Positions 1 through 64,000 of a stretch of DNA of 64,000 nucleotides are shown here, piece by piece. The position numbers and the translations under genes are program-made. Source of the stretch: Thermoplasmatota archaeon (GTDB taxonomy: Archaea; Thermoplasmatota; E2; DHVEG-1). The stretch lies in NCBI GenBank assembly GCA_038884455.1, contig JAWABU010000001.1, forward strand, positions 11,263 through 75,262. The letters are read 5' to 3'. How positions within the stretch are numbered: position 1 is the stretch's first letter; every line of letters begins with the position of its first letter. The notes below the pieces were generated by a model that saw nothing but the letters and a program-made list of their open reading frames with translations, did no database searches and was not told the DNA's origin.

Positions 1-316
1 CAATTGTTTCATTCCGAGATGATGAATTCAGTGTAACCAGCGCAGTACTATACCAATACAACGCAAAATCAAAATAATAATTACCGACCTCTCGAGCCTC
101 ACGAGCCGCATCCATCTTTATCGACCCTTGGAGGAAAAAATCAGTGAAATTTTCATTGGTACTCGTAATCGTCGTAATCTCTGTTGCATGCTCAATTCTA
201 ATCGTATCAATGGTCGACCGATTGACAATATCAGCAACAAAATAAGTAATAATAATCGCACCAATCATAATCGACACAAGCATAATAAACATATTTTTTG
301 TAAATTCACGAGCCAT
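1..316 (-). CDS. Hypothetical membrane-anchored protein, N-terminal part only; the CDS runs off the window start.
   Basis: Open frame of 105 codons with no stop from the ATG at 316 (minus) to position 1. A GGTGAGGT Shine-Dalgarno-like motif sits 5 nt upstream. N-terminal hydrophobic helix MFIMLVSIMIGAIIITYFV followed by a Thr/Ser-rich segment. Missing from the ORF track because it has no in-window stop. Confidence 0.5.
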   Translation of the reverse strand, partial: MAREFTKNMFIMLVSIMIGAIIITYFVADIVNRSTIDTIRIEHATEITTITSTNENFTDFFLQGSIKMDAAREAREVGNYYFDFALYWYSTALVTLNSSSRNETI

Positions 317-466
317 AGCTACCTCACCATCATTGTTTACTAGCATCATAAGCATCAACTAGCTGCTTATAAAATCATCTATCAGCTCATCAAAAGATTA
401 AAAAAAGAGCAGGGTTTTACCCTCCTCTGCAATCAACCACTTTTTACAAGTGTTACAAAAAACCCT

Positions 467-539
467 GCCCCGGTAGTGTAGTGGCCTATCATGAAGCCCT
501 GTCGAGGCTTCGACCTGGGTTCAAATCCCAGCCGGGGCG
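467..539 (+). tRNA. tRNA-Asp (anticodon GTC)
   Basis: 73-nt cloverleaf: acceptor GCCCCGG/CCGGGGC, anticodon arm AAGCC-CTGTCGA-GGCTT with anticodon GUC, T-arm GGGTTCAAATCCC. Resembles archaeal tRNA-Asp. CCA is not encoded. Confidence 0.85.
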
Positions 540-601
540 TTCCAACTCTTCTATACCAGATAGAACTGTCTTCGAATTTTGAGAAAAACTGATGTGATGT
601 A

Positions 602-3600
602 TTATCCTTGTAGTATCACCACGAGAATTTTCTTGATCAACACCACAGATCCAACCTGATGCTGATCTGCGTCATACAACCGTGCAGATAACTCATAAAA
701 ACCTGACGGAATACTGAGATTTACGATTGCACCATCAGAAACATTCGTATCCCAGCAGGTATACGTTTTTTTAAGAAACTGTTGCGTTGCAACAAACTCA
801 ACAGCAACAGCATTGTCAGGAATTTCTGCAGCAGCACATACTAAAACATTGAAATCAACTACAACTGCAACACCAAGACGAGTAAGCAGGTGTACGGGTC
901 CGATTTTATCATGGTTCGTAATATAAAGATACCCAATTTGATAGATCCCCTTCTCCGAACAACGCACAGTTCGACGATCAATACCCCGAAGCCCTGCCTG
1001 ATCAACACTAATCACCAAAATATCATATGTTTCTCCATACGACGCAGAAAAACTGGTGTCAAACCATTTGATTTTCTCTCCAGTATATGTTGCATTGAAC
1101 AGTATATCACTCCCACGTCTGATCTCAATGCGTTGTATCCCAGATCCAGAAGCATATTCAGTTACCGAACCATTAATTCGAATTAACCCTTGAAATACCA
1201 GTTCAGGAGGTTTCACAATTGTGACCATCGGAGGACTTCGGTCAAGCGCAATATTTGTTATCACATGATGCGGTGTTTCTTCATTCTCAGCAGTATCCTT
1301 TGACCAGTACTCAATCATATTATCAGGCCGTTCAGACGTAATAAACGGCGGGTTTGCTGGATCATACACCTTTGTCTCACCTTGGTTCATCCGATAGAAC
1401 GTCGTGATATTACTTGGAGCTGAATCATTATCAGACACCACAAACGTACATCGAATTGGTTTGGTATACCAATTATTACTCCCATCAGGAACCGCAGGGT
1501 CGAACAAAATCTGAGTATGTGGCGGTTCCATATCTGCATATCGATACCAGCTGATATTCCATGCGTCAACAACAGGTGAGCTTGTTGGTACGGAACGGGT
1601 AAGCGTTGCACGAAGTCTGCAGCTCCGCTCCGACATCGCTGATAAATCCTCACCGGGATTCACATCTGCACGTAAAACAACAGTCCCATCAGCATTCAAA
1701 ATATCAAACCGGACAACACCAACTGGAACTGTATATGCTGCAGAAAAACGATGCCAGCGAATAAACTCACTATCTGGAGTGATCACCGTTGATGTAACCA
1801 CTGCATTGGTAATCAGTTTATACTCCTCTCCAAGAGCATAACTGACAAATGGTGATCCGACCTTCTGGGTGATACTCCACACCGATCCAAATGCATCAGC
1901 ATACAATGAAACCACATCTCGCTCATCCTCCCAAATACAGAAAATATTACCCTCACCGACTGCAAGATTATTCCAATCAACATTCTGCGACGACCCATCA
2001 GTCAGCTGCACCTCAGCACCATGGATAACTCCTGAAGATGAGACAAGTTTTCCCCAAATCCCAGTACTTCCCCCAAGAATGCTATCATACGAAACAAAAA
2101 ACATACTGTTAAAAAACGGCACAACATCAGTTCGAATGTTACTCGTTCCCGGTGTTATAATAAAATTCGTGATCACTGTTGCACCATTCACATCAAGGAT
2201 TTTCCCCCAGATATTACCATCGTAACTCGAACGAACTGTAGGATCAACACTGATATCAGCATCATTCCACGTTACCAGATACCGCTGGGAAACCGGATTG
2301 TAAACAACCGCTGGGAAGATATGATCAACCGTCGAACTACCAGTAGCAATCGATATCGTTGAACCATTTTGTACTGGTTGTCCTCCAGGACCTGTTGGAG
2401 AAAAACGTCTTGCCTTCAAACTAAACGGTCCTATCTGAGGATCATACCCATCTTCATAGACAACGAAAAAATTCCCCTGTTCATCAGAACATACCCATGG
2501 ATCAGACTGACAATGCACTTCCCCAGGGGTGACACAAAACTCAACATAGGACGTCCCACTGGGAAAATAGATTTTCCCCCAGATGTCATAGTTATCAGCA
2601 CCAGCCCGTGCATCCTCCCATACAACCATAAAGCGATTCGTTCTAGCATCATAGCACACATGCGGATCATACTGCCCGCCATCAGCATTGCTACAAATTG
2701 TAAATCGCGAAAGCACGGTTCCATTGAGTGCGACAAAAGCTCCTTTGATATCTGATTTAAATCGATCAGCAATTGTTGCTGGATTTTCCTCCCAGCAGAC
2801 AAAAAATTTACCAGCGCCATATGCAATCGATGGGTTCTCTGCATGATACGAAGTATCATCAGGTCGTGAAATTCTGATATCTCCGGTTTCTTTTGGTGGC
2901 TGCGGATTTGATCCATTCACATCAAAGGTTCTACCTAGGATCACTGAAGGAAGCGAACGTTCGAGATAATAACCAAGATCCTCGGGTCCAAGTCGTTCCT
3001 CCCAAGCGGTCAGAAAACGTCCGCCGCCATAGGCAACATCTGGATCCCATGCTCCTTCATTTTCATTTTTATACGAGATCATAACATCAGGTTGCGTGAG
3101 GTCCTGCCACGTGAACACACTATTAAAATTTCCTTGATCAACCGCAGTTGGATTTCCATAAAACAAATACATCGTTATGGTTTGCTGCGGAGCGATATAT
3201 GGAATTAACACGAGGACACGTGCTGAAACACCCATAGTTCGCTCTAAAATCCAATACTCATAGGAAATTCCCTGAGCGTTTGTAAAACGAAGATCATCAT
3301 AATCAGTCTGCATGTCAGAATCATAGGGAATATTCAGCTCAAGAACATAGTTATGAAGACCAACCAACCCGGTATTTGTAATATTGATGGGACGCATTCG
3401 CGTAAACGATGGATTCGTCCAAGCTGCATACGTATTCTGCATTGTGATAACTCCTGCTGACGTATCAATTGAACAGTTTCTCGTCAAACCAACATCGATT
3501 CGACCAGTATCAAAAAAATCATCGTGCCATACAACTAAGGAACCACCACGATCCTGAAAACCTCTAGAAAGCATCGTCGTTTCCACAGATCGAATCTGGG

Positions 3601-3670
3601 CTACTGACAAAAGCATTCCCAGACTAAGGAGAACGGTACTGACAATTGTTCTGAGTTTTATTTCCCCCAT
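602..3670 (-). CDS. Large secreted protein: N-terminal DUF2341-like domain followed by at least seven tandem ~45-aa repeats (beta-propeller-like?).
   Basis: Long ORF. Probable start is Met MGEIKLRTIV... at 3670, giving a signal peptide. The segment DYDDLRFTNAQGISYEYWILE...VLVLIPYI...YLFYGNP matches the DUF2341 signature. Repeats share the pattern DP.VAY...F.VVWED....IWGK. Confidence 0.8.
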   Translation of the reverse strand: MGEIKLRTIVSTVLLSLGMLLSVAQIRSVETTMLSRGFQDRGGSLVVWHDDFFDTGRIDVGLTRNCSIDTSAGVITMQNTYAAWTNPSFTRMRPINITNTGLVGLHNYVLELNIPYDSDMQTDYDDLRFTNAQGISYEYWILERTMGVSARVLVLIPYIAPQQTITMYLFYGNPTAVDQGNFNSVFTWQDLTQPDVMISYKNENEGAWDPDVAYGGGRFLTAWEERLGPEDLGYYLERSLPSVILGRTFDVNGSNPQPPKETGDIRISRPDDTSYHAENPSIAYGAGKFFVCWEENPATIADRFKSDIKGAFVALNGTVLSRFTICSNADGGQYDPHVCYDARTNRFMVVWEDARAGADNYDIWGKIYFPSGTSYVEFCVTPGEVHCQSDPWVCSDEQGNFFVVYEDGYDPQIGPFSLKARRFSPTGPGGQPVQNGSTISIATGSSTVDHIFPAVVYNPVSQRYLVTWNDADISVDPTVRSSYDGNIWGKILDVNGATVITNFIITPGTSNIRTDVVPFFNSMFFVSYDSILGGSTGIWGKLVSSSGVIHGAEVQLTDGSSQNVDWNNLAVGEGNIFCIWEDERDVVSLYADAFGSVWSITQKVGSPFVSYALGEEYKLITNAVVTSTVITPDSEFIRWHRFSAAYTVPVGVVRFDILNADGTVVLRADVNPGEDLSAMSERSCRLRATLTRSVPTSSPVVDAWNISWYRYADMEPPHTQILFDPAVPDGSNNWYTKPIRCTFVVSDNDSAPSNITTFYRMNQGETKVYDPANPPFITSERPDNMIEYWSKDTAENEETPHHVITNIALDRSPPMVTIVKPPELVFQGLIRINGSVTEYASGSGIQRIEIRRGSDILFNATYTGEKIKWFDTSFSASYGETYDILVISVDQAGLRGIDRRTVRCSEKGIYQIGYLYITNHDKIGPVHLLTRLGVAVVVDFNVLVCAAAEIPDNAVAVEFVATQQFLKKTYTCWDTNVSDGAIVNLSIPSGFYELSARLYDADQHQVGSVVLIKKILVVILQG

Positions 3671-3713
3671 GTTTTCCTCATTCTCTTCTTTTTCAGAGAA
3701 CTGCTTAATTTTT

Positions 3714-6395
3714 TTACGGCCAGGGCACTGTATACCACTGATGTTTCCATAAGATCTGCAACGTCCAATCACCCGGCAGTGGAGTGTCACCAAGAATCCA
3801 AATACGAATCAATTGTCCATTCTGAGCATGCCATTGAATCGTCCGAGTAATATCAATAAAATTCTGACCACTCAGTCTGAATCCATACCAATAATTACCA
3901 CTCTGTGAAGGGTCAAAACCAGCCTCAAGGTTGAACTGATCACCAACCGGTTGACCAAACGTATGAATCGTCACATATCCAGTTTCCTGTAACGACCAGG
4001 TAAATTTTACCTTTCGATTTGCAAAAAACGAAACAGACCCCTGGAGTTTAAATCCTGGTGTTGTTGTGTTTACAAAAGTCACTGCAACATTTTTATTTAC
4101 CTGCAACTCCAGCATCCCTGATTCACCAATGTTCCATGTTGCGGCAATACTCAACAGATCACTATCAACATGTACCGAAATATCAACTGCATCTAAGGAA
4201 AGAATACGACCTGACCACTGCAAATTTCGAATCTGATTCCCAACCTTATCCCAAGAAATCATGAGATGATCACTGGTTTGTATCCCAAGACCAAACCTCA
4301 GCATCAGACTTCCTTGATCATGCACGGTAAGCGTAGTATACAGCAGCTGATCACCACCGGTAATCACCGAAAGAACACCATGATTGTTCTGCGCATCAGG
4401 AAGATCCCAGACAAGCTCAGTATGATTGTTTTTTAACTCCAACGTATTTGTAATTGTCCATCCTGCATGACTTACAGAAAACGTCACCGTTGGTTCGCCA
4501 CCAACTGCAGTACTCCGCATCATAGTAATATGACCTCTTCGATCAGATCGGTTGACATCCCATGCTATTTGAACAAACGTCGTACTCAGTTCAAGTGTTT
4601 TTGAAAACACCCAATCTTTGTACTGAATCGTTGTCGTAGAAAGCAATGACGCCTCAGGGCTACGTTCAAGAGTTATCATTCCCGTCCCCTGTAAAATCTT
4701 AATATCCCATGAAAGTTTTACAAATGCACATGCAAGAATAAACGTTTTTGTCACGGAAACCTCACCAAAACGCAACCCTACATCGAGCGTTCGCGGTTCA
4801 TCGTAATCCCGTACAATATGAATATATCCAGTTCCTCCTGCAACATCAATAAAACTGTCACATCGAATCATCTTTGGCACCTGCGTGATTCGCATAAACG
4901 GTTCATACACCCCAGAGAAATACAAACCAAGCTCTTCAACATCAGACGACATATTCAGTTCAGCGAAACTTTGTGCAGACAGATCACCAAGCACACCCAA
5001 TTCAAGACCCCATGCTGCATGAATGCGCTGTGGGAGATTACTGACTGCAAAACAAACAAGTGTACCATTTTGCTCTGAATCAAGGCTATAAGAGATGTCA
5101 TATGGCCGATCTGACTCATAGAGAAACTCTCGAGATCCAAGAATAGTTAAATCAAACTTCATGTAACTTGGCAACGGGTCGATCACAAATCGCTGAATAA
5201 TAGCATCAAGAATACCGCCCTCTGCACGAAATGAAATTCTTGTTGACACACCAGCGCTTTTGCCGAACTCATATGAAATGGTTGCCTGTGTAGGAACCGC
5301 GGTGATCGTAAGTTCAGTTGCAGGATCAAATTCAACAGAAAAACATCGAGAAAACACTTCATGACCCTCACCATCAACAGTCGTATACTGGGTAAAAAAC
5401 GTTACCTGGGAACCAGTCTCAAGAGAATCAGGTTGTATTATTAATCGAACAACCCGGGGATCATCAAGATGCTCTCGGCCGACAAAAAACGATGTCGTCA
5501 CCTTATTGATACCATCTCCAACCGCAGTGGATCGATACCCAATTTGCGTACTGAAAAAAGGATTATTCTTGGTATCAAGCTCACCACCGGAAAGAAGGAC
5601 AAACGGAAAACGAACCTCTAACGAAGCCTCATAATTTTTCGACGTATCACAGCTGGTTTCAAGATGAAATCTCGTTTCAATAACATTCTCAGAATTCTGT
5701 GTTATCTTTGTTCGGGTGAAACGCAGCTCAACAGCTGTATCATCTTTTGACTGCATACTTGTAAGAAAACGCTTCGTTTCACCAGTTGTAAGCATCGAGT
5801 TAAAATCAGCGATTCCGAGATTCAACGGTGTCCTAAGCGTCATACCATTATCATACCGAGTATTGATCCACACGCCAAAATCATCACGACCTATTTTGAC
5901 AAACAAGACTTTTATCAAATCGCGAGCACATTCTTGATCTTGATCATCAAAACCATACACCCGAATCGTATACAACCCAGATGAAAGCCCCAGATCCATT
6001 GAAAAACCATTAATAGTGTTATAATCCCATCGTTCAGTTTTCCACCCTGTTGCCATCTGCGTTGCCTCAAATCGTACATGATGCACATCGACTGATTCAG
6101 TGTCAATAGTAAGACTCCGACCGACAACCACAGCAAGACCAAGATGAAAGATATTCGGTAACTTCATCGGGCGAAGACGAAAAAGATACAACTGACCAGC
6201 GACAGGATATGTAATTACAAGTGATGACTGCAAACCTACGGTTGCAGATCGTTGAGATTGCACAACAATTGGTTGTTCTGGTTGATCAGAAAGCAATTCA
6301 TATTGAGTGAGATGAAAAACAGCAGCGCGATACGGCGTAGAAAACATCAAAAAAACCAAACAGAATAGTATTCCTCCTACTACCCTCTTTTTCAT
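3714..6395 (-). CDS. Large secreted hypothetical protein (893 aa) with N-terminal signal peptide.
   Basis: Long ORF on the same strand immediately upstream of the DUF2341 protein (43-nt gap). N-terminus MKKRVVGGILFCLVFLMFSTPYRAA is a typical signal peptide. No recognisable catalytic motifs. Confidence 0.75.
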   Translation of the reverse strand: MKKRVVGGILFCLVFLMFSTPYRAAVFHLTQYELLSDQPEQPIVVQSQRSATVGLQSSLVITYPVAGQLYLFRLRPMKLPNIFHLGLAVVVGRSLTIDTESVDVHHVRFEATQMATGWKTERWDYNTINGFSMDLGLSSGLYTIRVYGFDDQDQECARDLIKVLFVKIGRDDFGVWINTRYDNGMTLRTPLNLGIADFNSMLTTGETKRFLTSMQSKDDTAVELRFTRTKITQNSENVIETRFHLETSCDTSKNYEASLEVRFPFVLLSGGELDTKNNPFFSTQIGYRSTAVGDGINKVTTSFFVGREHLDDPRVVRLIIQPDSLETGSQVTFFTQYTTVDGEGHEVFSRCFSVEFDPATELTITAVPTQATISYEFGKSAGVSTRISFRAEGGILDAIIQRFVIDPLPSYMKFDLTILGSREFLYESDRPYDISYSLDSEQNGTLVCFAVSNLPQRIHAAWGLELGVLGDLSAQSFAELNMSSDVEELGLYFSGVYEPFMRITQVPKMIRCDSFIDVAGGTGYIHIVRDYDEPRTLDVGLRFGEVSVTKTFILACAFVKLSWDIKILQGTGMITLERSPEASLLSTTTIQYKDWVFSKTLELSTTFVQIAWDVNRSDRRGHITMMRSTAVGGEPTVTFSVSHAGWTITNTLELKNNHTELVWDLPDAQNNHGVLSVITGGDQLLYTTLTVHDQGSLMLRFGLGIQTSDHLMISWDKVGNQIRNLQWSGRILSLDAVDISVHVDSDLLSIAATWNIGESGMLELQVNKNVAVTFVNTTTPGFKLQGSVSFFANRKVKFTWSLQETGYVTIHTFGQPVGDQFNLEAGFDPSQSGNYWYGFRLSGQNFIDITRTIQWHAQNGQLIRIWILGDTPLPGDWTLQILWKHQWYTVPWP

Positions 6396-6614
6396 GAATC
6401 ATTCACCTCTTCGTATGCTCCAGAGAGGTATCCCTCTAAAAAATTAACTCTCTTCACATATATATTAGGTGAAACAGGTATTTAACATTTATGTAAAAAA
6501 CAGGATTTTTCAGCAATCTGTGAAATCCTAACAGCGCAAACATGCAGAAAAAACATCAAAAATTACCTCAAGAAAAAGATACACAACTCATGCAAATACT
6601 ATAAGATTTGTAAG

Positions 6615-6868
<254 letters not shown>

Positions 6869-6908
6869 AATCACATGCAACCTGTTTAACGATTGAGCCA
6901 GATGATGA

Positions 6909-9820
<2,912 letters not shown>

Positions 9821-10008
9821 ATTTACGTCCAGGTTGCATATGCACCCATTACCAAACAACATCATCATTATTCTGGTAATGGAACGTTCATCGACACAAA
9901 CAACCACATGTCTAGACATGCGGCGGTCTCCGTTCTTATCAACTTATGTGCATTTCACACAAGCTGACGTTGAATTTCATGAGAGTATCTTTTTTAGGAA
10001 AATCGCAA

Positions 10009-10080
10009 TGGACCGGATGGGATTTGAACCCATGGCCTCCTGCTTGCAAAGCAGGCGATCTTCCGCTGATCTACCGGCCC
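10009..10080 (-). tRNA. tRNA-Ala (anticodon TGC) in the 16S-23S spacer
   Basis: Minus read GGGCCGGTAGATCAGCGGAAGATCGCCTGCTTTGCAAGCAGGAGGCCATGGGTTCAAATCCCATCCGGTCCA. Anticodon loop UUUGCAA. G3:U70 pair, the alanine identity element. Confidence 0.9.
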
Positions 10081-10203
10081 TTTCTATAATATAACTATCT
10101 ATATTATATTAGGAGCCGATGGAATTCAGTTACCCTTAATATAGTTTTCTTTTTGATCGACGTGCGATTTTTCAGTGTCTACTACATCTGCCGTTATTTT
10201 CGT

Positions 10204-11672
<1,469 letters not shown>

Positions 11673-11935
11673 TCGCACACTATTATTATTGTCCTATACA
11701 ACTTTATTTGAATTTGGCAGGTGTAGTAAATATCACCAAATTGCACGTCAATCGTCGGGTTTAAGAGTGCGCAAGTACCCTCTTAAGATACTTGATTTTC
11801 TTAAACCTCCACATCCATATGTTGCCCAGATGTGAAACGACCTACTCACAGACAATACAATACTGTACTCTTATAGGTCAACCGGAATAATCCGGGCAGG
11901 TAACTAATTGAGGTAAACACACCGAATAGAATTAT

Positions 11936-11947
11936 GATATATAAATC
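11936..11947 (-). promoter_or_regulatory. Candidate TATA box (TTTATATATC, minus strand) for the rRNA operon, about 260 nt upstream of the 16S 5-prime end.
   Basis: Plus strand GATATATAAA at about 11936-11945. Match to the archaeal TTTATATA consensus in the AT-rich leader. No other strong TATA element lies closer to the 16S. Confidence 0.35.
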
Positions 11948-12166
11948 TTACACTGACTTGGCCTGCGATGTTCAGTGCTCATACGTCTATTAAGCTATCA
12001 CTAGTAGTTTATATCAATTTTAAGAGATTCAAGGTTTTCATCAAACAAATCCTTTCAATGATTTTCTTGAAAATAATCACTAACTAATGTCTCTGTAAAA
12101 ATTAGATGAAAAAAACCAAAAACCTCAAAGTGAGAAGCAGTATGATACCAAACGAAGAACTACGAG

Positions 12167-12659
12167 TTATAGATATTGAATAACTTCTGTTATCCGAGGA
12201 TTACGGATACCTTGTCGTCGTATTGGCACAATGGTTTCAAGGAGCTGAAGTTCTGAAGCATATCCCTGAAAACGATCGTTAAACCGTTCAACAAATCGTT
12301 TTGCTGTGACGATACTATCTGCTTGGAAGGTAAAAATGCCGTCAACACATCCATGAACATATTCAATGTTTTCAATGCGGATTTGTCCAGGTGGGAGAAG
12401 ATCATCTAACTGTGTGTTCATAATTTCATTGAGTACTTTATCATCAAGTGGCTTTGTCGTTCTTTTCATTAGCATGATAAAATGTTTTCTTTCAGAATAC
12501 TCGTCGTCGACCACGGCAGAATATCCCCAAATGACTTTTTCTCGTTCCAGTTTTTTAATGATACGCCATACTTTCTGATGTGAAAATTTACATTTTTTTG
12601 CGATGACATCAATGCTTTCTTTCGCCTCAGTTTGAAGAACATCAAGTACTTTTTTTCAT
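12167..12659 (-). CDS. Lrp/AsnC-family transcriptional regulator. The reading frame is broken by a frameshift in an A7 tract directly after the start codon, so this is a possible pseudogene, sequencing error or slippage site.
   Basis: ATG at 12659-12657 is followed by AAAAAAA. With one fewer A the frame reads MKKVLDVLQTEAKESIDVIAKKCKFSHQKVWRIIKKLEREKVIWGYSAVVDDEY... (HTH_AsnC plus RAM domain, continuous to the stop at 12167). As sequenced, ATG AAA AAA AGT ACT TGA stops. The ORF track recovers only the downstream 115 aa from the GTG at 12514. Confidence 0.6.
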
Positions 12660-12727
12660 CTTGATGTATCTGTCTACTACTACTTCGTCCCATATATTTT
12701 CCCCACGATTTCGTTTTTGGAACAGTA

Positions 12728-12799
12728 TGGACTGGGCGGGATTTGAACCCGCGGCCTCCGCCTTGCGAAGGCGGCGATCTTCCGCTGATCTACCAGCCC
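12728..12799 (-). tRNA. tRNA-Ala (anticodon CGC)
   Basis: Minus read GGGCTGGTAGATCAGCGGAAGATCGCCGCCTTCGCAAGGCGGAGGCCGCGGGTTCAAATCCCGCCCAGTCCA. Anticodon loop UUCGCAA. G3:U70 present. Confidence 0.85.
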
Positions 12800-12855
12800 T
12801 CAGCGAGATTGCACGGCAAGGTAAGGAGGCATCTCTATTTGATTGTTTCTCTTTT

Positions 12856-14094
12856 TTATTTACAGGTGACCAATGGTCTGTTTTTTGCTTTTTTTAACGC
12901 TTCAACAACAGCAAGTTTTTCCCCCATCATAAATTTTTCAAGGGCACCGCCACCAGTACTGACATGCGATATTTTTTTATTGAGTTGAAGTTGTTCAAGT
13001 GCAGCAACCGTATGACCACCACCTGCTATCGAAAAAGCTTTTGATTCCGCTATAAAGGTGAATATTTCTTCAGTGCCTCTGCGGAAGAGTTGGTTTTCAA
13101 ATACACCGCAGGGTCCTGAAACAAATATGGTTTTCGCAGTCGATAAAATCCGTTTAAACTCATCAATCGTCTTTGTACCTATATCAAAAAGATTGTAGTT
13201 ACAGGGTAGTTCTTTTACCGACAGCTCTCTTCGTCGCCCATTCTCCTCGTATGCAAAATCACTGGGAAGAACAATTCTTTTTTGGAACTTTGTATATATC
13301 TTTTTGATATCGGCAAAGACTTCAGGAGTTCCATCCTCACCAAAAGCTTGTTCGTTTTTTTCACCAAGCTGGACACCTTGTGCTTTGAGAAACGCATTAG
13401 CAGTTAAACCTGTAAGCAGAACAGTATCAGCAATATTATTAGTTAACACTCGGTCAATGGTAACAACAACATCAGCAAATTTTGCTCCACCAAACATAAA
13501 AACTGATGGTTTTTCAGGGTTGCTTACCGCCTTTTCAAGAGTTGTAAGTTCTTTTTCAAGAAGTCTGCCTGCTGCTGAAGGAAGCACCACCGTGAAACCG
13601 GTTAGCGAGCATTGTGCGCGGTGTGCTGCAGCAAAAGCATCATTGACGTAGAAATCAGCAAGAGGATACAAGTTTTGAACAAGCGGTGATTTTGCATGTT
13701 CCTCGGGTGGTTTTTTTTCTGTTTCACCTGCAAATTTTCTCATGTTATCTAGAAAAATAATTTCACCTGGCTTCATCTGTCGTATTGCGTTTTTCGCTTT
13801 TTCTCCAAATATGTCATTGATAAAGGTAACTTTTTTTCCGAGGAGTTGTTGTAGTTTTTCTGCATGTCGTTGCATGTCAATAAAATCCCAACTCCCCTGT
13901 TTGCCTTGATGCGCGAGAATCACGATTTTTGCTTTTTTCTGGATAAGTTCCTGAATGGTTGGAAGTGCCAATCTAATTCGTGTATCATCAGCAATATTGA
14001 GTGTTTTCTTATCAAGAGGCATGTTGAAATCAACACGCAGTAATACCGTTTTATTTTCAAATTGAAAATCATCTAAGGTGTTATATGGTTTCAT
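12856..14094 (-). CDS. pgk: Phosphoglycerate kinase
   Basis: 412 aa. N-terminus MKPYNTLDDFQFENKTVLLRVDFNMPLD and PGK-like fold throughout, including the GGGA...E C-terminal motif region. Confidence 0.9.
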   Translation of the reverse strand: MKPYNTLDDFQFENKTVLLRVDFNMPLDKKTLNIADDTRIRLALPTIQELIQKKAKIVILAHQGKQGSWDFIDMQRHAEKLQQLLGKKVTFINDIFGEKAKNAIRQMKPGEIIFLDNMRKFAGETEKKPPEEHAKSPLVQNLYPLADFYVNDAFAAAHRAQCSLTGFTVVLPSAAGRLLEKELTTLEKAVSNPEKPSVFMFGGAKFADVVVTIDRVLTNNIADTVLLTGLTANAFLKAQGVQLGEKNEQAFGEDGTPEVFADIKKIYTKFQKRIVLPSDFAYEENGRRRELSVKELPCNYNLFDIGTKTIDEFKRILSTAKTIFVSGPCGVFENQLFRRGTEEIFTFIAESKAFSIAGGGHTVAALEQLQLNKKISHVSTGGGALEKFMMGEKLAVVEALKKAKNRPLVTCK

Positions 14095-14208
14095 AATATT
14101 TCTTCCTCCTCAAGTGGGACATATCGCATATGCATTATTTAAACCTTTAAGTTTATTTGATAAAAAAAAGAAAAAATAGATGAAAGACCTCTCGTTTTAT
14201 GAGGGGGG

Positions 14209-14445
14209 TTATTGTTTAATTTTTGATGCGACACGTGCAATCCATATCGTCATAACTACTGCGAGTATGGTAACGATGATTGCATAGAGCCATGGACCAA
14301 ACTGCGTAAGTCCAAGTTGATCGATGGCATTTTTTATTGCTTCATTCCATGCAAGTGCCGCAATCAAACCAAATGCTGCTGTGATCAATGCCGCCATTTT
14401 ATCAATAATTTCAGCTTTGATTGACAATTCTCTTTCCTCCCGCAT
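14209..14445 (-). CDS. Small hypothetical membrane protein (78 aa) between gap and pgk.
   Basis: Two predicted hydrophobic helices (LITAAFGLIAALAW, LYAIIVTILAVVMTIWIA). In-operon position. Hairpin plus T-tract downstream on the minus strand. Confidence 0.45.
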   Translation of the reverse strand: MREERELSIKAEIIDKMAALITAAFGLIAALAWNEAIKNAIDQLGLTQFGPWLYAIIVTILAVVMTIWIARVASKIKQ

Positions 14446-14515
14446 AGATGAGAACTCTGAGGTCCTTATTAAACCTTTTTTTATTTTTTAGTTTAGAAAA
14501 AAATTGGGGAATGTA

Positions 14516-15565
<1,050 letters not shown>

Positions 15566-15594
15566 CTACCACAGCAACCAAAGATGCATCGTTT

Positions 15595-16845
15595 CTATAT
15601 AAGCTTTCCGAAAAGGTTGATTTCTGACGAATCAATAATTTGCACTGAGACAAACTCCCCAAGGTGCACCTGCTCATGGAGAACAACAGGTTTGTACGTA
15701 TCAGTTCTGCCAAAAAACGTATTATTTTTTCCGAGTTCTGTAATTAGAACCGTATATTTTTTTCCATGAAATTTTTTATTTTTCGTTCGTTGAAGTTGTT
15801 TACAAAGCTCAGAAAGATATTGGGATCGCTGCTTGATAACCTTTGTTGGGATGCGACCAGACATTGTTTTTGCTGGAGTGTTCGGCCGCGCTGAAAAACG
15901 AGTGATATTCACAATATCTGGATTAATGTTCTTAAGAAATGTACACGTATGATGGAACTGATCATCGGTTTCTGTCGGGAATCCTACAATAACGTCGGTT
16001 GAAAGGCTGATATCAGGTATTTTTGCTCTGAACGTAGTTACCATTTCTCTGAACTCTTCAACGGTGTACTGGCGATTCATTTTTTGGAGTATCGTGTTGT
16101 CACCTGACTGAACTGGAAGATGGATAAATCGATACACATTTGGATGACGGTAACAGGCAAGAATATTACTGAATCTTTTTCTGACGGTGTACGGATTCAT
16201 CATACCAATTCTGATACGAAAACAATTCGGTTTCTGAGGTATTGTTCCGACTAATTCATCCAATGAGCTGTTCAAATCATACCCGTATGCAGCGGTATCT
16301 TGTGCCGTCAGTTGAATTTCGGTACATCCTTGACGAAGTGCTTCCTGTATGTATGCGATGATGTGTTGTTTTGGATAGCTGTGCAGAGATCCTCGCGCAA
16401 GACGTGTAATGCAGTACGAACATTTCTGAAGGCATCCCTCTGCAATCGTTATCGGTGCATATTGAGAAGTATAACGTGCTGGTAACCAAGAGGTATTGTT
16501 CTCTTGCGTAGTTGTTTTGTTTCCTGATACAATATCGACAATTGTACTCAACTCTGAAGGTTTAAGGAGGAACGCATCAGGGAGTATCTCTGTGATTAGT
16601 GCTTGCTGGACTGCGGACATACAACCAGTTACGATCACGGGTTTTTTGGTTTTTTTAAAAAATCTGAAACGAGATACCATTCGCTGTTCTGTTGTTCCAA
16701 TCACGGTACAGGTTACAATAATAAGGACATCTGCCTGGTGAATATCCTCAACAGGTTCATGATGATGACTGAGGAGTGCTCCCCTAATGAGGCTTTCGTC
16801 ACTTTTATTTGCAGTACAACCATAGGTTTCAATATACCATTTCAT
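15595..16845 (-). CDS. Radical-SAM methylthiotransferase, MiaB/MtaB family (tRNA t6A/i6A methylthiolation).
   Basis: 416 aa. N-terminal MTTase domain MKWYIETYGC. Radical SAM cysteine motif CxxxCxxC (EGCLQKCSYC). C-terminal TRAM-like region. Confidence 0.8.
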   Translation of the reverse strand: MKWYIETYGCTANKSDESLIRGALLSHHHEPVEDIHQADVLIIVTCTVIGTTEQRMVSRFRFFKKTKKPVIVTGCMSAVQQALITEILPDAFLLKPSELSTIVDIVSGNKTTTQENNTSWLPARYTSQYAPITIAEGCLQKCSYCITRLARGSLHSYPKQHIIAYIQEALRQGCTEIQLTAQDTAAYGYDLNSSLDELVGTIPQKPNCFRIRIGMMNPYTVRKRFSNILACYRHPNVYRFIHLPVQSGDNTILQKMNRQYTVEEFREMVTTFRAKIPDISLSTDVIVGFPTETDDQFHHTCTFLKNINPDIVNITRFSARPNTPAKTMSGRIPTKVIKQRSQYLSELCKQLQRTKNKKFHGKKYTVLITELGKNNTFFGRTDTYKPVVLHEQVHLGEFVSVQIIDSSEINLFGKLI

Positions 16846-16878
16846 ACAATTAACGGTTCAGCATGAAGAACGATTACG

Positions 16879-18438
16879 TTATTTAAGTGCTTCTGTCACT
16901 CGTCGAAGAACAAATGTCTTATCAAGATTTGATAAAAAATATCCGAGTCGAGGTCCTTTTTCTTTGTTTAACAACAGTTGATAGAGTGTTTTAAAACAGA
17001 TTTGTACAGGAACGTGTACTTGTTCTGCGATTTCATAGATAGTATTGTGAATTGTTTCAGCAGTCCAGGGACTCTGTGAGAGTTTTTCTTCCAGCATCGT
17101 TAAATATTGACGCTGTTCAGATGTAAGAGAAATCGATGGAAGGTTTTCTTGAATCTCAAATTTAACTTCATCTGGTGCAAAGGTTTCAAGCCAATATCGT
17201 ACATGGTCGAGGCGCTGCTGCAAATGTTCCTCATCAGATTTTGAAATAGTGTTTGGTATTTGCTGTGTTCGGATCAATATTGCTTTTACCTCACTCCATG
17301 TTTTTCCAATTTGAAGAAGGGTTACAAGATGCCGATACGGAAGCTGCAGTGGCAGTTTTTTTGGAATATGATATGGTTGTGAAAGTTCATAGGTTTTCCT
17401 AAAATCTTTCATACCTTTATTTTCTTCGTACATCCCAAAATATGTTGCTTCTGCCTGGTCATATTCATCAACAAGAGAAAGTAAACCAAGCCCTGAGTCA
17501 AAAACAATATGTTTGTTAGGTTGATTTTTCATAATAAGAAAGCGCAACACCTCGGGTGGCGTCATCCGCAGCATTTCTTCGCTACTAAGTGCAGTTCCTT
17601 TTGAGCTATGCATTGCGCCTTTCCCTTTCAGCATGATAAATTCATAAACCTGGAGAGCAGGATGCGGATAGTTGAATATTTCTTCAACGATTTTCGCACC
17701 TGTTTCTCGTGCGCCTCCAACAGTTGCAAGATCTTTACCACAAGGTTCAAAGGTTACCCCAAGCATCTTCCACCGAGCAGGCCAGTCAATCCGCCAAGGT
17801 AGTTTTCCAACGCCACCGTCATTGATATTAATCTCACCTTGATAGCCGCATGAACAACTGTATTCAATGGTTGGATATTCATACAACACCGGTGAAGTCG
17901 TTGATATCTTTCCACAGTTTTGACATTTCACATTGAATGGAAGCCAATTTTTCGGCAGAACTCGTTTTGATATGGTTTCAAGAATTGTTCGAATTTTTTG
18001 TGTGTTTTCTAAAGCAATTTGTATTGACTCGATATAATCACCACGGCGGTACATGTCACTCGCACGGTAAACCTGTGGGTTTACACCGATTTCTTTCAGT
18101 GAACCAAGAAAAGACAGGAGAAAATGATCTGCATAACTTTGATGGCTGCCGCAGGGACATGGAAGTTCACAGATTGGTTTACCGACGTGTTCCTGATAAT
18201 TTTGTGGAAGGTAGGGATATACCTTTCTGAGAGGATCATAATCATCACACACATAGATAAAATCAGCATCTCCTCCTTTCTCAATTAAACATCGATATAC
18301 AGCATCAGTAGTTAGAATCTCACGCATGTTCCCAATGTGAATTGGGCCTGATGGTGTTATTCCTGTGGCGAGTACATGCTTTTTCTTTTGTTGATAGAGT
18401 TGTTCTGCTAAAACTTCTGCCCAATGCATCTGAACCAC
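16879..18438 (-). CDS. lysK: Lysyl-tRNA synthetase, class I (archaeal type).
   Basis: 519 aa. HIGN motif (PSGPIHIGNMRE) and the typical class I LysRS zinc-binding CxC...C region. Overall LysK-like layout. Confidence 0.85.
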   Translation of the reverse strand: MVQMHWAEVLAEQLYQQKKKHVLATGITPSGPIHIGNMREILTTDAVYRCLIEKGGDADFIYVCDDYDPLRKVYPYLPQNYQEHVGKPICELPCPCGSHQSYADHFLLSFLGSLKEIGVNPQVYRASDMYRRGDYIESIQIALENTQKIRTILETISKRVLPKNWLPFNVKCQNCGKISTTSPVLYEYPTIEYSCSCGYQGEININDGGVGKLPWRIDWPARWKMLGVTFEPCGKDLATVGGARETGAKIVEEIFNYPHPALQVYEFIMLKGKGAMHSSKGTALSSEEMLRMTPPEVLRFLIMKNQPNKHIVFDSGLGLLSLVDEYDQAEATYFGMYEENKGMKDFRKTYELSQPYHIPKKLPLQLPYRHLVTLLQIGKTWSEVKAILIRTQQIPNTISKSDEEHLQQRLDHVRYWLETFAPDEVKFEIQENLPSISLTSEQRQYLTMLEEKLSQSPWTAETIHNTIYEIAEQVHVPVQICFKTLYQLLLNKEKGPRLGYFLSNLDKTFVLRRVTEALK

Positions 18439-18468
18439 GCAGAAAAGTATGATGAAGATATGCTTTGG

Positions 18469-19050
18469 CTAAATTGCTCGTGCTCTGATTAATGCACGCA
18501 GAGGAACTCCCTGAACGTCGTTGTGTGATTTTTTGTTAATGATTGCAACACATAAAACTGGAGTTGCTTTTTCATTTTTCAATGCTTTTATTGCACGTTT
18601 AAAGGTTTCGCCACTCCCAACAACATCATCAATAATGACAACGTTCTTATCTTTCACGGTTGCATAGTTTGACGAAAAAGCTCCTGACTTGTCATGACTT
18701 GGTCTGAAGACTGCAAGTTCTAAACAGAGAGCATCTGCGATATATAATGCATATGGAATTCCATTGATCGCAATACCAACAATTGTATCAACTTGAAGGT
18801 TTTTCTTTTCAATTTCTTCAAGAATAATGTCAGTTAAAGCATCAGCGATCGATCGGATACGATTCGGATAGATTCCAATTGAACGCCATCCGATTTTAAC
18901 TTCACCTTCTGGTTTCTCCTTCTTCCCTCGAGCAAGAAGCCAAGTTGCCGTGTCTTTTGAAATATTGAGTTCTTCACCAATTTCATAATCTGATAATCCA
19001 CTCTCTTTATATTTAATTGCTTTTGCTATCAGAGTATCTATTTCTTTCAT
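18469..19050 (-). CDS. Phosphoribosyltransferase-domain transcriptional regulator (GfcR/PyrE-like: N-terminal HTH plus PRTase domain).
   Basis: Probable start at MKEIDTLIAKAIKYKESGLSDYEIGEEL... (HTH), ATG at 19050. PRTase motif VVIIDDVVGSGETF. The ORF-track start at 19131 is an unlikely upstream extension. Confidence 0.65.
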   Translation of the reverse strand: MKEIDTLIAKAIKYKESGLSDYEIGEELNISKDTATWLLARGKKEKPEGEVKIGWRSIGIYPNRIRSIADALTDIILEEIEKKNLQVDTIVGIAINGIPYALYIADALCLELAVFRPSHDKSGAFSSNYATVKDKNVVIIDDVVGSGETFKRAIKALKNEKATPVLCVAIINKKSHNDVQGVPLRALIRARAI

Positions 19051-19247
19051 GTTTGATAACACCCTTAAATAGTGGTATCGATGATGCATATTTAGATGTT
19101 TGCTCGTCTCCAGAATAAACACTAGTATCATCGTAAATCACACACTTTGTTTTTTGATAAATAAAACAGAGCATACAACAATCATAGGAGCACAGATGCA
19201 TCGTAAACCTAAAATAGTCCTAGGAGATGTGAGGATACTGTGATGCT

Positions 19248-19418
19248 ATGGCACAGGAAAAAAAAGGAGAAGGCTTTCATTCGGCAGCAGGATTAATTCG
19301 TTACTTTGATGCAGAAGAAAAAACAGCGCTCAAAATTCCTCCGTGGCTGGTCATTGCAATGTGTGTTGCAACAGCTGTTATTGTTGTAGCAGTCCATCTG
19401 TTAAAACCACTTTCATAA
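19248..19418 (+). CDS. secG: Preprotein translocase subunit Sec61beta/SecG homologue. A 56-aa ORF absent from the ORF track.
   Basis: MAQEKKGEGFHSAAGLIRYFDAEEKTALKIPPWLVIAMCVATAVIVVAVHLLKPLS. The AGLIRYFD motif plus a single C-terminal TM helix is characteristic of archaeal Sec61beta. Confidence 0.7.
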   Translation: MAQEKKGEGFHSAAGLIRYFDAEEKTALKIPPWLVIAMCVATAVIVVAVHLLKPLS

Positions 19419-19428
19419 AAAAGCTTTT

Positions 19429-22167
19429 TTATTTTTGTTGTGACACAACTTTCTCCTTGGTTAATTCCTTTGCAACTCGTAATGCTTGCTGTACGTTTTC
19501 TTTTTTGGGTCCTCCGCTCTGCGTTAACGCTGGTTTTCCACCGCCACTTCCACCAAGAATCTTACCAAGTTCTGGAGCGATATCTCGTAAATCAAAAGAG
19601 ATATTTTCAGATACTGCTGAGCAGATTTTTTTCCCATCATAAATATGAACAATATAGTTCGTCTCTTTGATCAGCGTTGTAGCAACTATAGTTGCATCAT
19701 AGGTTGAAGAAGTTGCAATAACTTTGATATCAGTTCCAGGAATTTGTTCAGCAGTAGCATATATCTTTTTGATTTCATCAACCGGTATTTTTCTTCCTTC
19801 TTTTTGTTGTTCTTTCCAGAGTTCAAATAAAAGTGTACACGCATCAACAAGCGTTTCAACCGTATTTCTCTTCGAGATATTTGTGTCACTGAGAAAACGT
19901 TGTATTGTTTTTTCTAGTTGATCAACAGGTACTGAGAAAACTTTTGCCGATGCTCGCAATTGTTCTGTTTTGTCTGAATGATTTGTTACATGAAAACTAT
20001 GCTTGCACATCGTGATAATTCGCTCAAAAAGAGCATCATCCTGTTGACGTTGTGCATCTGCTGCGCGTCCAGCTGCAAAAATAATTCTGTTGACGCCATC
20101 CTGTATTCTTTCAGCTTTTAGGATTTTTATTTTTTCAATTTCTTTAATATTGTTGAGGTGGGTTCCACCGCATGCCTCAACATCAATACCTGGAATGTTG
20201 AGAACCCGTATTTCATTTCCTGGCGGCACGCCACCCTGATACAGTCGAAAACCGTACGTTTGTTCAGCATCATTTCGAAGCATGACTTTTTTTTCAACGG
20301 ATGCTCCTTTTTGGATAAACATATTAGCGATACGTTCTATTTCCTTCAGTTCATCATCAGTGATCGGTTTATAATGAGAAAAATCAAATCGAGCTTCTTC
20401 GGTACCAAGCTGGGATCCCGCCTGCCAGATGTGTTCCCCAAAAAGTGTGCGGAGTGCTGCATTGACAACATGGGTTCCGGTATGATGTTTCATGAGAGCA
20501 TATCGAGCATCCCAGTTAATTTTACCATGAACTAGTGTCCCAACAGGAAGACCACCACGGACTGTATGTATAACTGCTTTTCCCTTCTTCTGAGCTGATA
20601 CAACAGGGATGGTTGTACCGTTGATAATAAAAACTCCGGTATCCGAAGGTTGTCCTCCTCCTTCAGGGTAAAAAGCAGTTTGGTCAAGAACAACAAGCGT
20701 CCCATCTTGATTTGGTTGTGCCCACATAACGGTTGCATCAAATTCTTTCATATAATGATCTTCATAATAGAGTAGATGGGTTTCCGGAAGTTGTTCTGCA
20801 GTCTCAACAGTTGTTTCTTCTTCAGTTTCATGAGAATGAAGTTCTGCGATCATTGAATCAAAATTCGCAGGAATGTCGATGTGTATTCCTTCTGTTTGGG
20901 CGATATTTTTGACGATATCAGGTGGCATACCATGTGTGTCGTAGAGACGTACTAATGCAGTGGTGTCAAGTGTTTTTTTCTCTTTAAGAAGACGTTTAAC
21001 GAGTCCTTCTCCTTTTTGTCGTGTGTCACTAAAGCGTTTGGTTTCAATGTCAAGGATTTCATCGATTTGTTTCTTCCGGGTAATCAGTGAAGGAAAATCT
21101 GATTGGAGTAACGTAAGTTGGAGATCAACTAACTCTTTGAGCGGGAGTGAAATGTTGAGTTTTTCTAAAAACCGTAGCGATCGTCGTATTATTAATCGAG
21201 CGAGGTATCCTGCTTTGACATTTGAAGGAACAATACCATCGCCAAGCATAAAAGCAAGACATTTGGTATGATCTGCTAATGCATAGATACTTGGTTTTTC
21301 ATGAGCATACTTGGTCTGATTTTGAATAAATCGAATGACCTCAGGAAACACTGTATCATATACTGTCGGTGTTCCTTGAGTAAACCAGGAGATACGCTCC
21401 AGACCGTAGCCAGTGTCGACGATATTGAGTGGGTTTTGAGTATATTTTTTCCCTTCAAGTACAATTGTCCCTTGAGGATCTTCTTTCATATTCATAAAAA
21501 CAAGCGTTGCAATTTCAAGACCACCTGCTAATACTTCGATACAAGGACCTGCATTTCCTCCCCCGATCCATAAATGTTCTTTGTAATTTATATATTCTCG
21601 AGGGATTCCAATACGTGTTCTAAAAAATTCATCACAATAGGAAACCGTTTCTTCTTTCCAATATATTTCATCAGTATTTTTATTGAATGCATGGTGGCCC
21701 ATCATTTCAAACGTTGTCAGATGACGTCCACTGTATCCAACCTCATCGAGATCGTTAAGCCGGATACACGGTTGTGAGATAACCAGCGGATTTGCTGGCG
21801 GAGGTACCTCTCCGGAGGTGACATGCGGTTGAAAATCAGCAATAGAGGCAATAGTAAGATAGATATCAGATCGCCAACGAGCGATAACTGGGCATCGCTC
21901 ACCTGTTTCAGGATATCGAATTCGCTGATGATTGTTTTCTTCAAAGAAAGTTAGAAAATGATGTCTTACTTCTGAAAGCGATAGTTTTTTTCGTGTTAGT
22001 GGTTTCGTTATAAAACTAAATGGTACGCAGGGTTGATCACCACATTTTTCAGCTGTTTGGTCAAGGGTCCAGAAATAGCTTCCGCAAGAGCTACATTTTT
22101 TACGTACGAAACCGTTTTTATGGAAGAATGCTAGGTCGCATTCTTTTTTCAAGAGAGCATCAATCAT
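19429..22167 (-). CDS. alaS: Alanyl-tRNA synthetase (archaeal type).
   Basis: 912 aa. N-terminus MIDALLKKECDLAFFHKNGFVRKKCSSCGSYFWTLD typical of archaeal AlaRS. Editing-domain HxxxH...CGGTH motif. C-terminal DHHA1-like region. Confidence 0.9.
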   Translation of the reverse strand: MIDALLKKECDLAFFHKNGFVRKKCSSCGSYFWTLDQTAEKCGDQPCVPFSFITKPLTRKKLSLSEVRHHFLTFFEENNHQRIRYPETGERCPVIARWRSDIYLTIASIADFQPHVTSGEVPPPANPLVISQPCIRLNDLDEVGYSGRHLTTFEMMGHHAFNKNTDEIYWKEETVSYCDEFFRTRIGIPREYINYKEHLWIGGGNAGPCIEVLAGGLEIATLVFMNMKEDPQGTIVLEGKKYTQNPLNIVDTGYGLERISWFTQGTPTVYDTVFPEVIRFIQNQTKYAHEKPSIYALADHTKCLAFMLGDGIVPSNVKAGYLARLIIRRSLRFLEKLNISLPLKELVDLQLTLLQSDFPSLITRKKQIDEILDIETKRFSDTRQKGEGLVKRLLKEKKTLDTTALVRLYDTHGMPPDIVKNIAQTEGIHIDIPANFDSMIAELHSHETEEETTVETAEQLPETHLLYYEDHYMKEFDATVMWAQPNQDGTLVVLDQTAFYPEGGGQPSDTGVFIINGTTIPVVSAQKKGKAVIHTVRGGLPVGTLVHGKINWDARYALMKHHTGTHVVNAALRTLFGEHIWQAGSQLGTEEARFDFSHYKPITDDELKEIERIANMFIQKGASVEKKVMLRNDAEQTYGFRLYQGGVPPGNEIRVLNIPGIDVEACGGTHLNNIKEIEKIKILKAERIQDGVNRIIFAAGRAADAQRQQDDALFERIITMCKHSFHVTNHSDKTEQLRASAKVFSVPVDQLEKTIQRFLSDTNISKRNTVETLVDACTLLFELWKEQQKEGRKIPVDEIKKIYATAEQIPGTDIKVIATSSTYDATIVATTLIKETNYIVHIYDGKKICSAVSENISFDLRDIAPELGKILGGSGGGKPALTQSGGPKKENVQQALRVAKELTKEKVVSQQK

Positions 22168-22330
22168 GATTCTAGTGTGGTAGGTATGTAGAAATGGTAT
22201 AAAGGTTTATCCAAGAAAGCTGGTTCCCAAGGGAATAAGAGATCGATCATGAAGATAATAGAAACTTTTTTACCTTTATCGTCGATATCTTTTTCGGCAA
22301 CAATAGTAAACAAAGGAATAGGATAAACCT

Positions 22331-23029
22331 ATGGGAGTACGAGATGTTTTAGCTGAAAAAATTGCCGGAGAAATTACCCTCAGTTCGAAACCAGGAGAGA
22401 CGATTCGAAAATGGAGAACTATTTTTAATATCTCACAAACAGAACTTGCTACCATGTTGAAGTTGTCACCCAGTGTGATCAGCGACTACGAGTCAGGTCG
22501 ACGGAAGTCTCCTGGAATCAATACAATTAAAAAAATTATTGAAGCTTTTTTAAAAATTGATGAAACAAAAAATAATTCAAAAATTATGAGAAGTTATCAG
22601 TTTATCACAAAGAATCAAGAAGGCATTATTGATATTATGGAATATTCGTATTCAATTCCCATTATCAAATTTCTCAAAGAGATACATGCAAAGTTGTTAA
22701 CGTCAAAAAAACATGCTGATACTCACATCAAAGGCTTTACGCTGGTTGATGGTATTGAAATAATAAAAACATTAAATTCAGCAAATTATTCGAATCTGTA
22801 TGGTTGGAGTACTGAACGTGCATTAATTTTTACCGGTGTTCATTACGGTCGAAGTCCTATGATTGCGATCCGTATTCATCCGGTAAAACCTTCTGCTGTA
22901 ATTTACCATCAACCTGGCGGTGTTGATCCGTTAGCGGTGCAGCTTGCTGAGCAAGAAAAAATACCGCTTGCCGTCACCCAGATGCCAATGGATGATTTAC
23001 GAAAAAAACTAGTTATTATTGGGAAGTGA
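22331..23029 (+). CDS. XRE-type HTH transcriptional regulator with an uncharacterised C-terminal domain.
   Basis: HTH_3 segment IRKWRTIFNISQTELATMLKLSPSVISDYESGRR. 232 aa. Divergent from alaS. Confidence 0.7.
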   Translation: MGVRDVLAEKIAGEITLSSKPGETIRKWRTIFNISQTELATMLKLSPSVISDYESGRRKSPGINTIKKIIEAFLKIDETKNNSKIMRSYQFITKNQEGIIDIMEYSYSIPIIKFLKEIHAKLLTSKKHADTHIKGFTLVDGIEIIKTLNSANYSNLYGWSTERALIFTGVHYGRSPMIAIRIHPVKPSAVIYHQPGGVDPLAVQLAEQEKIPLAVTQMPMDDLRKKLVIIGK

Positions 23030-23035
23030 ACAGGC

Positions 23036-23182
23036 ATGGTTGATCTCTTTGGACTCTGCAGTATGTGCGGGAAACCTGATGCAATGTACACCTGTCATCT
23101 CTGCGGTCAATTGGTTTGTAGTCGTTGTTTTTCATTTGAACATGGTATCTGTAGAAAATGCGCATTTCGTGCTCAAAAATAA
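23036..23182 (+). CDS. Mini zinc-ribbon protein (48 aa, CxxC-x7-CxxC-x2-CxxC... pattern), unannotated in the ORF track.
   Basis: ATG 6 nt after the regulator stop. MVDLFGLCSMCGKPDAMYTCHLCGQLVCSRCFSFEHGICRKCAFRAQK with eight Cys in a treble-clef-like arrangement. Ends at TAA 23180-23182. Confidence 0.5.
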   Translation: MVDLFGLCSMCGKPDAMYTCHLCGQLVCSRCFSFEHGICRKCAFRAQK

Positions 23183-23190
23183 TATGTGTT

Positions 23191-23556
23191 TTATGCGTGG
23201 AGAATACGGTCAATACTTGCTTTTAAGTGCATGATATCAAAGGGTTTGGTAATGTATTCAACTGCAGCAAGATGCCCCATGCCAATGCTCATTTCATCGC
23301 CTTTTGCAGTAAGGAAAACAATGGGTATCTGTTTCCATCGTTGATTTTCTTTGATTCTTGCAGCAACATCCCATCCATTCATCCCTGGCATCATAATGTC
23401 AAGAATGATAAGATCAGGAATTGTTCGTTCAAGCTTTTCTAGACATTCGAGACCGTTGTGTGCTGTGATTACCTGGTACCCGCTGACCTCAAAGAGTTGG
23501 CCGACTGACGTTCTAATATCTTCTTCATCATCAACAATGAGAATTGTTTTTGTCAT
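23191..23556 (-). CDS. Single-domain response regulator (CheY-like receiver).
   Basis: TILIVDDEEDIR...LIILDIMMPGMNGWDV...LTAKGD: phospho-acceptor Asp and conserved Lys present. Start likely MTKTIL at 23556; the ORF extends to 23616. Confidence 0.8.
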   Translation of the reverse strand: MTKTILIVDDEEDIRTSVGQLFEVSGYQVITAHNGLECLEKLERTIPDLIILDIMMPGMNGWDVAARIKENQRWKQIPIVFLTAKGDEMSIGMGHLAAVEYITKPFDIMHLKASIDRILHA

Positions 23557-23720
23557 AGAATCATCGTTTTTCTTTGTGGTGTACATCTCATTCAACCTAA
23601 AAAAGATTATGTTCATAAGTCGCCGTGGGAATATAAGAAATTTTTAATAACAAATGAATGATGCAATAGTTGGTACATTTCAGCAGATGTTGAGAGCGAT
23701 CATATATAGTTGATGAGCAT

Positions 23721-24920
23721 ATGTTCCAACGAGCAGAATTATGTGAAAAACTATTACAAACAATGATAGATATTATTAGTAGACGAACGTCGCAAGATTA
23801 TGCGTTAGTTATAATTTACAGTGCAACAAAAAATCTCGAGGTAAAATATCCTTTTTTCAAAGCAGTGACCATTCAGAACGTTCGTTTTTCAGAATATGAT
23901 CGATTTGTTTCTGTTGCACCAACACTGAACACGACGAATGGAGCAGAACTTAGCGCAGGTTTACAGGAATTGATTACCTCCATTGTTACGTCCATGGGTA
24001 GTCATGCTGGTTTTTTTTTCATGAAAGAATTACAAGATAAACTTGGTCCAATATACAGTCAAGAGATACGTGATCTTGCTCTTGATCTGAATTTGTTGCA
24101 ATCACAATTAACTCTGGATCGACAGCAAGATAATACCTCAACAAGCAACCATCAAGACTTCATTAAAAAGATGTTCAAAGCAGTTATCGAGATTCTTGAG
24201 AAAGATATGACAACGACTGAAGCACTTGAATTTCTTCGTAAACAATGTGCCCAACATTCTGAAGAACACCAATGGCTGCGCTATATTTCATTAGTCAACG
24301 TACGTATTGTTCAGGGTGTGGATATGGTTGTCGTTGCTCCTGATGTTGATTCTGTTGACTGTTTTGAAATTGGAAAAACATTCAATGATCTGCTCAACGA
24401 TCTACGTACACAGCTCGAACACAAAGGAGGAAGCTACTTTTTTGAGGAATTTAAGAAAAAATTTACATCAGAATATTTGCAGTACATGCAGGATATTGGA
24501 ATTCAGTTTAAAAAATATCAAGCAAGTTATGAAGATGTTTTAAAGGAAATCATCAACGCGACGCTCATTGTTTTAAGTAAAGCAAGTACGCATCAGTATG
24601 CAGTGTTCGCGGTGAATAATTTTTTACGAAAAATTGAATCTCGTTTTACGTATTTTAAATATATAACTGTTGTTCCATCTCAAGAACCTGGAAAAAATTA
24701 TGATATTATTATTATGGAAAATCTAGATCAGATCAGTGAAACCGATACGAGGCGAGGAATTCAAAAGCTATTAAATGAGATCTGTACCTGTCTTGGTGCT
24801 TCGTTACGAAAACAATTTATTGATGAGTTTAAAAAATCACTTGATCCGGTATTTTTAGAACGTATCGAAGAGATGGGAATCAATCTGCATATGATTCAAT
24901 TAAGACAAGAGTTTCTGTAA
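23721..24920 (+). CDS. Hypothetical 399-aa protein with three internal ~50-aa repeats, embedded in a two-component gene cluster.
   Basis: Three repeated segments (...MGSHAGFFFMKELQDKLGPIYSQEIRDLAL..., ...EHKGGSYFFEEFKKKFTSEYLQYMQDIGI..., ...LGASLRKQFIDEFKKSLDPVFLERIEEMGI...). No recognisable catalytic motif. Confidence 0.7.
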   Translation: MFQRAELCEKLLQTMIDIISRRTSQDYALVIIYSATKNLEVKYPFFKAVTIQNVRFSEYDRFVSVAPTLNTTNGAELSAGLQELITSIVTSMGSHAGFFFMKELQDKLGPIYSQEIRDLALDLNLLQSQLTLDRQQDNTSTSNHQDFIKKMFKAVIEILEKDMTTTEALEFLRKQCAQHSEEHQWLRYISLVNVRIVQGVDMVVVAPDVDSVDCFEIGKTFNDLLNDLRTQLEHKGGSYFFEEFKKKFTSEYLQYMQDIGIQFKKYQASYEDVLKEIINATLIVLSKASTHQYAVFAVNNFLRKIESRFTYFKYITVVPSQEPGKNYDIIIMENLDQISETDTRRGIQKLLNEICTCLGASLRKQFIDEFKKSLDPVFLERIEEMGINLHMIQLRQEFL

Positions 24921-25130
24921 TGTTGTACCTTTTGATTACGTTAGATAAAATCTTTATAGATAAAAAACGATACTGTTTTCGAACACAAAGGATAAGATAT
25001 AGCACTATCAACATATTAAGGACTGAACGTAGGATGGGAGTACATGAAAATTTGGCAAAATGATATTCTCTTTAAAAAATGAATATATATCTTTTTGTAT
25101 ATATTTAATTATCCGAGCAGGTGGAGCTGT

Positions 25131-26516
25131 GTGATAAAAAAAATTCCTGATCCAAAAACTTTTCTTTTTGGAAAAATCAGCAGAAAGTTAACCTTGGTAT
25201 TTCTGCTCGTTGGTATCGTTGCACCAACAATTAGTATTTCATATTTTTATGCATTATCAACGTCTTTTTTATCGCAACAGTCAACGATTATCTATCATCA
25301 AACAACTGTTCTTCGATACACGGCACTACTACTTATTATTCTCATTGCAATAGATACTGCGCTTATTGGTTTTTTTGTCTCCAGAAGCATTTCAAAACCG
25401 ATCACGTTTCTACAACAAGCAACTCAAAAAGTAGAACGAGGTGATTTTTCAATACAAACAAACATAAAAACCGGTGATGAACTCGAGCAACTCAGTCATG
25501 CTTTCAATAAAACGACACTTGCCTTAAGTAAAATGGAATCAGAGCGAAAAGAGATTGACAAAGCAAAGTCAGAGTTTTTAAGCATCACATCCCATGAATT
25601 ACGAACGCCAATGACACCGATGAAAGCACAGTTACAAATGCTTGAAAATGGATTTTTTGGCTCTTTAACAGACAAGCAAAAAGAAAGTATACGAATCATT
25701 ATGAGAAATGCAGAACGACTTGACAAAATTATAGAGGATTTTCTTGAAATTTCTCGTATTGAAGCCGCACGGTTAAAATTTGTATTTCGTAAAGTAGACC
25801 TGACCCAGATACTTCATGATACTGTCAGTTTTTTAGAAGGGTTTGCCCGTGAAAAAAACATTACCTTGAAAATTCATACAACTCAGTTACCAATAATCGA
25901 AGTTGATCCTGATCGGGTAAGTCAAGTTCTCCGTAATCTTGTTCATAATGCGATCAAATTTTCTCCAGAGAACAGCGTTGTTGATATTGATGCTTACGAA
26001 AAAGATGGATACATTCAATTTAGCGTTGCTGATCATGGCGTTGGTATGAAACCTGCAGATCAGATCAGAGTTTTTGAACCGTTTTATCAAATTGAAGATC
26101 ATCTGAATCGGAAACATGGTGGAACTGGCTTAGGTTTAACTATCTGTCGAGGTATTGTCGAAGCCCAAAAAGGAAAAATCTGGGTTGAAAGTGAAGTTGG
26201 TAAAGGCAGTATCTTTTATTTTACGGTACCGCTCAAGCCGGTTACTGAAATAGAACCCATTAAAGTTTTATTTTCATCAAAGAAAGAAATTGAAAATAAA
26301 GTACAAGAAATATTCACTGAAATACTTGGGCCGATGGGCACTGTTGAATTTTCAGAACTGAAAAATAAAAATGCTTTAGGCAGAAAAGATATATTAGACT
26401 ATATTGATACCTTACATCAACAACATATACTTCATGATATACAAACGACAGTATTTCGACAGGCGGTAGATTCGATCTTTGGAACGAAAACAAATCCTGA
26501 AAAAAATGATATATGA
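25131..26516 (+). CDS. Membrane sensor histidine kinase (2 TM, HAMP, HisKA, HATPase_c).
   Basis: H-box ITSHELRTPM. N, G1 and G2 boxes (HNAIKFS, DHGVGM, GGTGLGLTI). Start uncertain: GTG at 25131 with an upstream GGTGGAG, or the TTG at 25095 used by the ORF track. Confidence 0.85.
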   Translation: MIKKIPDPKTFLFGKISRKLTLVFLLVGIVAPTISISYFYALSTSFLSQQSTIIYHQTTVLRYTALLLIILIAIDTALIGFFVSRSISKPITFLQQATQKVERGDFSIQTNIKTGDELEQLSHAFNKTTLALSKMESERKEIDKAKSEFLSITSHELRTPMTPMKAQLQMLENGFFGSLTDKQKESIRIIMRNAERLDKIIEDFLEISRIEAARLKFVFRKVDLTQILHDTVSFLEGFAREKNITLKIHTTQLPIIEVDPDRVSQVLRNLVHNAIKFSPENSVVDIDAYEKDGYIQFSVADHGVGMKPADQIRVFEPFYQIEDHLNRKHGGTGLGLTICRGIVEAQKGKIWVESEVGKGSIFYFTVPLKPVTEIEPIKVLFSSKKEIENKVQEIFTEILGPMGTVEFSELKNKNALGRKDILDYIDTLHQQHILHDIQTTVFRQAVDSIFGTKTNPEKNDI

Positions 26517-26541
26517 ATGAAATAAGAAGAGGGAAGATGGG

Positions 26542-27723
26542 ATGCGGCTACGAGCATTACTCATCGTCATGTGTCTTGCAATTGCAATGATCCCGATTGG
26601 AATCATCAGCGGTTTTTTAGGTTTTGAGATTGCATCTGCATATTTTATTCTAATTGTTGGTATTACTTTTTGTGTGAGTTACGCGATTGCATATTTCATT
26701 ACTCGCCCCCTTGAAAAATTAACAAAAACGATCAATGAAATCAGCCGGGGTAATCTTGATGTTACTCTTGAAAAAAGCGAGATTCTTGAGATCAATGCAT
26801 TAACTGAATCATTAAATCGTGTTCTAGCAAGCTTAAAACTAGCGATCCATAAGGTTGGTGTGAAAAAAGGTGAAATATTTGAAGAAACGGTAAAAGCAAA
26901 GGAAGCTGCTGAGAAAAAATATCAAGATTTGTTAAATACGATTGATGCATGGGCGTGGGAAACAGATGCCCGTGGCATATACACGTTTTGTTCTCCGAAA
27001 GTCGCAGATGCACTCGGCTACAAACCTGAGGAAGTTGTTGGAAAATCGATTTTTGAATTTATGCCTCCTGATGAAGCAAAAAAAGTGAAAATCGGGTATT
27101 ATGCTGTTAACAAAAAGCAGACGCCGATGCAGCAGCTTGAACAGTATTATTTTCATAAAAATGGTACACCTGTTCGTGTGTTTACCAACGCCGTACCAAT
27201 TTTTGATCATCTTGGGAATTTTTGTGGATATCGCGGTGTTCATCGAGATGTAACAACCCATGAACCTTTCGAACATAAAATCGAAGAACTAATTTTGAAA
27301 AATATTAAAGTAAAAGAGTGGAGAAAACGCGCTCCTCATTTATTCAAAGAGTATACTGATATTGACACAAATCAGCTTGATTTCCACGACATCAAAAAAC
27401 AACAAAGGAGTACTGAGCTATCTGATTATTCGTATATCTTTGACGACCATGGAAATATCATTGATTGTACCGGTAAAATCACAGAAAAACTGGGTTATGA
27501 AAAAGAAGATTTCTTAAATTTGTCTCTCAGTGATTTTGATACCTTTGAAGATCCTCAAGAATTCAAAGATCGGTTAAATACTGTCCGTCAGCATGGCGAG
27601 ACACATGTCAAAACGATTCATAAACGGAAAGATGGCTCACTGATTCTTGTCAGTGAAACAATTGAGTATTTAAAAGATAAAGGGTTGTTCCGCTGTATAG
27701 TAAAAGAAGATTTTCTGATCTAG
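26542..27723 (+). CDS. Membrane-anchored HAMP plus two PAS-domain sensor protein without an output domain.
   Basis: Two N-terminal TM helices. HAMP-like ITRPLEKLTKTINEISRGNLDV. Two PAS-like segments (DAWAWETDARGIYTFCSPKV..., IFDDHGNIIDCTGKITEKLGY...). 393 aa. Confidence 0.8.
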   Translation: MRLRALLIVMCLAIAMIPIGIISGFLGFEIASAYFILIVGITFCVSYAIAYFITRPLEKLTKTINEISRGNLDVTLEKSEILEINALTESLNRVLASLKLAIHKVGVKKGEIFEETVKAKEAAEKKYQDLLNTIDAWAWETDARGIYTFCSPKVADALGYKPEEVVGKSIFEFMPPDEAKKVKIGYYAVNKKQTPMQQLEQYYFHKNGTPVRVFTNAVPIFDHLGNFCGYRGVHRDVTTHEPFEHKIEELILKNIKVKEWRKRAPHLFKEYTDIDTNQLDFHDIKKQQRSTELSDYSYIFDDHGNIIDCTGKITEKLGYEKEDFLNLSLSDFDTFEDPQEFKDRLNTVRQHGETHVKTIHKRKDGSLILVSETIEYLKDKGLFRCIVKEDFLI

Positions 27724-27821
27724 CCCTTATGTATTCTCGATATTTTTATTTTTTTCTGTTTTTATTTTACCAGCAAGTATTTATGTTATTTCCTCATGTC
27801 CGGTTTCAGAGTTGATACACT

Positions 27822-29024
27822 ATGATTCGAGCGTCAAAACGTTCCCATTCTGTTTCATATGCAATTCGTGATGTACTACTTCCAGCAAAAGAACTGGAAA
27901 AAAAAGGAATTCAAGTCTTAAAATTAAACATCGGTGACCCGAATGCATATGATTTTGATACACCACAATATATCAAAGATGCTTTAATTCAAGCCGTTGA
28001 AGAAAACTTTAACGGGTATGCTCCTTCAGAAGGTTATGTTGAATTACGGCAAGCGATTTGTGATCGTGAAAAAAAAAGAAACAATGTTACGTATTCACTT
28101 GATGATATTTGTGTGACCACTGGTGTCACAGAAGGGTTGCAAATCCTTTTGAATGCATCTCTTGATCCAAACGATGAGTTATTGATTCCTGGTCCAACCT
28201 ATCCTCAATATACCTTGATTACCCGGGTAAACGATGCAATCCCGATCCCGTATCGATGTATTGAAGAAGAAGGATGGCAGCCTGATGTTGACCATATCCG
28301 GAAAAAGATTTCAAATCGAGCGAAAGGGATTGTTCTTATTAATCCAAATAATCCAACCGGTGCGTTGTATTCAAAAAAGGTAATCAAAGAAATTATTGAT
28401 ATCGCTGGTGAATTTCAAGTGCCAGTTATTTCTGATGAGATTTACGATGACATGGTTTTTGACGGAAAGCAATGCGCTACAGCTTCACTTGCAAAAGATG
28501 TACCTGTAATTACCTTTAATGGTTTCTCAAAAGTATATTTGATGCCTGGGTGGAGGATGGGGTATGTGTTGTTCCATCATAGCGGGGAGCTTGATGAGAT
28601 TCAGGATGCTTTTATGCGGATTGCTCGATCTCGGCTGTGCGCAAGCAGTATCTGCCAGCGAGCATGTATCACTGCATTGAAAGGACCTCAGGATCACATC
28701 GATGAAACAAATAGGAAATTACGAGAACGTCGTGATTATGCATATAAACGACTTAATGAAATTCCAGGTCTTTCAACAGCAAAACCTGCAGGAGCGTTTT
28801 ATATTTTCCCGAAAATAGAAGCGATGCGTTCTGGGCTTTGGAATGATGACAAAGAATTTGTTTTAGATGTACTTCGTGAAGCGCATGTATTAGTTGTCCA
28901 TGGGTCTGGATTTTGTTCAGTGTTTGGCAAAGGTCATTTCCGAGCAGTGATCCTCCCACCGCTGGAAATGCTTGAGAAGGCCTTTGATCAACTTGAACGG
29001 TTCATGAAAATGCGGCTCAAATAA
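27822..29024 (+). CDS. alaA: Alanine aminotransferase (class I PLP aminotransferase).
   Basis: MIRASKRSHSVSYAIRDVLLPAKELEKKGIQVLKLNIGDP..., NPNNPTGALY and the PLP-lysine motif SKVY agree with my recollection of the Pyrococcus-type AlaAT N-terminus (recalled from memory, not searched). 400 aa. Confidence 0.85.
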   Translation: MIRASKRSHSVSYAIRDVLLPAKELEKKGIQVLKLNIGDPNAYDFDTPQYIKDALIQAVEENFNGYAPSEGYVELRQAICDREKKRNNVTYSLDDICVTTGVTEGLQILLNASLDPNDELLIPGPTYPQYTLITRVNDAIPIPYRCIEEEGWQPDVDHIRKKISNRAKGIVLINPNNPTGALYSKKVIKEIIDIAGEFQVPVISDEIYDDMVFDGKQCATASLAKDVPVITFNGFSKVYLMPGWRMGYVLFHHSGELDEIQDAFMRIARSRLCASSICQRACITALKGPQDHIDETNRKLRERRDYAYKRLNEIPGLSTAKPAGAFYIFPKIEAMRSGLWNDDKEFVLDVLREAHVLVVHGSGFCSVFGKGHFRAVILPPLEMLEKAFDQLERFMKMRLK

Positions 29025-29071
29025 TTAATCATTTAAAGGATGAATGCATTACAAATGAGAGGTTACTTGGT

Positions 29072-29317
29072 ATGGATGAAACGCAACAACCTGAATCACG
29101 AGGTGTTTTTAGTCTTGCCTTGAAAGAATACAAAACCATGGAAACAAAACTTTATGGCGAGCTTATGAAAACATGTCGCAGTTACAGTAATAAACTAAAT
29201 ATTATTTCTATTGTTGGTATCCTTGATTTAGTGAAACAAGAGATGAAAGACCTTGATAAAACCGATTTTCGGTTCACCAAATACGGAACATCAAGCGACG
29301 AGACAGATACTCTGTAA
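29072..29317 (+). CDS. Hypothetical 81-aa protein.
   Basis: ORF only. No motif recognised. Compositionally plausible. Confidence 0.3.
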   Translation: MDETQQPESRGVFSLALKEYKTMETKLYGELMKTCRSYSNKLNIISIVGILDLVKQEMKDLDKTDFRFTKYGTSSDETDTL

Positions 29318-29419
29318 CAACGCTGTTTGTAACTTCTATAATCTACTCAGCTGGCTTGATCATATCAACGGGCGTTCTAGTGATGCCCTGCTTCTTGTTA
29401 CGAAGGAAAATTACGAATA

Positions 29420-29630
29420 AAATTAAAATTAATTAAAAATTTATCATGTAAAAAGAGTATTATTTATGTATATTTTTGTATATATTATTATATCATATTG
29501 TAATACATCTAAATATGTATAAATAGATATTTTTATATATATTATAAATATACCTTTTCGTATATTACTATATATATCTTACAGTACCTTTATGATACCT
29601 TACTATATCACGTACACATTAAGGTGACAA
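29420..29630. promoter_or_regulatory. About 210-bp AT-rich tract with reiterated TATATTA(T/C)TATAT elements upstream of the MTH1187/por gene cluster.
   Basis: Runs of tatat with three copies of TATATTAYTATAT-like words. At least 85% A+T by eye. Confidence 0.3.
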
Positions 29631-29634
29631 CAAT

Positions 29635-29925
29635 ATGATTATAGCACAACTAAGTATTGCTCCTCTAGGAGAAGGTACAAGCGTAGGTCATTATGTAAAG
29701 ATCGTTCTAGAAGTATTGAAAAAAGAACACATTCATTTTGAAACAAATGCGATGGCAACAGTACTTGAAACTGAGGATCTAGCAACTCTTTTTCAAGCTG
29801 TTCAAAAAGCACATCAAGCAGTCGCTGATGCAGGGGCACAACGAATTATTACAGAAATAAAAATCGACGACCGCCGCGACAAACCTGCCACAATTCGATC
29901 AAAACTTGCATCACTAAAAGCATAA
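29635..29925 (+). CDS. MTH1187/YkoF-family protein (thiamine-binding/DUF77-like).
   Basis: 96 aa. MIIAQLSIAPLGEGTSVGHYV... is typical of the MTH1187 family. AAGGTGA Shine-Dalgarno motif upstream. Confidence 0.7.
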   Translation: MIIAQLSIAPLGEGTSVGHYVKIVLEVLKKEHIHFETNAMATVLETEDLATLFQAVQKAHQAVADAGAQRIITEIKIDDRRDKPATIRSKLASLKA

Positions 29926-30009
29926 AAATACTGGTGCTCTCAGAAGAACAACACATACAAAACAGTTATATGTACCATGTTCATTTCGAGGTTCGGGACG
30001 GTAGATATT

Positions 30010-30588
30010 GTGTCAACAACATCACTTGTAGAAATCATTTTCCATGGACGTGGAGGCCAAGGAGCAGTAACCGCAGCAAATCTACTTGCAGCAGCAGCAT
30101 TACACGACGGAAATAAAGGAGTTCAAGCATTCCCTGTTTTTGGTGCAGAACGACGAGGCGCACCAATACGAGCATTTGCACGCATCTCATCAGAAGATGA
30201 AATCCACCTGCGAAGTGAGATTTACGAACCAGACATCGTCATTGTGCAAGATGAATCAATTATGGAAATCGTCGACGTAGTAAAAGGATTAAAAAAGAAT
30301 GGAACAATTTTAATTAATACTCAGAAAAAACCAACCGATTTCCGTTTTTCAAAAACGTATCGAGTTGCAACCGTCGATGCAACAAGTATTGCCCTAAAAT
30401 ATGAAATTCTCGTCGGAGGAATCCCTGTTGTCAATACACCGATTCTCGGAGCAATCCCAAGAATACTTGACAAAGTATCTCTAAAATCAGTTCAGGAGGT
30501 TGTTCGATCAAAATGGAAAGGTGAACAAGGAATCGCAAACGTTAATGCAACCCAGGACGCCTATGATTCTACCGAGGTGAACAAATGA
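30010..30588 (+). CDS. porG: Pyruvate (2-oxoacid):ferredoxin oxidoreductase gamma subunit.
   Basis: VEIIFHGRGGQGAVTAANLLA...FPVFGAERRGAP motif. Start uncertain: GTG at 30010, or the ORF-track ATG at 29977. Confidence 0.8.
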   Translation: MSTTSLVEIIFHGRGGQGAVTAANLLAAAALHDGNKGVQAFPVFGAERRGAPIRAFARISSEDEIHLRSEIYEPDIVIVQDESIMEIVDVVKGLKKNGTILINTQKKPTDFRFSKTYRVATVDATSIALKYEILVGGIPVVNTPILGAIPRILDKVSLKSVQEVVRSKWKGEQGIANVNATQDAYDSTEVNK

Positions 30589-30857
30589 AGAAATACCAAG
30601 TCATCTCAACAATTTCATATCCAAAAATAGGCGCCAATGGAAAAACCGGAACGTGGCGAATTTTCAAACCAATTCTTGACAAAGCAAAATGCGTTAAATG
30701 TCTTCGTTGTTGGATTTTCTGCCCGGAGAGTGCAATACTTCGGAATAACGATGAAAGCATTGACATCGACTATGATTATTGTAAAGGTTGTGGTGTCTGC
30801 GCCAAAGAATGTGCACTAAAAGCGATAACGATGCGACGGGAAGGTGACCAAGAATGA
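30585..30857 (+). CDS. porD: Pyruvate:ferredoxin oxidoreductase delta subunit (2x[4Fe-4S] ferredoxin).
   Basis: 90 aa. Two CxxCxxCxxxCP clusters (CVKCLRCWIFCP, CKGCGVCAKEC). ATGA overlap with porG. Confidence 0.85.
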   Translation: MKKYQVISTISYPKIGANGKTGTWRIFKPILDKAKCVKCLRCWIFCPESAILRNNDESIDIDYDYCKGCGVCAKECALKAITMRREGDQE

Positions 30858-32014
30858 CCATCATGATTGATACTGGCAATTATATTGCTGCTAAAGCAGC
30901 AGTCATGGCAAAACCTGATGTTGTTGCAGCATATCCAATTACCCCACAGACAACCGTTGTTGAAGGAATTGCAAAATACTACAGCACCGGGGAATATGCT
31001 GGCGAATATATTTGCGTTGAATCAGAACATTCAGCAATGAGTGCCTGTATCGGTGCAAGTGCAGCAGGTGCTCGAACATTTACTGCCACATCATCCCATG
31101 GATTATTACTTATGCATGAAATGCTCCATTGGGCAGCACTCGCACGATTACCAATAGTTATGTGCAACATCAACCGGGTAGTTGGACCAGGATGGAACAT
31201 TTGGGCTGATCAAAACGACTCAATCTCTCAGCGTGATACCGGTTGGATTCAGTTCTATTGTTCGATCAATCAAGAAATTTTTGATACCGTCATCCAGGCG
31301 TTTAAACTTGCAGAACATAAACAGATACTGTTACCCGTGATGATTAACTATGATGCATTTGTGTTATCACACACGACCATGCCTGCAGACATCCCAGATC
31401 AAAAAGATATTGATCATTTTTTACCCCGCTATGAACCACAATGGAAACTTGACGTGCACAATCCAACAACGTTTGGAAACATCATCCTTCCGCAAGCATA
31501 TTTCAAAGTTCGAAAAGCAATGCAAGATGCACATGAACATGCAAAAAAAATGATACCGAAAATTAATGCTGAATGGGAAACCATAACTGGAAGAAGCTAT
31601 GGTGGATTATTCGAAGAATATCGATGCGAACATGCAGAACATATCCTCATTGCAAGTGGTGCTCTGGGTGCAGAAAGCAAAATTGCAATAAATCGATTAC
31701 GAGAAAAAGGTATGAAAATAGGTCTTGCTCGACTGCGGGTTTTCCGACCATTCCCAACTGAGGAGATCATCCGCTATGCAGAGCAAGCAGATCTTATCGT
31801 GATAGATCGAAATATTTCTATTGGGAACGAAGGCGCGATGTGTACCGAAATCAAAGCAGCGTTGTACGAAAAATCTGATGCACAGGTGACCGGCTTTGTT
31901 GCAGGTCTTGGTGGAACCGATGTTACGTATAAAGATATTGAAAAGATGTGCACACAGGCCGTACAAGGAAAAGCAAAATCAGGTGCTTGGTATGGCTTGA
32001 AGGAGGATGTATAG
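30854..32014 (+). CDS. porA: Pyruvate:ferredoxin oxidoreductase alpha subunit.
   Basis: 386 aa. N-terminus MTIMIDTGNYIAAKAAVMAKPDVVAAYPITPQT typical of PorA. 4-nt overlap with porD. Confidence 0.9.
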   Translation: MTIMIDTGNYIAAKAAVMAKPDVVAAYPITPQTTVVEGIAKYYSTGEYAGEYICVESEHSAMSACIGASAAGARTFTATSSHGLLLMHEMLHWAALARLPIVMCNINRVVGPGWNIWADQNDSISQRDTGWIQFYCSINQEIFDTVIQAFKLAEHKQILLPVMINYDAFVLSHTTMPADIPDQKDIDHFLPRYEPQWKLDVHNPTTFGNIILPQAYFKVRKAMQDAHEHAKKMIPKINAEWETITGRSYGGLFEEYRCEHAEHILIASGALGAESKIAINRLREKGMKIGLARLRVFRPFPTEEIIRYAEQADLIVIDRNISIGNEGAMCTEIKAALYEKSDAQVTGFVAGLGGTDVTYKDIEKMCTQAVQGKAKSGAWYGLKEDV

Positions 32015-32016
32015 CT

Positions 32017-32922
32017 ATGGCAATTAAAGATATGCCGATTGAAGAATGTATGCTTGCTGGAAATGCTGCATGTCCTGGATGTCCAGCAACCATGGCGTTA
32101 CGAGTAGTATTGAAAGCACTGGGAAAAAACACAATTATGACCGTCCCAGCATGCTGCACTGCAGTTATTGAAAGTTTGTATCCCGATACCTCGTTTGATA
32201 TACCGGTGATGAACATTGCATTTGAAGCAGCAGCTGCAGCTGCATCAGGTATCGAAGCAGCATTACGAAAACAGGGAAAAACAGATACCACAGTTGTCGC
32301 GTGGGCAGGTGATGGTGGAACCTATGATATTGGACTGCAAGCGTTATCAGGTGCATTAGAACGTGGAACAAACTTCATCTATATTTGTTATAATAATCAG
32401 ATTTATTCAAACACGGGCATTCAGCGGAGTGGTGCAACACCCTATGCAGCATGGACGACGACGACAGTTGGTGGAAAAACAGAGTTTACCAAAAAAATGG
32501 GTGATATTATCCAAGCACATCATATCCCGTATTCTGCACAAGCCTGCATCAGTTTTCCCGAGGATCTATACAATAAAGTTGTGAAAGCAAAAAACATTAA
32601 AGGTCCGAAATATATTGAAATCCTTGCACCTTGCCCGCCGGGATGGCGGTTTAGCATGGATCGAACCGTTGAGATGGGGCGTCTTGCAGTCGATACCGGA
32701 GCATGGGCATTGTATGAATGTGAACATGGTGTCGTAACGTTTAATGGAAAAAGTAAATTGATCCTTGAGAAAAAGGTTGAGCGAAAACCACTTGAAGAAT
32801 GGATTCGGTACCAAGGTCGTTTTAGCCATCTGTTCAAACCTGAAAAAAATGTAAAAATCCTATCAATGATGCAGGAGCATATCGATCAGATGTGGGAACG
32901 TTACCGAAAATGCTTTCAGTAA
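32017..32922 (+). CDS. porB: Pyruvate:ferredoxin oxidoreductase beta subunit (TPP-binding).
   Basis: Start at MAIKDMPIEECMLAGNAACPGCPA (ATG 32017). TPP motif GDGG...YDIG. The ORF-track start at 31948 overlaps porA and is unlikely. Confidence 0.9.
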   Translation: MAIKDMPIEECMLAGNAACPGCPATMALRVVLKALGKNTIMTVPACCTAVIESLYPDTSFDIPVMNIAFEAAAAAASGIEAALRKQGKTDTTVVAWAGDGGTYDIGLQALSGALERGTNFIYICYNNQIYSNTGIQRSGATPYAAWTTTTVGGKTEFTKKMGDIIQAHHIPYSAQACISFPEDLYNKVVKAKNIKGPKYIEILAPCPPGWRFSMDRTVEMGRLAVDTGAWALYECEHGVVTFNGKSKLILEKKVERKPLEEWIRYQGRFSHLFKPEKNVKILSMMQEHIDQMWERYRKCFQ

Positions 32923-33049
32923 AAACATTCTATATTGATTCTTTTTTTCAATCAGAAAGCATCTCCTGAGATGACATTTTGCCATTTTGACAATATTTTC
33001 AGAAAAGTATTTAGTTTATAACCTACAAAGTATAACTTGAGGAGAGTGC

Positions 33050-33985
33050 GTGAAAGCAAATCATAAATTCCAATCTTCTACTTCTGCGGTTTCAGAGGTG
33101 ATCGGTGTTATTCTCATGGTTGCCATCACCGTAACGATCGCTGCAGTTATTTATCTCTATGTCAGTGGTATTCTTGGAAGTTCATCAAGCAGTATCAATA
33201 GTTCTTGGAAAACACTGCAAGACCAGTTAGACAAACTCCGTGGCGGAGATTATTACAATTCCCAAGGAGGCCCAGATGGTCCTGGTGGTGCAGTACCTGC
33301 CGGTGGTTCTGACAACCCCGGGGGTGATTCTGATCTCACCCCCGATGATCCTGATGATGGTGTATGGTCTGACACTCTCCTAATCTCAGATCCAAATCCA
33401 AAAGACAATGAAATCGTTGAATATTCTGAAAGTATTACGTTTAGTGTGTATATCACACATGCTACAGAAGACGAAGATGGCAATATTTACTATGAAATCA
33501 GCTGTTCAAATGGAGAATCAACCAGTCAAACAAATGTCAACAGCGGCCGATACTCACTTCAACTAACGAAACTACAACCTTCAACCATCTACCGGATATC
33601 TATTATTGCAATTAACATGTTGAATGGAAGATCAACCACTGCTGAGTATCAATTTCAAACTACGGCACAACCACAACCACCACGACTTGGTGAACCGAAT
33701 ATTCCTGATTATGCAAAAAATCAACCATTGTCCTTAACCTGGAGCATCCCCATAAGTGATGATGACAGCTTGTTTAGCTGGAGTATCGAAGTGCGAAGTG
33801 CAAAAGGTCAAACGTTTACTGAAAGTGCTACCAATGATATTTCAGGTATTAAATCAATCACACTGAAAAATCTTGCAGAAACAACAGAGTATACTGTGAC
33901 GGTTACTGCAACTGATGAAAGCATGCTTGGAGCTATCGGTTTTTATCACTTTACAACAGGAAAATCTGGAGAGATCGAAAAATAA
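33050..33985 (+). CDS. Archaeal type IV pilin-like protein (class III signal peptide, DUF1628/PilA-like N-terminal domain) with a large C-terminal domain.
   Basis: STSAVSEVIGVILMVAITVTIAAVIYLYVSG is the conserved pilin hydrophobic domain. 311 aa. Gly/Pro/Asp-rich linker. Confidence 0.75.
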   Translation: MKANHKFQSSTSAVSEVIGVILMVAITVTIAAVIYLYVSGILGSSSSSINSSWKTLQDQLDKLRGGDYYNSQGGPDGPGGAVPAGGSDNPGGDSDLTPDDPDDGVWSDTLLISDPNPKDNEIVEYSESITFSVYITHATEDEDGNIYYEISCSNGESTSQTNVNSGRYSLQLTKLQPSTIYRISIIAINMLNGRSTTAEYQFQTTAQPQPPRLGEPNIPDYAKNQPLSLTWSIPISDDDSLFSWSIEVRSAKGQTFTESATNDISGIKSITLKNLAETTEYTVTVTATDESMLGAIGFYHFTTGKSGEIEK

Positions 33986-33991
33986 AGACAT

Positions 33992-34855
33992 TTACATGAG
34001 TTCTGCTCCTTTGGATGAAATTGAACAAACATACGTTTTTCCAAATGACTGAAGTAGGGTACATAGTTGTTCTGTTCGCCCAATTGCAAAAACAGAATTT
34101 CCAAGCATACACATACTTGCCATTCCAACTTTATTTGCTGCAGTAATCGCTTTCAATACCTCTCTTTGAATTAATCCTGTCTTGTACGAAAATTCCTGAG
34201 CAAGCCTGAACAAATTTTCCAGCGAAGGTTTTTCTAAAATTTTTTTTGTACAATACCTGCCAAGAGCTGCGATTTCTTCAAGTTTGTTTCGATCGGTGAG
34301 AATTTTTTTTGTTTCAAGTTTTTCTCCAACGACACAAATAACAACATCATGGCATGCTGGGATGTGTTCAAGCATCCCCCATGGTGGTAAACCTGCCTCC
34401 CGTCTGATTTCAACACCTCCAAAACTACACGCGATAACATCACCAAGACCCGTATGATTTTCAATTTCTGCCTTATGAGCTGCTCTGATTGCGTCACTGT
34501 GTGGCCGTTGGAGAATTTTTGCTACTGCAAGTGCTGTGCTGAGCGCCCCTGCTGCACTCATGCCAAAACCTTGACTTAATGGTAAATCAAGCGTTGTTTG
34601 CACGTTGACATTAAATGGTGCAGTTCCAATAAGATTAAGAACTGTGTGTGTGGTTACCGGTGCCTCTGATTTTTGATTATTGATATAAACCGTGATGTGT
34701 TGTTGTTCAGCGAGTTCAAGAGACACGGTGGTTGTCGCCCCAAGCGTGATACATATACCTGCACCTCTCGATCCTGATCGATATACATCATTTGGATGAT
34801 ATTTTGGTTCAAAAAAAGCTGAGATATGTCCTGGTGCAAAAGCTGATGCATTCAT
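33992..34855 (-). CDS. GHMP-family kinase, probably archaeal pantoate kinase (CoA biosynthesis).
   Basis: GHMP motif PLSQGFGMSAAGALS. N-terminal APGHISAFFEP. About 287 aa. Immediately downstream of coaBC. Confidence 0.6.
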   Translation of the reverse strand: MNASAFAPGHISAFFEPKYHPNDVYRSGSRGAGICITLGATTTVSLELAEQQHITVYINNQKSEAPVTTHTVLNLIGTAPFNVNVQTTLDLPLSQGFGMSAAGALSTALAVAKILQRPHSDAIRAAHKAEIENHTGLGDVIACSFGGVEIRREAGLPPWGMLEHIPACHDVVICVVGEKLETKKILTDRNKLEEIAALGRYCTKKILEKPSLENLFRLAQEFSYKTGLIQREVLKAITAANKVGMASMCMLGNSVFAIGRTEQLCTLLQSFGKTYVCSISSKGAELM

Positions 34856-34861
34856 ACCTCA

Positions 34862-36067
34862 TCACAGCAAAGTTGCGAGAATGTCAAAGATATCTAAGAC
34901 GATGTCTTCTTTTCTGCCTTTTTTCTGATAGATTTTGCCTTGTTTTGTCACAATTATGATGTCAGAAACAGTATGTCCCATGGTTTCAACAGTGTTTCCA
35001 ACAACGGCATCTAGCTTGTGGTCTTGAAGAAGTTGTAGTGATTTTTTTTCTAACGTTTTTTTATTTGGCTCTAATTTAAATCCTATAAGTATTGCATGAG
35101 GTGCTTTCTTCCGGATTTTGTGGAGGATTTTTGGTGTTTGCTGCAGTTCGAGGATGAGTTTTTTTTGCTCTGAACTAATTTTTCCTAATTTTTTTGTCAG
35201 AGTGTAATCTGCTATAGCAGCACAAACAATAATGATATCAAAAGATTCGAGTGCTGTTTTTTGTACTAATGTTGTAAGATCAGCATACGTTTCAAATCTA
35301 GTTGTCTGAAGATATTCAGGAACTGGTTCAGAGGCACAGCCATACCAGAAATCCACGTCGCCTCCTTGTTCAAACGCTGTCCGGGCAAGTGCAACTGCTG
35401 TTTTCCCAGAACTTTTATTCGTAATAACTCGAATATCATCGATTGGCTCAGCCGTGCCACCACCAATAATCAATACCTTTTTCCGATGAAGTTTCTGATT
35501 TCCAATTGTTCTGATGACCTGCGTAACGATTGTTTCTGTTTTCGGCATAGTTGCCTTATTTTTTCTAATTCTTGGTTCAAGGAGAACAAGTCCGTCTTTT
35601 CTTCCGAGCATGATATTACGTTGAATAACAGGATGCTGATACATGGAGAGATGCATCGCTGGAACAAGGATAATGGGTATCTGCGATCCGAGTGCAGTTG
35701 TTGCAAACGTTGTTACTGCAGTATCATCAATACCATGAACAATTTTTGATAACGTGTTCGCTGTACACGGAGATATGATGAGAAGGTCTGCCCGGTTTTT
35801 GGTTAAACCACACCAGGTTACATGTTCTGTTTTTCCACTGAGTTCGACAATTGGTGTATGTCCCGTTGCAAACTCTAATGCGTCAGGATGAATAATGCGC
35901 GTTGCAGCAGGAGTCATCACCGGGATAATGTTTGCGCCGTGACGAATGAGTTCACGAGCGAGTGCAATAGTTTCAACTGCAGCAATACTTCCCGTTACGC
36001 CTAAGACAATTGTTTTGCCAGCAAGTTTTGTACTACTACTCCCCCGAATTTCATCTGCAGGATGCAT
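34862..36067 (-). CDS. coaBC: Bifunctional phosphopantothenoylcysteine decarboxylase / phosphopantothenate-cysteine ligase.
   Basis: 401 aa. Flavoprotein N-domain KTIVLGVTGSIAA. C-terminal DFP domain GGGTAEPID...SSGK. Confidence 0.85.
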   Translation of the reverse strand: MHPADEIRGSSSTKLAGKTIVLGVTGSIAAVETIALARELIRHGANIIPVMTPAATRIIHPDALEFATGHTPIVELSGKTEHVTWCGLTKNRADLLIISPCTANTLSKIVHGIDDTAVTTFATTALGSQIPIILVPAMHLSMYQHPVIQRNIMLGRKDGLVLLEPRIRKNKATMPKTETIVTQVIRTIGNQKLHRKKVLIIGGGTAEPIDDIRVITNKSSGKTAVALARTAFEQGGDVDFWYGCASEPVPEYLQTTRFETYADLTTLVQKTALESFDIIIVCAAIADYTLTKKLGKISSEQKKLILELQQTPKILHKIRKKAPHAILIGFKLEPNKKTLEKKSLQLLQDHKLDAVVGNTVETMGHTVSDIIIVTKQGKIYQKKGRKEDIVLDIFDILATLL

Positions 36068-36094
36068 TCTGTATCACGAAATAATGAAGATTTT

Positions 36095-36559
36095 TTATCG
36101 GACAACAAGAACCGATTTACTCGCATGACGGACAACCTTATCGGTAACACTGCCAAGGAGAAATCGCCCTTCTTTTCCATATCCTTTATACCCTAGGATG
36201 ATGATATCAACATCATATTTTTTTGCAACGAGAAGAATTTCATCGGCAGGATCTCCTGCTTCAACGGTTACCTCAACTTTTCCGACTTTTCCTTCGATGT
36301 CTTTTGCAACTTTAGTAAGATTTTCCAGTGCCTTTTCTTTAAAAGAACCTGGTTTGACAATACTGCTAAGATCAATAGTCGGAAGCAACATGTTCGTAAA
36401 GGTTGATTCAACAAGTTCAGCAGGAATAACCGTAAGCATGACGATTTGATCTTCTTTGGTTGAACATTGTACAGCAACGTCAATTGCTTTTTTTGATGCT
36501 TCAGAACCATCATATGCAATGAGGAGTTTTTTCATACCAATCACATTCCAGTATGACAT
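36095..36559 (-). CDS. Universal stress protein (UspA family).
   Basis: MKKLLIAYDGSEASKKAID...ILGYKGYGK...GSVTDKVVRHA, 154 aa. Confidence 0.8.
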   Translation of the reverse strand: MSYWNVIGMKKLLIAYDGSEASKKAIDVAVQCSTKEDQIVMLTVIPAELVESTFTNMLLPTIDLSSIVKPGSFKEKALENLTKVAKDIEGKVGKVEVTVEAGDPADEILLVAKKYDVDIIILGYKGYGKEGRFLLGSVTDKVVRHASKSVLVVR

Positions 36560-36598
36560 AGGATTCGTAGTATTAAGGTTTTGTTTTTACCTGCGTTA

Positions 36599-37108
36599 TC
36601 ACCTACATATATAGGCAATAAATTCTGCGAGGGGTAAACCATCATGAAAACGCATAATATAATTCCCGTTTATACTTTGTGCAAGTTTAGGAAGTCGATT
36701 ATGAACAATTTTGAGACGTCCTTCAAGACAAGAAACATCAAGGGTGAATAATCGCCAGCAATCTCCTCGAAATCCTTTCAGACGAAACGCATAAATCGGC
36801 AGGGTTTTTGTTGTTTCGCAGGTGCGATGCATCCATTCTGCTTGCCGTTGGAGTTTTCCATCAACGCTACTGAAATGAAGAACATCCTCAACGCTTGCTT
36901 TGATTTCAATGAGAAACGAGACATCACCTCGAACTGCTACGAGATCAATACCAAATGAACCAGCTGCTCTGATGACGATAAACGGTTTCTTCGTGATACA
37001 CAGATACTTCGTCTTTTCAAGTATGTCGCATGATTTTGTAATCTTTTCAAGCAGTTTTGTATCTCCTTCAAGAATTCCTTTAAGTTCACGTTCATAGACA
37101 CTACTCAT
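36599..37108 (-). CDS. hjc: Holliday junction resolvase Hjc-like nuclease (with an insertion).
   Basis: YERELKGILE...IVIRAAGSFGIDLVAVRGD..FLIEIKAS matches the Hjc E...D...ExK catalytic pattern. Resembles the Hjc N-terminal block as I recall it for Pyrococcus (from memory). 169 aa. Confidence 0.65.
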   Translation of the reverse strand: MSSVYERELKGILEGDTKLLEKITKSCDILEKTKYLCITKKPFIVIRAAGSFGIDLVAVRGDVSFLIEIKASVEDVLHFSSVDGKLQRQAEWMHRTCETTKTLPIYAFRLKGFRGDCWRLFTLDVSCLEGRLKIVHNRLPKLAQSINGNYIMRFHDGLPLAEFIAYICR

Positions 37109-37169
37109 ACTTATGCAAAAGGTAAAATACTGCGTACTCTTTTAATGGTTTGGGCTGGTTTCCATCTAG

Positions 37170-37739
37170 GTGGGATTGATATCTATGAAAACAGAAATCC
37201 TGGTCAAAGAAGTCATGAAAACGAACCCGGTGATCGTGAAAGCAACAGCAACTGTATTCGAAGCAGCACGACACATGAAACAGAAAAAAATTGGGAATGT
37301 CATCGTCGTAGAGAACAAACAACCCATCGGAATTTTAACAGAAAGTGACATTTTAAGAAAGGTTGTTGCAGAAGGTAAAGATAGTGACAAAGTGCTCGTA
37401 GAGGAAGTTATGACTACGCCGGTGATTGTTACTGATCCATATATATCGATAGATCAGGCAATGAAACTTATGGGGAAAAGCAATATCCGACGTTTACCGG
37501 TTGTTGAAGATAACAAGCTGATTGGTATCATCACCTTAAGAGATATTGCACGTATCTCACCAACGTTTCATGAAATCATGCGAGAATGGAACGATATAAC
37601 ACCACAGGAACGGATATTTTTTGAAGAGCAGAGTCTATCAGGTAAATGTGAGGATTGTGCTACATTATCAACCAGTCTTAAAAATATCCAAGGTCGTTTA
37701 ATCTGCGAGGAATGCGCTGAAGAATATAAAACTGAATAA
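37170..37739 (+). CDS. CBS-pair protein with C-terminal zinc ribbon.
   Basis: Two CBS motifs. C-terminal CEDCATLS...LICEECAEEY. Confidence 0.8.
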   Translation: MGLISMKTEILVKEVMKTNPVIVKATATVFEAARHMKQKKIGNVIVVENKQPIGILTESDILRKVVAEGKDSDKVLVEEVMTTPVIVTDPYISIDQAMKLMGKSNIRRLPVVEDNKLIGIITLRDIARISPTFHEIMREWNDITPQERIFFEEQSLSGKCEDCATLSTSLKNIQGRLICEECAEEYKTE

Positions 37740-37770
37740 CAACATTTTTTAAAAAAATATTGGAGAAAGG

Positions 37771-38571
37771 ATGGAACTACATATGAAAGTCAAGGATGTT
37801 ATGACAACAAATGTGATTACCGTTGCAAAAGATGATCATCTGAGCCACATACTGGATTTGATGAAAAAACATCGGATTACCAAAATTCCTGTGGTTGAGG
37901 GAAAAAAACTCCTCGGAATTGTAACCGATAACGAGATTGCATATAAACTAGGATCAATACGAAAACGGTTCGTTTCAGCGTCTCGTTTGCATGCATCATC
38001 GGTAACCGAAAAAGATGTGATGATTGTATCACCAGAAACTGACCTCTCCGATATTTTAAAAATGGTTGGAGAGCCTGGACCAACCATGCTTCCAGTTCTT
38101 AACAATGAGAAATTAGTCGGGGTGGTGACGAAAGCTGATCTTTTACCTTTGGTAAAAAGCGGAAATCAGCTTCGAAGTATCATCCAACATCCTGTTCATA
38201 TGATTGCTCCTGATGATCGAGTGGTCCATGCACGTCGAAAGATGATTGAATATAATATTGCCCGATTACCAGTTACCGATGAAAAACACCGATTACGCGG
38301 CATTATTTCTGATTTTGAGATAGCAGTTGCCTTTGCAGAAATTAAAAAATCGTTTTCTCTGGGCCGTCAGAAACATCGGCTCGATCAGCTACTTGTTGCT
38401 GATGCGATGAAAACACCAGTTATTTTTACCAATCCTGACATGTCGATTGCCCATGCAGCTCGGTTAATGCATGAAGAGGGTGTTGGCGCTTTGCCCCTTG
38501 TTCAAAATGATGCTGTTGTTGGTATTATATCAAGGACCGATGTATTAAAAACCATATCGATAGAGGCATAA
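37771..38571 (+). CDS. CBS-domain protein (four CBS motifs).
   Basis: Repeated CBS pattern (VMTTNVITV..., ..KIPVVEG.., ..LPVLNNEKLVGVVT..). 266 aa. Confidence 0.8.
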   Translation: MELHMKVKDVMTTNVITVAKDDHLSHILDLMKKHRITKIPVVEGKKLLGIVTDNEIAYKLGSIRKRFVSASRLHASSVTEKDVMIVSPETDLSDILKMVGEPGPTMLPVLNNEKLVGVVTKADLLPLVKSGNQLRSIIQHPVHMIAPDDRVVHARRKMIEYNIARLPVTDEKHRLRGIISDFEIAVAFAEIKKSFSLGRQKHRLDQLLVADAMKTPVIFTNPDMSIAHAARLMHEEGVGALPLVQNDAVVGIISRTDVLKTISIEA

Positions 38572-38607
38572 AAAGATTTTAAGTACCCTCATTGTTCTCA
38601 TTATTGT

Positions 38608-38997
38608 ATGCCCTATCATATTGCTTCTGATGACATTGTGGTAGACGCCGTTGTTCATGTACTCCGTCAGTATAGAACAATCCCTTCGCAACGTGTCCTC
38701 AAACATCTCGTAGAGGCGCATCTTCAGACAGAACACCAGGTTTATCATGTGAGCGAGGTGCGGCTTCGGAAGTTAGTACTCAAGCATGGTATTGCAACCG
38801 TTGAAATTCAGAGCAGGGAAGGTGATCCTGAGAAGGTTCTGACAAAATGTCCTGTCTGTGAAACCATGTTGAAACGGGTGAAAAATCAGACGATTTATGG
38901 TGGTGAGGTAACCATTGAGTACCACTGTGATCTGTGCGGCTACTGGACCGGAAAGAAAAAACGAGTTCCAACACGATATATTTTTCATGGAAAATGA
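38608..38997 (+). CDS. Hypothetical protein with C-terminal zinc ribbon.
   Basis: CPVCETML...HCDLCGYW. 129 aa. In an operon with the CBS genes. Confidence 0.55.
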   Translation: MPYHIASDDIVVDAVVHVLRQYRTIPSQRVLKHLVEAHLQTEHQVYHVSEVRLRKLVLKHGIATVEIQSREGDPEKVLTKCPVCETMLKRVKNQTIYGGEVTIEYHCDLCGYWTGKKKRVPTRYIFHGK

Positions 38998-39132
38998 ACG
39001 GTTTTTCTCCAGAAAAATCTGATAACAGTATCAAGGGATGCAGTGCTTTTCTTTTGCTGCTGTTCAGATGCAAATCATTATATAATTAGAAAGATAATAT
39101 TCTTTAGGAGTACAAAAACCAAACTGATTCCT

Positions 39133-41931
39133 ATGCGCAGAATTCCTGCATGTGTCATACTGAGTATGCTGTGTATATCGACAGTTGGATATGTTGGTTC
39201 TTCTATCCCTTCAAACCTGAGTACTCCTTCAGTTGTAAACCCAGCATCGTATACTCAAGGATATCGATATAACATTCAGGGATGGATCTATGTCTATATC
39301 AGGGGAGACGCCTATGAACGAGGATATCAACATGGGTATCTGCTTGCCGCTGAGATTGTTGATATGTTGAATCGTTGGAGTTATATGATTCATCACTATC
39401 CCACCATAGAACAGATCAGCCCTCGTCTTTCCGATGAACGATTTCATCGTGTTGCACAACAATGGTGGGATTTTTGCGTTCAGAACTGCTATCGAATGTA
39501 CTGGGATAAATACCCGGGTGAATACCGAGAGGAAATCCAAGGAATTGCTGATGGTGTCGCTGCACGAGGTGGTACCATCCATGGACGATCGGTAACCGTG
39601 AAGGATATCCTTACCATGAATCAGATGTATGAGTTTATGTCAAAATTAACAAAAATCCCGAAAGCACTACATCCTCTCCGAAGCTTTTTTTATCAGCTAC
39701 AACAGACGTTTTCTGAATTTTCAAATCTTCGTATCAACGATCTACTCGATCGGTTTCTTTCGCAGGATCCTGCACATCACTGTAATGGTTTTATTGCAAC
39801 TGGAAATGCAACAACTCATGGTCAAATCGTTTTTACCCATTCGACGATCTGCGGTGGAGGGATGTGGTGGTGGACGTATTTTATTTCACTCCGATGGAAT
39901 GTGATCCTTGATGTACACCCAACTCAAGGAAATCGTGTCATCATGTCAACCTCCCCCGGTCTTATCTGGAGTGATGAGGATTACTATCAAAATAATCAAG
40001 GCATCATGCTGTTAGAAACAACGCTTCCTCAAGGGTTGTACGACAACAAAGGATTGCCGTTATCAATCCGTGCTCGGAAAGCACTCCAATATGGAACAAC
40101 GATTGACGACGTGATCATGCATCTGACGTACCAAAATGATGGTTCGATGAATGCTGTCTGGTTGATTGGTGATAGTACAACTGGTGAGATTGCCCGGTTT
40201 GAACTTGGATATCATGCCTCAGCAGTCTGGCGGACCATGAACGGATTCTTCTGGAGTGCAAACAATCCATATGACCTCAGCGTTCGACTTGAAAAATTTT
40301 CTATCAAAAAATATATTCAGAAGCTTGCATGGAAACTAGTCGGTATCCCAGGATATGGATATTTTTCACCCCGCTATCATCCTGAAGCCCGCGATTTGAA
40401 ATACGAAGAACTCGGAAAGAAATACTATGGTCGGATTGATGTTGACCTCGTCAAAGAACTAGCGACAACCTCGCCGATTAGCGACTGGATAACTGACATT
40501 AAAATCACTGATACTGAGCTTGTGCGGAACAATGGGTTATGGATGTTCTGGGGCAATCCAGATAAAATATTGAATATCTCTCGGTTTGATACTCGAAATC
40601 AAACAATTGAAGCAGTACCACCTGCAGGGTGGGCGCGAATCTATGGCTTGCCTGAAAAACATACCTTTTCATTGATTATCCAACCCAATCAGCAGGGAAA
40701 TACGACAAAACTGCTCTGGAAAACACGTATTGCTGAACAAACCAATGATTTTTACTCATGTGCAGCACACGATGGATCTGTGATCTATACTGCAACCTCG
40801 GAAAATACTCTCGTTGCCCTGAATATGACTACAGGGACGCTGCTTTGGAAAACATCTCTTGGAAAAAATCCAGTACGACCTGTTGTATATCAAGAGTACC
40901 TGTACGTTGGATGTGCTGATGGTCTGTATGCATTTACGAAGGACGGGAAAAAACACTGGGTGTTTTCCTGTGAACCGATATGTTCCCCCCCAGTTATGTA
41001 TGAGGATCAGATATTACTTGGAACCCAGAAGGGACTGCTGTATGGTGTGTCTTGCAAAGATGGAAAACTGCTGTGGAAGATCTCATTTCCTGCTGCACTG
41101 TACCTCGGAAGTATCTCCAACGAAACACTCGTGGTTACGTCGGGGATGAGCTGCGCGGCATTCACCATAACGAATCGTTCAATCAGATGGTGGTGGAACA
41201 CCACCGGTATCATCACCTCAGCTCCTTGTATCTCTGACACAATGGTTGTTGTCGGATCCTGGGATACACACCTGTATGCTCTTGATCTGAACACCGGTGC
41301 TCTGCTCTGGAAATATGAAACAGGATGGGGGGTTGATGTACAACCAATTGTTGATGAAACCATGGTGTTTGTAGCTTCAGCTGACAACAACTTGTATGCA
41401 CTCAATAAAACAACCGGACTACTCGAATGGGTTTTTACAGCAAACGCTGCATTTCACGGCCAACCATGTGTCTATGGCGATTATATTTTTGCCGGTTGTG
41501 ATGATGGTACGTATTATGCTGTGAATCGATCAACAGGAAAACTAGTTTGGAGGTATACCCCTGGTGAAACAATACCACCTGGATCTCTCCGAAATTATAT
41601 TACAACTCCATTGCGTTCAAATCCAGTTGTTTTTGATGGAAACGTTATTTGTAGTGCACTTGGATCTGTTGTTGCTTTAGATGCTCAAACAGAGACCTCT
41701 GAAAATATACCACCCAGTCCTCCAGAGCATCATGGACAAGATGACGAAACACCTGATGAGAATCCTGATGAACATCAACCTGATGAACAACCACCAGCTC
41801 ATGAGGAACAGGAACATCAGGATAATACCTCTCTTGATGAGTATCGTTTTATTTTTTTATGTGCTGGACTCCTCATAGGTATTGTTATAACTGCTGGATA
41901 TGTACTTCGAAGAAAACAAAGATACGTATGA
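39133..41931 (+). CDS. Large cell-surface protein: signal peptide, Ntn-hydrolase (peptidase C45/acyltransferase-like) domain, PQQ-type beta-propeller, acidic His/Pro-rich linker and C-terminal TM anchor.
   Basis: Start MRRIPACVILSMLCISTVGYVGSS (ATG 39133). HHCNGFIATGNATTHGQIVFTHSTI is a possible autoprocessing site with Cys nucleophile. Multiple G.L.A.N..TG.LLWK PQQ repeats. C-terminal ...PDENPDEHQPDEQPPAHEEQEHQD then FIFLCAGLLIGIVITAGYVLRRKQRYV. Confidence 0.8.
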   Translation: MRRIPACVILSMLCISTVGYVGSSIPSNLSTPSVVNPASYTQGYRYNIQGWIYVYIRGDAYERGYQHGYLLAAEIVDMLNRWSYMIHHYPTIEQISPRLSDERFHRVAQQWWDFCVQNCYRMYWDKYPGEYREEIQGIADGVAARGGTIHGRSVTVKDILTMNQMYEFMSKLTKIPKALHPLRSFFYQLQQTFSEFSNLRINDLLDRFLSQDPAHHCNGFIATGNATTHGQIVFTHSTICGGGMWWWTYFISLRWNVILDVHPTQGNRVIMSTSPGLIWSDEDYYQNNQGIMLLETTLPQGLYDNKGLPLSIRARKALQYGTTIDDVIMHLTYQNDGSMNAVWLIGDSTTGEIARFELGYHASAVWRTMNGFFWSANNPYDLSVRLEKFSIKKYIQKLAWKLVGIPGYGYFSPRYHPEARDLKYEELGKKYYGRIDVDLVKELATTSPISDWITDIKITDTELVRNNGLWMFWGNPDKILNISRFDTRNQTIEAVPPAGWARIYGLPEKHTFSLIIQPNQQGNTTKLLWKTRIAEQTNDFYSCAAHDGSVIYTATSENTLVALNMTTGTLLWKTSLGKNPVRPVVYQEYLYVGCADGLYAFTKDGKKHWVFSCEPICSPPVMYEDQILLGTQKGLLYGVSCKDGKLLWKISFPAALYLGSISNETLVVTSGMSCAAFTITNRSIRWWWNTTGIITSAPCISDTMVVVGSWDTHLYALDLNTGALLWKYETGWGVDVQPIVDETMVFVASADNNLYALNKTTGLLEWVFTANAAFHGQPCVYGDYIFAGCDDGTYYAVNRSTGKLVWRYTPGETIPPGSLRNYITTPLRSNPVVFDGNVICSALGSVVALDAQTETSENIPPSPPEHHGQDDETPDENPDEHQPDEQPPAHEEQEHQDNTSLDEYRFIFLCAGLLIGIVITAGYVLRRKQRYV

Positions 41932-41983
41932 CGATTAATGAATATGTAGATAGCAACAGTTTTTATTGGGCCATCCCTTTCAA

Positions 41984-42086
41984 CGTCATAAATGACATGG
42001 CTTTCCCCCTTCAAGGGAAAGAAAAATGACCATCAGCATTTTACTAGTAACACCCCGGCGATCCATCCATGACATAAATGTCATAG
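41984..42086. promoter_or_regulatory. Two related palindromic sites (aCGTCAT-AA-ATGACAT and ATGACAT-AA-ATGTCAT) flanking a hairpin (CTTTCCC-CCTTCAA-GGGAAAG).
   Basis: Inverted repeats read directly at 41986-42001 and 42069-42084. 7-bp stem hairpin at about 42003-42023. Confidence 0.3.
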
Positions 42087-42678
42087 AGATTTCTCGCTCG
42101 AATTGGTTTAACCTTATTGGTCATTTTTAACTATTTTTGACCGATACATATTTACTCTGGTTGAACCTTCGTTTCCAGATAAGAGAACATAACCTGAAAA
42201 AGAGGTTAAAAAGCATCGAAAATGAAGCGACTGCTAGGTACCAAGAATCGTCCAAAGACCTCTTGTGTTCAGATGCCAAAGAGCAGACAGAAAAAATTGA
42301 ATGAGAAAAAAAAGGTTTTCTCGCAGAAAAAAATCAGGATGAATATCCTTGTTTTTACATTCATTAAAGTTCTGTTTAAGCACGAGGATTTGACAATAGA
42401 GTAAAAGCAAAATTTTCCCTAGTTTTTACTCTTGTTGTGCTAGTTTGTCAAAATGAGATTCTGCACACGAAACTTTATATAATGTTGATAAGATATTCAA
42501 GTATATACTGTGGTAACCATACTTGGATGATGAGGGAGATAACAGAAAAAGAAAAAAATTGCTGTTTCTCGAAATCATAAATAAAAATTGGAAAAAATAT
42601 ATATACCAAGTACGGTATTAATGCCACAACAAAAAGCCTACAAAAATAAAAAAATAGGCTAGGAGAGAATGGGAAAAA

Positions 42679-43185
42679 ATGAAAGCAAATAGAAAATTTA
42701 TAGATGGTGAGGAAGCAGTATCTGCGGTTATTGGTGTTATCCTCATGGTAGCAATTACCGTCGCCATAGCCGCAACCGTCTACGTCTACGTCAGCGGAAT
42801 GATGGACGTCAGTGGTGGATCTGCACCAGTTGCAGTCATCAACATCAACGATGGAGTAGCCACAGCAAGTTCTACAACAGGAACGTACAGTGCCAACGAT
42901 GAAGTATTTGTATTATTCCATTATAGTGGTGACACCATTCCAATGGCAGATGTCGTAATTGAATATATGGGTGGAGCTGTCACTTCATGGGATACACTCA
43001 TTGGATCAACAACAACCGGTGGACTAACTGCTGCCGCTCCAGCAGATGGTTTCTTCCAATTTGGTGATGAAATCGTTGTTAAAGCAGTTGATGCTAACAC
43101 CCAAGCAGGTGTGTATACTTTCCGCATCCGTCATAACCCAACAAGTTCATGGGTCATGCCAGCGAAAACCGCAACTGCTGTTTAA
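42679..43185 (+). CDS. Archaeal type IV pilin (class III signal peptide, PilA/DUF1628-like).
   Basis: MKANRKFIDGEEAVSAVIGVILMVAITVAIAATVYVYVSG resembles my recollection of the conserved haloarchaeal PilA hydrophobic domain GVSPVIGVILMVAITV (from memory, not searched). 168 aa. Confidence 0.8.
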   Translation: MKANRKFIDGEEAVSAVIGVILMVAITVAIAATVYVYVSGMMDVSGGSAPVAVININDGVATASSTTGTYSANDEVFVLFHYSGDTIPMADVVIEYMGGAVTSWDTLIGSTTTGGLTAAAPADGFFQFGDEIVVKAVDANTQAGVYTFRIRHNPTSSWVMPAKTATAV

Positions 43186-43302
43186 ACACCATACTAACCA
43201 CAATCTCAACTCTTTTTCTTCCTTTTTTCTCTAAAATCTTTTTAGAGTCTAAAACAAAATACAAAATCAATGAATCAAAAAAAATATGGGGATGGGGTAT
43301 AC

Positions 43303-43797
43303 ATGAAAAAACCATGCAAAAAAAAACTTAATCAAGAAGCAGTATCTGCAGTCATCGGTGTCACTATCATGGTTGCAATTACTGTCGCCATGGCTGCAGT
43401 AGCATATACCTATCTTACCGGTATGATTGGAGGCGAAACACCAACCCCAGTTGCATCGTTTAATATCAAAGATGGAACCGCAAATGCAAATGCTATGACT
43501 AATCTTTATAATGCTAATGATCAAGTTTTTATCATCGAACATTACAGCGGAGATACCATCACAACTAGTGAAATAACCATAGAATATAAAAGCCCAACAG
43601 GTACTTGGCAAACCCTCACCAGCACAGGACAAGCAGCTGGACTCAAAGCAACTATTCCCGCACATTTACAATTCGGCGATACTATCTCAGTAACCGCTGT
43701 CGATGCTAACACCAGAAATGGTGTGTATTTATTTCGCATCCGTCACAATCCCTCAGAAACATATCTGTTGCCTCAGATAGAAGCAACCGCTATATAA
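43303..43797 (+). CDS. Archaeal type IV pilin, tandem paralogue.
   Basis: Start MKKPCKKKLNQEAVSAVIGVTIMVAITVAMAAVAYTYLTG. C-terminal region parallels the upstream pilin (YSGDTI..., FRIRHNP...). Confidence 0.8.
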   Translation: MKKPCKKKLNQEAVSAVIGVTIMVAITVAMAAVAYTYLTGMIGGETPTPVASFNIKDGTANANAMTNLYNANDQVFIIEHYSGDTITTSEITIEYKSPTGTWQTLTSTGQAAGLKATIPAHLQFGDTISVTAVDANTRNGVYLFRIRHNPSETYLLPQIEATAI

Positions 43798-43834
43798 CAC
43801 AACATTCTCCATTTTTTGTGATTCTTGTACATTT

Positions 43835-43920
43835 CACAATGTCACCTAAAATAACCGTTTTTACCCGCATGAATCGTTTTTTTTTCGTATCCCTCCTTGT
43901 CAACGTATTACGTTTATCGT
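43835..43920 (+). repeat. Copy 1 of an ~60-80 bp intergenic direct repeat (core TTTCACAATGTCACCTAAAATAACCGTTTTTACCCGCATGAATCGTTTTTTTTT).
   Basis: Shares GTCACCTAAAA, AACC.TTTT and CATGAATC.TTTTTT blocks with copies at 45481-45580 and 47208-47265, all in the same orientation. Confidence 0.5.
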
Positions 43921-44062
43921 ATCTTTGGGAGTTTTTGTTCGGTTCGTTTCGTTCCATTTGGTTGTTGTCGTCGTTTCATGATTTTTTGTGAACGGGGAAG
44001 GCAGAGGCGAGGATGGAGTTATGGGCGAAACGATAAAAGAATTCTATATGAACCTGAGAGTA

Positions 44063-45325
44063 CTACGAAAAACCAAGCAGCCATTTCCACACAGGAAGAA
44101 CCTGTATCGTTTTATTCGCTACATGAATTTCTTCCTCCTGCTCTTTTGTAAGAAGCAAACCTTCTTTCAAATGAAACATTTCCATAGCTTCAAGTAAACC
44201 AGCGACCTCGCGTTCCTTATCACCTTCATCCAGAACATAACAAACCTGGATCGCCTCACAAATCCGCGTGTCTTCTTTAACCAGGAAATCACATTCGTGA
44301 TGATTTGTAAAATAATACACATCTTTTTTCTGTCGTTTCAACTCAAGGAACACCAGATTTTCTAAAACCTGCCCTTTATCCGAGGAAAACGTTGTTCCAA
44401 AAACATAATGAAACGCGGGATCAACCGTGTAGATTTTTTTTGGGGCGTTGAGTTGCTTTTTAAGAGAATAATCAAAACGCTGCACCTCAAAAAACAGATA
44501 CGAGTTGCACAGATATGAGATATACTCTTTAACTGTAATCGAATTCGATAGCTGTAATGTTTTTTTCAAGGAGTTGTAAGTGAAAGGAGAAGCAATCGTT
44601 GTCATTAAAATATTGACAAGTTCTTTCAAGGTTTTCTGCCGTTTAATCATATATCGGGCAATGATATCTCGATAGAGAATGTTATTATAGAGTGTGTGAA
44701 GATATTCCTTATCCCTGGTTTTCAGATATTCCGGTATTCCACCGTGAATCATATACTCATCAAACAACCGAATCAAATGAACTTTTTTTTCTGTTAGATA
44801 CAACCAGTCTTTTTGTGGTACACTTTTTTTGAATCGAAGAAATTCTCTAAACGAAAACGGATACACTTCAAATGCTTTATACCGTCCAGTTAACCGTGTG
44901 CCAAACTCCTTGCTCAACAGCGAGGCATTGGATCCAGTGATGATTATTTTTTTCCCTTGATCATGAAGTCGCCGAACAAATGTTTCAAATTTATCGATAT
45001 TTTGAATTTCATCAAAAAAATAGAATTTAGGAGATGGATACACCTCAAGAAGGATTTCATGCAGTTGTTCAAAATCTTTAGCGTTGAACTCAAGAAACCG
45101 TTCATCATCAAAATTGACATAACACATATTCTTGTTCTGATGTATCAGTTGTTTCAAAAGTGTTGATTTACCGCTTCGTCGCAATCCCGTAAGTATAAGA
45201 ATTCTTGGATCCTTGAACCAGGATACGATGTCGTCTATATTTTCTCGAAGAACAGTTTCTCCAGGGAGAACACTATCATTTTTCTGCTGGATGACAACCT
45301 GACGAAAAACTTCCTTCGACATCAT
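44063..45325 (-). CDS. AAA+ ATPase of the COG1373 family (AAA_14 plus DUF4143).
   Basis: Walker A GLRRSGKST. Walker B FFDEIQ. 420 aa. C-terminal DUF4143-like region. Confidence 0.8.
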   Translation of the reverse strand: MMSKEVFRQVVIQQKNDSVLPGETVLRENIDDIVSWFKDPRILILTGLRRSGKSTLLKQLIHQNKNMCYVNFDDERFLEFNAKDFEQLHEILLEVYPSPKFYFFDEIQNIDKFETFVRRLHDQGKKIIITGSNASLLSKEFGTRLTGRYKAFEVYPFSFREFLRFKKSVPQKDWLYLTEKKVHLIRLFDEYMIHGGIPEYLKTRDKEYLHTLYNNILYRDIIARYMIKRQKTLKELVNILMTTIASPFTYNSLKKTLQLSNSITVKEYISYLCNSYLFFEVQRFDYSLKKQLNAPKKIYTVDPAFHYVFGTTFSSDKGQVLENLVFLELKRQKKDVYYFTNHHECDFLVKEDTRICEAIQVCYVLDEGDKEREVAGLLEAMEMFHLKEGLLLTKEQEEEIHVANKTIQVLPVWKWLLGFS

Positions 45326-45480
45326 ACTAAATGGTAGTTAGTATTAACATATAAATGTTTTCATTACCAATTAGCACAATGCAACATACTGAACGTGGCA
45401 GCGGCCTTGGCGAACAATCGTTTTCAGAAACAACCGACATTCTTTACCGTCTGTACGATGATCAAATCCGTAGTCTCATG

Positions 45481-45580
45481 GGTGACTCCTCAACCTTCCA
45501 AACCGTCATCTAAACACGATTTTTTCCACATGAATCATTTTTTCTATGTTACCTTACGCCAACGTACTCCTTTTATGCCA
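45481..45580 (+). repeat. Copy 2 of the intergenic direct repeat (GGTGACTCC...TTCCAAACCGTCATCTAAACACGATTTTTTCCACATGAATCATTTTTTCTATG...).
   Basis: Lies in the divergent intergenic region between the two COG1373 genes. Aligns with copies 1 and 3. Confidence 0.5.
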
Positions 45581-45791
45581 GTATTGGTGTTTTATTCGGT
45601 TCGTCTTGCAGAGTTGATTGATCTCGTTATTTGTGGTTTTTATGATTTTTTGAGCGGGATAGTAGCGTAGGATGAAAAATAAGGTACAGAAAAGATGGTA
45701 ATGACGCAGGTATTCTAGGACAAATGCATAAAAATGGTTAATATATCGATTACAATCGAAAGATTTATAATTTTCATTCGATTACGTTAGA

Positions 45792-47078
45792 GTGATGAAA
45801 GAAATCTTATTTGACTGGAATCCATGGTGGGCAGAATCATATACCTTCCAAAAAGTAAAAAGGGAACTCTTCCAACGCATCAAACCATGGATTGAGAGAA
45901 AAGAAATCATTGCACTCCTCGGGGTTAGGCGAAGTGGAAAAACAACCGAACTTTTTGAGATTATTGACCACCTCATTCATGAACAACATATCAACAGAGA
46001 CAATATCTGCTTCATAAAAGCAGATGACGATCGTGTGGAAAAAAAAGAGTTAATTCAAAAAGCATTAGACGAATACATCACCTGGAAAAATCCGAAAGGT
46101 AGAATCTTTCTATTTATCGATGAAATACAAGAAATACCTGAATGGCAAAAAACACTTAAAAGAATATACGATCTTGAACAAGAAAACAAAAAGATTTTCA
46201 TTTCAGGATCCAACGCCTCGTTATTGAAAGAAGAACTCAGTTATCTCCTTACGGGGAGATTCGCTTATTTTGAATTGTATCCCTTTAGTTTTAAGGAGTT
46301 CCTCCTGGCTCATAATATCAAGATACAAAATGAAATGGATTTGATACAGCAGAAAAATACGATTAGGAATCTTCTCCTCGCCTATATCGAATACGGAGGT
46401 TTTCCTGAAATAACTCTTGAAAGAGATAAAGAAAAGAAAGAAGAATTGTTACGCTTTTACTTTGAATCAATCCTCTATAGAGATGTCGTAAAAAGAAAAA
46501 ATATTAGAAATGTCGAAAAACTCGACCGACTGGTAAGATGGCATTTGCAAAATACATCTGCCTATGCAAACTATGAGAAACTTGGCAAGTATTGCGAACT
46601 ATCAACAGATACGACAGGAGAATACACGCGATATCTTGAAGACGCCTATCTCATTTTTGTTGTAAATATTTTTGCTTATTCGCTAAAGAAACAATTCGTT
46701 AATCCGAAGAAAGTGTATTGTATCGATCCTGGTATACGAAAAATCGTCGGATTCATCTTTTCTCAGGATAGCGGAAAAATGTATGAGAATATAGTGTTTA
46801 TACATCTCCGACGGACCGGAAAACAAATTTTCTATTGGAGCGAGAAACACGAATGTGATTTTATCATCCAAAATAAAATGAACATCGAAGAAGTGATTCA
46901 GGTTTCATCTGATCTTCAAGAAAACAAAGAACGGGAAGTGAACGGTTTACTCGAAGCCATGAAACATCTCAACGTTCTAAAAGGAAGTATCATTACGAAA
47001 GATTACGAATCGAAAGAAATCATCGATGAAAAAGAAATTCGATTTATCCCTCTCTGGAAGTGGCTCCTTCTTCGTTGA
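45792..47078 (+). CDS. AAA+ ATPase of the COG1373 family, divergent paralogue.
   Basis: Walker A GVRRSGKTT. Walker B FIDEIQ. 428 aa. Same architecture as the minus-strand paralogue. Confidence 0.8.
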   Translation: MMKEILFDWNPWWAESYTFQKVKRELFQRIKPWIERKEIIALLGVRRSGKTTELFEIIDHLIHEQHINRDNICFIKADDDRVEKKELIQKALDEYITWKNPKGRIFLFIDEIQEIPEWQKTLKRIYDLEQENKKIFISGSNASLLKEELSYLLTGRFAYFELYPFSFKEFLLAHNIKIQNEMDLIQQKNTIRNLLLAYIEYGGFPEITLERDKEKKEELLRFYFESILYRDVVKRKNIRNVEKLDRLVRWHLQNTSAYANYEKLGKYCELSTDTTGEYTRYLEDAYLIFVVNIFAYSLKKQFVNPKKVYCIDPGIRKIVGFIFSQDSGKMYENIVFIHLRRTGKQIFYWSEKHECDFIIQNKMNIEEVIQVSSDLQENKEREVNGLLEAMKHLNVLKGSIITKDYESKEIIDEKEIRFIPLWKWLLLR

Positions 47079-47207
47079 TCTTTTTTTGTTTCTATATACG
47101 ACTGCAATCATGGAGACGAAGTACTTTTCAGGACCAGCTAGAGTAGTGTACCAACTCTAGGCATATCGACTGATCTTGTAGATTTCATTCCAAGAGCAAA
47201 CATGATG

Positions 47208-47265
47208 GTGACGTCACTTTCCAAAACGTCACCTAAAAAACCATTTTATCCGAATATTACCACAC
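47208..47265 (+). repeat. Copy 3 of the intergenic direct repeat, preceded by a perfect GTGACGTCAC palindrome.
   Basis: GTGACGTCACTTTCCAAAACGTCACCTAAAAAACCATTTTATCCGAATATT aligns with copies 1 and 2. Confidence 0.5.
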
Positions 47266-47357
47266 AACAAACCCCGTTATTCCTTGTGAATCTCACCGAA
47301 AAAAAACACAGTATTCGAGAGAAAACCATATATCTACGGTAGCAATACTCTCTATAG

Positions 47358-47783
47358 ATGGATACAGAAAGGCGTGATCGATACAAGGATAAGCTTGAAC
47401 TCATTGAAAAAAGACTCCAAGAAATAGAAGAGTGGACAAACATATCCTCGCAAGAGTTTATCTCAGATGAAAAAACGAAACTCGCAACATATAAAGCGTT
47501 TCAAGAACTAGCAGAATCCTGTATGGATATCGTTGCAATGGCATGTAAAGATTTAAAAATTCTGCCGAAAGATGATTACACCAATGTCGAAAAACTTAGT
47601 CAAAAACTGAACATCAATAAACGAATGCTCCAAGAAATAAACGGACTTAGAAATAGGTTGATTCATCGATACAACAGCACTGATGATACCGTAGCTTTTG
47701 AGAGTATCCACGAGCTAATGATAGAAATCAATACATTTATAGACGTGATTAAACGATGGATAAAAAAATCATTAAAAAAATAA
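47358..47783 (+). CDS. hepT: HEPN-domain toxin, HepT/DUF86 family.
   Basis: Rx4HxY motif (RNRLIHRY) near the C-terminus. 141 aa. Confidence 0.75.
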   Translation: MDTERRDRYKDKLELIEKRLQEIEEWTNISSQEFISDEKTKLATYKAFQELAESCMDIVAMACKDLKILPKDDYTNVEKLSQKLNINKRMLQEINGLRNRLIHRYNSTDDTVAFESIHELMIEINTFIDVIKRWIKKSLKK

Positions 47784-48130
47784 AAAACGATTTCTCACCA
47801 TTCCACAATAGAGTATTGGGCATAGTACTCTATGGCTCACACCAGAAAAGAACTCAGACAGCTCGGAGCGACATCGATATCTGTATTATAGCCCCCGGTG
47901 AAAATCACAAAAGACTGTTTAAAGAGATGCTTCCCCTCAACTATGACATTAAGATTTTTGAAACAATGCCGCTCTTTCTAAAAATACAAGTTATTCACCA
48001 TCATAAGATACTGTATACAAAAGATCGATATGCACTCTACGAGTATTTCTATATTTTTAGAAAACTCTGGAATGATCAAAAAGAAAGACAGCGTCTCACT
48101 AAAAAAGAAGCACTCTACCTCTTTAGTTAA
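47756..48130 (+). CDS. mntA: Minimal nucleotidyltransferase (MNT) antitoxin partner of HepT.
   Basis: GSx10DxD motif (LYGSHQKRTQTARSDIDICII). 124 aa. 28-nt overlap with hepT. Confidence 0.75.
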   Translation: MDKKIIKKIKNDFSPFHNRVLGIVLYGSHQKRTQTARSDIDICIIAPGENHKRLFKEMLPLNYDIKIFETMPLFLKIQVIHHHKILYTKDRYALYEYFYIFRKLWNDQKERQRLTKKEALYLFS

Positions 48131-48177
48131 ACAAAGAGATGCTGTACCTTTGACTTAAGATTCCTTTGTAATTGATC

Positions 48178-48711
48178 CTATATATATTTTAATTCTTTGA
48201 GTTTTTTTATGACGTTCTGAGTGCTTTCGTCAATTGTTTCTTTATCAGAATAAAGAATCAAATCAGGATGTTTCGGTTCTTCGTAGACATCATCAACTCC
48301 AGTAAAATCTTTAAGTTCACCAGTACGTGCTTTCTTATACATCCCTTTTACATCTCGTTGTATACAAACCTCAAGAGGGCATTTAACATAAATTTCAACA
48401 AAAGAACCAAGAATACGTCGAGCATACTCGCGATGTGTTTGATACGGAGAAACAAAGCTTGCTACCACAATAACCCCATGCCGCGTTAACAGTTTTGCAA
48501 CAAAAGTAACTCGTCGTATATTCTCATCTCGGTCCTTTTTTGAAAAACCAAGATCACTGCAGAGCTCCTTTCGAACGTTATCCCCGTCGAGAACCTCAAC
48601 TGCATAACCATCTCCTCTCAATATATCAGCAACACGATGTGCAATTGTAGTTTTACCAGAACACGGTAAACCAGTAAACCATACTGTAAACCCTCGTTGA
48701 TTTTCCCTCAT
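48178..48711 (-). CDS. cysC: Adenylylsulfate (APS) kinase.
   Basis: MRENQRGFTVWFTGLPCSGKTTIA P-loop and LDGDNVR motif. 177 aa. Confidence 0.85.
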   Translation of the reverse strand: MRENQRGFTVWFTGLPCSGKTTIAHRVADILRGDGYAVEVLDGDNVRKELCSDLGFSKKDRDENIRRVTFVAKLLTRHGVIVVASFVSPYQTHREYARRILGSFVEIYVKCPLEVCIQRDVKGMYKKARTGELKDFTGVDDVYEEPKHPDLILYSDKETIDESTQNVIKKLKELKYI

Positions 48712-49721
48712 CGGTTAACCTCACAACCAGTATCAGTTAAAAAATCTATAATTTTTTCAACAAAAAGATGAGTTTTTTCCTTGGGAACAATAGCACCAAG
48801 TACCTCTGCCTTCCCACCGGTTTTAAAACCATACTTCTTTCCAAGTTGAATTAACGGTTCAACATTCTTATGACTCCGAACATAAATCTGATCCATATCT
48901 TTAAAAAAACCGGTATTAATAACAAGTGTGTTTTTCCCAGATTGCCATGCAATTTTCCGGGTGATCGTTGAAATAATATTATACGTCGTATCAATTTTTT
49001 TAACCACGACGTCTTTAATTATCTCCTGGGGTTGACGAAGACACAATGAAATTTCTTCGTCGAGTTTGATGAGGTTTTTTTTCCATTGTGAATTCTGAAG
49101 AATCATATCACCATTGGTATAATCTAATAAGCGGCGGGGCGCTTCCTCGACTTGTTTCTTATCGCCGATCTTATAACACGAATCAAGTAAATACACCATT
49201 CGAAGCATCGTATCAAAAGAGATACCATACAAGGAACAATACTGCTCAATACGTGGGTACATTGCGTTATTACCCAGAATTTTCTGTTCATGATCACCGA
49301 CAACACCAAGTAACGCCCATAACGTAACCTCCTGTTTCAGAAACTCATTCACAATCCAGCTTGTAGATGGATATAGATCAGGATTTTTACCACGACTAAT
49401 CGGGTTATAATGGTGAACCGCAGGAATGATGTTTTGAAGATGATGATCAAAAATAAATATTTGTGGAATGGTTTTCGACAAACGAAGAATGTTTTCCTCA
49501 GGGAGAGCCATATCAACTATGATAAGAAAATCATACTTCGAATAGCAAGTCAATTCAGCCTCCGTAAGAAAATAATTTCCCAACTCTGGAGTAACATTGG
49601 TAATGGTTTTATCATGTAAAAATTCTAATATCAGACGTGCTGAACAAATGCCATCGGTATCCCAATGATGGAGTAAAAGCCCCTCCCCCAAAAGATGAAT
49701 CAAATCCTTTTTTTCACACAT
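48708..49721 (-). CDS. DHH-family phosphoesterase (NrnA-like; candidate 3-prime-phosphoadenosine 5-prime-phosphate phosphatase).
   Basis: DHH motifs (HHWDTDGICSA, DHH). DHHA1-like C-terminal half. Embedded in the sulfate-activation operon. Confidence 0.7.
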   Translation of the reverse strand: MCEKKDLIHLLGEGLLLHHWDTDGICSARLILEFLHDKTITNVTPELGNYFLTEAELTCYSKYDFLIIVDMALPEENILRLSKTIPQIFIFDHHLQNIIPAVHHYNPISRGKNPDLYPSTSWIVNEFLKQEVTLWALLGVVGDHEQKILGNNAMYPRIEQYCSLYGISFDTMLRMVYLLDSCYKIGDKKQVEEAPRRLLDYTNGDMILQNSQWKKNLIKLDEEISLCLRQPQEIIKDVVVKKIDTTYNIISTITRKIAWQSGKNTLVINTGFFKDMDQIYVRSHKNVEPLIQLGKKYGFKTGGKAEVLGAIVPKEKTHLFVEKIIDFLTDTGCEVNR

Positions 49722-49745
49722 ACAAAACCTTTTTACTCTTCATGT

Positions 49746-51011
49746 TTACTCTCTGATCATCCCAGCACCAACTGTCTCATTTGTCTGCTCATCAATAAGA
49801 ATCAAAGAACCTGTAGAACGATTCCGTCGGTAACTATCAAAGAACAACGGTTGCGAAGTATGAATCTTGATCCGACCGATCTCATTTAAACTAAGCTCCT
49901 CAACCTGTTCAACGCGATGCAAGGTGTTGATATCAATTTTATAGTAAATCGACGTAACTATTCCTTTAACCTCTCGAGTTGTATGGCGAATACTATACTT
50001 TTTCCCAGAGATCAACGGACGTGTACTCATCCAACATACCAACATATCAATATCTTGACTGACAGTTGGTAGATTATGCTCACGGACAATCATATCTCCA
50101 CGACTCACATCAATATCATCTTCAAGCTGCATAACAACTGACATCGGTGGAAAAGCTTCCTGAACACACCCAGAAGGGGATTCAATTGTTTTAATTTTAG
50201 TTGAAAAACCGGACGGCAATACCTTAACACGATCCCCGGGTTTGAACACACCACTTGCGATTTTTCCTGCATACCCTCGATAGTCATGATACATTTCAGA
50301 TCGAGGGCGAATCACGTATTGTATCGGAAATCGACAGTCAACCAAATTCTCATCACTACCTATATGGATATTTTCAAGCAGATACATAAGTGTTGGACCT
50401 TTATACCACGGCATATTCTTGGAGGGTTCAACAATGTTATCACCATGCAACGCACAAATCGGGATAAAAGAAATATCATTTACCTGAAGTTTTACGACAA
50501 AATCCTCAATATCCTTCTTGATCTTTTGATACACTTCCTGTTGATAATCTACTAAATCCATCTTATTGATACAAATCACAAAATGAGGTATCTGCAATAA
50601 TGCTGCTATGAAAATATGTCGATGAGTTTGCTCAACAACACCATTTCGAGCATCAACTAAAATCACAGCAAGATTTGCCGTTGATGCACCAGTAACCATA
50701 TTTCTGGTGTACTGGATATGTCCTGGTGTATCAGCGATGATGAACTTACGTACCGGCGTAGCAAAATATCGATAGGCAACATCAATAGTAATCCCCTGCT
50801 CACGTTCTGCCCGAAGACCATCGGTTAACAATGCAAGGTTTAATGTTTCTCCGCGCTGCTCACAGAGTCGCTCAAGATTTCTGAGTTGATCCTGAAAAAT
50901 AGTTTTACTGTCGTATAACAATCGCCCAATCAACGTACTTTTCCCATCATCAACACTTCCTGCAGTGGTAAACCGAAGTAACTCCATTTCAGCATAGTTT
51001 CGCTGAGTCAT
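49746..51011 (-). CDS. cysN: Sulfate adenylyltransferase subunit 1 (GTPase).
   Basis: G-domain motifs GSVDDGKST, DTPGH, NKMD. EF-Tu-like domains II and III. 421 aa. Confidence 0.85.
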   Translation of the reverse strand: MTQRNYAEMELLRFTTAGSVDDGKSTLIGRLLYDSKTIFQDQLRNLERLCEQRGETLNLALLTDGLRAEREQGITIDVAYRYFATPVRKFIIADTPGHIQYTRNMVTGASTANLAVILVDARNGVVEQTHRHIFIAALLQIPHFVICINKMDLVDYQQEVYQKIKKDIEDFVVKLQVNDISFIPICALHGDNIVEPSKNMPWYKGPTLMYLLENIHIGSDENLVDCRFPIQYVIRPRSEMYHDYRGYAGKIASGVFKPGDRVKVLPSGFSTKIKTIESPSGCVQEAFPPMSVVMQLEDDIDVSRGDMIVREHNLPTVSQDIDMLVCWMSTRPLISGKKYSIRHTTREVKGIVTSIYYKIDINTLHRVEQVEELSLNEIGRIKIHTSQPLFFDSYRRNRSTGSLILIDEQTNETVGAGMIRE

Positions 51012-51013
51012 TA

Positions 51014-51925
51014 TTAGAAATATCCCTCCTTTTTCCGATCTTCCATTGAATTTTCAGATCTCAGATCATCACCTCGACTCACCCGTTCTGACTGCCGAGA
51101 TTGCGCAATCTCATCAACAATTTCTCTGATGGATACTGCTCGTGACTGGATCAAACCAGTACATGTCATATCTCCAACGGTACGACAACGTACAAGCATT
51201 GATTTCACATTTTTCTTCTCATGATCATCAAGATGTAGGAACGGAGACAACGCATAAATGACACCGTCTCGAATAATACACTCTCGCTGATGAGCAAAAT
51301 AAATCTTGGGTACTTCGATATTTTCCCAAAGAATATATTGCCAAACATCAAGCTCAGTCCAATTACTTAACGGAAAGATTCTAAAATGTTCCCCGGCATG
51401 TTTTCGTCCGTTGTATAGATCCCAAAGTTCAGGACGTTGATTCTTTGGATCCCATTGACCAAAATCATTTCGATGAGAAAAAAATCGTTCCTTTGCCCGT
51501 GCTTTCTCTTCATCTCTTCTTCCTCCTCCAATTGCTGCATCAAACTTATACTGATGGATCGTATCAAGCAATGTCGTTGTTTGTAACAGATTTCTACTCG
51601 CATACCGACCTGTTTCCTCATGAACTCGTCCTGCATCAATTGATTGTTGTACTGATCCTATAATCAACCGTACTCCCAGTTTTTTGACGAATGCATCTCG
51701 AAACTCTATGGTTTCTGGAAAATTATGACCGGTATCGATATGAACAAAGGGAAAAGGAATGGGTGCAGGATGAAATGCTTTTTTTGCCAGAATTCCAAGG
51801 ACAATTGAATCTTTTCCCCCTGAAAATAACAAACAAGGGCGTTCAAACTGTGCCACAGTTTCACGAAGAATATATATTGCTTCTGACTCTAGTTTCTCCA
51901 TATGATTTAAAGTATATCGAGTCAT
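51014..51925 (-). CDS. cysD: Sulfate adenylyltransferase subunit 2 (PAPS reductase-like fold).
   Basis: Start MTRYTLNHMEKLESEAIYILRETVAQFERPCLLFSGGKDS (ATG at 51925), giving about 304 aa as for E. coli CysD. The ORF-track start at 52027 is an upstream extension. Confidence 0.85.
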   Translation of the reverse strand: MTRYTLNHMEKLESEAIYILRETVAQFERPCLLFSGGKDSIVLGILAKKAFHPAPIPFPFVHIDTGHNFPETIEFRDAFVKKLGVRLIIGSVQQSIDAGRVHEETGRYASRNLLQTTTLLDTIHQYKFDAAIGGGRRDEEKARAKERFFSHRNDFGQWDPKNQRPELWDLYNGRKHAGEHFRIFPLSNWTELDVWQYILWENIEVPKIYFAHQRECIIRDGVIYALSPFLHLDDHEKKNVKSMLVRCRTVGDMTCTGLIQSRAVSIREIVDEIAQSRQSERVSRGDDLRSENSMEDRKKEGYF

Positions 51926-52068
51926 AATTTGCCAGTACTTCAGTATCAACATATTTATATATGTTTGTTTTTTGTAAAAAAAAGCGCATTTCGACAACTG
52001 AAAACGTCTTGCCAAGCCCACCTCCAAAAAAGGTATCTTAATAATCCAGAAAAACTATACAAGGACCT

Positions 52069-52794
52069 ATGACAAATGAACTGATGATACTAAACATCAT
52101 CCGATTTATAACAGGATCGCTCGTACTTCTCTACGCATCGTACACCGATATTAAAACCAGGCGGGCAGCAAATTATCTCTGGGTCATCATCGGAGGGGTT
52201 GGAACGATTCTGCTCATCATCCAGTATATCATGATTGGTTTTGACAATATCTTTATGCTCATCTTCATCCCTCTCTTTATCGGCCTTATGTATCTTCTGT
52301 TCCAACTTCGAGTAATTTTCGGAGGAGCTGATGCAAAAGCATTTATGGCGCTTGCAATCCTTGTCCCTATTCAACCGGTCATCGCATCATTTCCAATTCT
52401 TGATAGCGGGCCAATAACTATGCCAGGATCCTGGATCATCTTTTCAAATTCGGTACTCCTCTTTCTGATAATCCCTATTAGTTTATTGATCTATAATACC
52501 ATAAAGAGAAATCTCCAATTCCCCTATTGTCTGCTTGGTTATCAAACATCGGTCGAACGGGCACGGCAAACATTTGTCTGGCCTCTCGAGAAAATAGTCG
52601 ACGGAAAACGAAAATTCTCCTACAAACCACAAGAAGAAGACATTGAGGAACATCTTAAAAAGTTCGACGAACAAGGAATCAAAACACTCTGGGTTACCCC
52701 AAAAATACCATTTATGATTCCGATGCTTGCTGGTTTTATCACCACTTTTATCCTTGGAGACCTTCTATCAGCTTTGATATATTCTCTTGTATAA
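52069..52794 (+). CDS. A24-family prepilin/preflagellin peptidase (FlaK/PibD-like).
   Basis: Polytopic membrane protein with the two catalytic Asp motifs (SYTDIKTRR and GGADAKAF). 241 aa. Confidence 0.75.
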
Positions 52795-52852
52795 CAATAA
52801 CAACAAGAAGAACATACATATATACCTTTTTTTCATTACCAGTCTGCGAGCT

Positions 52853-53956
52853 ATGACAAAACGAGATTACTATGAAATTCTTGGAATCGACAGAAATGCT
52901 TCAAAAGAGGACATCAAAAAAGCATACCGTAAACTCGCATTAAAATATCATCCTGATAAAAACAAAGAAAAAGATGCAGAAGAAAAATTCAAAGAGATTT
53001 CTGAAGCATATGCTGTTCTCTACGACGATGAAAAACGAAAAATGTATGATACCTATGGTCATGCAGGAATTGATCAGCAATACACACGAGATGATATTTT
53101 CAGAGGTACCGATTTCAGCGATATTTTCAGAAGTATGGGATTTGATTTTGGGTTCAGTAGTTTTGATGATATCTTTGAACAGTTTTTCGGTCAACGCCGG
53201 GGATACAGTCGACAAGAACGAGTTCGAAGAGGATCTGATCTCCGGTATGATATCGAAATTACGTTAGAAGATGCATATCGTGGGATGCAAACAGAACTTG
53301 ATATCCCCCGTTCAGAACCATGCGACACATGTGGCGGAAGTGGTGCAAAACCAGGGACAAGTCCACAACGATGCACCCAATGTGATGGGACCGGGCAGAT
53401 TCGACGATCCCAGCGTACTGGTTTTGGTTTATTTACCCAGGTCACCGTATGTCCTCGATGCAACGGTCAAGGTACTTTTATTGAACAACGATGCCCAAAT
53501 TGCCGAGGACGCGGCGTCGTACAAAAGACTCGTAAGATAGAGATTACCATACCTCGCGGTATTGACGACGGCTCGCAACTTCGACTTGCGGGACAAGGAG
53601 AAGCTGCACCAGGTAACGGTGTAAACGGCGATTTATACATTGTTGTTCACATCAAAGAGCATCCGTTTCTGACACGAAGAGGATCTGATTTGTATCAGAA
53701 AGTAAAAATTAGTTTTCCCCTTGCGGCTCTCGGCGGTAAAAAGATGATTCCTACATTACAAGGTTCTGAAGAACTTCGGATCCCCGAAGGAACTGAGAGT
53801 GGAGATATGTTCAAATTAAAGGGAAAGGGCATGCCGTACTTACGGGGCAGTGGTTTTGGTGATATGTATGTTGAGGTTCATATTGAAACACCAAAACGGT
53901 TATCCCGGAGAGCTCGTATGCTCCTCGAAGAATTTGACAAAGAGTGTTCTGAATAA
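52853..53956 (+). CDS. dnaJ: Chaperone DnaJ (Hsp40).
   Basis: J domain DYYEILGI...[16 protein letters not shown]. Four CxxCxGxG zinc-finger repeats. C-terminal substrate-binding domains. Start ATG 52853. Confidence 0.9.
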
Positions 53957-54139
53957 AGCAGTTTTCTTTTACACAACGGTTTTCTTGAAGTATATTTTCA
54001 GACAGAGCTGTTTTTCGTTATTCTCTATATAAATATAAAATTAAAATAATATTTTTTAAATAAATTTAATATGATACAAAAACTATAAATATGAGAGATA
54101 ATGATTTACTATCGCAACCAGATATCCAGATGATGAGGT

Positions 54140-54646
54140 ATGATTCGTACAAAAGTGATTAATGATTCTGTTGATCTTGTCTCGATAATTCGAGCGTTTG
54201 ACTCTCCCGTCAAAAAAGAAGTATTCTACGAAATTTTAAAAGATTGGACCCCGACAAGCATGATTGTTGAAAAATACGGCGAAGAAGGAAGAGATGCTCT
54301 AGAATTTTTTGATAAAATGAAACTAGCAGAAACAAAATGGACAACCCCTGATGAAGGAATCGAAGGAAAACCACAAAAGATGTACCGCTCTTTTTATTCC
54401 CTTTTCAACATCAACATATCTTGCCCGGTAAACGAGATAAGTGAAATATTTAACATCTCTTCTCTTGACGATAAACAATTCGAAGAACTCGAATCAAAAA
54501 TCTATGATTTTATCGGAGAAACTGGAGCATTTGGAAATAAAGTTTCAGAGGCATTCAAAATATCAAATACCGCATTAAAAGCATTGGTCAAACGATCAAA
54601 TAAGTTCAACTATACCGGACTAAAGATAACGAGAAAACAAGAGTGA
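54140..54646 (+). CDS. Hypothetical protein (168 aa), possibly winged-helix.
   Basis: ORF downstream of an AT-rich TATA-like tract. No motif confidently recognised. Confidence 0.45.
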   Translation: MIRTKVINDSVDLVSIIRAFDSPVKKEVFYEILKDWTPTSMIVEKYGEEGRDALEFFDKMKLAETKWTTPDEGIEGKPQKMYRSFYSLFNINISCPVNEISEIFNISSLDDKQFEELESKIYDFIGETGAFGNKVSEAFKISNTALKALVKRSNKFNYTGLKITRKQE

Positions 54647-54697
54647 TGCTAATTTTTTTAACAACACTTTTAAAACCATATCTGATTATCCTACGAA

Positions 54698-55291
54698 ATG
54701 GATGTAACAACCATACTCATACAAACCTTCTGGATCATCATCCCTGTGTATGTCGCCAATGCAAGTGCTGTTTTGGTCGGTGGTGGAACGCCGGTTGATT
54801 TTCACAAAATATGGCGTGATGGAAAACGTATCCTTGGAGATGGAAAAACCTGGAGAGGCTTACTGCTTGGCACCTTCCTTGGGATGATCGTCGGTTTCGC
54901 TCTCTCCATAGCAGCATTTTACATCAATCAAACTGAGTACTCCTACTTGCATCTAACTGATTTTTCTGCATTTCCCCTCATGATTCCTATCTTGTTTTCA
55001 CTTTGTTTTGGTGCGCTCCTTGGAGATATCGTCGAGAGTTTTTTTAAACGGCGACTCGGCAAAGAACGAGGATCCGACTGGATTCCTTTTGACCAACTCG
55101 ACTTTATCCTCGGAGCATTAACACTCTGTTTTATACTCAGTAGTATACTTGCTATTACGGGAGTCACCAAAGAAAATTGGTTCACGAGCAACCTTACCGT
55201 CGGGCATATCGTCATTCTCTTAGTAGTAACACCGTTTATCCATATAACTGCAAATGCACTCAATAAAAAAATACGAACCTCAAAAAAATAA
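54698..55291 (+). CDS. carS: CDP-archaeol synthase-like membrane protein.
   Basis: PVYVANASAVLVGGGTPVDFHKIWRDGKRILGDGKTWRG resembles the CarS/DUF46 signature. About 5 TM helices. 197 aa. Confidence 0.6.
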   Translation: MDVTTILIQTFWIIIPVYVANASAVLVGGGTPVDFHKIWRDGKRILGDGKTWRGLLLGTFLGMIVGFALSIAAFYINQTEYSYLHLTDFSAFPLMIPILFSLCFGALLGDIVESFFKRRLGKERGSDWIPFDQLDFILGALTLCFILSSILAITGVTKENWFTSNLTVGHIVILLVVTPFIHITANALNKKIRTSKK

Positions 55292-55349
55292 ACATAAACT
55301 ATAAGAGGATGAATACTGTTTTTCCATTGGTACAATTCTCGGGAGGAGT

Positions 55350-55688
55350 ATGAGTAGACAAACGAAAAAAAGCCAGAAAAAGACCACAACAAAACAAGCG
55401 ATGAACGAAGCATTAAAACAATGGCTCTCTGAAACAGATCAACAAATCCTATCACAGAAAATTGAACATCACCTCGAAGGAAGAAAACCAGAAGGAATGT
55501 GTCGGGCTTGCGGAGTTAATCAAGCAAAAGCAATATGTATCAAATGTGGTAACTCTGTGTGCATTTCTTGTTACTATAGCATCATCGGACTCTGCCGAAA
55601 TTGCATCTCTAAAGAAACCGTAAACCAGTGGAAAGCAAAAAAACCAAACTGGAAAACTATCCTCGGCGTCGACTGGGTGGACGAGTAA
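55350..55688 (+). CDS. Basic N-terminus plus 8-Cys zinc-finger protein (hypothetical).
   Basis: CRACG...CIKCG..CISC....CRNC. 112 aa. 3-prime end overlaps the convergent acetyl-CoA synthetase gene by about 32 nt. Confidence 0.5.
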   Translation: MSRQTKKSQKKTTTKQAMNEALKQWLSETDQQILSQKIEHHLEGRKPEGMCRACGVNQAKAICIKCGNSVCISCYYSIIGLCRNCISKETVNQWKAKKPNWKTILGVDWVDE

Positions 55689-57069
55689 CACCACGTTCGT
55701 GTTTAATTCGTTCGCCTTCTAAAAATAATCCAGTCATCGCTCGAGCACACCGCCATGAAGAAGGATAAATTGGAACACCTGCAGATTTCAAATCAAGGAC
55801 AAGGTCTTCAAATTCTTTTCCACCAACCCAACAGCCAAGAATTGGTTTCTGATACTCTTCATGGAGTTGCTGTTCTTTAATCATTTTCAAAATCGCACCA
55901 GTATATTCACGTGGTCGAGCATACCCCGCATGAACCGATGCAACAATAACACCATCAATATGCGGATCTTGAAGTAAAGCAAGTGTTGATTCATAGTAGC
56001 GATAAAATCCTGCATCAGCAACCAGATCAACAGGGTTGTTCGGATTCACCAAGGGTGGCAATATTTTTTGAATTTTCTTATAGGTTTTTGATGAAAGTTT
56101 TGGAATCGTTAAACCATTTGCCTCACAAGCATCGGTCAGCATAATCCCAAGACCACCGCCGTTGGTAACAATACCTATGCGGTTTCCCCACGCAGGCGGT
56201 TGGCCATCGAGTGCACGTGCCATATCAAAGAGTTCGACGAGATCACGACATCGAATACCACCCGCTTGCTTAATTGCAGCACTGTACAACTCATCGCTAC
56301 CTGCCATAGAACCGGTATGCGAGGCAGTTGCACGAGCACCCGCCGCGCTCCGTCCTGCTTTCACGACTAAAACAGGTTTGTCACAGGCATGAATACTATT
56401 CATGAATTGCCGGCCGTTTTTTACTGCTTCAATGTACATACCGATAACTTTCGTTTCAGGGTCTTTACTGAAATAATCGATAAGATCAACATCATCGATA
56501 TCGATTTTGTTGCCGACACCGATAATTTTTGAGAGTCCAACGAACTCATTATTGGCAAGGTAGATCATACCCATACCGAGGGCTCCACTTTGACTAATCA
56601 AAGCAAGCCTTCCTTTCCGGGGCATACCAAAAACAAACGATACATCCAAACTATCCGAAGCGTTTTTATAACCCATGGTGTTTGGCCCAAGGATACGAAT
56701 GCCGGTTCCTTCAACGATTTTTTTGATTTCTTCTTCTTGAGCATGGTTGCCAATTTCACTAAAACCTGAGGAGATGATGATAATATATTTTACCTTTTTT
56801 TGGACACAATCCCTGACAACATCGGTAACAAACGGAGCAGGAACTGCAATCATAACTAGTTCGACCGGACCTGGAATATCCGTCAATTTTTTGTAACATT
56901 TTAGACCAAGAATCTCTGCTTCATTTGGATTCACCGGATAAAGCTTACATGAATATTCTGAAATGAGGATGTTTTTTAAAGATGCATGTCCGATTTTTGT
57001 TGGATTTTTTGATGCACCGACAACAGCTACACTTTTTGGTTTAAAGAATGATTCGAGCGGTATTTTCAT
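55657..57069 (-). CDS. Acetyl-CoA synthetase (ADP-forming) alpha subunit / NDP-forming acyl-CoA synthetase.
   Basis: N-terminal CoA-binding Rossmann fold KSVAVVGASKNPTKIGH. Succinyl-CoA-synthetase-like domain with a phospho-His region. 470 aa. Confidence 0.8.
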   Translation of the reverse strand: MKIPLESFFKPKSVAVVGASKNPTKIGHASLKNILISEYSCKLYPVNPNEAEILGLKCYKKLTDIPGPVELVMIAVPAPFVTDVVRDCVQKKVKYIIIISSGFSEIGNHAQEEEIKKIVEGTGIRILGPNTMGYKNASDSLDVSFVFGMPRKGRLALISQSGALGMGMIYLANNEFVGLSKIIGVGNKIDIDDVDLIDYFSKDPETKVIGMYIEAVKNGRQFMNSIHACDKPVLVVKAGRSAAGARATASHTGSMAGSDELYSAAIKQAGGIRCRDLVELFDMARALDGQPPAWGNRIGIVTNGGGLGIMLTDACEANGLTIPKLSSKTYKKIQKILPPLVNPNNPVDLVADAGFYRYYESTLALLQDPHIDGVIVASVHAGYARPREYTGAILKMIKEQQLHEEYQKPILGCWVGGKEFEDLVLDLKSAGVPIYPSSWRCARAMTGLFLEGERIKHERGVTRPPSRRRG

Positions 57070-57184
57070 TACTTGATTTCCTCCTTTGTATCTCGTACAC
57101 TAAATAACCTAGAATAATTACAAACGACAACAGCTCTTATTACTTAAACATACTGAAAAAAGATATATATTCATATATCTCTGT

Positions 57185-57700
57185 TTAAAGATATGATTTC
57201 ATAAGCTGAACAATTTCTGCGCTTGTTTTCGCCCTCCGGTATCCCTCGAGCAACTCATGGTTCAACACCAAAAACTGAGGACCCCATTTGTATAACGAAA
57301 GAAGCAACCGAGAAAGATCAACATCTCCAAGAATATACGCTGCTGCAGCAAACGCCTCAACTGTTGATAATTGAAACGGTTTTCCATAATTCACGGGATT
57401 CGCAGCAAGAAGAAACGGCAACGCTCGAGAAGTACACCGAACGTCAAGAATAGAAAACGTATCTTCTACATGCTTCCATGAACAATCCACAGCAACAAGA
57501 CCATGGCGAGCTGCGGCCAAACGATCTTCAGCTGAAAAACATTTCTGCGCAAACGGATTCAACACCACCGCCTTCCGAGGAATACCTGCCATTGTTTTCT
57601 CTAATGTAACATACCCAAAACGAGATAGCTTTTTCGCAGTACATTTCTTCGGATCGTCTTCATCTGCATGATACACAATCAGACGGAATGGTTGATTCAT
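57185..57700 (-). CDS. tsr3: Tsr3-like (DTW-domain) 16S rRNA aminocarboxypropyltransferase.
   Basis: YHADEDDPKKCTAKKL motif characteristic of archaeal Tsr3. 171 aa. Confidence 0.6.
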   Translation of the reverse strand: MNQPFRLIVYHADEDDPKKCTAKKLSRFGYVTLEKTMAGIPRKAVVLNPFAQKCFSAEDRLAAARHGLVAVDCSWKHVEDTFSILDVRCTSRALPFLLAANPVNYGKPFQLSTVEAFAAAAYILGDVDLSRLLLSLYKWGPQFLVLNHELLEGYRRAKTSAEIVQLMKSYL

Positions 57701-57703
57701 AAC

Positions 57704-58540
57704 CTATCGTATCTCCACATCAAGCACACCATGAATAACACCAGGAGCATAGGATTTTACCACATACTGTCCAAGTAACGTTGCTTGTTTATGATTTTGA
57801 CGTGCAACTTCTTGAATATATGAAAACGGTTTCATAGGTACCTCTTCATCAGAATAAATACCGTGAAAATGAATAACCCCACCAGATGGCTTCAAACAAG
57901 ACAATGCAACCGACAAAAACCGATGTGTACCATGAAGATACCCCATGATCACACGATCAGCACACAGTCGTGGGGCGCACGTCTGATTATCCCCGAAAAC
58001 TGGTTTCACAATTTCAGTAACATGATTGAGAACAATGTTCTCACGTAAATACTGAAATGCAATAGGGTTGATCTCACACGCAATAATCCTCCAAGGTTTG
58101 CTAAATTTTGCCATAGGTAGTGAAAAATAACCAATCCCTGCAAACAAATCAACAACACATTCTGAAGGGTTTGAAATATATGCCATCCTCCGACGCTCAT
58201 GCATGTTTCCTGAAGAAAACATAACCTTTTGAGGATCAAGCTTAAAACGGATGCCGTGCTCCCGATGAATCGTCTCGGTATCAGGAACGCCATACAATAA
58301 TCGTACCTGCGGCTCACGATACACTCCAGATATACCGCCAACGTCATCAAGCACTGTTTTACAGTGCAACACCTCTGCATACACCTTACACACCTGCTCC
58401 TCATATCCCTTTAAACATGCAGGATATTTCACGAGCAACACATCACCAATTTTTTCCCATCTCCGAGGTAAACAAGAAATCTGATCATCAGAAAGCTGTG
58501 ATCGCAGTACCTTTTTAATATGTTCAAACGGAGAATCCAT
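57704..58540 (-). CDS. Class I SAM methyltransferase of the Trm5/Taw2 (TYW2) family.
   Basis: VDLFAGIGYFSLP SAM motif. Trm5-like N-terminal region. Start probably MDSPFEHIKK (ATG 58540), avoiding overlap with the XPD gene. Confidence 0.7.
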   Translation of the reverse strand: MDSPFEHIKKVLRSQLSDDQISCLPRRWEKIGDVLLVKYPACLKGYEEQVCKVYAEVLHCKTVLDDVGGISGVYREPQVRLLYGVPDTETIHREHGIRFKLDPQKVMFSSGNMHERRRMAYISNPSECVVDLFAGIGYFSLPMAKFSKPWRIIACEINPIAFQYLRENIVLNHVTEIVKPVFGDNQTCAPRLCADRVIMGYLHGTHRFLSVALSCLKPSGGVIHFHGIYSDEEVPMKPFSYIQEVARQNHKQATLLGQYVVKSYAPGVIHGVLDVEIR

Positions 58541-58615
58541 ACACTTCAAAATTGCGAATCGAAAACACTTATAAAAAGTCTTCAAAAGAAATCATCACCA
58601 CCTCCAACAACTCTT

Positions 58616-60634
58616 ATGTATAGCATTACTATTCCACCAAGAGTTATGCAGCTATTTCCCTACCAGTTCCGAAAATATCAACGAGACATCATCAACGATA
58701 TCAGCAAAGCACTCCAGACAAAAAACCATCTTGTCTTTGAATCAGGAACCGGTTCAGGAAAAACAATATGTGTCCTTGCAGCAACAGTAACCTACGCATT
58801 AGAACACCAAAAAAAGATTATCTATACCACACGAACCAATGCACAACAGCAGCAAGTCATCCTCGAAGTTCGAGCAATCAAAAAGAAAAAACCAGCAACC
58901 CAGGTATATGCAGTTGCACTCCAAGGACGAGCAAACCTATGTATCCTTGCACAAAAAGATCAAGAACTCAGAAATGGAACATCTGAAGAATTATCGAAGT
59001 TTTGTGCAGAACAAAAGAAAAAAACACTTCAAAAAAAGAAAAACACCGGCTGTCCCTATTACAAAACATTTATTGGAAATCAAGAAAAAATCGACGAAAT
59101 TCTCACCTATACACACCAGCATTTACCTACAGCGGAGGAATTTGTTGCATACTGTGAAAACAAAGGAATCTGTCCTTACGAACTCAATAAACTACTCATT
59201 AAACATGCAACGGTTATTGTAGTTCCCTACATCTACATTTTTGATACAGCCATTCGAATAAAACTTTTTGACTGGTTATCGATCTCAGAACAAGATACGA
59301 TACTCATTGTTGACGAAGCTCACAATCTCCCAGATTATCTACGAGAGCTCTTCTCAGCACAACTCAGCATGAATATGCTCAAGAGCTGTACGTACGAACT
59401 CGAAAAATATGGAGATCCAACACTTCTCAACGGATCGATCTCTGTTTCACAGTTCTGTTCAACCCTCCAAGACATCATCAATGATCTCCGTTCAACGTAC
59501 ATCTATAAAATTTTAGAAAACGACCTACGAAAAAACGCTAAATTTGAAAATAAAGATGCTTTTATTCCAACCCATGAACTCGAAGCAGAACTACTCTCCC
59601 GGTTCAAAATAACCAGTACGAGCCTGCAGGACATTATCAGCGACCTCATCGCCTATGGAGAAAAAATCCAGGAATACCGACAAAAAGATGGAAAACTCCC
59701 ACGGTCATATCTCCACAAGCTCGGTATCTTTTTATCGTTTTGGACAACTCTAGAAATGCATCAGTACATCAAACTGATTGTCGATTCAGAGGATGGTTTA
59801 AATCCCCACATTGAAGCGTATTGCCTTGATCCATCTCTTGGAACTGAAATCCTTAATCACTTTCATACTTCAATTCATATGTCTGGAACACTCAAACCAC
59901 TTGAAGAATACCGTGATTCCCTGGGGTTGCCAAAAAACACCTCGCTCATGATCTATCCATCACCCTTTCCGAAAAAAAACCGAAAAATACTCTACACCAG
60001 CGATGTGACAACACGGTATGAAGATCTCGCTCGTGATAAAACTATCCTCCCGCGTATCTGGAGCTATATCACTGAAATCTGCAATACATTCCCAAAAAAT
60101 ACCATCGTCTTTTTCCCAAGTTTCAATACGCTTGCAACGTTTAAGAATACAGGTTGTCTAAATGACATCAAACGACATATCTTCATCGAAGAGCAAACCA
60201 TGTCTCAGTATGCACTTATGGAACTAGTAAGCGAGTTTAAAATCTGCGGACAACAAAAAAGAAACCGAGCAACCATGTTTTCTGTGATGGGAGGGCGCAT
60301 CAGCGAAGGTATGGATTTTCCTGCGGAACAACTTGAAATTGCAATCCTTGTTGGAATCCCCTACCCAAAACCAACAGCACGGCAACGTGGTTTACAACAA
60401 TACTATGAATTAAAATTTAGAAAAGGATGGGAGTACACAGTTGAAGCGCCAACGACTCGTAAAATCCTGCAAGCAATCGGCCGACTCATCAGAAATGAAC
60501 ACGATCGCGGTGTTGCAGTCATTCTCGACAAACGCGCAGTCAGATTCAAACGATATCTTGACGATCTCACAAAATCAGAAAACATAACCCAAGAGATCCA
60601 TGAGTTTATCAATGAAAAAACCCCTAAAAAATGA
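58616..60634 (+). CDS. xpd: XPD/Rad3-family 5-prime to 3-prime DNA helicase (FeS cluster).
   Basis: Walker A ESGTGSGKT. DEAH box VDEAHN. Four-Cys FeS domain (C..C..C...C). Start MYSITIPP at 58616. Confidence 0.85.
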   Translation: MYSITIPPRVMQLFPYQFRKYQRDIINDISKALQTKNHLVFESGTGSGKTICVLAATVTYALEHQKKIIYTTRTNAQQQQVILEVRAIKKKKPATQVYAVALQGRANLCILAQKDQELRNGTSEELSKFCAEQKKKTLQKKKNTGCPYYKTFIGNQEKIDEILTYTHQHLPTAEEFVAYCENKGICPYELNKLLIKHATVIVVPYIYIFDTAIRIKLFDWLSISEQDTILIVDEAHNLPDYLRELFSAQLSMNMLKSCTYELEKYGDPTLLNGSISVSQFCSTLQDIINDLRSTYIYKILENDLRKNAKFENKDAFIPTHELEAELLSRFKITSTSLQDIISDLIAYGEKIQEYRQKDGKLPRSYLHKLGIFLSFWTTLEMHQYIKLIVDSEDGLNPHIEAYCLDPSLGTEILNHFHTSIHMSGTLKPLEEYRDSLGLPKNTSLMIYPSPFPKKNRKILYTSDVTTRYEDLARDKTILPRIWSYITEICNTFPKNTIVFFPSFNTLATFKNTGCLNDIKRHIFIEEQTMSQYALMELVSEFKICGQQKRNRATMFSVMGGRISEGMDFPAEQLEIAILVGIPYPKPTARQRGLQQYYELKFRKGWEYTVEAPTTRKILQAIGRLIRNEHDRGVAVILDKRAVRFKRYLDDLTKSENITQEIHEFINEKTPKK

Positions 60635-60805
60635 TCAACGGGGAAGAAGATCAGGAATACCGTCAGAAATCGGATACGAAACATTACAGGTTTCACAAAA
60701 AAAAGACCCTGACAGTATCTCATCATTTTCCTCACAAGTAACCGTTAATGTAAGATTGCCTTTACAGACCGGACAACACAAGATATCAAGAATCTCTTTT
60801 CTCAT
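60635..60805 (-). CDS. trm112: Trm112-like zinc-ribbon methyltransferase activator (UPF0434). 56 aa, not in the ORF track.
   Basis: MRKEILDILCCPVCKGNLTLTVTCEENDEILSGSFFCETCNVSYPISDGIPDLLPR. The CPxCKG...C..C..YPI.DGIP.LL signature is characteristic of Trm112. Confidence 0.65.
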   Translation of the reverse strand: MRKEILDILCCPVCKGNLTLTVTCEENDEILSGSFFCETCNVSYPISDGIPDLLPR

Positions 60806-60808
60806 GTA

Positions 60809-61900
60809 CTACTCTCCTCCTTTGACATCACCGAGGTAGAATGCTCGTTTTTTTCCAAGATCAGAATCAAAAATATACGTCCAGTCTTCATCAGAGTTTT
60901 TCCTTGCCTCATCAAGATTTTGCATGAAATTCTTCACTTGGGAATCCATCAGATCAGCATAATGCAACACACAAGCCTCAATGGTTTTCGGTAATCGCGG
61001 TGAACCCCATTCATATCGACCGTGATGCGCAAGGATGAGATGACTCAAATGATTTTCTAAATCTTCAGAAAAAACTTTTTTCTGACTTCTGAGCAGAGCT
61101 ATTTTTTCTCGGATTAACCGATCACCTATGATGATATGACCGATGAAAATCCCCTGATCTGATTTATCAATCGCTGCACCATACTTATATTCCTTTATTT
61201 TTCCAACATCATGCAGAATCGCACCAGTAATCAATAAATCTTTGTTTATGCTGGGATACATATCAACAATATGTTTACATAACTGGAGAACGCCCACCAC
61301 ATGTTGGAGATTTCCTCCAACATAGTTATGATGGTTGGTAATCGCGGATGGGGCATGGATATATTCCTTAACAAAGACGGAATCATCAAAAAACATATGG
61401 AGTAAATTTTTTAACTGTTCATTCTTGATTTCTTTGATCTCTTTTTTGACGATCTCATATAACGATGCGATCTGATTTTCATCAAGAGAACGAATAAAAT
61501 CACTAACATCGTATTCAGAAAGGGAACACCGGCGTATACCGCCCGTATTCTCATTAATTGATATCTGTGGTTTCTCTTCATATAGTTCAGTCATACCAGA
61601 ACGAATTTGAACAACATCACCGACTGAAAAACTATCAAAAATCCGTTTCACACGCTCTTTATTATCTCCACCCCAGAATTTCACAGGTATTTCGCCGGTT
61701 TTATCAGACGCGATAAATTCAAAAAACACTCCTTTTTTATAGGATCTTGGTGGTTTCTTCAGTTTTACTGCAAAAAAATCGTTAATTGCGTCACCCTCTC
61801 GTAAATTTTCGATGAATTGTTCTTTTTTCCGTCGACCACTATCAACGTTAATAATGGTCTGTTCATCCTTTTTCTTATCATAATGGTAAATGTCGGTCAT
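60809..61900 (-). CDS. HD-domain phosphohydrolase with N-terminal OB fold (YhaM-like 3-prime to 5-prime exonuclease family).
   Basis: HD motif LLITGAILHDVGK plus upstream His residues. N-terminal OB-fold-like region. Start MTDIYHYDKKKD with an AGAGGA Shine-Dalgarno motif (ATG 61900). Confidence 0.65.
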   Translation of the reverse strand: MTDIYHYDKKKDEQTIINVDSGRRKKEQFIENLREGDAINDFFAVKLKKPPRSYKKGVFFEFIASDKTGEIPVKFWGGDNKERVKRIFDSFSVGDVVQIRSGMTELYEEKPQISINENTGGIRRCSLSEYDVSDFIRSLDENQIASLYEIVKKEIKEIKNEQLKNLLHMFFDDSVFVKEYIHAPSAITNHHNYVGGNLQHVVGVLQLCKHIVDMYPSINKDLLITGAILHDVGKIKEYKYGAAIDKSDQGIFIGHIIIGDRLIREKIALLRSQKKVFSEDLENHLSHLILAHHGRYEWGSPRLPKTIEACVLHYADLMDSQVKNFMQNLDEARKNSDEDWTYIFDSDLGKKRAFYLGDVKGGE

Positions 61901-62006
61901 TCCTCTAATCTCCACAGATTCATAGCATTGTTGAAAAGAACAGTAGTTTAAACACTTTTCCTTTACCGCCAAGAACTAATAAAAAAAGAAAAGAAAATGG
62001 TTGTTG

Positions 62007-62567
62007 TTATTCAATGCTGACCTTGTACCCAGAACCGCCCTTTTTCTTATCTTTCTTCTCAAGAACAATATCAAGGACGCCGTTTTTATAGGTCGCTTTG
62101 GTTGATTTTGGTTTGACTTTACTGGGAAGATCAACGATTTTATGATATTTCCGCTGAGGTGCTCGAACATCGATCTCGACAGTATCTTCACTGACATTCA
62201 GATCAATATCATCTTTATCAACACCGGGTACTTCGACGGTGATAGCAATATCATCGTCACATTCTATAATGTCAGTTAAGGGTTCTTGTTCCGGTGACAG
62301 CATTGGCTTGCCACCGCCTGTTTTGACGGGGATATTACCAAATTCCTGGATTTTTGGTTTTCCATCAGGACCAATGTTGATACTAAACCCATGAATGAAT
62401 CTCTTATTCGGATCGAAATTACTCTTAAACATATCTTCAATCATCTCTTTAAAATTGGTCGATTCAAATATCTTTTGTACTTCATCAAAGATACGTTCAA
62501 AGTCATCGTCATTCATGAAATCAAATGGATTTTTTCGTTTGCGATCATCATCTTCAAAAGGATCCAT
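62007..62567 (-). CDS. Small heat-shock protein (Hsp20/alpha-crystallin family).
   Basis: Alpha-crystallin domain ending ...YKNGVLDIVLEKK. 186 aa. Confidence 0.85.
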   Translation of the reverse strand: MDPFEDDDRKRKNPFDFMNDDDFERIFDEVQKIFESTNFKEMIEDMFKSNFDPNKRFIHGFSINIGPDGKPKIQEFGNIPVKTGGGKPMLSPEQEPLTDIIECDDDIAITVEVPGVDKDDIDLNVSEDTVEIDVRAPQRKYHKIVDLPSKVKPKSTKATYKNGVLDIVLEKKDKKKGGSGYKVSIE

Positions 62568-62708
62568 AGTTCTTGCCTCCTGTCTTGTTTTTTCGATATA
62601 ATACTTATAAGAACTTCTATTTAAACCTTCCGATCGTTCTTTTGTAGCTTTTAAATATAAAGCTCTATAAAAACTTATGTATCACCATCTTAATACCAGG
62701 GAACTACT

Positions 62709-64000
62709 ATGACCGAAACCGCACATGAAAAACAGATCAAGCAGCATAACATCCAATGGATACAACTCCATTTTACCGATTTGATCGGTCGACTGCGAGT
62801 ATTACATATCCCGGTAGAACGCTTTCTAAAAGAAGTTATCCCTGATGGCATTGGTTTCGATGGATCCTCAGTTGGTATGGCAAAGGTTGAAAAGTCAGAT
62901 ATGTTGATCATACCTGATCTGTCAACATTTTTAGTTCTGCCTCATGAACAAGGAGAAGCACGAGTTATCGGAAACGTCTATGACACAACAAAACAACCTT
63001 TTTTTGGAGATCCTCGATTCATCCTCCAGAAAGCAAAAAACAACGTGATCCAGAGTGGATTTGATGAGATTAAATTTTCCCCTGAAATGGAATTCTATGT
63101 TTTTGATGAGCATAACGATGAACTGTATGAAACAAATGAAAAACAAGGATATTTTACCTCGTCTCCTTTTGATAATGTAAAAACCTTCAGAAAAACAGTA
63201 TCAGAATATCTCCTCGCAAGCAACATCAACGTCAAATATCATCACCATGAATCAGGAAAACATCAACATGAAGTTGAAATAAAATCAATGGACGTTCTCG
63301 ACGCAGCTGATTACTGCATCTACTTCAAATTTCTCACAAGAGACATTGCTCAAAAATTTAACCTTGTCGTTACCTTTATGCCGAAACCATTTTCAACTGA
63401 TGCTGGAAGCGGTATGCATGCTCATGTTGCACTTTACAAAAACCAAAAAAATATGTTTTACGATGAATCAGATCCCTATCACCTCAGCCAAACCGCACGC
63501 TATTTCATCGGGGGAATCCTTGACCATTCTCGAGGAATGGCAGCAATTGCAAATCCAACATTAAATTCATACAAACGACTCATCCCAAATTTTGAAGCCC
63601 CAATTTATATTGCCTGGGCGCAACATAACCGAAGTAGTCTTATTCGCATTCCTGCTCGAAAAAACATTGATGTTGAGATTCGAAATGGTGACCCTGCAGC
63701 AAACCCATATCTCTTCTTTGCCACAATTCTTTATGCAGGTTTAGACGGTATAAAAAAGAAGATAACTTACGAACCCATTGAAAAAAACATCTACAAAATG
63801 AGTGAAGAATCACTCAAACTTGGTATTAAAAAATTACCAACAAATCTCCATGAGGCACTCGAAGAACTGCAGAGTGATTCAATCATTACGCAGGCACTTG
63901 GAAAAGATGCTGTTGAATTATTTGTTGAAACAAAAATCAAAGAATGGCAACAGTACATCGCTGAAATTACCGACCTTGAATACAAGTTATATTTCCACTG
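62709..64000 (+). CDS. glnA: Glutamine synthetase type I; the 3-prime end lies beyond the window.
   Basis: MTETAHEKQIKQHNIQWIQLHFTDLIGRLR...; ATP-binding GSGMHAHV and NPYL motifs. Open frame continues to position 64000. Absent from the ORF track because no stop falls in the window. Confidence 0.85.
   Translation, partial: MTETAHEKQIKQHNIQWIQLHFTDLIGRLRVLHIPVERFLKEVIPDGIGFDGSSVGMAKVEKSDMLIIPDLSTFLVLPHEQGEARVIGNVYDTTKQPFFGDPRFILQKAKNNVIQSGFDEIKFSPEMEFYVFDEHNDELYETNEKQGYFTSSPFDNVKTFRKTVSEYLLASNINVKYHHHESGKHQHEVEIKSMDVLDAADYCIYFKFLTRDIAQKFNLVVTFMPKPFSTDAGSGMHAHVALYKNQKNMFYDESDPYHLSQTARYFIGGILDHSRGMAAIANPTLNSYKRLIPNFEAPIYIAWAQHNRSSLIRIPARKNIDVEIRNGDPAANPYLFFATILYAGLDGIKKKITYEPIEKNIYKMSEESLKLGIKKLPTNLHEALEELQSDSIITQALGKDAVELFVETKIKEWQQYIAEITDLEYKLYFH

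Follow-up and report, generated by a model that had tools for sequence, protein, structure and literature searches.

One A missing from a homopolymer interrupts the assembled gene of a predicted Lrp/AsnC-type regulator in a Thermoplasmatota archaeon

The interrupted gene and its corrected model

The stretch of DNA analysed here, a window of 64,000 nucleotides from an assembly of an uncultivated Thermoplasmatota (contig JAWABU010000001.1), is archaeal and carries a 16S-tRNAAla(UGC)-23S-5S operon at 6727-11671 on the minus strand. The gene under study lies between this operon and a gene for tRNA-Ala(CGC), downstream of the genes for GAPDH, a DUF5654 protein, and PGK. The order PGK, tRNA-Ala(CGC), regulator persists in relatives with as little as 68% protein identity, and in the window the rRNA operon follows. 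The same tRNA gene is also found upstream of the regulator in three related loci, namely L161 (2830-3000), L163 (312-432), and L164 (about 5890-6000). A co-transcript of tRNA and mRNA is a possibility, as is a functional connection with the rRNA operon, which lies about 500 nt downstream. The 5S rRNA gene is adjoined by two very large open reading frames of 1063 and 893 amino acids (602-3793 and 3714-6395, minus strand), which share about 80 nt when the longest ORFs are listed. For the 893-aa product, no Pfam match is recorded in the sibling, where the gene is truncated by the end of the locus.

Read directly, the minus strand from 12659 to 12642 gives ATG AAA AAA AGT ACT TGA, within the local context ...CAA GAT GAA AAA AAG TAC TTG ATG.... 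Both this reading and the A7 run in it had been reported in an earlier note, which took the ATG at 12659 for the start of an Lrp/AsnC-type regulator gene that was broken by a one-base insertion. Homologues and a sister genome agree that such a gene is present and that it carries a single-base frame error in an A homopolymer close to its 5' end. They place both the start of the gene and the direction of the error differently.

A database search with the repaired protein of 163 amino acids as a query returned 58 homologues, the best of them with E = 5e-82. Nearly all are 175 amino acids long, which leaves the query 12 residues shorter, and their N-termini follow the pattern M-[AGPS]-K-S-S-x-Q-Q-[LI]-x-x-D-E-K-K-[VI]-L-x-V-L-Q. 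This N-terminus is encoded upstream of position 12659, and the real start is therefore the ATG at 12693-12691, 12 codons earlier, while the ATG at 12659 is an out-of-frame overlap of the codons GAT GAA. When the first 15 codons, read in the upstream frame, are joined to the downstream frame, the result is a protein of 175 amino acids that aligns with the family from end to end. Since a conserved protein family is encoded by both flanking frames, the break is not a chance pattern. In addition to the residues given in Table 1, M1 and K3 are nearly invariant across the alignment of the regulator family.

To pass from one frame to the other the reading must shift by -1, so that the tract is one A short and does not contain one A too many. 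The intact homologues with the sequence DEKKV read GAT GAA AAA AAA GTx, and the single gap in the pairwise alignment with the sister locus L164 falls within the A-run. As read from the assembled letters, the lesion is shown by these comparisons to be a one-nucleotide deletion in an A8 tract encoding E13-K14-K15 (GAA AAA AAA to GAA AAA AA-). The proposed insertion thus gives way to a deletion, the intact state being A8 in a sister genome that is 99% identical.

The GTG-initiated ORF of 115 amino acids is the sole entry of the ORF list for the downstream frame, which ends with a TAA at 12169-12167. The earlier note was right to this extent, and it overlooked the 74-aa ORF at 12469..12693(-), which opens with MGRSSSRQIHQDEKK and then leaves the native frame (YLMFF...). 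This zero-frame product contains neither the winged helix-turn-helix nor the C-terminal domain. Removal of one A had been expected to give a protein of 164 amino acids; the computed length is 163, and the product is non-native. The model with a start at 12659, one A deleted, and 163 residues was consequently rejected, given homologues of 175 residues, an N-terminus encoded upstream, and a sibling with A8. It was the comparison with orthologues, which the earlier note had itself named as a possible refutation, that revealed the upstream start and overturned its start model. Reads uniformly showing A6, suggested there as the sign of an intact gene, would represent the wrong length, as the intact allele is A8.

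Table 1. Features of the regulator locus (positions in the window)
Feature	Position	Strand	Remarks
tRNA-Ala(CGC)	12728..12799	-	ends 34 nt upstream of the true start of the regulator
True start codon ATG of the 175-aa regulator	12691..12693	-	N-terminus aligns with 50+ homologues; identical to the intact sister protein P0059
Codons 1-15, MGRSSSRQIHQDEKK, upstream frame	12649..12693	-	family-wide, D12 is invariant and E13 and K15 nearly so
74-aa ORF carrying the true start	12469..12693	-	crosses the A-run; ORF list
Out-of-frame mini-ORF ATG AAA AAA AGT ACT TGA	12642..12659	-	t-ATG-a overlap inside GAT GAA (D12 E13)
A7 homopolymer, lesion site	12650..12656	-	length exactly 7; intact allele A8 (GAA AAA AAA = E13 K14 K15)
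A_AAA_AAG in the zero frame (GA[A AAA AAG]), formal X_XXY_YYZ -1 slippery heptamer	12649..12655	-	created by the deletion
Winged helix-turn-helix, residues about 14-55	12530..12654	-	Pfam, PDB profile matches, AlphaFold2 model
Codons 16-175 and stop (VLDVLQ...VIQYL*), -1 frame	12167..12649	-	open, without a second lesion
Second A7 run of the gene (GCA AAA AAA TGT = AKKC)	12593..12599	-	intact here; L165 has a 1-nt deletion at the homologous run
GTG-initiated 115-aa ORF, remnant without the HTH	12167..12514	-	GenBank hypothetical protein QXL17_00080, MEM4257538.1
C-terminal beta-alpha-beta-beta-alpha-beta (RAM-like) domain, residues 70-153	12236..12487	-	AlphaFold2 model, Foldseek
Upstream-frame stop codon	12469..12471	-	unless the frame changes, a 74-aa peptide results, 15 residues of it native

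Domains and family of the predicted regulator

The lesion is located at the start of the first helix of the winged helix-turn-helix. This domain is recognized by the Pfam model HTH_24 over residues 14-55 with 27.5 bits (cut-off 21.9); the HTH_AsnC-type model reaches 17.1 bits, under its cut-off of 27, and the Pfam RAM domain PF01037 gives no match at E <= 0.1. When a profile of the family is compared with the PDB, Lrp/AsnC chains align from residue 13-14 onwards, in the case of 3i4p over residues 13-138, and further matches include ST1022, LrpA, FL11, and the Lrp of E. coli. The AlphaFold2 model (pLDDT 83.5) places N-terminal helices at residues 3-23, 28-35, and 39-51, and the top 40 Foldseek matches in the PDB are all full-length Lrp/AsnC regulators with both domains aligned. 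None of the NCBIfam equivalogs LrpA1, LysM, Lrp, LrpA, and AsnC was reached, the best score, that for LrpA1, being 34.5 bits where the cut-off is 250. The protein therefore has the N-terminal winged helix-turn-helix and the C-terminal RAM-type domain expected of an Lrp/AsnC regulator, without being the equivalent of a named one.

The known members of the Lrp/AsnC set (feast/famine regulatory proteins, FFRP) used for comparison were LrpA from Pyrococcus furiosus (1i1g), FL11 from Pyrococcus (1ri7/2e1c), ST1022/Grp from Sulfolobus tokodaii (2e7w), 3i4p from Agrobacterium tumefaciens, and Lrp from E. coli (2gqq). Like these proteins, the predicted regulator consists of a winged helix-turn-helix followed by a beta-alpha-beta-beta-alpha-beta effector and oligomerisation domain, and the structures match over some 150-160 columns with a probability of 1.0. 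Unlike them, it carries about 12 additional conserved residues at its N-terminus (MxKSSxQQxxxD) as well as a C-terminal helix (residues 168-174), and the identity amounts to only 11-23%. On the basis of the profiles and the structure model, the predicted regulator is a member of a divergent, multi-paralogue Thermoplasmatota subfamily of Lrp/AsnC with an N-terminal extension of 12 residues.

Among the best matches there are 4-5 copies of the family per Thermoplasmatota genome. Such sets of paralogues are formed by L001, L028, L029, and L034 (JADBLO), by L043, L049, L053, L077, and L080 (JALHTX), and by L010, L032, L044, and L055 (JBFYMQ). Across the family, the N-terminal MxKSSxQQ is conserved, and W56-G57-Y58, G115, and D118 are invariant.

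The homologous site in a sister genome and across the family

The 90% cluster of the 115-aa product MEM4257538.1 has one other member, P0059 (MEM0466628.1), an 'Lrp/AsnC family transcriptional regulator' of 175 amino acids. It is identical to the reconstructed protein at 174 of 175 positions, the sole difference being T170K. In the corresponding DNA (JAVYLX010000009.1, locus L164) the sequence is GATGAAAAAAAAGTACTT, in which A8 stands against the A7 of the window. The two copies of the regulator gene differ by five synonymous changes and one non-synonymous change, and no second lesion is found. With no second lesion and so few differences between the strains, any inactivation would be recent.

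The sister MAG is DPZ-2_202101_bins_26 from a Tengchong hot spring, assigned to Thermoplasmatota, class E2, order and family DHVEG-1, with a size of 1.70 Mb and 39% GC (PMC11094006). Its dataset was produced by Illumina HiSeq 2x150 sequencing and SPAdes assembly (PMC11770067). Exact look-ups of the 115-, 74-, 163-, and 175-aa products returned only the record of the window itself and the intact sibling, so that the A7 allele has been observed once; within the 90% cluster of the 115-aa product, too, A7 occurs in no other assembly.

Over 12.5 kb around the gene, the window and the sister are 99.5% identical, with 53 mismatches and eight indel sites. Seven of these sites are intergenic and the eighth is the A7/A8 tract. 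A further 20.6 kb shared with the sister is 98.5% identical (301 mismatches), and each of its indels either precedes a true start, follows a stop, or falls among the final few codons of a gene with a pilin domain. The A7/A8 difference is the sole gene-breaking indel across the 33 kb that both genomes share.

The pilin-domain gene just mentioned encodes a surface protein with fn3-like features, and several small indels in its last codons (33967-33985 on the plus strand, against 13990-14004 in L167) result in products of 311 and 306 amino acids; this is the only variation in the length of a coding end between the strains in the 33 kb. Elsewhere in the window, two adjacent genes on the plus strand (42679-43185 and 43270-43797) encode proteins of 168 and 175 amino acids with an archaeal type IV pilin N-terminal domain. 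The second, though also 175 residues long, is a pilin and not a paralogue of the regulator.

The homologous site was extracted from 160 related loci, taken from reference genomes and metagenomes, and 159 of them are in frame there. The closest relatives with DNA available are L163, L161, and L164; P0001 (80% identical) was outside the DNA comparison. The site is intact both in L163 (79% amino acid identity and the same upstream tRNA-Ala), where it reads GAA AAA AAG GTG, and in L161 (68% amino acid identity and the same order of GAPDH, DUF5654, PGK, tRNAAla, and regulator), where it reads GAA ATA AAA GTT.

The length of the A-run varies with the codons used. The sequence DEKKV is spelled GAT GAA AAA AAA GTx, giving A8, and DEKKI gives A9, while in many loci the run is broken by AAG, CAA, ATA, or another codon. 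In the 42 family loci with an in-frame E-K-K, the longest A-run is A2-A4 in 11 cases, A6 in two, A7 in 14, A8 in ten, and A9 in five; other loci have codons for Q, I, or E within the motif. In the window, AAA makes up 82% of the Lys codons and GAA 71% of the Glu codons, and among the EKK tripeptides of its other genes the spelling GAA AAA AAA is the most frequent (7/15). The A-tract at codons 13-15 is thus explained by codon usage, Glu-Lys-Lys being spelled GAA AAA AAA in this AT-rich genome.

Broken copies are rare in the family, and most of them are homopolymer indels. L005 (MAG MFD00709.bin.2.100, about 2990-3010) has A8, whereas L001 and L083 have A9, and is out of frame. L162, a MEGAHIT contig of 634 nt, has A10 instead of A9 (positions 21-45) and is likewise out of frame; its product P0011 was called as a protein of 164 amino acids starting at the same false ATG. 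L165 (CAZCHL010000467.1, 950-1040) shows two 1-nt deletions, one shortening the A7 of the AKKC run to A6 and the other in the G-run of IWGY. In L166 (Ga0373625_0358298, 1030-1040) an in-frame TGA replaces a Lys codon (KK*LE). The motif GAT GAA AAA AAA is a recurrent trap for gene callers.

Origin and consequences of the A7 allele

A sequencing error, a real pseudogene, and a slippage-prone tract had been put forward as candidate causes in the earlier note, and these three are the correct set to weigh. The leading explanation, to which about an even chance is given, is a genuine and very recent slipped-strand deletion in one strain, leaving a null or leaky allele. According to this explanation, a slipped-strand replication error would have dropped one A from the A8 tract in the strain or population behind the window assembly. 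Ribosomes initiating at 12693 would then produce a nonsense peptide of 74 amino acids, and the regulator would be lost or strongly reduced. Unprogrammed -1 slippage on A_AAA_AAG, or stuttering of the RNA polymerase, might supply full-length protein to the extent of a few percent at the very most, and such a low-level, unprogrammed rescue is plausible.

Measured against what defines a frameshifted pseudogene, the gene has the disabling lesion, a 1-nt deletion between codons 1-15 and codons 16-175. Signs of decay are missing: a second lesion is not found, and the comparison with the sibling gives five synonymous differences to one non-synonymous. If it is a pseudogene, the regulator gene would hence be a very young one. 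The case also fits, with no notable difference, the class of 'fs-genes' and frameshift pseudogenes, in which an indel in an A-run creates a frame transition between the two halves of a conserved protein (PMC3812077; GeneTack survey, PMC3711429). Homonucleotide runs are hotspots both for indels and for their low-level bypass (PMC3812077).

The main rival to a genuine deletion is an artefact of sequencing or assembly, in which the organism would truly have A8 and an intact gene and the consensus would have lost one A. This is a possible though less likely origin. The lesion lies within a homopolymer, where indel errors classically arise; the remainder of the gene is flawless and bears the pattern of purifying selection; and another assembly of the same species has A8, with A7 appearing in one assembly only. 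The clean downstream frame and the 5:1 excess of synonymous changes are equally expected from an assembly error in a functional gene. L005, one of the other broken copies, belongs to a MAG whose contigs are named 'contig_N' and which may be a long-read assembly.

Against an artefact, the 68 other A/T runs of 7-9 nt within the intact long ORFs of the window (50 of A/T7, 15 of A/T8, and three of A/T9) show no such break, and every other coding homopolymer agrees between both assemblies over the 33 kb. As these runs are intact elsewhere, the assembly is not generally unreliable at homopolymers, and the break is a single exceptional event. Furthermore, the related dataset, to which the window MAG presumably belongs, was obtained with Illumina reads and SPAdes --careful, for which consensus errors at A8 are rare.

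A search of the window for other genes split at a homopolymer found none, the 25 candidate junctions being ordinary gene boundaries. One overlapping pair of ORFs considered as a split gene (47358-47783 and 47756-48130) turned out to be a HepT/MNT toxin-antitoxin pair. At this locus (47358-48130, plus strand), a HepT-like RNase of 141 amino acids and an MNT-type nucleotidyltransferase of 124 amino acids are encoded with an overlap of 28 nt across two A7 runs. They form a toxin-antitoxin pair of type VII in which the gene for the toxin precedes.

A third explanation is phase variation, in which the tract near the 5' end would act as a contingency tract, switching between A8 (ON) and A7 (OFF) by slipped-strand mispairing, reversibly and within populations. 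This seems improbable. In its favour, strains that are about 99% identical differ in the length of exactly this tract (A7 against A8 at 99.5% local identity, in two genomes only), codons 13-15 are a typical position for a contingency tract, and the homologous tract is out of frame in two further lineages (L005 and L162). On the other side, the length of the tract is within the prediction from codon usage, it is broken up in many orthologues (AAG, CAA, ATA), and nothing points to selection for its upkeep; moreover, 159 of the 160 loci are in frame, and the species provides just two observations.

The resemblance to bacterial contingency loci consists of a homopolymer close to the 5' end and a one-base difference between close strains that would correspond to ON (A8) and OFF (A7). 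The tract differs from them in being short, in being explained by codon usage, and in showing no sign of being maintained by selection. In other words, a polymorphism in tract length between genomes is found, but not the maintenance of a tract beyond composition and codon usage. Phase-variable poly-A and poly-G tracts of bacteria are typically longer than A8, and to our knowledge phase variation through homopolymers has not been established in archaea. The earlier suggestion of phase variation thus retains a minimal support in the different tract lengths of the two strains, while the tract itself is what codon usage predicts. Taken together, the readings in which the A7/A8 tract is a functional switch, either through phase variation of the regulator or through expression of the A7 allele by -1 frameshifting on A_AAA_AAG, are quite improbable. 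If true, this would be a rare archaeal case of regulator control based on a homopolymer.

The weakest explanation is programmed recoding, by which full-length regulator would be produced from the A7 allele through -1 ribosomal frameshifting, of the kind exemplified by dnaX, or through transcriptional slippage adding an A, its level being tuned by the efficiency of frameshifting. At the frame junction, the zero frame does contain a canonical heptamer, and a tandem -1 slip on A_AAA_AAG would yield exactly the conserved protein of 175 amino acids, with QIHQDEKKVLDVLQTEAK as the trans-frame junction peptide and QIHQDEKKYLMFFK as the zero-frame one. Archaeal -1 frameshifting on an A-rich heptamer has been demonstrated experimentally for fucA1 from Sulfolobus solfataricus, where it takes place at A-AAA-AAT, next to a putative stem-loop, with an efficiency of 5% in E. 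coli (PMC1616953), and frameshifting indels in homonucleotide runs, 8A included, are often partly bypassed (PMC3812077). Like fucA1, the regulator gene is an archaeal gene divided into two ORFs, in which tandem slippage by -1 at an A-rich X_XXY_YYZ heptamer would restore the full-length protein. Unlike fucA1, which has a putative stem-loop, rare codons, and a heptamer proven to be necessary, it has no such structure and an intact allele in the same species, and its case is made from sequence.

Within the 90 nt downstream, a search limited to pseudoknot-free folds found no frameshift-stimulating structure: the folding energy is -13.2 kcal/mol (z = 0.05), and 104 of 200 shuffled sequences fold at least as well. 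The arrangement in two frames is not conserved either, since the sister and 159 of the 160 loci are in frame, and the heptamer is most simply a by-product of an A8 tract losing one A. As for transcriptional slippage, it becomes evident from runs of roughly 9 nt in many bacteria (PMC1088944), a length that the A7 run does not attain, although the threshold of the archaeal RNA polymerase may be different. Programmed recoding is accordingly very improbable.

The main value of these observations resides in the corrected gene model, in which a regulator of the Lrp/AsnC type with 175 amino acids, minus one A, replaces a 'hypothetical protein' of 115 amino acids without the HTH. They also illustrate a general trap in AT-rich genomes, where GAT GAA AAA AAA produces both a false ATG and a hotspot for indels. 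Whether a recent mutation or an assembly slip, the loss of one A would in either case be an ordinary event that involves no new mechanism. If the A7 allele is real and polymorphic within populations, it would point to loss or switching of a regulator at the level of strains in hot-spring Thermoplasmatota, which would be of modest ecological interest.

Follow-up and report, generated by a model that had tools for sequence, protein, structure and literature searches.

The window, which is the whole 64-kb stretch of DNA that was analysed, carries on its plus strand the gene of a 232-aa HTH_3 protein recognized by Pfam (HTH232; 22331-23029), followed by a 48-aa zinc-ribbon ORF with four CxxC pairs (23036-23182). 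The minus strand then encodes a receiver-only CheY-like protein (REC; 23191-23556), whose open frame extends to 23616 and whose probable start, judged from the sequence, is the ATG at 23556 (MTKTILIVDD); this gives 121 aa, and homologues of this REC have 116-126 aa. Its Pfam Response_reg match has an E of 7.5e-28, and the canonical receiver residues are complete: the Asp-Asp pair, the phospho-acceptor Asp (LDIMMP), the Thr (FLTAK) and the Lys (TKPF). Across an AT-rich divergent intergenic region with TATA-like stretches (23557-23720) lies a plus-strand gene for a 399-aa protein in which a domain that we call DOM occurs three times in tandem (TRI; 23721-24920). Downstream on the same strand are the genes of a membrane HAMP-HisKA-HATPase_c histidine kinase (25095-26516) and of a membrane HAMP-PAS-PAS protein without an output domain (26542-27723), both assigned by Pfam and hydropathy. 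ORF and Pfam analysis thus found every gene of the order given in the earlier note, at its coordinates and with its domain content. The window has a single REC and a single kinase, and each adjoins TRI.

TRI gave zero matches in Pfam, NCBIfam and PDB sequence searches, in agreement with its earlier description as a protein with no known motif. Its thirds (residues 1-135, 136-268 and 269-399) align with one another gap-free across ~122-125 residues, with repeat-versus-repeat BLASTP E values of 1e-14 to 4e-10 and Smith-Waterman z-scores of 14-18, and the observed score was reached by none of 300 shuffles. Because the thirds align without gaps and with significant scores, the repeat unit is ~133 aa and covers the entire protein. 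The internal triple repeat is therefore real, but its unit is not the ~50 aa first proposed; the conserved stretch read as the G..xFFxEFKKKLxP.YL..I.D.GI motif makes up only the C-terminal portion of each unit (approximately residues 93-125, 226-258 and 360-392). Repeat 1 (23721-24125) has the most canonical signature, with RRT, Y.FF, E58, GxxAGFFFxKE, D122 and Q127; D122 lies where the family has its GVDL motif, which reads LALDL in this copy. Repeat 2 (24126-24524; GGSYFFEEFKKK) is the most degenerate, and the C-terminus of repeat 3 (24525-24917; RIEEMGINLHMIQLRQ) is strongly conserved. TRI is acidic (pI 5.5) and is predicted to be soluble, with no transmembrane segment by hydropathy. In its full-length AlphaFold model (pLDDT 80.8, pTM 0.43), the arrangement between the repeats is poorly predicted.

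Modelled alone, DOM repeat 1 is predicted with a pLDDT of 91 and a pTM of 0.85, as five long helices accompanied by short helical turns and a single beta-hairpin. A Foldseek search against the PDB returned no convincing fold match, so that the match to a well-characterised unrelated fold, which the earlier note had said would count against a new module, did not come up. An exhaustive search yielded 364 cluster representatives, and all those with a named organism are from Thermoplasmata/Thermoplasmatota. On sequence comparison and predicted structure, DOM is an undescribed ~133-aa, apparently helical domain that is Thermoplasmatota-specific among named sources. It occurs in triple form, in single form, joined to a probable winged helix (wHTH) and fused to a receiver (REC-DOM); the 168 DOM proteins examined include 81 triple forms, 45 single forms and 10 with DOM plus a C-terminal extension, and each genome sampled has one triple-repeat copy. 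Polar and aromatic residues are conserved at R21, T23, Y43, Y56, E58, N70, K102, E103, D122 and Q127, a pattern that suggests a specific putative binding site and not a passive scaffold. In most cases the pI of DOM lies within 4.7-6.3 (9.6 in one exceptional single-domain protein), and DOM is without the basic character of wHTH. A winged-helix/MarR identity for DOM itself was considered and rejected, as MarR chains appeared only at Foldseek E > 1 with TM ≤0.23.

The most constant neighbour of DOM is one receiver subfamily. All 10 informative loci of the window type (clade A) retain the divergent REC-TRI gene pair, also L006, L015 and L017 with their different outer flanks. Clade A synteny could largely reflect common ancestry, because AlaRS and aminotransferase genes are syntenic there too. 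Other arrangements were found as well. At L010, a REC gene, a gene for a 401-aa triple-repeat protein and one for a REC-DOM fusion follow one another on the same strand in tight packing, and at L040 a 444-aa triple-repeat gene starts 4 bp downstream of REC. The REC-DOM fusion P0166 matches both domains (REC E 8.4e-24, DOM E 3e-44), belongs to a cluster of three members, each on its own contig, which puts the fusion on at least three contigs, and its fused receiver is of the window REC type. Receivers 50-74% identical to the window REC adjoin DOM genes in five locus types (clade A, L010, L024/L026, L040 and L105/L106), and between the groups with these receivers the DOM proteins are only 28-38% identical.

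Kinases form the second link. The window kinase has Pfam HisKA and HATPase_c domains (E 2.1e-19 and 1e-29, respectively), and an H-box (SHELRTP), an N box and G boxes can be recognized in its sequence; together with REC, it carries the sequence features of a classical HisKA-type two-component system. Hydropathy predicts two transmembrane segments (approximately residues 30-55 and 70-100) separated by a loop of ~15 aa, and a C-terminal tail of ~90 aa lies outside the assigned domains. A kinase gene is kept downstream of TRI in L001, L003, L008, L009, L016 and L017. The HAMP-PAS-PAS gene, whose product also has two predicted transmembrane segments (hydropathy), is always 3' of the kinase gene, and the two frames overlap or nearly abut in L001, L008, L016 and L017. 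Because the two genes are always adjacent and often overlapping, the minimal-loop kinase and the output-less HAMP-PAS-PAS protein suggest a two-polypeptide sensor kinase, with the latter as the probable co-sensor; a possible heterodimer of the two, as proposed in the earlier note, is hinted at by this gene pairing. Genes for DOM with a probable wHTH lie 7 bp downstream of REC plus multi-PAS kinase operons in 21/21 loci whose upstream DNA is long enough. In a more distant DOM plus wHTH subgroup the kinase neighbour is retained in a different orientation, and most DOM(232) and DOM-wHTH pairs at 41-47% identity are without a two-component neighbour. Within ~866 kb of DOM-centred loci, many of them redundant, all 50 kinase genes lie less than 2 kb from a DOM gene.

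We propose that TRI is a soluble cytoplasmic triple-DOM protein and that DOM would serve a single subfamily of stand-alone CheY-like receivers as its dedicated partner or output module, with a kinase to REC to DOM pathway, a reading to which we give a probability of about 0.5. The analysis shows the domain family, the repeat structure, the taxonomic restriction, and the ties to REC and kinases through gene neighbourhood and fusion; we infer that REC and DOM bind physically, in which direction the signal flows and that TRI has a downstream target. In the proposed sequence of events, the kinase, with almost no extracytoplasmic loop, would probably be under the control of the membrane HAMP-PAS-PAS protein co-transcribed with it and would phosphorylate the divergently encoded REC. 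Phosphorylated REC would then dock on at least one DOM repeat, and the conformation of TRI or its interactions with the downstream target would change. In relatives, wiring of DOM to the probable winged-helix DNA-binding domain would provide a transcriptional output, and DOM would also act fused straight to a receiver or alone beside archaellin genes.

The same layout can be read in the opposite direction, with DOM as an input. Soluble TRI would sense a cytoplasmic small molecule through a ligand or cofactor and modulate the sensor-poor kinase encoded next to it, in the way that stand-alone H-NOX proteins of bacteria act on their neighbouring kinases; DOM plus wHTH proteins would be one-component regulators, and REC-DOM would resemble REC-PAS. 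The position of TRI directly 5' of a kinase with only two transmembrane helices and a HAMP before its catalytic part fits this idea, as does the DOM plus wHTH layout, which is typical of one-component systems that combine a sensor with DNA binding. The cluster of conserved polar and aromatic residues could be the lining of a pocket, Pfam HNOB is matched at E 0.003 by one DOM sequence out of 31, and REC-associated domains may be inputs, with MetOD1 resembling HNOB/V4R (PMC5847659). However, DOM has neither a His nor a Cys that is invariant and could bind a cofactor, its profile-profile alignment with H-NOX has a probability of 2.5%, and its model is missing the haem-holding C-terminal alpha/beta subdomain of H-NOX. 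An input role also leaves unexplained why a receiver subfamily, and not the kinase, is the most constant neighbour. We regard it as rather doubtful.

Some triple-repeat genes have no two-component neighbours. In 13 loci (clade B), triple-repeat genes at 28-30% identity lie between the gene of an Lhr helicase and those of HMG-CoA synthase, thiolase and DUF35 (mevalonate-pathway genes); neither a REC nor a kinase gene adjoins the triple-repeat gene in any of the 13, and a REC pair is found within 4 kb in only two of the seven with enough upstream DNA. HTH232 is encoded here downstream of the HMG-CoA synthase/thiolase/DUF35 genes, where there are no two-component genes, and it is absent beside REC in L006, L015 and L017. 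The zinc-ribbon ORF lies immediately 3' of HTH232 in 11 of 13 loci, clade B included, a conservation by which the 48-aa frame is evidently a genuine small gene travelling with HTH232. Because this pair travels independently of the kinase, it is probably outside the signalling system; the two-component island of the earlier note thus keeps REC, TRI, the kinase and the HAMP-PAS protein but loses the HTH regulator and the zinc-ribbon ORF, which make up a separate conserved pair.

These loci bear on whether TRI signals at all. The earlier note held that homologues found mostly outside signalling neighbourhoods would speak against its proposal, and this is so in part: among species-representative genomes, 11 of the 14 informative ones have a full-length homologue that lies between the genes of the Lhr helicase and of HMG-CoA synthase and adjoins no two-component gene. 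These form one derived clade by neighbour-joining. In the midpoint-rooted tree, which has no support values, the REC-associated triple-repeat proteins are deep branches and the two-component-free loci are one nested clade. TRI could be seen as a lineage-specific protein that serves housekeeping or structure and plays no part in signalling, beside which two-component genes were inserted in some lineages, with the synteny then inherited. The largest species-representative group has the conserved Lhr/TRI/HMG-CoA synthase/thiolase/DUF35/HTH232 block, the gene is single-copy wherever sampled, and HTH232 flanks TRI in both contexts, which suggests an old common chromosomal region. We nevertheless consider this unlikely, as one inherited synteny block does not explain the independent arrangements seen in the REC-DOM fusion, in the REC-TRI operons spaced by 3-4 bp and in the REC/kinase operons that contain DOM-wHTH genes; moreover, the REC-TRI pair survives where flanks differ, and the two-component-free clade is nested and not basal. 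The link between TRI and two-component genes is recurrent and probably ancestral, but the 13 clade B loci make it not universal. To this extent the new type of signalling module proposed earlier holds, as an undescribed family tied to two-component genes through the divergent REC, fusions and kinase operons. A part in a phosphorelay between several receivers, as an Hpt-like histidine phosphotransfer bundle or a CheZ/CheX-like receiver phosphatase, would suit the predicted helical bundle and the several stand-alone receivers around the DOM gene in L010, L017 and L105/L106, but is very improbable given that DOM has no conserved-His column anywhere (A2, A4) and that Pfam Hpt, CheZ and CheX give no signal even at E ≤10.

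Several known systems resemble parts of the proposed receiver partnership. In one census (PMC5847659), Thermoplasmata were nearly devoid of two-component genes, with 3 kinases and 4 regulators in 11 genomes. Most archaeal receivers stand alone, with protein-protein contacts as their presumed mode of action (PMC5847659), and the REC-associated domains HalOD1/2, MetOD1-5, NitrOD1-5 and TackOD1, for which contacts of this kind are presumed too, are lineage-specific and mostly unfused to REC (Galperin et al. 2018, PMC5847659). DOM is like these in its narrow phyletic range, its mostly stand-alone occurrence, its several architectures and its rare fusion to REC, yet its copies can be joined covalently as a triple repeat, a form in which those domains are not described. 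TRI and 41 other DOM sequences have no match to the Pfam models PF18545-PF18551, PF11537 and HalX, and a faint MetOD2 trace (E 0.08) appears in 1 of 31 DOM sequences. With H-NOX/HNOB, and the related V4R and MetOD1, DOM shares a small, mainly helical signalling domain often encoded beside histidine kinases; unlike them, it has no haem-ligating His, YxSxR motif or C-terminal alpha/beta subdomain, only a beta-hairpin. Assignment of DOM to HNOB by sequence was rejected, since the lone match is below the gathering score and hhalign gives probabilities of 0.7% and 2.5%.

The kinase recalls split or accessory-sensor kinases in its probable pairing with a separate membrane HAMP-PAS protein, and no characterised homologue of the pair was identified in this analysis. 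For the receiver, DOM has no Pfam match to CheF (DUF439) or FlaC/D/E (Arch_fla_DE) up to E 10, no che genes were seen in DOM loci, and neither the 64-kb window nor the triple-repeat loci have archaellum genes. Two different locus types have a single-domain DOM gene directly 5' of archaellin genes, one of them with an EarA gene nearby, and the single-domain forms have these archaellin genes, not receivers, as neighbours. We tentatively suggest that DOM may be a structurally new 'receiver-reader', a docking target of stand-alone archaeal receivers wired to varied outputs: transcription through wHTH, the archaellum through single-domain proteins and another process through TRI. If true, this would give archaeal CheY-like regulators without assigned targets a first conserved, testable partner. 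In the CheY-CheF-archaellum logic of Euryarchaeota, a stand-alone receiver works through a dedicated soluble adaptor, and the single-domain DOM genes 5' of archaellin genes are the point at which DOM resembles it.

All six genes named in the earlier note were found in the window (6/6). An HTH_3 protein of 232 aa (HTH232; 22331-23029, plus strand) is followed by a 48-aa ORF with four CxxC pairs, a zinc ribbon (23036-23182, plus strand), and by a CheY-like receiver-only protein on the minus strand (ORF 23191-23616; a probable start ATG at 23556 gives 121 aa). On the plus strand there follow the 399-aa triple-repeat protein, here TRI (23721-24920), a HAMP-HisKA-HATPase_c kinase of 473 aa (25095-26516) and a 393-aa HAMP-PAS-PAS protein without an output domain (26542-27723). 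The 64-kb window has a single receiver and a single kinase, each adjoining TRI; a second gene for the TRI repeat domain (DOM), Lhr, HMG-CoA synthase and archaellum genes were looked for and are all absent from it. A DOM profile detected no hidden copies in the kinase, the HAMP-PAS-PAS protein, HTH232 or the receiver, even at E ≤100. The window is archaeal, with a complete 16S-tRNA-23S-5S operon on the minus strand at 6727-11671 (16S 10204-11671, spacer tRNA 10009-10080, 23S 6893-9821, 5S 6727-6845), which accounts for the rise in GC to 47-50% at 6-12 kb; other tRNAs lie at 12728-12799 (minus) and 467-539 (plus). A 'Candidatus Thermoplasmatota archaeon' MAG encodes the protein closest to the 399-aa ORF (98% identity). 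A promoter and terminator scan gave matches at chance level, the scan being of a bacterial type not applicable to archaea. Downstream, an 81-aa ORF without Pfam match (29072-29317, plus) lies 3′ of a class I/II aminotransferase gene, a position taken by 72-74-aa ORFs in three other loci (L001, L003, L008).

The earlier note had described TRI as a protein without known motif, carrying three repeats of ~50 aa. The three thirds of TRI align with one another without gaps over ~122-125 residues, with BLASTP E values of 1e-14 to 4e-10 and Smith-Waterman z scores of 14-18, and the observed score was reached in 0/300 shuffles; the repeat is therefore real, but its unit is ~133 aa and tiles all of TRI, the ~50-aa motif being the conserved C-terminal part within every unit. 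Neither Pfam nor NCBIfam matched TRI, as the note had stated, and no family could be assigned to DOM by Pfam scans of 16 + 10 + 31 family members or by PDB sequence-profile searches, which returned designed helical repeats or noise only. Using 33 diverse homologues as input, AlphaFold gave a confident model of repeat 1 (pLDDT 91, pTM 0.85), predicted to have five long helices, two at the N-terminal end and three at the C-terminal end, with a beta-hairpin between them that is flanked on either side by a short helix. The full-length model (pLDDT 80.8, pTM 0.43) has good domains in an uncertain mutual arrangement. Foldseek found no fold match in the PDB, the best E being 0.11 with the full model and 0.8 with the single domain (TM ≤0.33). 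The conserved signature consists of R21, T23, A28, L39, Y43, F45-L46, I51, Y56, E58 and N70, followed by G93-x-x-A-G-x-F-F-I-K-E103, G-V-D-L123 and Q127. A relationship to H-NOX proteins was considered and is unsupported (hhalign probability 2.5%, with a small, rebuilt H-NOX alignment whose homologue search gave only two proteins).

An exhaustive profile search recovered 364 representatives at E ≤1e-3, including 103 at ≤1e-30; clustered at 50% identity, the family counts 364 representatives or more. Word-indexed searching gave just 20 clusters, each of 371-414 aa, and zero matches with the domain alignment A4. Among the 168 sequences that could be inspected, 81 are triple repeats, to which 3 of a triple variant (441-444 aa) are added; 45 are single-domain proteins of ~146 aa, and 10 carry a C-terminal extension (~165 aa) with weak winged-helix signals (HTH_45 E 1.8e-4; AdcR E 0.5). 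One, P0166 (274 aa), is a fusion of receiver and DOM, whose cluster has 3 members on separate contigs. A second apparent fusion, P0044 (265 aa), was rejected and left out of the fusion count: in it, residues 1-43 of a window-type receiver run straight into triple-repeat sequence and the C-terminus is aberrant, and since receiver and triple-repeat genes are normally divergent, it is probably an assembly chimera. All organism names among the homologues are Thermoplasmata or Thermoplasmatota, and the source annotation, where given, is always 'hypothetical protein'.

Loci were annotated with purpose-built HMMs for the receiver, kinase core, HAMP-PAS and HTH232, checked against precomputed Pfam labels. 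In the window-type loci (clade A: the window, L001, L003/4, L008, L009, L016, L017, L027, L006/7 and L015), a divergent receiver gene is followed by TRI and, where the contig extends, by the kinase and HAMP-PAS genes; L017 has 2 additional receivers in between. Elsewhere, receiver, TRI and receiver-DOM fusion genes are tightly packed (L010), or the receiver lies 4 bp 5′ of a 444-aa TRI (L040). Receivers 50-74% identical to that of the window, which has all residues needed for phosphorylation, flank DOM genes in clade A, L010, L024/L026, L040 and L105/L106, and the receiver half of the fusion is of the same type; the remaining receivers in those loci are 38-45% identical to it. Across these groups the DOM proteins are just 28-38% identical. 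We consider it about an even chance (roughly 0.5) that receivers of this subfamily read DOM as their partner or output module. In L010, 181- and 207-aa ORFs without Pfam match (11019-12202) lie between the cluster and a further stand-alone receiver, the latter ORF having, by eye, a V4R-like (small-molecule-binding) look.

The kinase, whose gene follows TRI in clade A, has 2 transmembrane helices with a ~15-residue joint and a HAMP domain after them, the HAMP-PAS-PAS protein has 2 transmembrane helices without a loop, and their genes are always adjacent and often overlapping; this fits a two-polypeptide membrane sensor in which the PAS domains would form the cytoplasmic input. TRI, at pI 5.5, is an acidic protein and lacks transmembrane segments. 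The kinase also carries a ~90-aa tail 3′ of HATPase_c (residues ~385-473; 26250-26516) without Pfam match, which is probably conserved, as orthologous kinases are similar in total length (440-482 aa).

Kinases also adjoin DOM genes of the form with a probable winged helix. Those at least 64% identical to P0136 lie 7 bp 3′ of an operon of receiver and multi-PAS kinase (E 1.7e-47 for the kinase core) in every one of the 21 loci whose upstream sequence extends 3.5 kb or more. At 56-58% identity the kinase neighbour is kept, but convergent or upstream, and at 41-47% most loci have a tandem of DOM (232 aa) and DOM-winged-helix genes without two-component genes, the exceptions being L105/L106 (three receivers) and L114/L119 (kinase 1.1 kb upstream). 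A tandem pair of DOM-containing genes (~232 + ~296 aa) is repeatedly seen on sediment metagenome contigs, many in number (L084-L113; e.g. L105, 5297-6894). A comparison of receiver density near and far from DOM is uninformative, as its 2-kb bin misses the receiver in operons of receiver, 3-kb kinase and DOM. Single-domain genes (146-147 aa) lie immediately 5′ of archaellin gene clusters, with 3-4 archaellin genes next, in two different locus types (L012, 8001-8441; L036, 7001-7444). In L012 an EarA-family gene lies 1.4 kb upstream, and in L036 a REC-PAS-PAS-DUF835 regulator sits amid the archaellin genes. These neighbours hint that this subfamily may be tied to control of the archaellum.

The association with signalling genes is not universal. 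In 13 loci with 28-30% identity (clade B), the order is Lhr helicase, (145-aa gene), TRI, HMG-CoA synthase, thiolase, DUF35 and HTH232, with no adjacent two-component genes; of the 7 loci with enough sequence, just 2 have a receiver pair 5′ of Lhr. The conserved block recurs in L018-L026, L030 and L031 (e.g. L024, 4482-12630), where the thiolase is an acetoacetyl-CoA thiolase and a zinc ribbon gene closes the block after HTH232. TRI might on this evidence be a housekeeping protein with coincidental neighbours, which we hold to be improbable: in a neighbour-joining tree (without support values), clade B forms one nested clade and the receiver-linked proteins are deeper branches. The proposal of a new signalling module is supported in part: TRI is a novel module linked to signalling, though not in all loci.

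Clade B also bears on the extent of the island, to which the earlier note had assigned the HTH regulator and the zinc-ribbon ORF. The 48-aa ORF lies immediately 3′ of HTH232 in 11/13 loci, including clade B far from two-component genes, and HTH232 is absent beside the receiver in L006, L015 and L017, where the genes beyond the receiver vary. As it is found without two-component genes, the pair is a separate conserved unit that abuts the receiver here by chance, and it probably drops out of the island. The 48-aa protein seems to be a small zinc-ribbon partner of HTH232 that has escaped annotation; its ORF, present in the window and in L001, L003, L008, L009, L020, L023, L024, L025 and L027, is mostly uncalled in source annotations.

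Functional statements on DOM and TRI are drawn from gene context. If DOM is read by the receiver, TRI would present three DOM modules to it on one chain, and in relatives the same module would be coupled to a winged helix, to the receiver itself or to an archaellum locus. A second reading, which we regard as possible though rather doubtful, is that DOM serves as a sensory input to the kinase. An Hpt-like or phosphatase-like relay component is very improbable, as DOM has no conserved His (nor Cys).

We describe the system as a two-component pathway that includes a receiver-associated domain not described before. In a 2018 census, ~40% of archaeal response regulators were bare receiver domains, most of them outside conserved neighbourhoods, so that their targets could not be inferred, and Thermoplasmata had almost no two-component genes (PMC5847659). 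Here, one particular receiver subfamily has a conserved candidate partner domain, to which it is at times fused; the single domain can be modelled with confidence and has its own residue signature, and the receiver and TRI make a concrete, testable pair. The domain family, so far without annotation, belongs to Thermoplasmatota, a phylum once considered almost free of such signalling. The hosts are uncultured and a large clade lacks the signalling neighbours, which restricts how much the finding signifies. The closest concept is that of HalOD, MetOD, NitrOD and TackOD (Galperin et al.), archaeal lineage-specific domains associated with receivers, mostly stand-alone, seldom fused and narrowly distributed (PMC5847659). 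DOM is likewise mostly stand-alone, rarely fused to a receiver and narrow in distribution, but none of the Pfam models of these domains matched it, and it is set apart from them by its covalent triple repeat.

Follow-up and report, generated by a model that had tools for sequence, protein, structure and literature searches.

How does a chromosome come to hold two divergent genes of one ATPase family, each set between direct copies of the same non-coding repeat? The question is raised by a variable hotspot on a Thermoplasmatota chromosome, located in a stretch of 64,000 nucleotides (the window) in which the array reads R1, A(-), R2, A(+), R3, HepT-MNT, with R denoting the repeat and A(-) and A(+) the ATPase genes on the two strands. 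A preliminary description, made from the sequence alone, had reported three same-orientation copies of the repeat bracketing one COG1373 ATPase gene per interval, with the two genes in opposite directions. Both observations are borne out, and they can be used as a starting point for asking how the array was built.

The array and its repeats

The features of the locus, with coordinates in the window, are as follows.

42679-43185 and 43270-43797, plus strand: two archaeal type IV pilin genes (Pfam Pilin_N), left border
43815-44012, plus strand: R1, long copy, from profile and pairwise alignment (to 44013 by nhmmer)
43818-43822 and 43841-43845: arms of R1 equivalent to the R3 inverted repeat
43982-43999, minus strand: degenerate downstream copy of the S element, 18 nt, overlapping the 3' end of R1
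44063-45325, minus strand: ATPase A(-), 420 aa, AAA_14 and DUF4143 (Pfam E=2e-38 and 2.5e-20; PDC-S01 E=1.1e-118)
45376-45436, minus strand: S element, a second junction repeat of about 45 nt, TCTGAAAACGATTGTTCGCCAAGGCCGCTGCCACGTTCAG (nhmmer E=2.8e-18)
45476-45682, plus strand: R2, long copy, between the divergent A(-) and A(+) (profile 45477-45681)
45480-45486 and 45505-45511: equivalent arms of R2
45746-45770, plus strand: A(+) promoter block, palindrome TCGATTACAATCGA followed by TTTATAA, from eight aligned orthologous upstream regions
45795-47078, plus strand: ATPase A(+), 427 aa, AAA_14 and DUF4143 (Pfam; PDC-S01 E=3.1e-110)
47203-47255, plus strand: R3, short copy, found with the R1 and R2 profile (shared part about 47206-47254)
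47207-47233, plus strand: inverted repeat GGTGACGT-N11-ACGTCACC at the start of R3, read from the sequence
47358-47783, plus strand: HepT (Pfam), of a toxin-antitoxin pair forming the third cassette, with R3 upstream
47756-48130, plus strand: MNT (Pfam), toxin-antitoxin partner of HepT
48178-48711, minus strand: APS kinase (Pfam), conserved right border
48708-49721, minus strand: DHH phosphoesterase (Pfam), conserved right border

The border genes recur at related loci: the pilin left border is also present in L021, L113 and L114, while APS kinase and DHH lie beside cassettes in L108, as does DHH in L021. Within the array, R1 starts 18 nt past the stop codon of the second pilin gene and stops 50 nt short of the stop codon of A(-), while R3 lies 125 nt past the A(+) stop codon and about 100 nt ahead of the HepT start codon. 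Alignment of 43818-43986 with 45482-45641 gives 110 of 169 identical positions (65%) for R1 and R2, whose similarity, extended by a profile, covers about 170-200 nt. R3 consists of only the first 36-50 nt of R, at ~81% identity. The length of ~60-80 bp first given to all three copies is too short for the long copies and too long for R3, and of the sequence blocks described as common to them, the CCNCATGAATCNTTTTTT block is confined to R1 and R2. The similarity itself is significant. R1 and R2 align with a score of 41 against 11.5 +/- 1.4 (maximum 16) in 300 dinucleotide shuffles, and the R2-R3 (29/36 identical) and R1-R3 (27/33) alignments also score above all 300 shuffles. A profile made from R1 and R2 alone recovers R3 at E=0.003 and no further copy in the 64 kb. 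Start-to-start spacing is 1664 and 1723 nt. A CRISPR array, with repeats of about 25-40 nt and spacers of about 30-40 nt, was rejected on these gene-bearing intervals, as it had been before.

R is also restricted in its distribution. All three copies are present in L113, an independent assembly of the same species (98.8% identical), and a search of 805 kb of related loci, of a kind that the preliminary description had proposed, returned copies there and in L108 but in no other locus. In L108, a partial orthologue of R2 (4581-4648, E=1.8e-7) occupies the same position relative to the A(-) orthologue, and the first ~70 nt of R are kept at ~75% identity, a level like that of coding DNA. This conservation could reflect a function of R rather than simple decay. 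The R core pattern gave no more than chance matches in IMG/VR and in the GTDB representatives, a set that excludes this genome; the within-genome search covered the 64-kb window. Rfam 15 gave no match to R at gathering score, and in 43700-47450 at E<=1 gave one chance miRNA match inside A(-). R is real beyond chance and, within the sequence searched, specific to this locus.

Every copy of R opens with a hairpin-like inverted repeat, GGTGAY-N(11-18)-GTCAYC (predicted hairpin, 3/3). The perfect palindrome GTGACGTCAC, earlier placed ahead of the third copy, does exist (47208-47217), but it lies inside the R3 inverted repeat as part of the 5' arm, and so belongs to an element shared by all copies. 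Folding energies relative to shuffled sequence are z +0.3 and +0.6 for R1, +0.3 and 0.0 for R2, and -1.1 to +1.2 for the S copies; taken with a repeat from locus L036, R and S fold no better than shuffles (z -0.4 to +1.2 for most).

The A(-) start codon is preceded, at a distance of 50-110 nt, by the S element, with ends reading CTGAAAAC...GTTCAG only, such that the terminal ..AAC / GTT.. are inverted. The degenerate downstream copy of S (43999-43982) matches L108 6157-6174 at 100% (BLAST), which is the end of the downstream S copy of L108, where two S copies flank A(-). In L114, three S copies (45 nt) bracket an MNT-HEPN cassette and the A(-) cassette.

The ATPases and the same locus in relatives

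Each R interval holds one AAA_14+DUF4143 gene, and the two proteins are 39% identical. The AAA_14 P-loop domain scores 131.6 and 116.5 bits (Pfam gathering cut-off 27) and the C-terminal DUF4143 domain, of the PD-(D/E)XK clan, 73.3 and 81.5 bits (cut-off 28.1). Both proteins match the PADLOC PDC-S01 models over their full length. PDC-S01 is a PADLOC phage-defence candidate defined by genomic association, and the literature searched on it (COG1373) described no activity, mechanism or mobility. Residues 325-427, the confident part of the structural model, match Hjc resolvases and EcoT38I (Foldseek, probability 0.97-0.99), and a nuclease motif, E..ExDF..QV[ATSC]..RE, is found family-wide with the canonical lysine absent. 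Each gene is predicted to encode an AAA+ ATPase carrying an Hjc-like domain of the PD-(D/E)XK type, in a candidate defence family.

The HepT/MNT pair that had been noted beside the island is confirmed by Pfam, and together with the PDC-S01 matches it supports the view of the island as a probable accessory or defence region. The same association can be seen elsewhere, as the window HepT is 70% identical to a HepT of L024 that adjoins another AAA_14+DUF4143 ATPase. Pfam searches of the large ORFs in the 64-kb window returned no integrase, transposase or prophage domain, and neither a tyrosine recombinase or IntI nor a larger integrated element was found within it. There is no tRNA near the locus; those of the window are at 466, 10009 and 12728, the nearest 30 kb off.

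Comparison with relatives, also proposed in the preliminary description, finds the ATPases singly. A(+) is identical to P0001 (an NCBI MAG protein, annotated 'Candidatus Thermoplasmatota archaeon') and has orthologues of 72-79% identity in L021 (78%), L024, L026 and L028-L030; A(-) has orthologues in L114 (92%) and L108 (80%). L021 has the order pilin-pilin-A(+)-toxin-antitoxin-DHH without A(-), L114 has pilin-pilin-A(-)-toxin-antitoxin without A(+) or R, and L108 has APS kinase-R2'-S-A(-)-S without A(+), R2' being the partial R2 orthologue. On sequence comparison, A(-) and A(+) are shown to be cassettes independent of each other, because the corresponding locus in relatives holds only one of them, and the gene content of the locus is likewise shown to turn over between relatives. 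The extent of the unit can also be read from the orthologues. In the case of A(+), conservation begins at the promoter palindrome and stops at the stop codon, with R2 outside, and the repeats thus lie outside the gene unit. An own conserved promoter but no R accompanies the A(+) orthologues in all of the six loci above and A(-) in L114. Between the window and L114, the block of S, promoter and A(-) is 92.5% identical with sharp ends, whereas the pilin genes beside it align only over the N-terminal ~50 residues; the A(-) cassette looks to have moved recently. No empty site, the single copy between aligned flanks by which insertion with long target duplication is defined, could be aligned at the nucleotide level, the junctions of L021, L114 and L108 being too diverged from R.

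Flanking repeats across the ATPase family

After removal of near-identical proteins, flanking direct repeats were found at 19 of 64 AAA_14+DUF4143 genes against 3 of 88 controls, genes outside the family but comparable in size and taken from the same loci (Fisher p=7e-6). The family is strongly enriched in flanking, locus-specific direct repeats, the sequence being different at every locus, although ~70% of its genes have no detectable flanking repeat; inverted repeats showed no enrichment. The spacing follows one pattern: 56-250 nt separate the end of the upstream copy from the ATG, 14-80 nt separate the stop codon from the downstream copy, and the repeat period is 1.42-1.6 kb. For instance, a 79-nt direct repeat (86% identity) lies on either side of the A(+) orthologue of L021. 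L036 has three family ATPases, lying in both orientations, and a HicAB pair, set apart by six copies of a repeat of 87-140 nt. Elsewhere, one of the copies forms part of a host gene or a tRNA. In L026, L029 and L115-L122, the ATPase has tRNA-Lys on its upstream side, and a 21-nt copy of the tRNA 3' end follows the ATPase and one further ORF. In L042, both copies correspond to a convergent radical-SAM gene, of which the downstream one is the true 3' end and the upstream one a fragment. Those repeat-flanked genes that were checked had no integrase or transposase domain beside them. The recurrence of this layout, one gene between two repeats, around this family in many unrelated microbes suggests that these candidate defence genes move as single-gene cassettes.

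Origin of the array and comparison with known systems

We lean towards reading R1, R2 and R3 as junction repeats from a small array of independently acquired gene cassettes, in the hotspot that the pilin genes bound on one side and the sulfate-assimilation and DHH genes on the other. An ATPase cassette would consist of its own promoter and one gene, and would enter either with duplication of adjacent local sequence or via recombination at that sequence, such that direct copies come to lie on both sides of the gene. A further insertion, into one of these copies, would then give three. Subsequent decay of the copies could account for the identities of 65-81% and for the truncated R3, and copies that are still similar may offer homology for the loss or exchange of cassettes. 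Target duplication at insertion as the source of the window repeats, the order of events and the inserting enzyme are all matters that we infer. R3 keeps the 5' end of R and not the insert-adjacent end, so that a one-step target duplication around A(+) needs a later deletion.

Other origins can be set against these data. An integron-like CALIN array, in which R, S and the L036 repeat are recombination sites and a recombinase encoded elsewhere moves circular cassettes, is unlikely in our view. The layout of single-gene and toxin-antitoxin cassettes in either orientation, with array-specific direct repeats, is that of sedentary integrons, Archaea do have integrons and CALINs, with many toxin-antitoxin and restriction functions among their cassettes (PMC9668308), and S has inverted terminal ..AAC / GTT... 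However, the 64-kb window holds no tyrosine recombinase, R (about 200 nt) is longer and S (45 nt) shorter than the attC range of 57-141 nt, and both are without RYYYAAC and GTTRRRY boxes. The three repeats also fold no better than shuffles, the cassettes have promoters of their own, and the repeat is elsewhere a piece of a tRNA or host gene, unlike attC sites. It is similarly possible, at a level that we rate as quite improbable, that the putative ATPase-nuclease is itself the mobility enzyme of a one-gene element, making staggered breaks or strand invasions whose repair leaves long target duplications of variable length. The repeat enrichment is specific to this family, the inserted unit is only promoter and ATPase gene, no other mobility gene is nearby, the fold of the C-terminal domain resembles that of resolvases or restriction enzymes (PMC3424549), and COG1373 is among the genes common to several genera in a mobilome survey (PMC10782964). 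Yet toxin-antitoxin cassettes without such a protein are bracketed by the same repeats, the canonical nuclease lysine is missing, and most family members have no flanking repeats.

We give just as little credence to R being a cis element, whether a shared terminator or insulator or, as the preliminary description had put it, a shared operator for a regulator recognising a GTCAC core, here a dimeric GTGAC/GTCAC one. R1, R2, R3 and the L108 copy all retain the GGTGAY...GTCAYC inverted repeat and TTYCAAAAYGTCAC, several T-runs occur on the plus strand of R, and a separate element, S, is found 50-110 nt ahead of the start codons of three cassettes. Against this, orthologues of both ATPases keep a conserved promoter without R, and the placement of R varies: R1 lies beyond the 3' end of A(-), antisense to it, R2 precedes both genes on their 5' sides and R3 follows A(+) on the 3' side. 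The hairpin is also without covariation, an Rfam match or a folding energy better than shuffles, and the operator is not upheld. Local segmental duplication followed by inversion, another of the original proposals, is scarcely credible as the source of both ATPase genes and the flank copies. It would fit two genes of the same family in opposite orientation with repeats between them, but the proteins share 39% identity against 65-81% for the non-coding repeats, orthologues of 78-92% identity occur in genomes without the other gene, and the repeats are all direct though the genes are mutually inverted.

The reading as independently acquired cassettes can be extended further. PDC-S01 genes could be the core of an undescribed class of minimal mobile cassettes in Archaea and Bacteria, which would need no conventional transposase or integrase to insert, would leave behind long direct repeats peculiar to each locus and would accumulate with toxin-antitoxin modules in integron-like arrays, driven by the ATPase-nuclease itself or by an undescribed recombination system acting on non-attC repeats. 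We put this forward as a rather unlikely generalization.

Among known systems, integrons and CALINs, including those of Archaea (Ghaly et al. 2022, PMC9668308), are alike in their mostly single-gene and toxin-antitoxin cassettes, array-specific repeats and accessory or defence content; they differ from the present arrays in attC length, boxes and fold, in IntI, absent here from 64 kb, and in that our cassettes have their own promoters and, at other loci, repeats from host genes or tRNA. Integrative elements at tRNA 3' ends, such as tyrosine-integrase islands, offer a second comparison. A tRNA paired with a copy of its 3' end on the far side of the insert is the classical attL/attR signature, and an A(+) orthologue lies between an intact tRNA-Lys and the 21-nt copy in the ten loci described above. 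Unlike such islands, what is inserted amounts to only some 2 kb (the ATPase and a 160-aa ORF) with no integrase, and the window locus has no tRNA. Of the explanations first offered, att-like remnants nevertheless come nearest to the evidence, in that the repeats are family-wide and locus-specific and one is a tRNA 3' end; no larger element or integrase was found in the window.

The nearest precedent is the insertion with long target duplication documented in bacteria, where the cargo is a restriction-modification system or a solitary restriction gene (Nobusato et al. 2000; Furuta, Abe & Kobayashi 2010, PMC2853133); Furuta et al. report no archaeal case left after their screen. The arrays described here differ in that their hosts include Archaea, that several cassettes, including toxin-antitoxin pairs, are arrayed on the same repeat, and that the cargo is a single AAA_14+DUF4143 protein with no methyltransferase. 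In both cases, a nuclease-type defence unit without transposase or integrase is flanked by direct repeats of >30 bp, here R1/R2 of about 170-200 nt at A(-) and R2/R3 of 36-50 nt at A(+). In both, the repeats are long, imperfect, variable in length and site-specific in sequence, in many cases extend over the 3' end of an adjacent gene or over a tRNA, and are significantly commoner than around average genes. As the cargo is not restriction-modification, the window may record an event of that kind in which other genes were the cargo.

The locus and its repeats

The window is an archaeal chromosomal segment: housekeeping genes are found all along it, and it has a complete archaeal rRNA operon (5S, 23S, tRNA-Ala and 16S at 6.7-11.7 kb). 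One of its two ATPases, A(+), and its DHH protein are identical to proteins from an NCBI MAG annotated 'Candidatus Thermoplasmatota archaeon'; the other, A(-), has no exact protein on record when read from its first ATG and was recovered by homologue search. The gene order outlined below is the same in an independent assembly of the species (L113, GCA_038740275.1), which is 98.8% identical across 13.7 kb with the arrangement unchanged, so it is not an assembly artefact. The preliminary description had called the island consistent with an accessory or defence region; its GC content (0.35-0.38 across 44-48 kb) is low, yet inside the range of the rest of the window. No large ORF of the 64-kb window carries an integrase or transposase domain.

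Features of the locus (window coordinates)
42679-43185: pilin 1
43270-43797: pilin 2, followed by R1
43815-44012: repeat copy R1
44063-45325, minus strand: ATPase A(-), between R1 and R2
45355-45513, plus strand: ORF of 52 aa, beginning within the A(-) promoter region and ending in the R2 hairpin
45376-45436, minus strand: second junction repeat, S (about 45 nt, TCTGAAAACGATTGTTCACCAAGGCCGCTGCCGCGTTCGG), upstream of A(-)
45476-45682: repeat copy R2
45746-45770: promoter block of A(+)
45795-47078: ATPase A(+), between R2 and R3
47203-47255: short repeat copy R3
47358-48130: HepT-MNT pair, after R3
After HepT-MNT, minus strand: APS kinase and DHH genes

The three-copy repeat R is real, with corrections to its extent. 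The 60-80 bp originally proposed is too short for R1 and R2: 43818-43986 aligns with 45482-45641 at 110 of 169 identical positions (score 41 against 11.5 +/- 1.4, maximum 16, in 300 dinucleotide shuffles), and a profile lengthens both copies to about 200 nt. R3 has only the first 36-50 nt of R, identical to R2 at 29/36 positions and to R1 at 27/33, with both scores above all shuffles, and is recovered at E=0.003 by a profile made without it. Profile searching found no further copy in the 64 kb. Every copy opens with the inverted repeat GGTGAY...GTCAYC, and the palindrome GTGACGTCAC (47208-47217), which had been placed ahead of the third copy, is present but forms the 5' arm of this inverted repeat in R3. 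The block CCNCATGAATCNTTTTTT, thought to be common to all copies, occurs in R1 and R2 and is absent from R3.

Outside the species, R was absent from L114, L021 and all other related loci compared, apart from L108, where its first ~70 nt are found at the position they have in the window with respect to A(-) (E=1.8e-7). When R was tested as a possible dispersed repeat family, its core pattern TTYCAMANNGTCAYCTAAANNNNNNNTTT matched IMG/VR 3 times, always within the same viral coding region, and matched GTDB representatives, a set without the window's genome, 17 times, each a single bacterial hit; in all of these, similarity stops at the pattern.

Several other likenesses were considered. Translated, the left ends of the R copies read ..GDSSTFQTVI*, ..GDVTFQNVT* and ..CDSCTFHNVT*, and the ends of relatives' pilins ..GSYTIENV*, but alignment scores between the left end of R and pilin gene 3' ends do not exceed those of shuffles (p>=0.03 uncorrected), and a pilin C-terminus as the origin of that end is speculation. 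At its 3' end the APS kinase gene contains an 18-nt sequence (TTTTTATGACGTTCTGAG, 48204-48221) that is 83% like the 3' motif of R1 and R2, TTTNATGATTTTTTGNG, probably by chance. A 92-nt direct repeat of 74% identity (42712-42803 and 43336-43427) is accounted for by the signal and hydrophobic segment conserved at the N-termini of the tandem pilin paralogues. The 52-aa ORF, annotated as a gene in the source (P0361), is unlikely to be a real gene: a search of 1.84 billion representative proteins finds no homologue but itself, the third-position bias of its changes fits the frames of either strand equally, and what looks like conservation in L108 and L114 is due to the S repeat there.

Two independent cassettes and their arrays

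Both A(-) and A(+) combine AAA_14 with DUF4143 and match the PADLOC candidate PDC-S01 over their full length. A repeat-mediated duplication had been envisaged for them, an idea that fails on two counts: the two are 39% identical, and comparison with relatives, as had been recommended, finds one or the other at the corresponding locus. They are independent cassettes, and the locus turns over. For example, L021 reads pilin-pilin-A(+)-MNT/HEPN-DHH, with an A(+) orthologue 78% identical to that of the window; L114 reads pilin-pilin-A(-)-HEPN/MNT (92%), and L108 reads DHH-APS kinase-...-A(-) (80%). Orthologues of A(+) also occur in places unrelated to the window locus, beside tRNA-Lys in L026, L029 and L115-L122, and in L024 inside an island of AbiE, MNT and DUF6036 genes.

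Elements of related loci (coordinates of each locus)
L021, ~9953-9977: promoter block as in the window; also in L024, L026 and L028-L031
L114, 291-335, 1427-1471 and 2840-2884: S copies, spaced 1136 and 1413 nt
L108, 4699-4757 and 6121-6173: S copies on both sides of A(-)
L026, 9739-11851: tRNA-Lys insert
L029, 2759-4863: tRNA-Lys insert
L115-L122: tRNA-Lys inserts

The edges of the gene unit can be read from close A(+) orthologues, in which conservation starts at TCGATTAyAwTCGA and TTTATAA and runs to the stop codon; this puts the repeats immediately outside the unit. In the alignment, all A(+) orthologues have this palindrome and TTTATAA about 25-50 nt before the start codon, which looks like the gene's own putative operator and TATA box. 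A different sequence of about 16 nt, TATATGAACCTG(A/T)AGAG, directly follows the A(-) stop codon in opposite orientations in the window (44040-44062) and L114 (2793-2830); this could be a small terminator element that is palindromic or invertible.

The layout repeat / ATPase / repeat / ATPase / repeat / toxin-antitoxin is found again elsewhere with different repeat sequences. The three S copies of L114 bracket an MNT-HEPN cassette and an A(-) cassette. In the window a degenerate S copy overlaps the end of R1, so that A(-), having S on both sides, is doubly enclosed, by an S pair nested inside an R pair. R and S are not one family, as neither profile finds a copy of the other. Three S copies lie 50-110 nt upstream of start codons, which makes a promoter-proximal role for S possible. 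A GC-rich metagenome contig (L036, 1-5678) has the architecture of the window with an unrelated repeat, six copies of 87-140 nt set between three family ATPases, which occur in both orientations, and a HicA/HicB pair. On contigs ENA ERZ1426824, ERZ1426813 and ERZ1426812, a protein orthologous to A(-) at 93% (P0242) is listed between family ATPases of 429 and 430 aa, the three alternating in orientation, with a DUF433/DUF5615 pair adjoining in one contig and a Schlafen/AlbA_2 ATPase in another; by gene listing, these would be further cassette arrays.

The block of S, promoter and A(-) is 92.5% identical between the window and L114, with a sharp drop in identity at the stop codon on one side and at the outer edge of S on the other. 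The pilin genes next to it can be aligned only over their N-terminal ~50 residues. Together, these observations suggest that the A(-) cassette moved recently; fast pilin evolution is an alternative account of the contrast.

Flanking repeats across the gene family

The key finding is that flanking direct repeats are a property of the AAA_14+DUF4143 gene family. In all loci retrieved, the 500-600 nt upstream of each ORF of 330-520 aa was compared with an equal length downstream, and near-identical proteins were removed before counting. Direct repeats scoring >=31 flank 19/64 family genes and 3/88 other genes (Fisher p=7e-6), and those scoring >=50 flank 11/64 and 1/88, respectively; inverted repeats showed no enrichment around family genes in this comparison. 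One of the 3 above-threshold controls, lysyl-tRNA synthetase (16879-18438, minus strand), has a 32-34-nt imperfect match (16530-16563 and 18771-18802) that falls inside neighbouring coding regions. Repeat-positive members include distant, mostly bacterial ones (~30% identity), which sit among ordinary chromosomal genes (PspC, Por-tail protein, radical SAM, HlyD) with no integrase beside them. Placement follows a constant pattern, with the upstream copy ending 56-250 nt short of the ATG, the downstream copy beginning 14-80 nt past the stop codon, and a period of 1.42-1.6 kb.

The repeat sequences differ between loci. That of L021 (79 nt, 86% identity between copies, on both sides of the A(+) orthologue) is unrelated to R: TCTTGTACA and CCGTTTT are common to both, but the R profile has no significant match in L021. 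In L042, the true 3' end of a radical-SAM gene running convergently makes up the downstream copy, and the upstream copy is a fragment of it; the repeat there comes from duplicated host DNA and does not belong to the element. In L026 and L029 the ATPase lies downstream of an intact tRNA-Lys(CTT) and is followed by a 160-aa ORF and a 21-nt copy of the tRNA 3' end. The unannotated ORF of the tRNA-Lys inserts (134-160 aa) has no Pfam, PADLOC or NCBIfam match; these inserts of ~2 kb have an attL/attR-like signature without an integrase, and the 21-nt copy is decaying. Different in kind are the 8-nt tandem tracts (CACGAGGG or CACGACGG) on both sides of the family ATPase in L037 (1345-1600 and 3071-3320).

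DUF4143 belongs to the PD-(D/E)XK superfamily, with function unknown (PMC3424549). The ATPase has no PDB relatives by sequence, and its AlphaFold model is poor overall (pLDDT 58), the confident C-terminal alpha-beta-beta-beta-alpha-beta domain being the sole usable part. Foldseek matches the AAA+ part to ClpB, RFC, ORC and McrB, and the C-terminal part to Hjc resolvases and EcoT38I. The family-invariant motif E..ExDF..QV[ATSC]..RE (in A(+), within 331-381, E331-N332, E353-x-D355-F356, Q369-V370 and R380-E381, kept family-wide) lacks the lysine of a canonical (D/E)xK site. It may form a variant or an inactive active site, and predicted nuclease activity is plausible, though unproven.

Mechanism and precedents

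R1, R2 and R3 are most likely junction repeats left as cassettes were inserted one after another into a hotspot downstream of the pilin genes; the repeats would have decayed later, R3 becoming truncated. That R itself was once a single-copy target is inferred, as are the order of the insertions and the enzyme behind them. This insertion reading is weakest in that no empty site aligning with the window locus at the nucleotide level was obtained. A second weakness is the conservation of the R core in L108, which leaves room for R to have a function. A shared operator had been proposed, but orthologues keep their own promoters in the absence of R, so it is not a required one. As a non-coding RNA, R has no Rfam match and folds no better than shuffles; nor do single-strand folds of R, S or the L036 repeat exceed shuffles as attC-like structures.

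Among uncharacterised genes, those for COG1373/DUF4143 ATPases rank with the most abundant in the genomes of archaea and bacteria; to our knowledge, they are listed solely as a candidate defence family. The papers retrieved by full-text search for DUF4143 and COG1373 describe neither mobility nor repeats for them. Viewing them as repeat-flanked single-gene cassettes, often arrayed with toxin-antitoxin pairs and placed at host-gene or tRNA 3' ends, provides a testable handle on defence-gene spread and turnover. For annotation, such locus-specific repeats can be read as cassette junctions, rather than regulatory motifs, CRISPR-like arrays or assembly errors. If the ATPase drives its own insertion, it would represent a new type of mobile element.

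Compared with integrons, window-type arrays are integron-like in carrying toxin-antitoxin cassettes, but lack attC, and no IntI is present in the 64-kb window; their repeats differ from attC sites in length and have no R''/R' boxes. Among documented phenomena the nearest is insertion with long target duplication, known for bacterial restriction-modification and solitary restriction genes, units devoid of mobility genes (PMC2853133). Its flanking direct repeats are long, variable and imperfect, often overlap a neighbouring gene's 3' end or a tRNA, and are significantly enriched around those units; no archaeal case survived the authors' screen (PMC2853133). Here the cargo family is new and archaeal hosts are included, which would extend this still unexplained phenomenon from bacterial restriction-modification to another gene family and to Archaea.

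Follow-up and report, generated by a model that had tools for sequence, protein, structure and literature searches.

A complete sulfate-activation operon with a predicted pAp phosphatase gene in a Thermoplasmatota archaeon, and the probable fate of its PAPS

What becomes of activated sulfate in an archaeon whose PAPS-forming genes stand apart from any gene that would use the product? The question is raised by a 64-kb stretch of DNA, analysed as a whole and called the window here, which we compared with 90 related archaeal loci, mostly from Thermoplasmata. Four tightly packed genes on its minus strand, at 48178-51925, encode CysD, CysN, a DHH protein (PAPP) and CysC. The host is archaeal (16S-tRNA-Ala-23S-5S operon at 6727-11671), a non-methanogenic Thermoplasmatota from sediment, and POR subunits, an ADP-forming acetyl-CoA synthetase and an aminotransferase encoded in the window give the operon the fermentative context described in the original prediction.

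The operon and its four enzymes

The features of the locus are as follows.

51926-52068, minus strand: 143-nt spacer with the putative cysD promoter, between cysD and a divergent A24 prepilin peptidase gene (read from the sequence)
51014-51925, minus strand: cysD, sulfate adenylyltransferase small (catalytic, PP-loop) subunit, 303 aa (NF003587, TIGR02039, PAPS_reduct)
49746-51011, minus strand: cysN, sulfate adenylyltransferase GTPase subunit, 421 aa (TIGR02034, GTPase motifs)
48708-49721, minus strand: PAPP, predicted DHH-family 3'-phosphoadenosine 5'-phosphate (pAp) phosphatase of the MtPAPP type, 337 aa (similarity to 8A8K, metal ligands)
48178-48711, minus strand: cysC, adenylyl-sulfate (APS) kinase, 177 aa (PF01583, TIGR00455, motifs)

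The operon had been predicted to be complete, and all four ORFs are indeed present, with catalytic motifs intact in each; all belong to characterised enzyme families. The junctions are a 2-nt gap (cysD/cysN), a 24-nt gap (cysN/PAPP) and a 4-nt overlap (PAPP/cysC), with SD-like GGAGG ahead of cysN and SD-like GAGGT ahead of cysC, and the end of a convergent MNT gene lies 47 nt from the cysC stop. The spacer upstream of cysD holds an A-rich/TATA-like element at about 51953-51975; the element AAAAAACA[A/T]ACA[T/C]AT[A/T]TAAA, common to the cysD upstream regions of the window and of its closest relative, locus L004, may act as a promoter. It is unlike the conserved element that precedes the solitary PAPP genes of sister genomes, and a search for a promoter common to solitary PAPP and the window's cysD found none.

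CysD scores 428 bits against NF003587 (cut-off 195), 397.0 bits against TIGR02039 (cut-off 396.6) and 152 bits against Pfam PAPS_reduct, carries the PP-loop SGGKDS at residue 35, and is 84% identical to its L004 orthologue, whose start agrees with the cysD ATG at 51925, and 44% identical to that of E. coli. CysN reaches 556 bits against TIGR02034 (cut-off 336), lacks a fused APS-kinase domain, and has the GTPase motifs G1 (GSVDDGKS at 18), G3 (DTPGH at 94) and G4 (NKMD at 149); its identity is 86% to L004 and 50% to E. coli. By these curated family scores and motifs, the adjacent genes are confidently assigned to the heterodimeric ATP sulfurylase CysDN. CysC is assigned with the same confidence as an APS kinase from its domain score (218 bits for PF01583; 240 bits for TIGR00455, cut-off 138.7), P-loop (GLPCSGKTT at 14) and DGD (at 42). 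It is 44% identical to the E. coli enzyme and belongs to the short type that, in a CysC tree, is mostly found with CysDN. The view that this gene order makes PAPS is thereby upheld at the level of family assignment.

The DHH protein had been called a member of the NrnA type whose family includes pAp phosphatases. The second part of this description stands, as a prediction, and the first does not. Pfam recognises only the N-terminal DHH domain (34.6 bits, cut-off 28.1), without a DHHA1 match. The sole PDB match of the single sequence (phmmer, E up to 1) is MtPAPP, the PAP phosphatase of Methanothermococcus thermolithotrophicus (8A8K, E=1.6e-35), with query residues 14-317 aligned to chain residues 21-321 across the DHH and DHHA1-like domains. 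In alignment A1, composed of PAPP sequences including MtPAPP, the two are 33% identical. MtPAPP, described in 2023 as an archaeal PAP phosphatase, is the founding and only characterised member of its type, a PAP-specific, Mn-stimulated enzyme with a solved crystal structure, and acts within an assimilatory pathway (Jespersen et al., PMC10322725). Its Mn-binding residues are His6, Asp8, Asp10, Asp57, His76, His77 and Asp127 (PMC10322725). All seven are kept in the window protein (H19, D21, D23, D70, H93, H94, D143) and are invariant in A1, as are the C-terminal NIIS (248), R255 and GGK-EVLG (302-309; GGKAEVLG in the window), MtPAPP included. We therefore predict a pAp phosphatase of the MtPAPP type.

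NrnA type was rejected on the lack of a DHHA1 Pfam match and of any NrnA chain in PDB searches with the single sequence (E up to 1) or the family profile (E up to 10). After MtPAPP, the next profile matches are the N-domains of archaeal RecJ2/GAN, and the best NCBIfam match, to RecJ_archaeal, scores 32 bits, below the cut-off of 360. The GGGH motif is typical of the NrnA/DHHA1-type family; PAPP has GGK at that position in A1.

Sulfotransferase linkage and the fate of PAPS

No PAPS consumer is encoded within the 64-kb window, as had been predicted for the surroundings of the operon. Scanned against Pfam, the 51 main (non-shadow) ORFs with 110 aa or more, together with one ORF cut by the window end, yielded no sulfotransferase, no sulfite reductase and, except for CysD, no PAPS_reduct protein. 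The window gave no tblastn match to three sulfotransferase types of its relatives, Sat, the DASS symporter or E. coli CysH, CysI and CysJ, and no homologue of ST1 (described below), ST3 or ST4 by tblastn or blastp. CysH, CysI and CysJ homologues (tblastn) and PAPS_reduct paralogues or NIR_SIR proteins (Pfam) are missing from the window and the 90 related loci alike; for AprAB-like PAPS reductase and Fsr, absence refers only to Pfam annotation of the window ORFs and some of the loci. Both the window and L004 lack ST1, a sulfate symporter and the small upstream ORF found in relatives. A hidden pseudogene of a sulfotransferase, Sat or symporter was rejected for want of any tblastn match (E up to 10 in the window, up to 1 in L004).

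Among the related loci, PAPP lies inside a sulfate-activation cluster in 59, and in 58 it sits between the sulfurylase and cysC, with either sulfurylase type and in the same gene order as in the window. Directly after cysC, 47 of the 59 clusters carry ST1, a small PAPS-type sulfotransferase of 191-226 aa; it is present in 36 of the 37 Sat-type loci that are not truncated, in 10 of 16 CysDN-type loci and in locus L021. ST1 scores above the Pfam gathering scores for Sulfotransfer_1 and Sulfotransfer_3, its 5'-PSB loop and R-x7-S 3'-PB motif are invariant, and its significant PDB matches (E <0.07) all fall on PAPS-dependent sulfotransferases or on closely related proteins of that fold. The cluster often runs on into a DASS sulfate symporter gene and adjoins genes for GlmS, a sugar nucleotidyltransferase and a Wzx flippase; CysDNC operons that lack PAPP have a Sulfotransfer_3 gene and a GT2 gene 3-4 kb away. 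From loci L007-L081 we defined a Thermoplasmata cassette consisting of a small ORF, Sat or CysDN, PAPP, CysC, ST1, a DASS symporter and Usp. No description of such a sulfation cassette, and nothing linking Thermoprofundales to a sulfotransferase, was found in the literature searched; PMC9585477 does not mention sulfate.

These observations suggest the following route. CysD/CysN would adenylylate sulfate to APS, driven by GTP hydrolysis, and CysC would phosphorylate APS to PAPS; a PAPS-dependent sulfotransferase, presumably encoded elsewhere in the genome, would hand the sulfuryl group on, the most plausible acceptor being a glycan or lipid of the cell envelope; and PAPP, as a Mn-dependent DHH phosphatase, would remove pAp, an inhibitory by-product, by hydrolysing it to AMP and phosphate. 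We consider it reasonably probable that the operon is a self-contained unit for PAPS supply and pAp clearance whose PAPS feeds sulfation through such an enzyme. Sulfation, the fate first proposed, is a better reading than assimilation because ST1 follows cysC in relatives, no CysH, CysI or CysJ is linked, and for Thermoprofundales MAGs the steps to APS and PAPS are reported as present but CysH and CysJI as missing (PMC6461988). Against it, however, stand the absence of ST1, the symporter and the small upstream ORF from the window and L004, the assimilatory pathway in which MtPAPP works (PMC10322725), and the classical role of CysDN as the assimilatory ATP sulfurylase (PMC6286981).

Several of these points also favour assimilatory sulfate reduction, in which an unlinked PAPS reductase (CysH-like, or like the AprAB-like enzyme of M. 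thermolithotrophicus) and then a sulfite reductase would be encoded elsewhere, with PAPP clearing the pAp released by the reductase. MtPAPP works in just such a pathway, whose reductases are atypical and easily missed (PMC10322725), the operon sulfotransferase has been dropped in the window lineage, and ST1 loss is concentrated in CysDN-type loci (6/16 versus 1/37 Sat-type, p=0.002). Yet none of the reductive genes sought by Pfam or with the E. coli queries occurs in the window or the 90 loci, and CysH and CysJI are reported to be missing from Thermoprofundales MAGs as well (PMC6461988). Moreover, the source MAGs of the relatives are from sediment (cold seeps, Guaymas, White Oak River). Sulfide is usually plentiful in such sediments, so that costly GTP-driven assimilation is hard to justify, and we regard this alternative as unlikely.

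More speculative still is an extension of sulfation to the wider group, to which we give little credence: the 'incomplete assimilatory pathway' long described for Thermoprofundales would be a complete, dedicated archaeal sulfation system (Sat/CysDN, PAPP, CysC, a minimal sulfotransferase of some 195 aa and a sulfate symporter, beside glycan-synthesis genes), and the window lineage, without ST1, would use an unrecognised type of consumer, either the 'non-canonical sulfotransferase' postulated by Jespersen et al. or a new PAPS reductase.

The chromosomal site and the ancestry of the operon

The operon occupies a site at which PAPP stands by itself in about 16 sister genomes, flanked by HepT/MNT or pilin genes on one side and an A24 peptidase-DnaJ pair on the other. 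Because the sister genomes have only PAPP there, the sulfate module is accessory at this site, as had been supposed. Solitary PAPP adjoins the divergent A24 peptidase gene and has a conserved promoter-like element of its own; remnants of cysD, cysN and cysC were sought beside it and none was found.

This arrangement would suit a PAPP with a mainly housekeeping role at this site, its substrate being either the pAp released when phosphopantetheine is transferred from CoA or short RNAs; its place in the sulfate operon would then be secondary rather than a dedicated functional coupling. The Bathyarchaeia homologues, likewise unlinked to sulfate genes, and the RecJ-like nucleases that are its nearest solved relatives after MtPAPP point the same way. 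However, the position of PAPP between sulfurylase and cysC in 58 loci of both sulfurylase types argues for selected co-expression, in the window the PAPP stop and the cysC start share a 4-nt overlap, MtPAPP is highly specific for PAP (PMC10322725), and unlinked genes, like those of loci L008 and L009, may still supply PAPS in the solitary-PAPP genomes; we hold a housekeeping role to be improbable. Least credible of all is a relic module without a consumer and heading for loss, an outcome that the solitary-PAPP sister clade may already have reached: the locus has no sulfotransferase, transporter or regulator, and the sister genomes lack cysDN and cysC at the site, but the four ORFs are intact with every catalytic motif present, the upstream promoter-like element is conserved with L004, and an identity to L004 of 84-86% for CysD/CysN versus 65-68% for PAPP/CysC indicates purifying selection.

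As to ancestry, the suggestion that the module was horizontally acquired finds no support in its recent or bacterial sense. More than 120 relatives of CysN are 75-86% identical to it, and among the best 120 every named organism is archaeal; the GC and GC3 of the operon are native. Recent horizontal transfer was rejected on these grounds, and CysDN and Sat alternate repeatedly inside the same archaeal cassette. A bacterial origin of CysDN/CysC in the deep past is plausible, given the identities of CysN, CysD and CysC to their E. coli counterparts (about 50%, 44% and 44%). A bootstrapped NJ tree did not place the PAPP of the window and L004 relative to the solitary and cluster-type clades (0/100 and 26/100 replicates).

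The window alone changes little, and its wider value is interpretive. Abundant benthic Thermoplasmata have been annotated with a truncated sulfate-assimilation pathway. In the related loci, genes for a sulfotransferase, pAp phosphatase and sulfate importer accompany those for PAPS synthesis, beside sugar-nucleotide and flippase genes, which points to sulfated glycans or lipids in the envelope of these uncultured archaea. ST1 is a concrete candidate enzyme for 'route 1c', left hypothetical by Jespersen et al. (PMC10322725). That Sat and CysDN have been swapped repeatedly within a single cassette, and that PAPP persists by itself at a site without the PAPS genes, are neat examples of how operons evolve by modules.

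Comparison with known systems

NrnA of Bacillus subtilis, a bifunctional nanoRNase/pAp phosphatase, is a member of the DHH superfamily, as is PAPP, and both act on pAp (by prediction for PAPP); NrnA and the MtPAPP type have a two-domain DHH/DHHA1-like fold in common (PMC10322725). Apart from the DHH motifs, the sequences of PAPP and NrnA show no detectable relationship, and MtPAPP is reported to be specific for PAP.

The Thermoplasmata cassette has the same order of sulfurylase, PAPP and cysC as the window, and its PAPP is 52-65% identical; not counting the window, L004 and L010, a CysDN-type version is found in 13 loci. Of the cassette genes, the window does not have ST1, the symporter or the 77-aa ORF upstream; it occupies the site of solitary PAPP in sister genomes and lies outside the purQ...GlmS/Wzx neighbourhood.

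E. coli cysD-cysN-cysC encodes orthologues of CysD, CysN and CysC (44%, 50% and 44% identity) in the same order. In the window, by contrast, the gene of the predicted PAP phosphatase separates cysN from cysC, and cysH, cysI and cysJ are not linked (tblastn). The E. coli operon is coupled to cysHIJ, and its pAp phosphatase is CysQ, unrelated to PAPP and encoded elsewhere.

The ATPS-APSK-PAPP neighbourhood of M. thermolithotrophicus (Jespersen et al. 2023, PMC10322725; 8A8K) resembles the window in that genes for ATP sulfurylase, APS kinase and a DHH-family PAP phosphatase stand together. Its sulfurylase is the homo-oligomeric Sat, in contrast to the heterodimeric CysDN of the window, where by Pfam annotation neither an AprAB-like PAPS reductase nor Fsr is linked and whose host is not a methanogen but a Thermoplasmatota sediment archaeon. 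PAPS is reduced in the former, whereas in the latter it is likely used for sulfation, the hypothetical 'route 1c' of PMC10322725.

A sulfate-activation operon with a predicted PAP phosphatase

ORF calls and family scores bear out the four genes originally predicted at 48178-51925, all of them on the minus strand:

51014-51925, minus strand: cysD (NF003587, 428 bits)
49746-51011, minus strand: cysN, 421 residues, without a fused kinase domain (TIGR02034, 556 bits)
48708-49721, minus strand: DHH-family protein, hereafter PAPP (Pfam DHH N-terminal domain only, 34.6 bits)
48178-48711, minus strand: cysC (PF01583, 218 bits)

Gaps of 2 nt and 24 nt separate cysD from cysN and cysN from PAPP, PAPP and cysC overlap by 4 nt, and cysN and cysC are each preceded by an SD-like sequence. 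The catalytic motifs of all four proteins are intact. The 143-nt spacer between cysD and a divergent gene contains an A-rich, TATA-like element ~30 nt before the cysD ATG. A complete archaeal rRNA operon within the window marks it as archaeal, and a database protein with 100% identity to PAPP bears the label 'Candidatus Thermoplasmatota archaeon'.

Against the PDB, PAPP has one relevant match (E=1.6e-35, residues 14-317), the characterised PAP phosphatase of Methanothermococcus thermolithotrophicus (MtPAPP, 8A8K). This Mn-stimulated enzyme is highly specific for 3'-phosphoadenosine 5'-phosphate (pAp), its gene adjoins those of ATP sulfurylase and APS kinase, and its authors counted 168 archaeal homologues (PMC10322725). 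When the window protein is aligned with MtPAPP and ten homologues from Thermoplasmata, none of the seven published MtPAPP metal ligands varies, and C-terminal motifs including NIIS and GGK-EVLG are likewise invariant. The DHH protein had been read as NrnA-type with pAp phosphatase function; the predicted function is upheld by the MtPAPP match, while NrnA membership is rejected because the PAPP family profile never retrieves NrnA, its next matches being archaeal RecJ2/GAN nucleases, in the N-domain only. This is a small family, with 310 clusters (50% identity) reaching E<=1e-3 among 1.84 billion representatives; homologues about 60% identical to the window protein number in the hundreds. PAPP homologues of 43-46% identity also occur in Bathyarchaeia MAGs (loci L082, L084-L088 and L090) in unrelated contexts, none of them linked to sulfate-activation genes in these loci.

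A chromosomal site shared with solitary PAPP genes

On the cysC side, the operon's neighbours are a HepT/MNT toxin-antitoxin pair and the genes of two AAA_14/DUF4143 ATPases and of archaeal pilins; on the cysD side they are dnaJ and the gene of an A24 prepilin peptidase. These flanks (42679-53956) correspond to those of loci in ~16 Thermoplasmata genomes in which PAPP stands without cys genes, in the order pilin(s), PAPP, divergent A24 peptidase, DnaJ, then HD-OB, XPD, Trm5, Tsr3 and ACS (L020, L026, L028, L030, L031, L035, L036, L038, L039, L042, L045, L046, L060, L075, L078 and L089). At this site the window differs from them exactly in having PAPP enclosed between cysN-cysD and cysC. Immediately next to PAPP, L030 and L042 carry HepT-MNT, which is 79% and 65-69% identical to the window copies.

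No cys remnants were found beside the solitary PAPP genes in the loci searched, and their conserved 70-nt spacer holds a promoter-like element of its own. The cysD-upstream element, common to the window and its closest relative, L004, differs from it, so the cassette appears to bring its own putative promoter. The cassette may have displaced a PAPP already resident at the site, or the flanking genes may have been cleanly lost from the solitary clade. In the PAPP tree the window and L004 group together in 99 of 100 bootstrap replicates, with weak support for their deeper placement, and the tree favours neither history.

Several other features of the window were recorded. At 47358-48130 the genes of the toxin HepT (an RNase) and the antitoxin MNT (a nucleotidyltransferase) overlap and run convergently towards cysC, ending 47 nt from its stop. 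The ATPase paralogues, 44063-45325 (minus) and 45792-47078 (plus), are divergent and 38% identical to each other; the former shares 80% identity with the gene after cysC in L004, and compared with L004 the window carries ~2.8 kb extra (the second ATPase and HepT/MNT) between cysC and this gene. At 55657-61972, ACS(ADP-forming)-Tsr3-Trm5-XPD-HD/OB is inverted in order and orientation relative to solitary-PAPP loci L028, L035, L038 and L060. Three very large ORFs, at 602-6395 and 39043-41931, may encode surface or secreted proteins: an adjacent pair of 1063 aa (DUF2341 match) and 893 aa (no Pfam match), and a third of 962 aa with a phospholipase-B-like region and PQQ/beta-propeller repeats. A signalling cluster (22331-27723) encodes an HTH regulator, a response-regulator receiver, a HAMP-HisKA-HATPase histidine kinase, a HAMP-PAS protein and a 399-aa ORF without a credible Pfam match.

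Related loci and the origin of CysDN

PAPP relatives were encoded in 268 of the species-representative genomes scanned, and the best 80 loci of these, mostly from Thermoplasmata sediment MAGs and including the published Thermoprofundales (MBG-D) genomes SM1-50, M9B1D and 3300003432D, were analysed. ORF calling, with labels taken from annotated references, covered these loci as well as further ones reached through contig look-ups. Three arrangements emerged: Sat-type (homo-oligomeric sulfurylase; 42 loci), CysDN-type (heterodimeric; 16, window included) and solitary PAPP (24).

The Sat-type order is a 77-aa ORF, Sat, PAPP, CysC and a small sulfotransferase of ~195 aa (ST1), often followed by a DASS sulfate symporter and Usp, usually between purQ and genes for GlmS, a sugar nucleotidyltransferase and Wzx. 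The 77-aa ORF, without a Pfam match, is possibly a small regulator. In CysDN-type loci CysD-CysN takes the place of Sat in this cassette; L021 has PAPP-CysC-ST1 without a recognisable sulfurylase. ST1 directly follows cysC in 47 of the 59 cluster loci: 36 of 42 Sat-type, where five of the six exceptions end at a contig edge, 10 of 16 CysDN-type, where the window, L004, L010, L032, L059 and L064 truly lack it, and L021. Its absence is commoner in the CysDN type (6/16 versus 1/37 Sat-type, Fisher p=0.002). The cassette was found in loci L007 and L010-L081 (for example L014:8616-12198 and L033:8616-13618).

ST1 scores above the Pfam cut-offs for Sulfotransfer_1 and Sulfotransfer_3, and its 5'-PSB loop and R-x7-S 3'-PB motif are invariant; its significant PDB matches, all weak (best E=7e-5), are PAPS-dependent sulfotransferases and close relatives of the fold. 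In two CysD-CysN-CysC operons that lack PAPP, a Sulfotransfer_3 gene and a GT2 gene stand side by side at a distance of 3-4 kb. Homologues of CysH, CysI and CysJ were absent from all 90 related loci.

Sat-type and CysDN-type loci are intermixed in the PAPP tree (L004-L090), with sister pairs such as L050/L080 and L025/L029, which implies that the sulfurylase was repeatedly swapped within one cassette. The CysC tree has two deep types that mostly follow sulfurylase type, with few mismatched combinations; short CysC (177-181 aa) occurs mostly with CysDN and long CysC (203 aa) mostly with Sat.

The suggestion that the operon was possibly acquired horizontally is rejected in the sense of a recent bacterial import of CysDN: among the best 120 CysN matches (75-86% identity), all that carry an organism name are archaeal, and GC and GC3 of the four genes fall inside the range of window housekeeping genes. 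CysDN was known before in ANME and some methanogens (PMC6286981). Window CysD, CysN and CysC are 44-50% identical to the E. coli proteins, and an ancient bacterial source of CysDN would be compatible with these data.

The fate of PAPS

The expectation of no consumer nearby holds within the 64-kb window. A Pfam scan of its 51 main ORFs of at least 110 aa and one ORF cut by the window end, overlapping shadow ORFs excluded, found no sulfotransferase, second PAPS_reduct protein or sulfite reductase; searches of the window with three sulfotransferase types from relatives, Sat, the DASS symporter and E. coli CysH, CysI and CysJ gave no match. L004 shares the four genes at 84%, 86%, 65% and 68% identity (cysD, cysN, PAPP, cysC), and homology searches of both loci found no ST1.

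In the best-supported reading, CysDN would make APS, CysC would convert it to PAPS, a sulfotransferase would use PAPS, and PAPP would remove the inhibitory pAp. Strong family membership argues firmly for the predicted CysDN, CysC and PAPP steps, the last also through its characterised homologue. Because neither the window nor L004 has ST1, we infer the sulfotransferase step in the window's genome from relatives. Overall, the earlier interpretation of the operon is partly supported, with sulfation as the better-supported fate of PAPS. That PAPS instead serves assimilation, as MtPAPP itself does, is less likely, since sediments of this kind usually offer sulfide, a linked reductase was seen nowhere in the sampled loci, and published MAGs lack CysH and CysJI genome-wide. 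According to an independent report by Zhou et al. (PMC6461988), the APS and PAPS steps are encoded in most Thermoprofundales MAGs but CysH and CysJI are missing.

The conserved sulfotransferase cassette is the more interesting by-product of the analysis. We found no description of a Thermoplasmata sulfurylase-PAPP-CysC-ST1 cassette in the literature searched, and it recasts the 'incomplete sulfate assimilation' of benthic Thermoplasmata as a probable sulfation system. The window operon is a further member of the known archaeal ATPS-APSK-PAPP clusters, here with CysDN.
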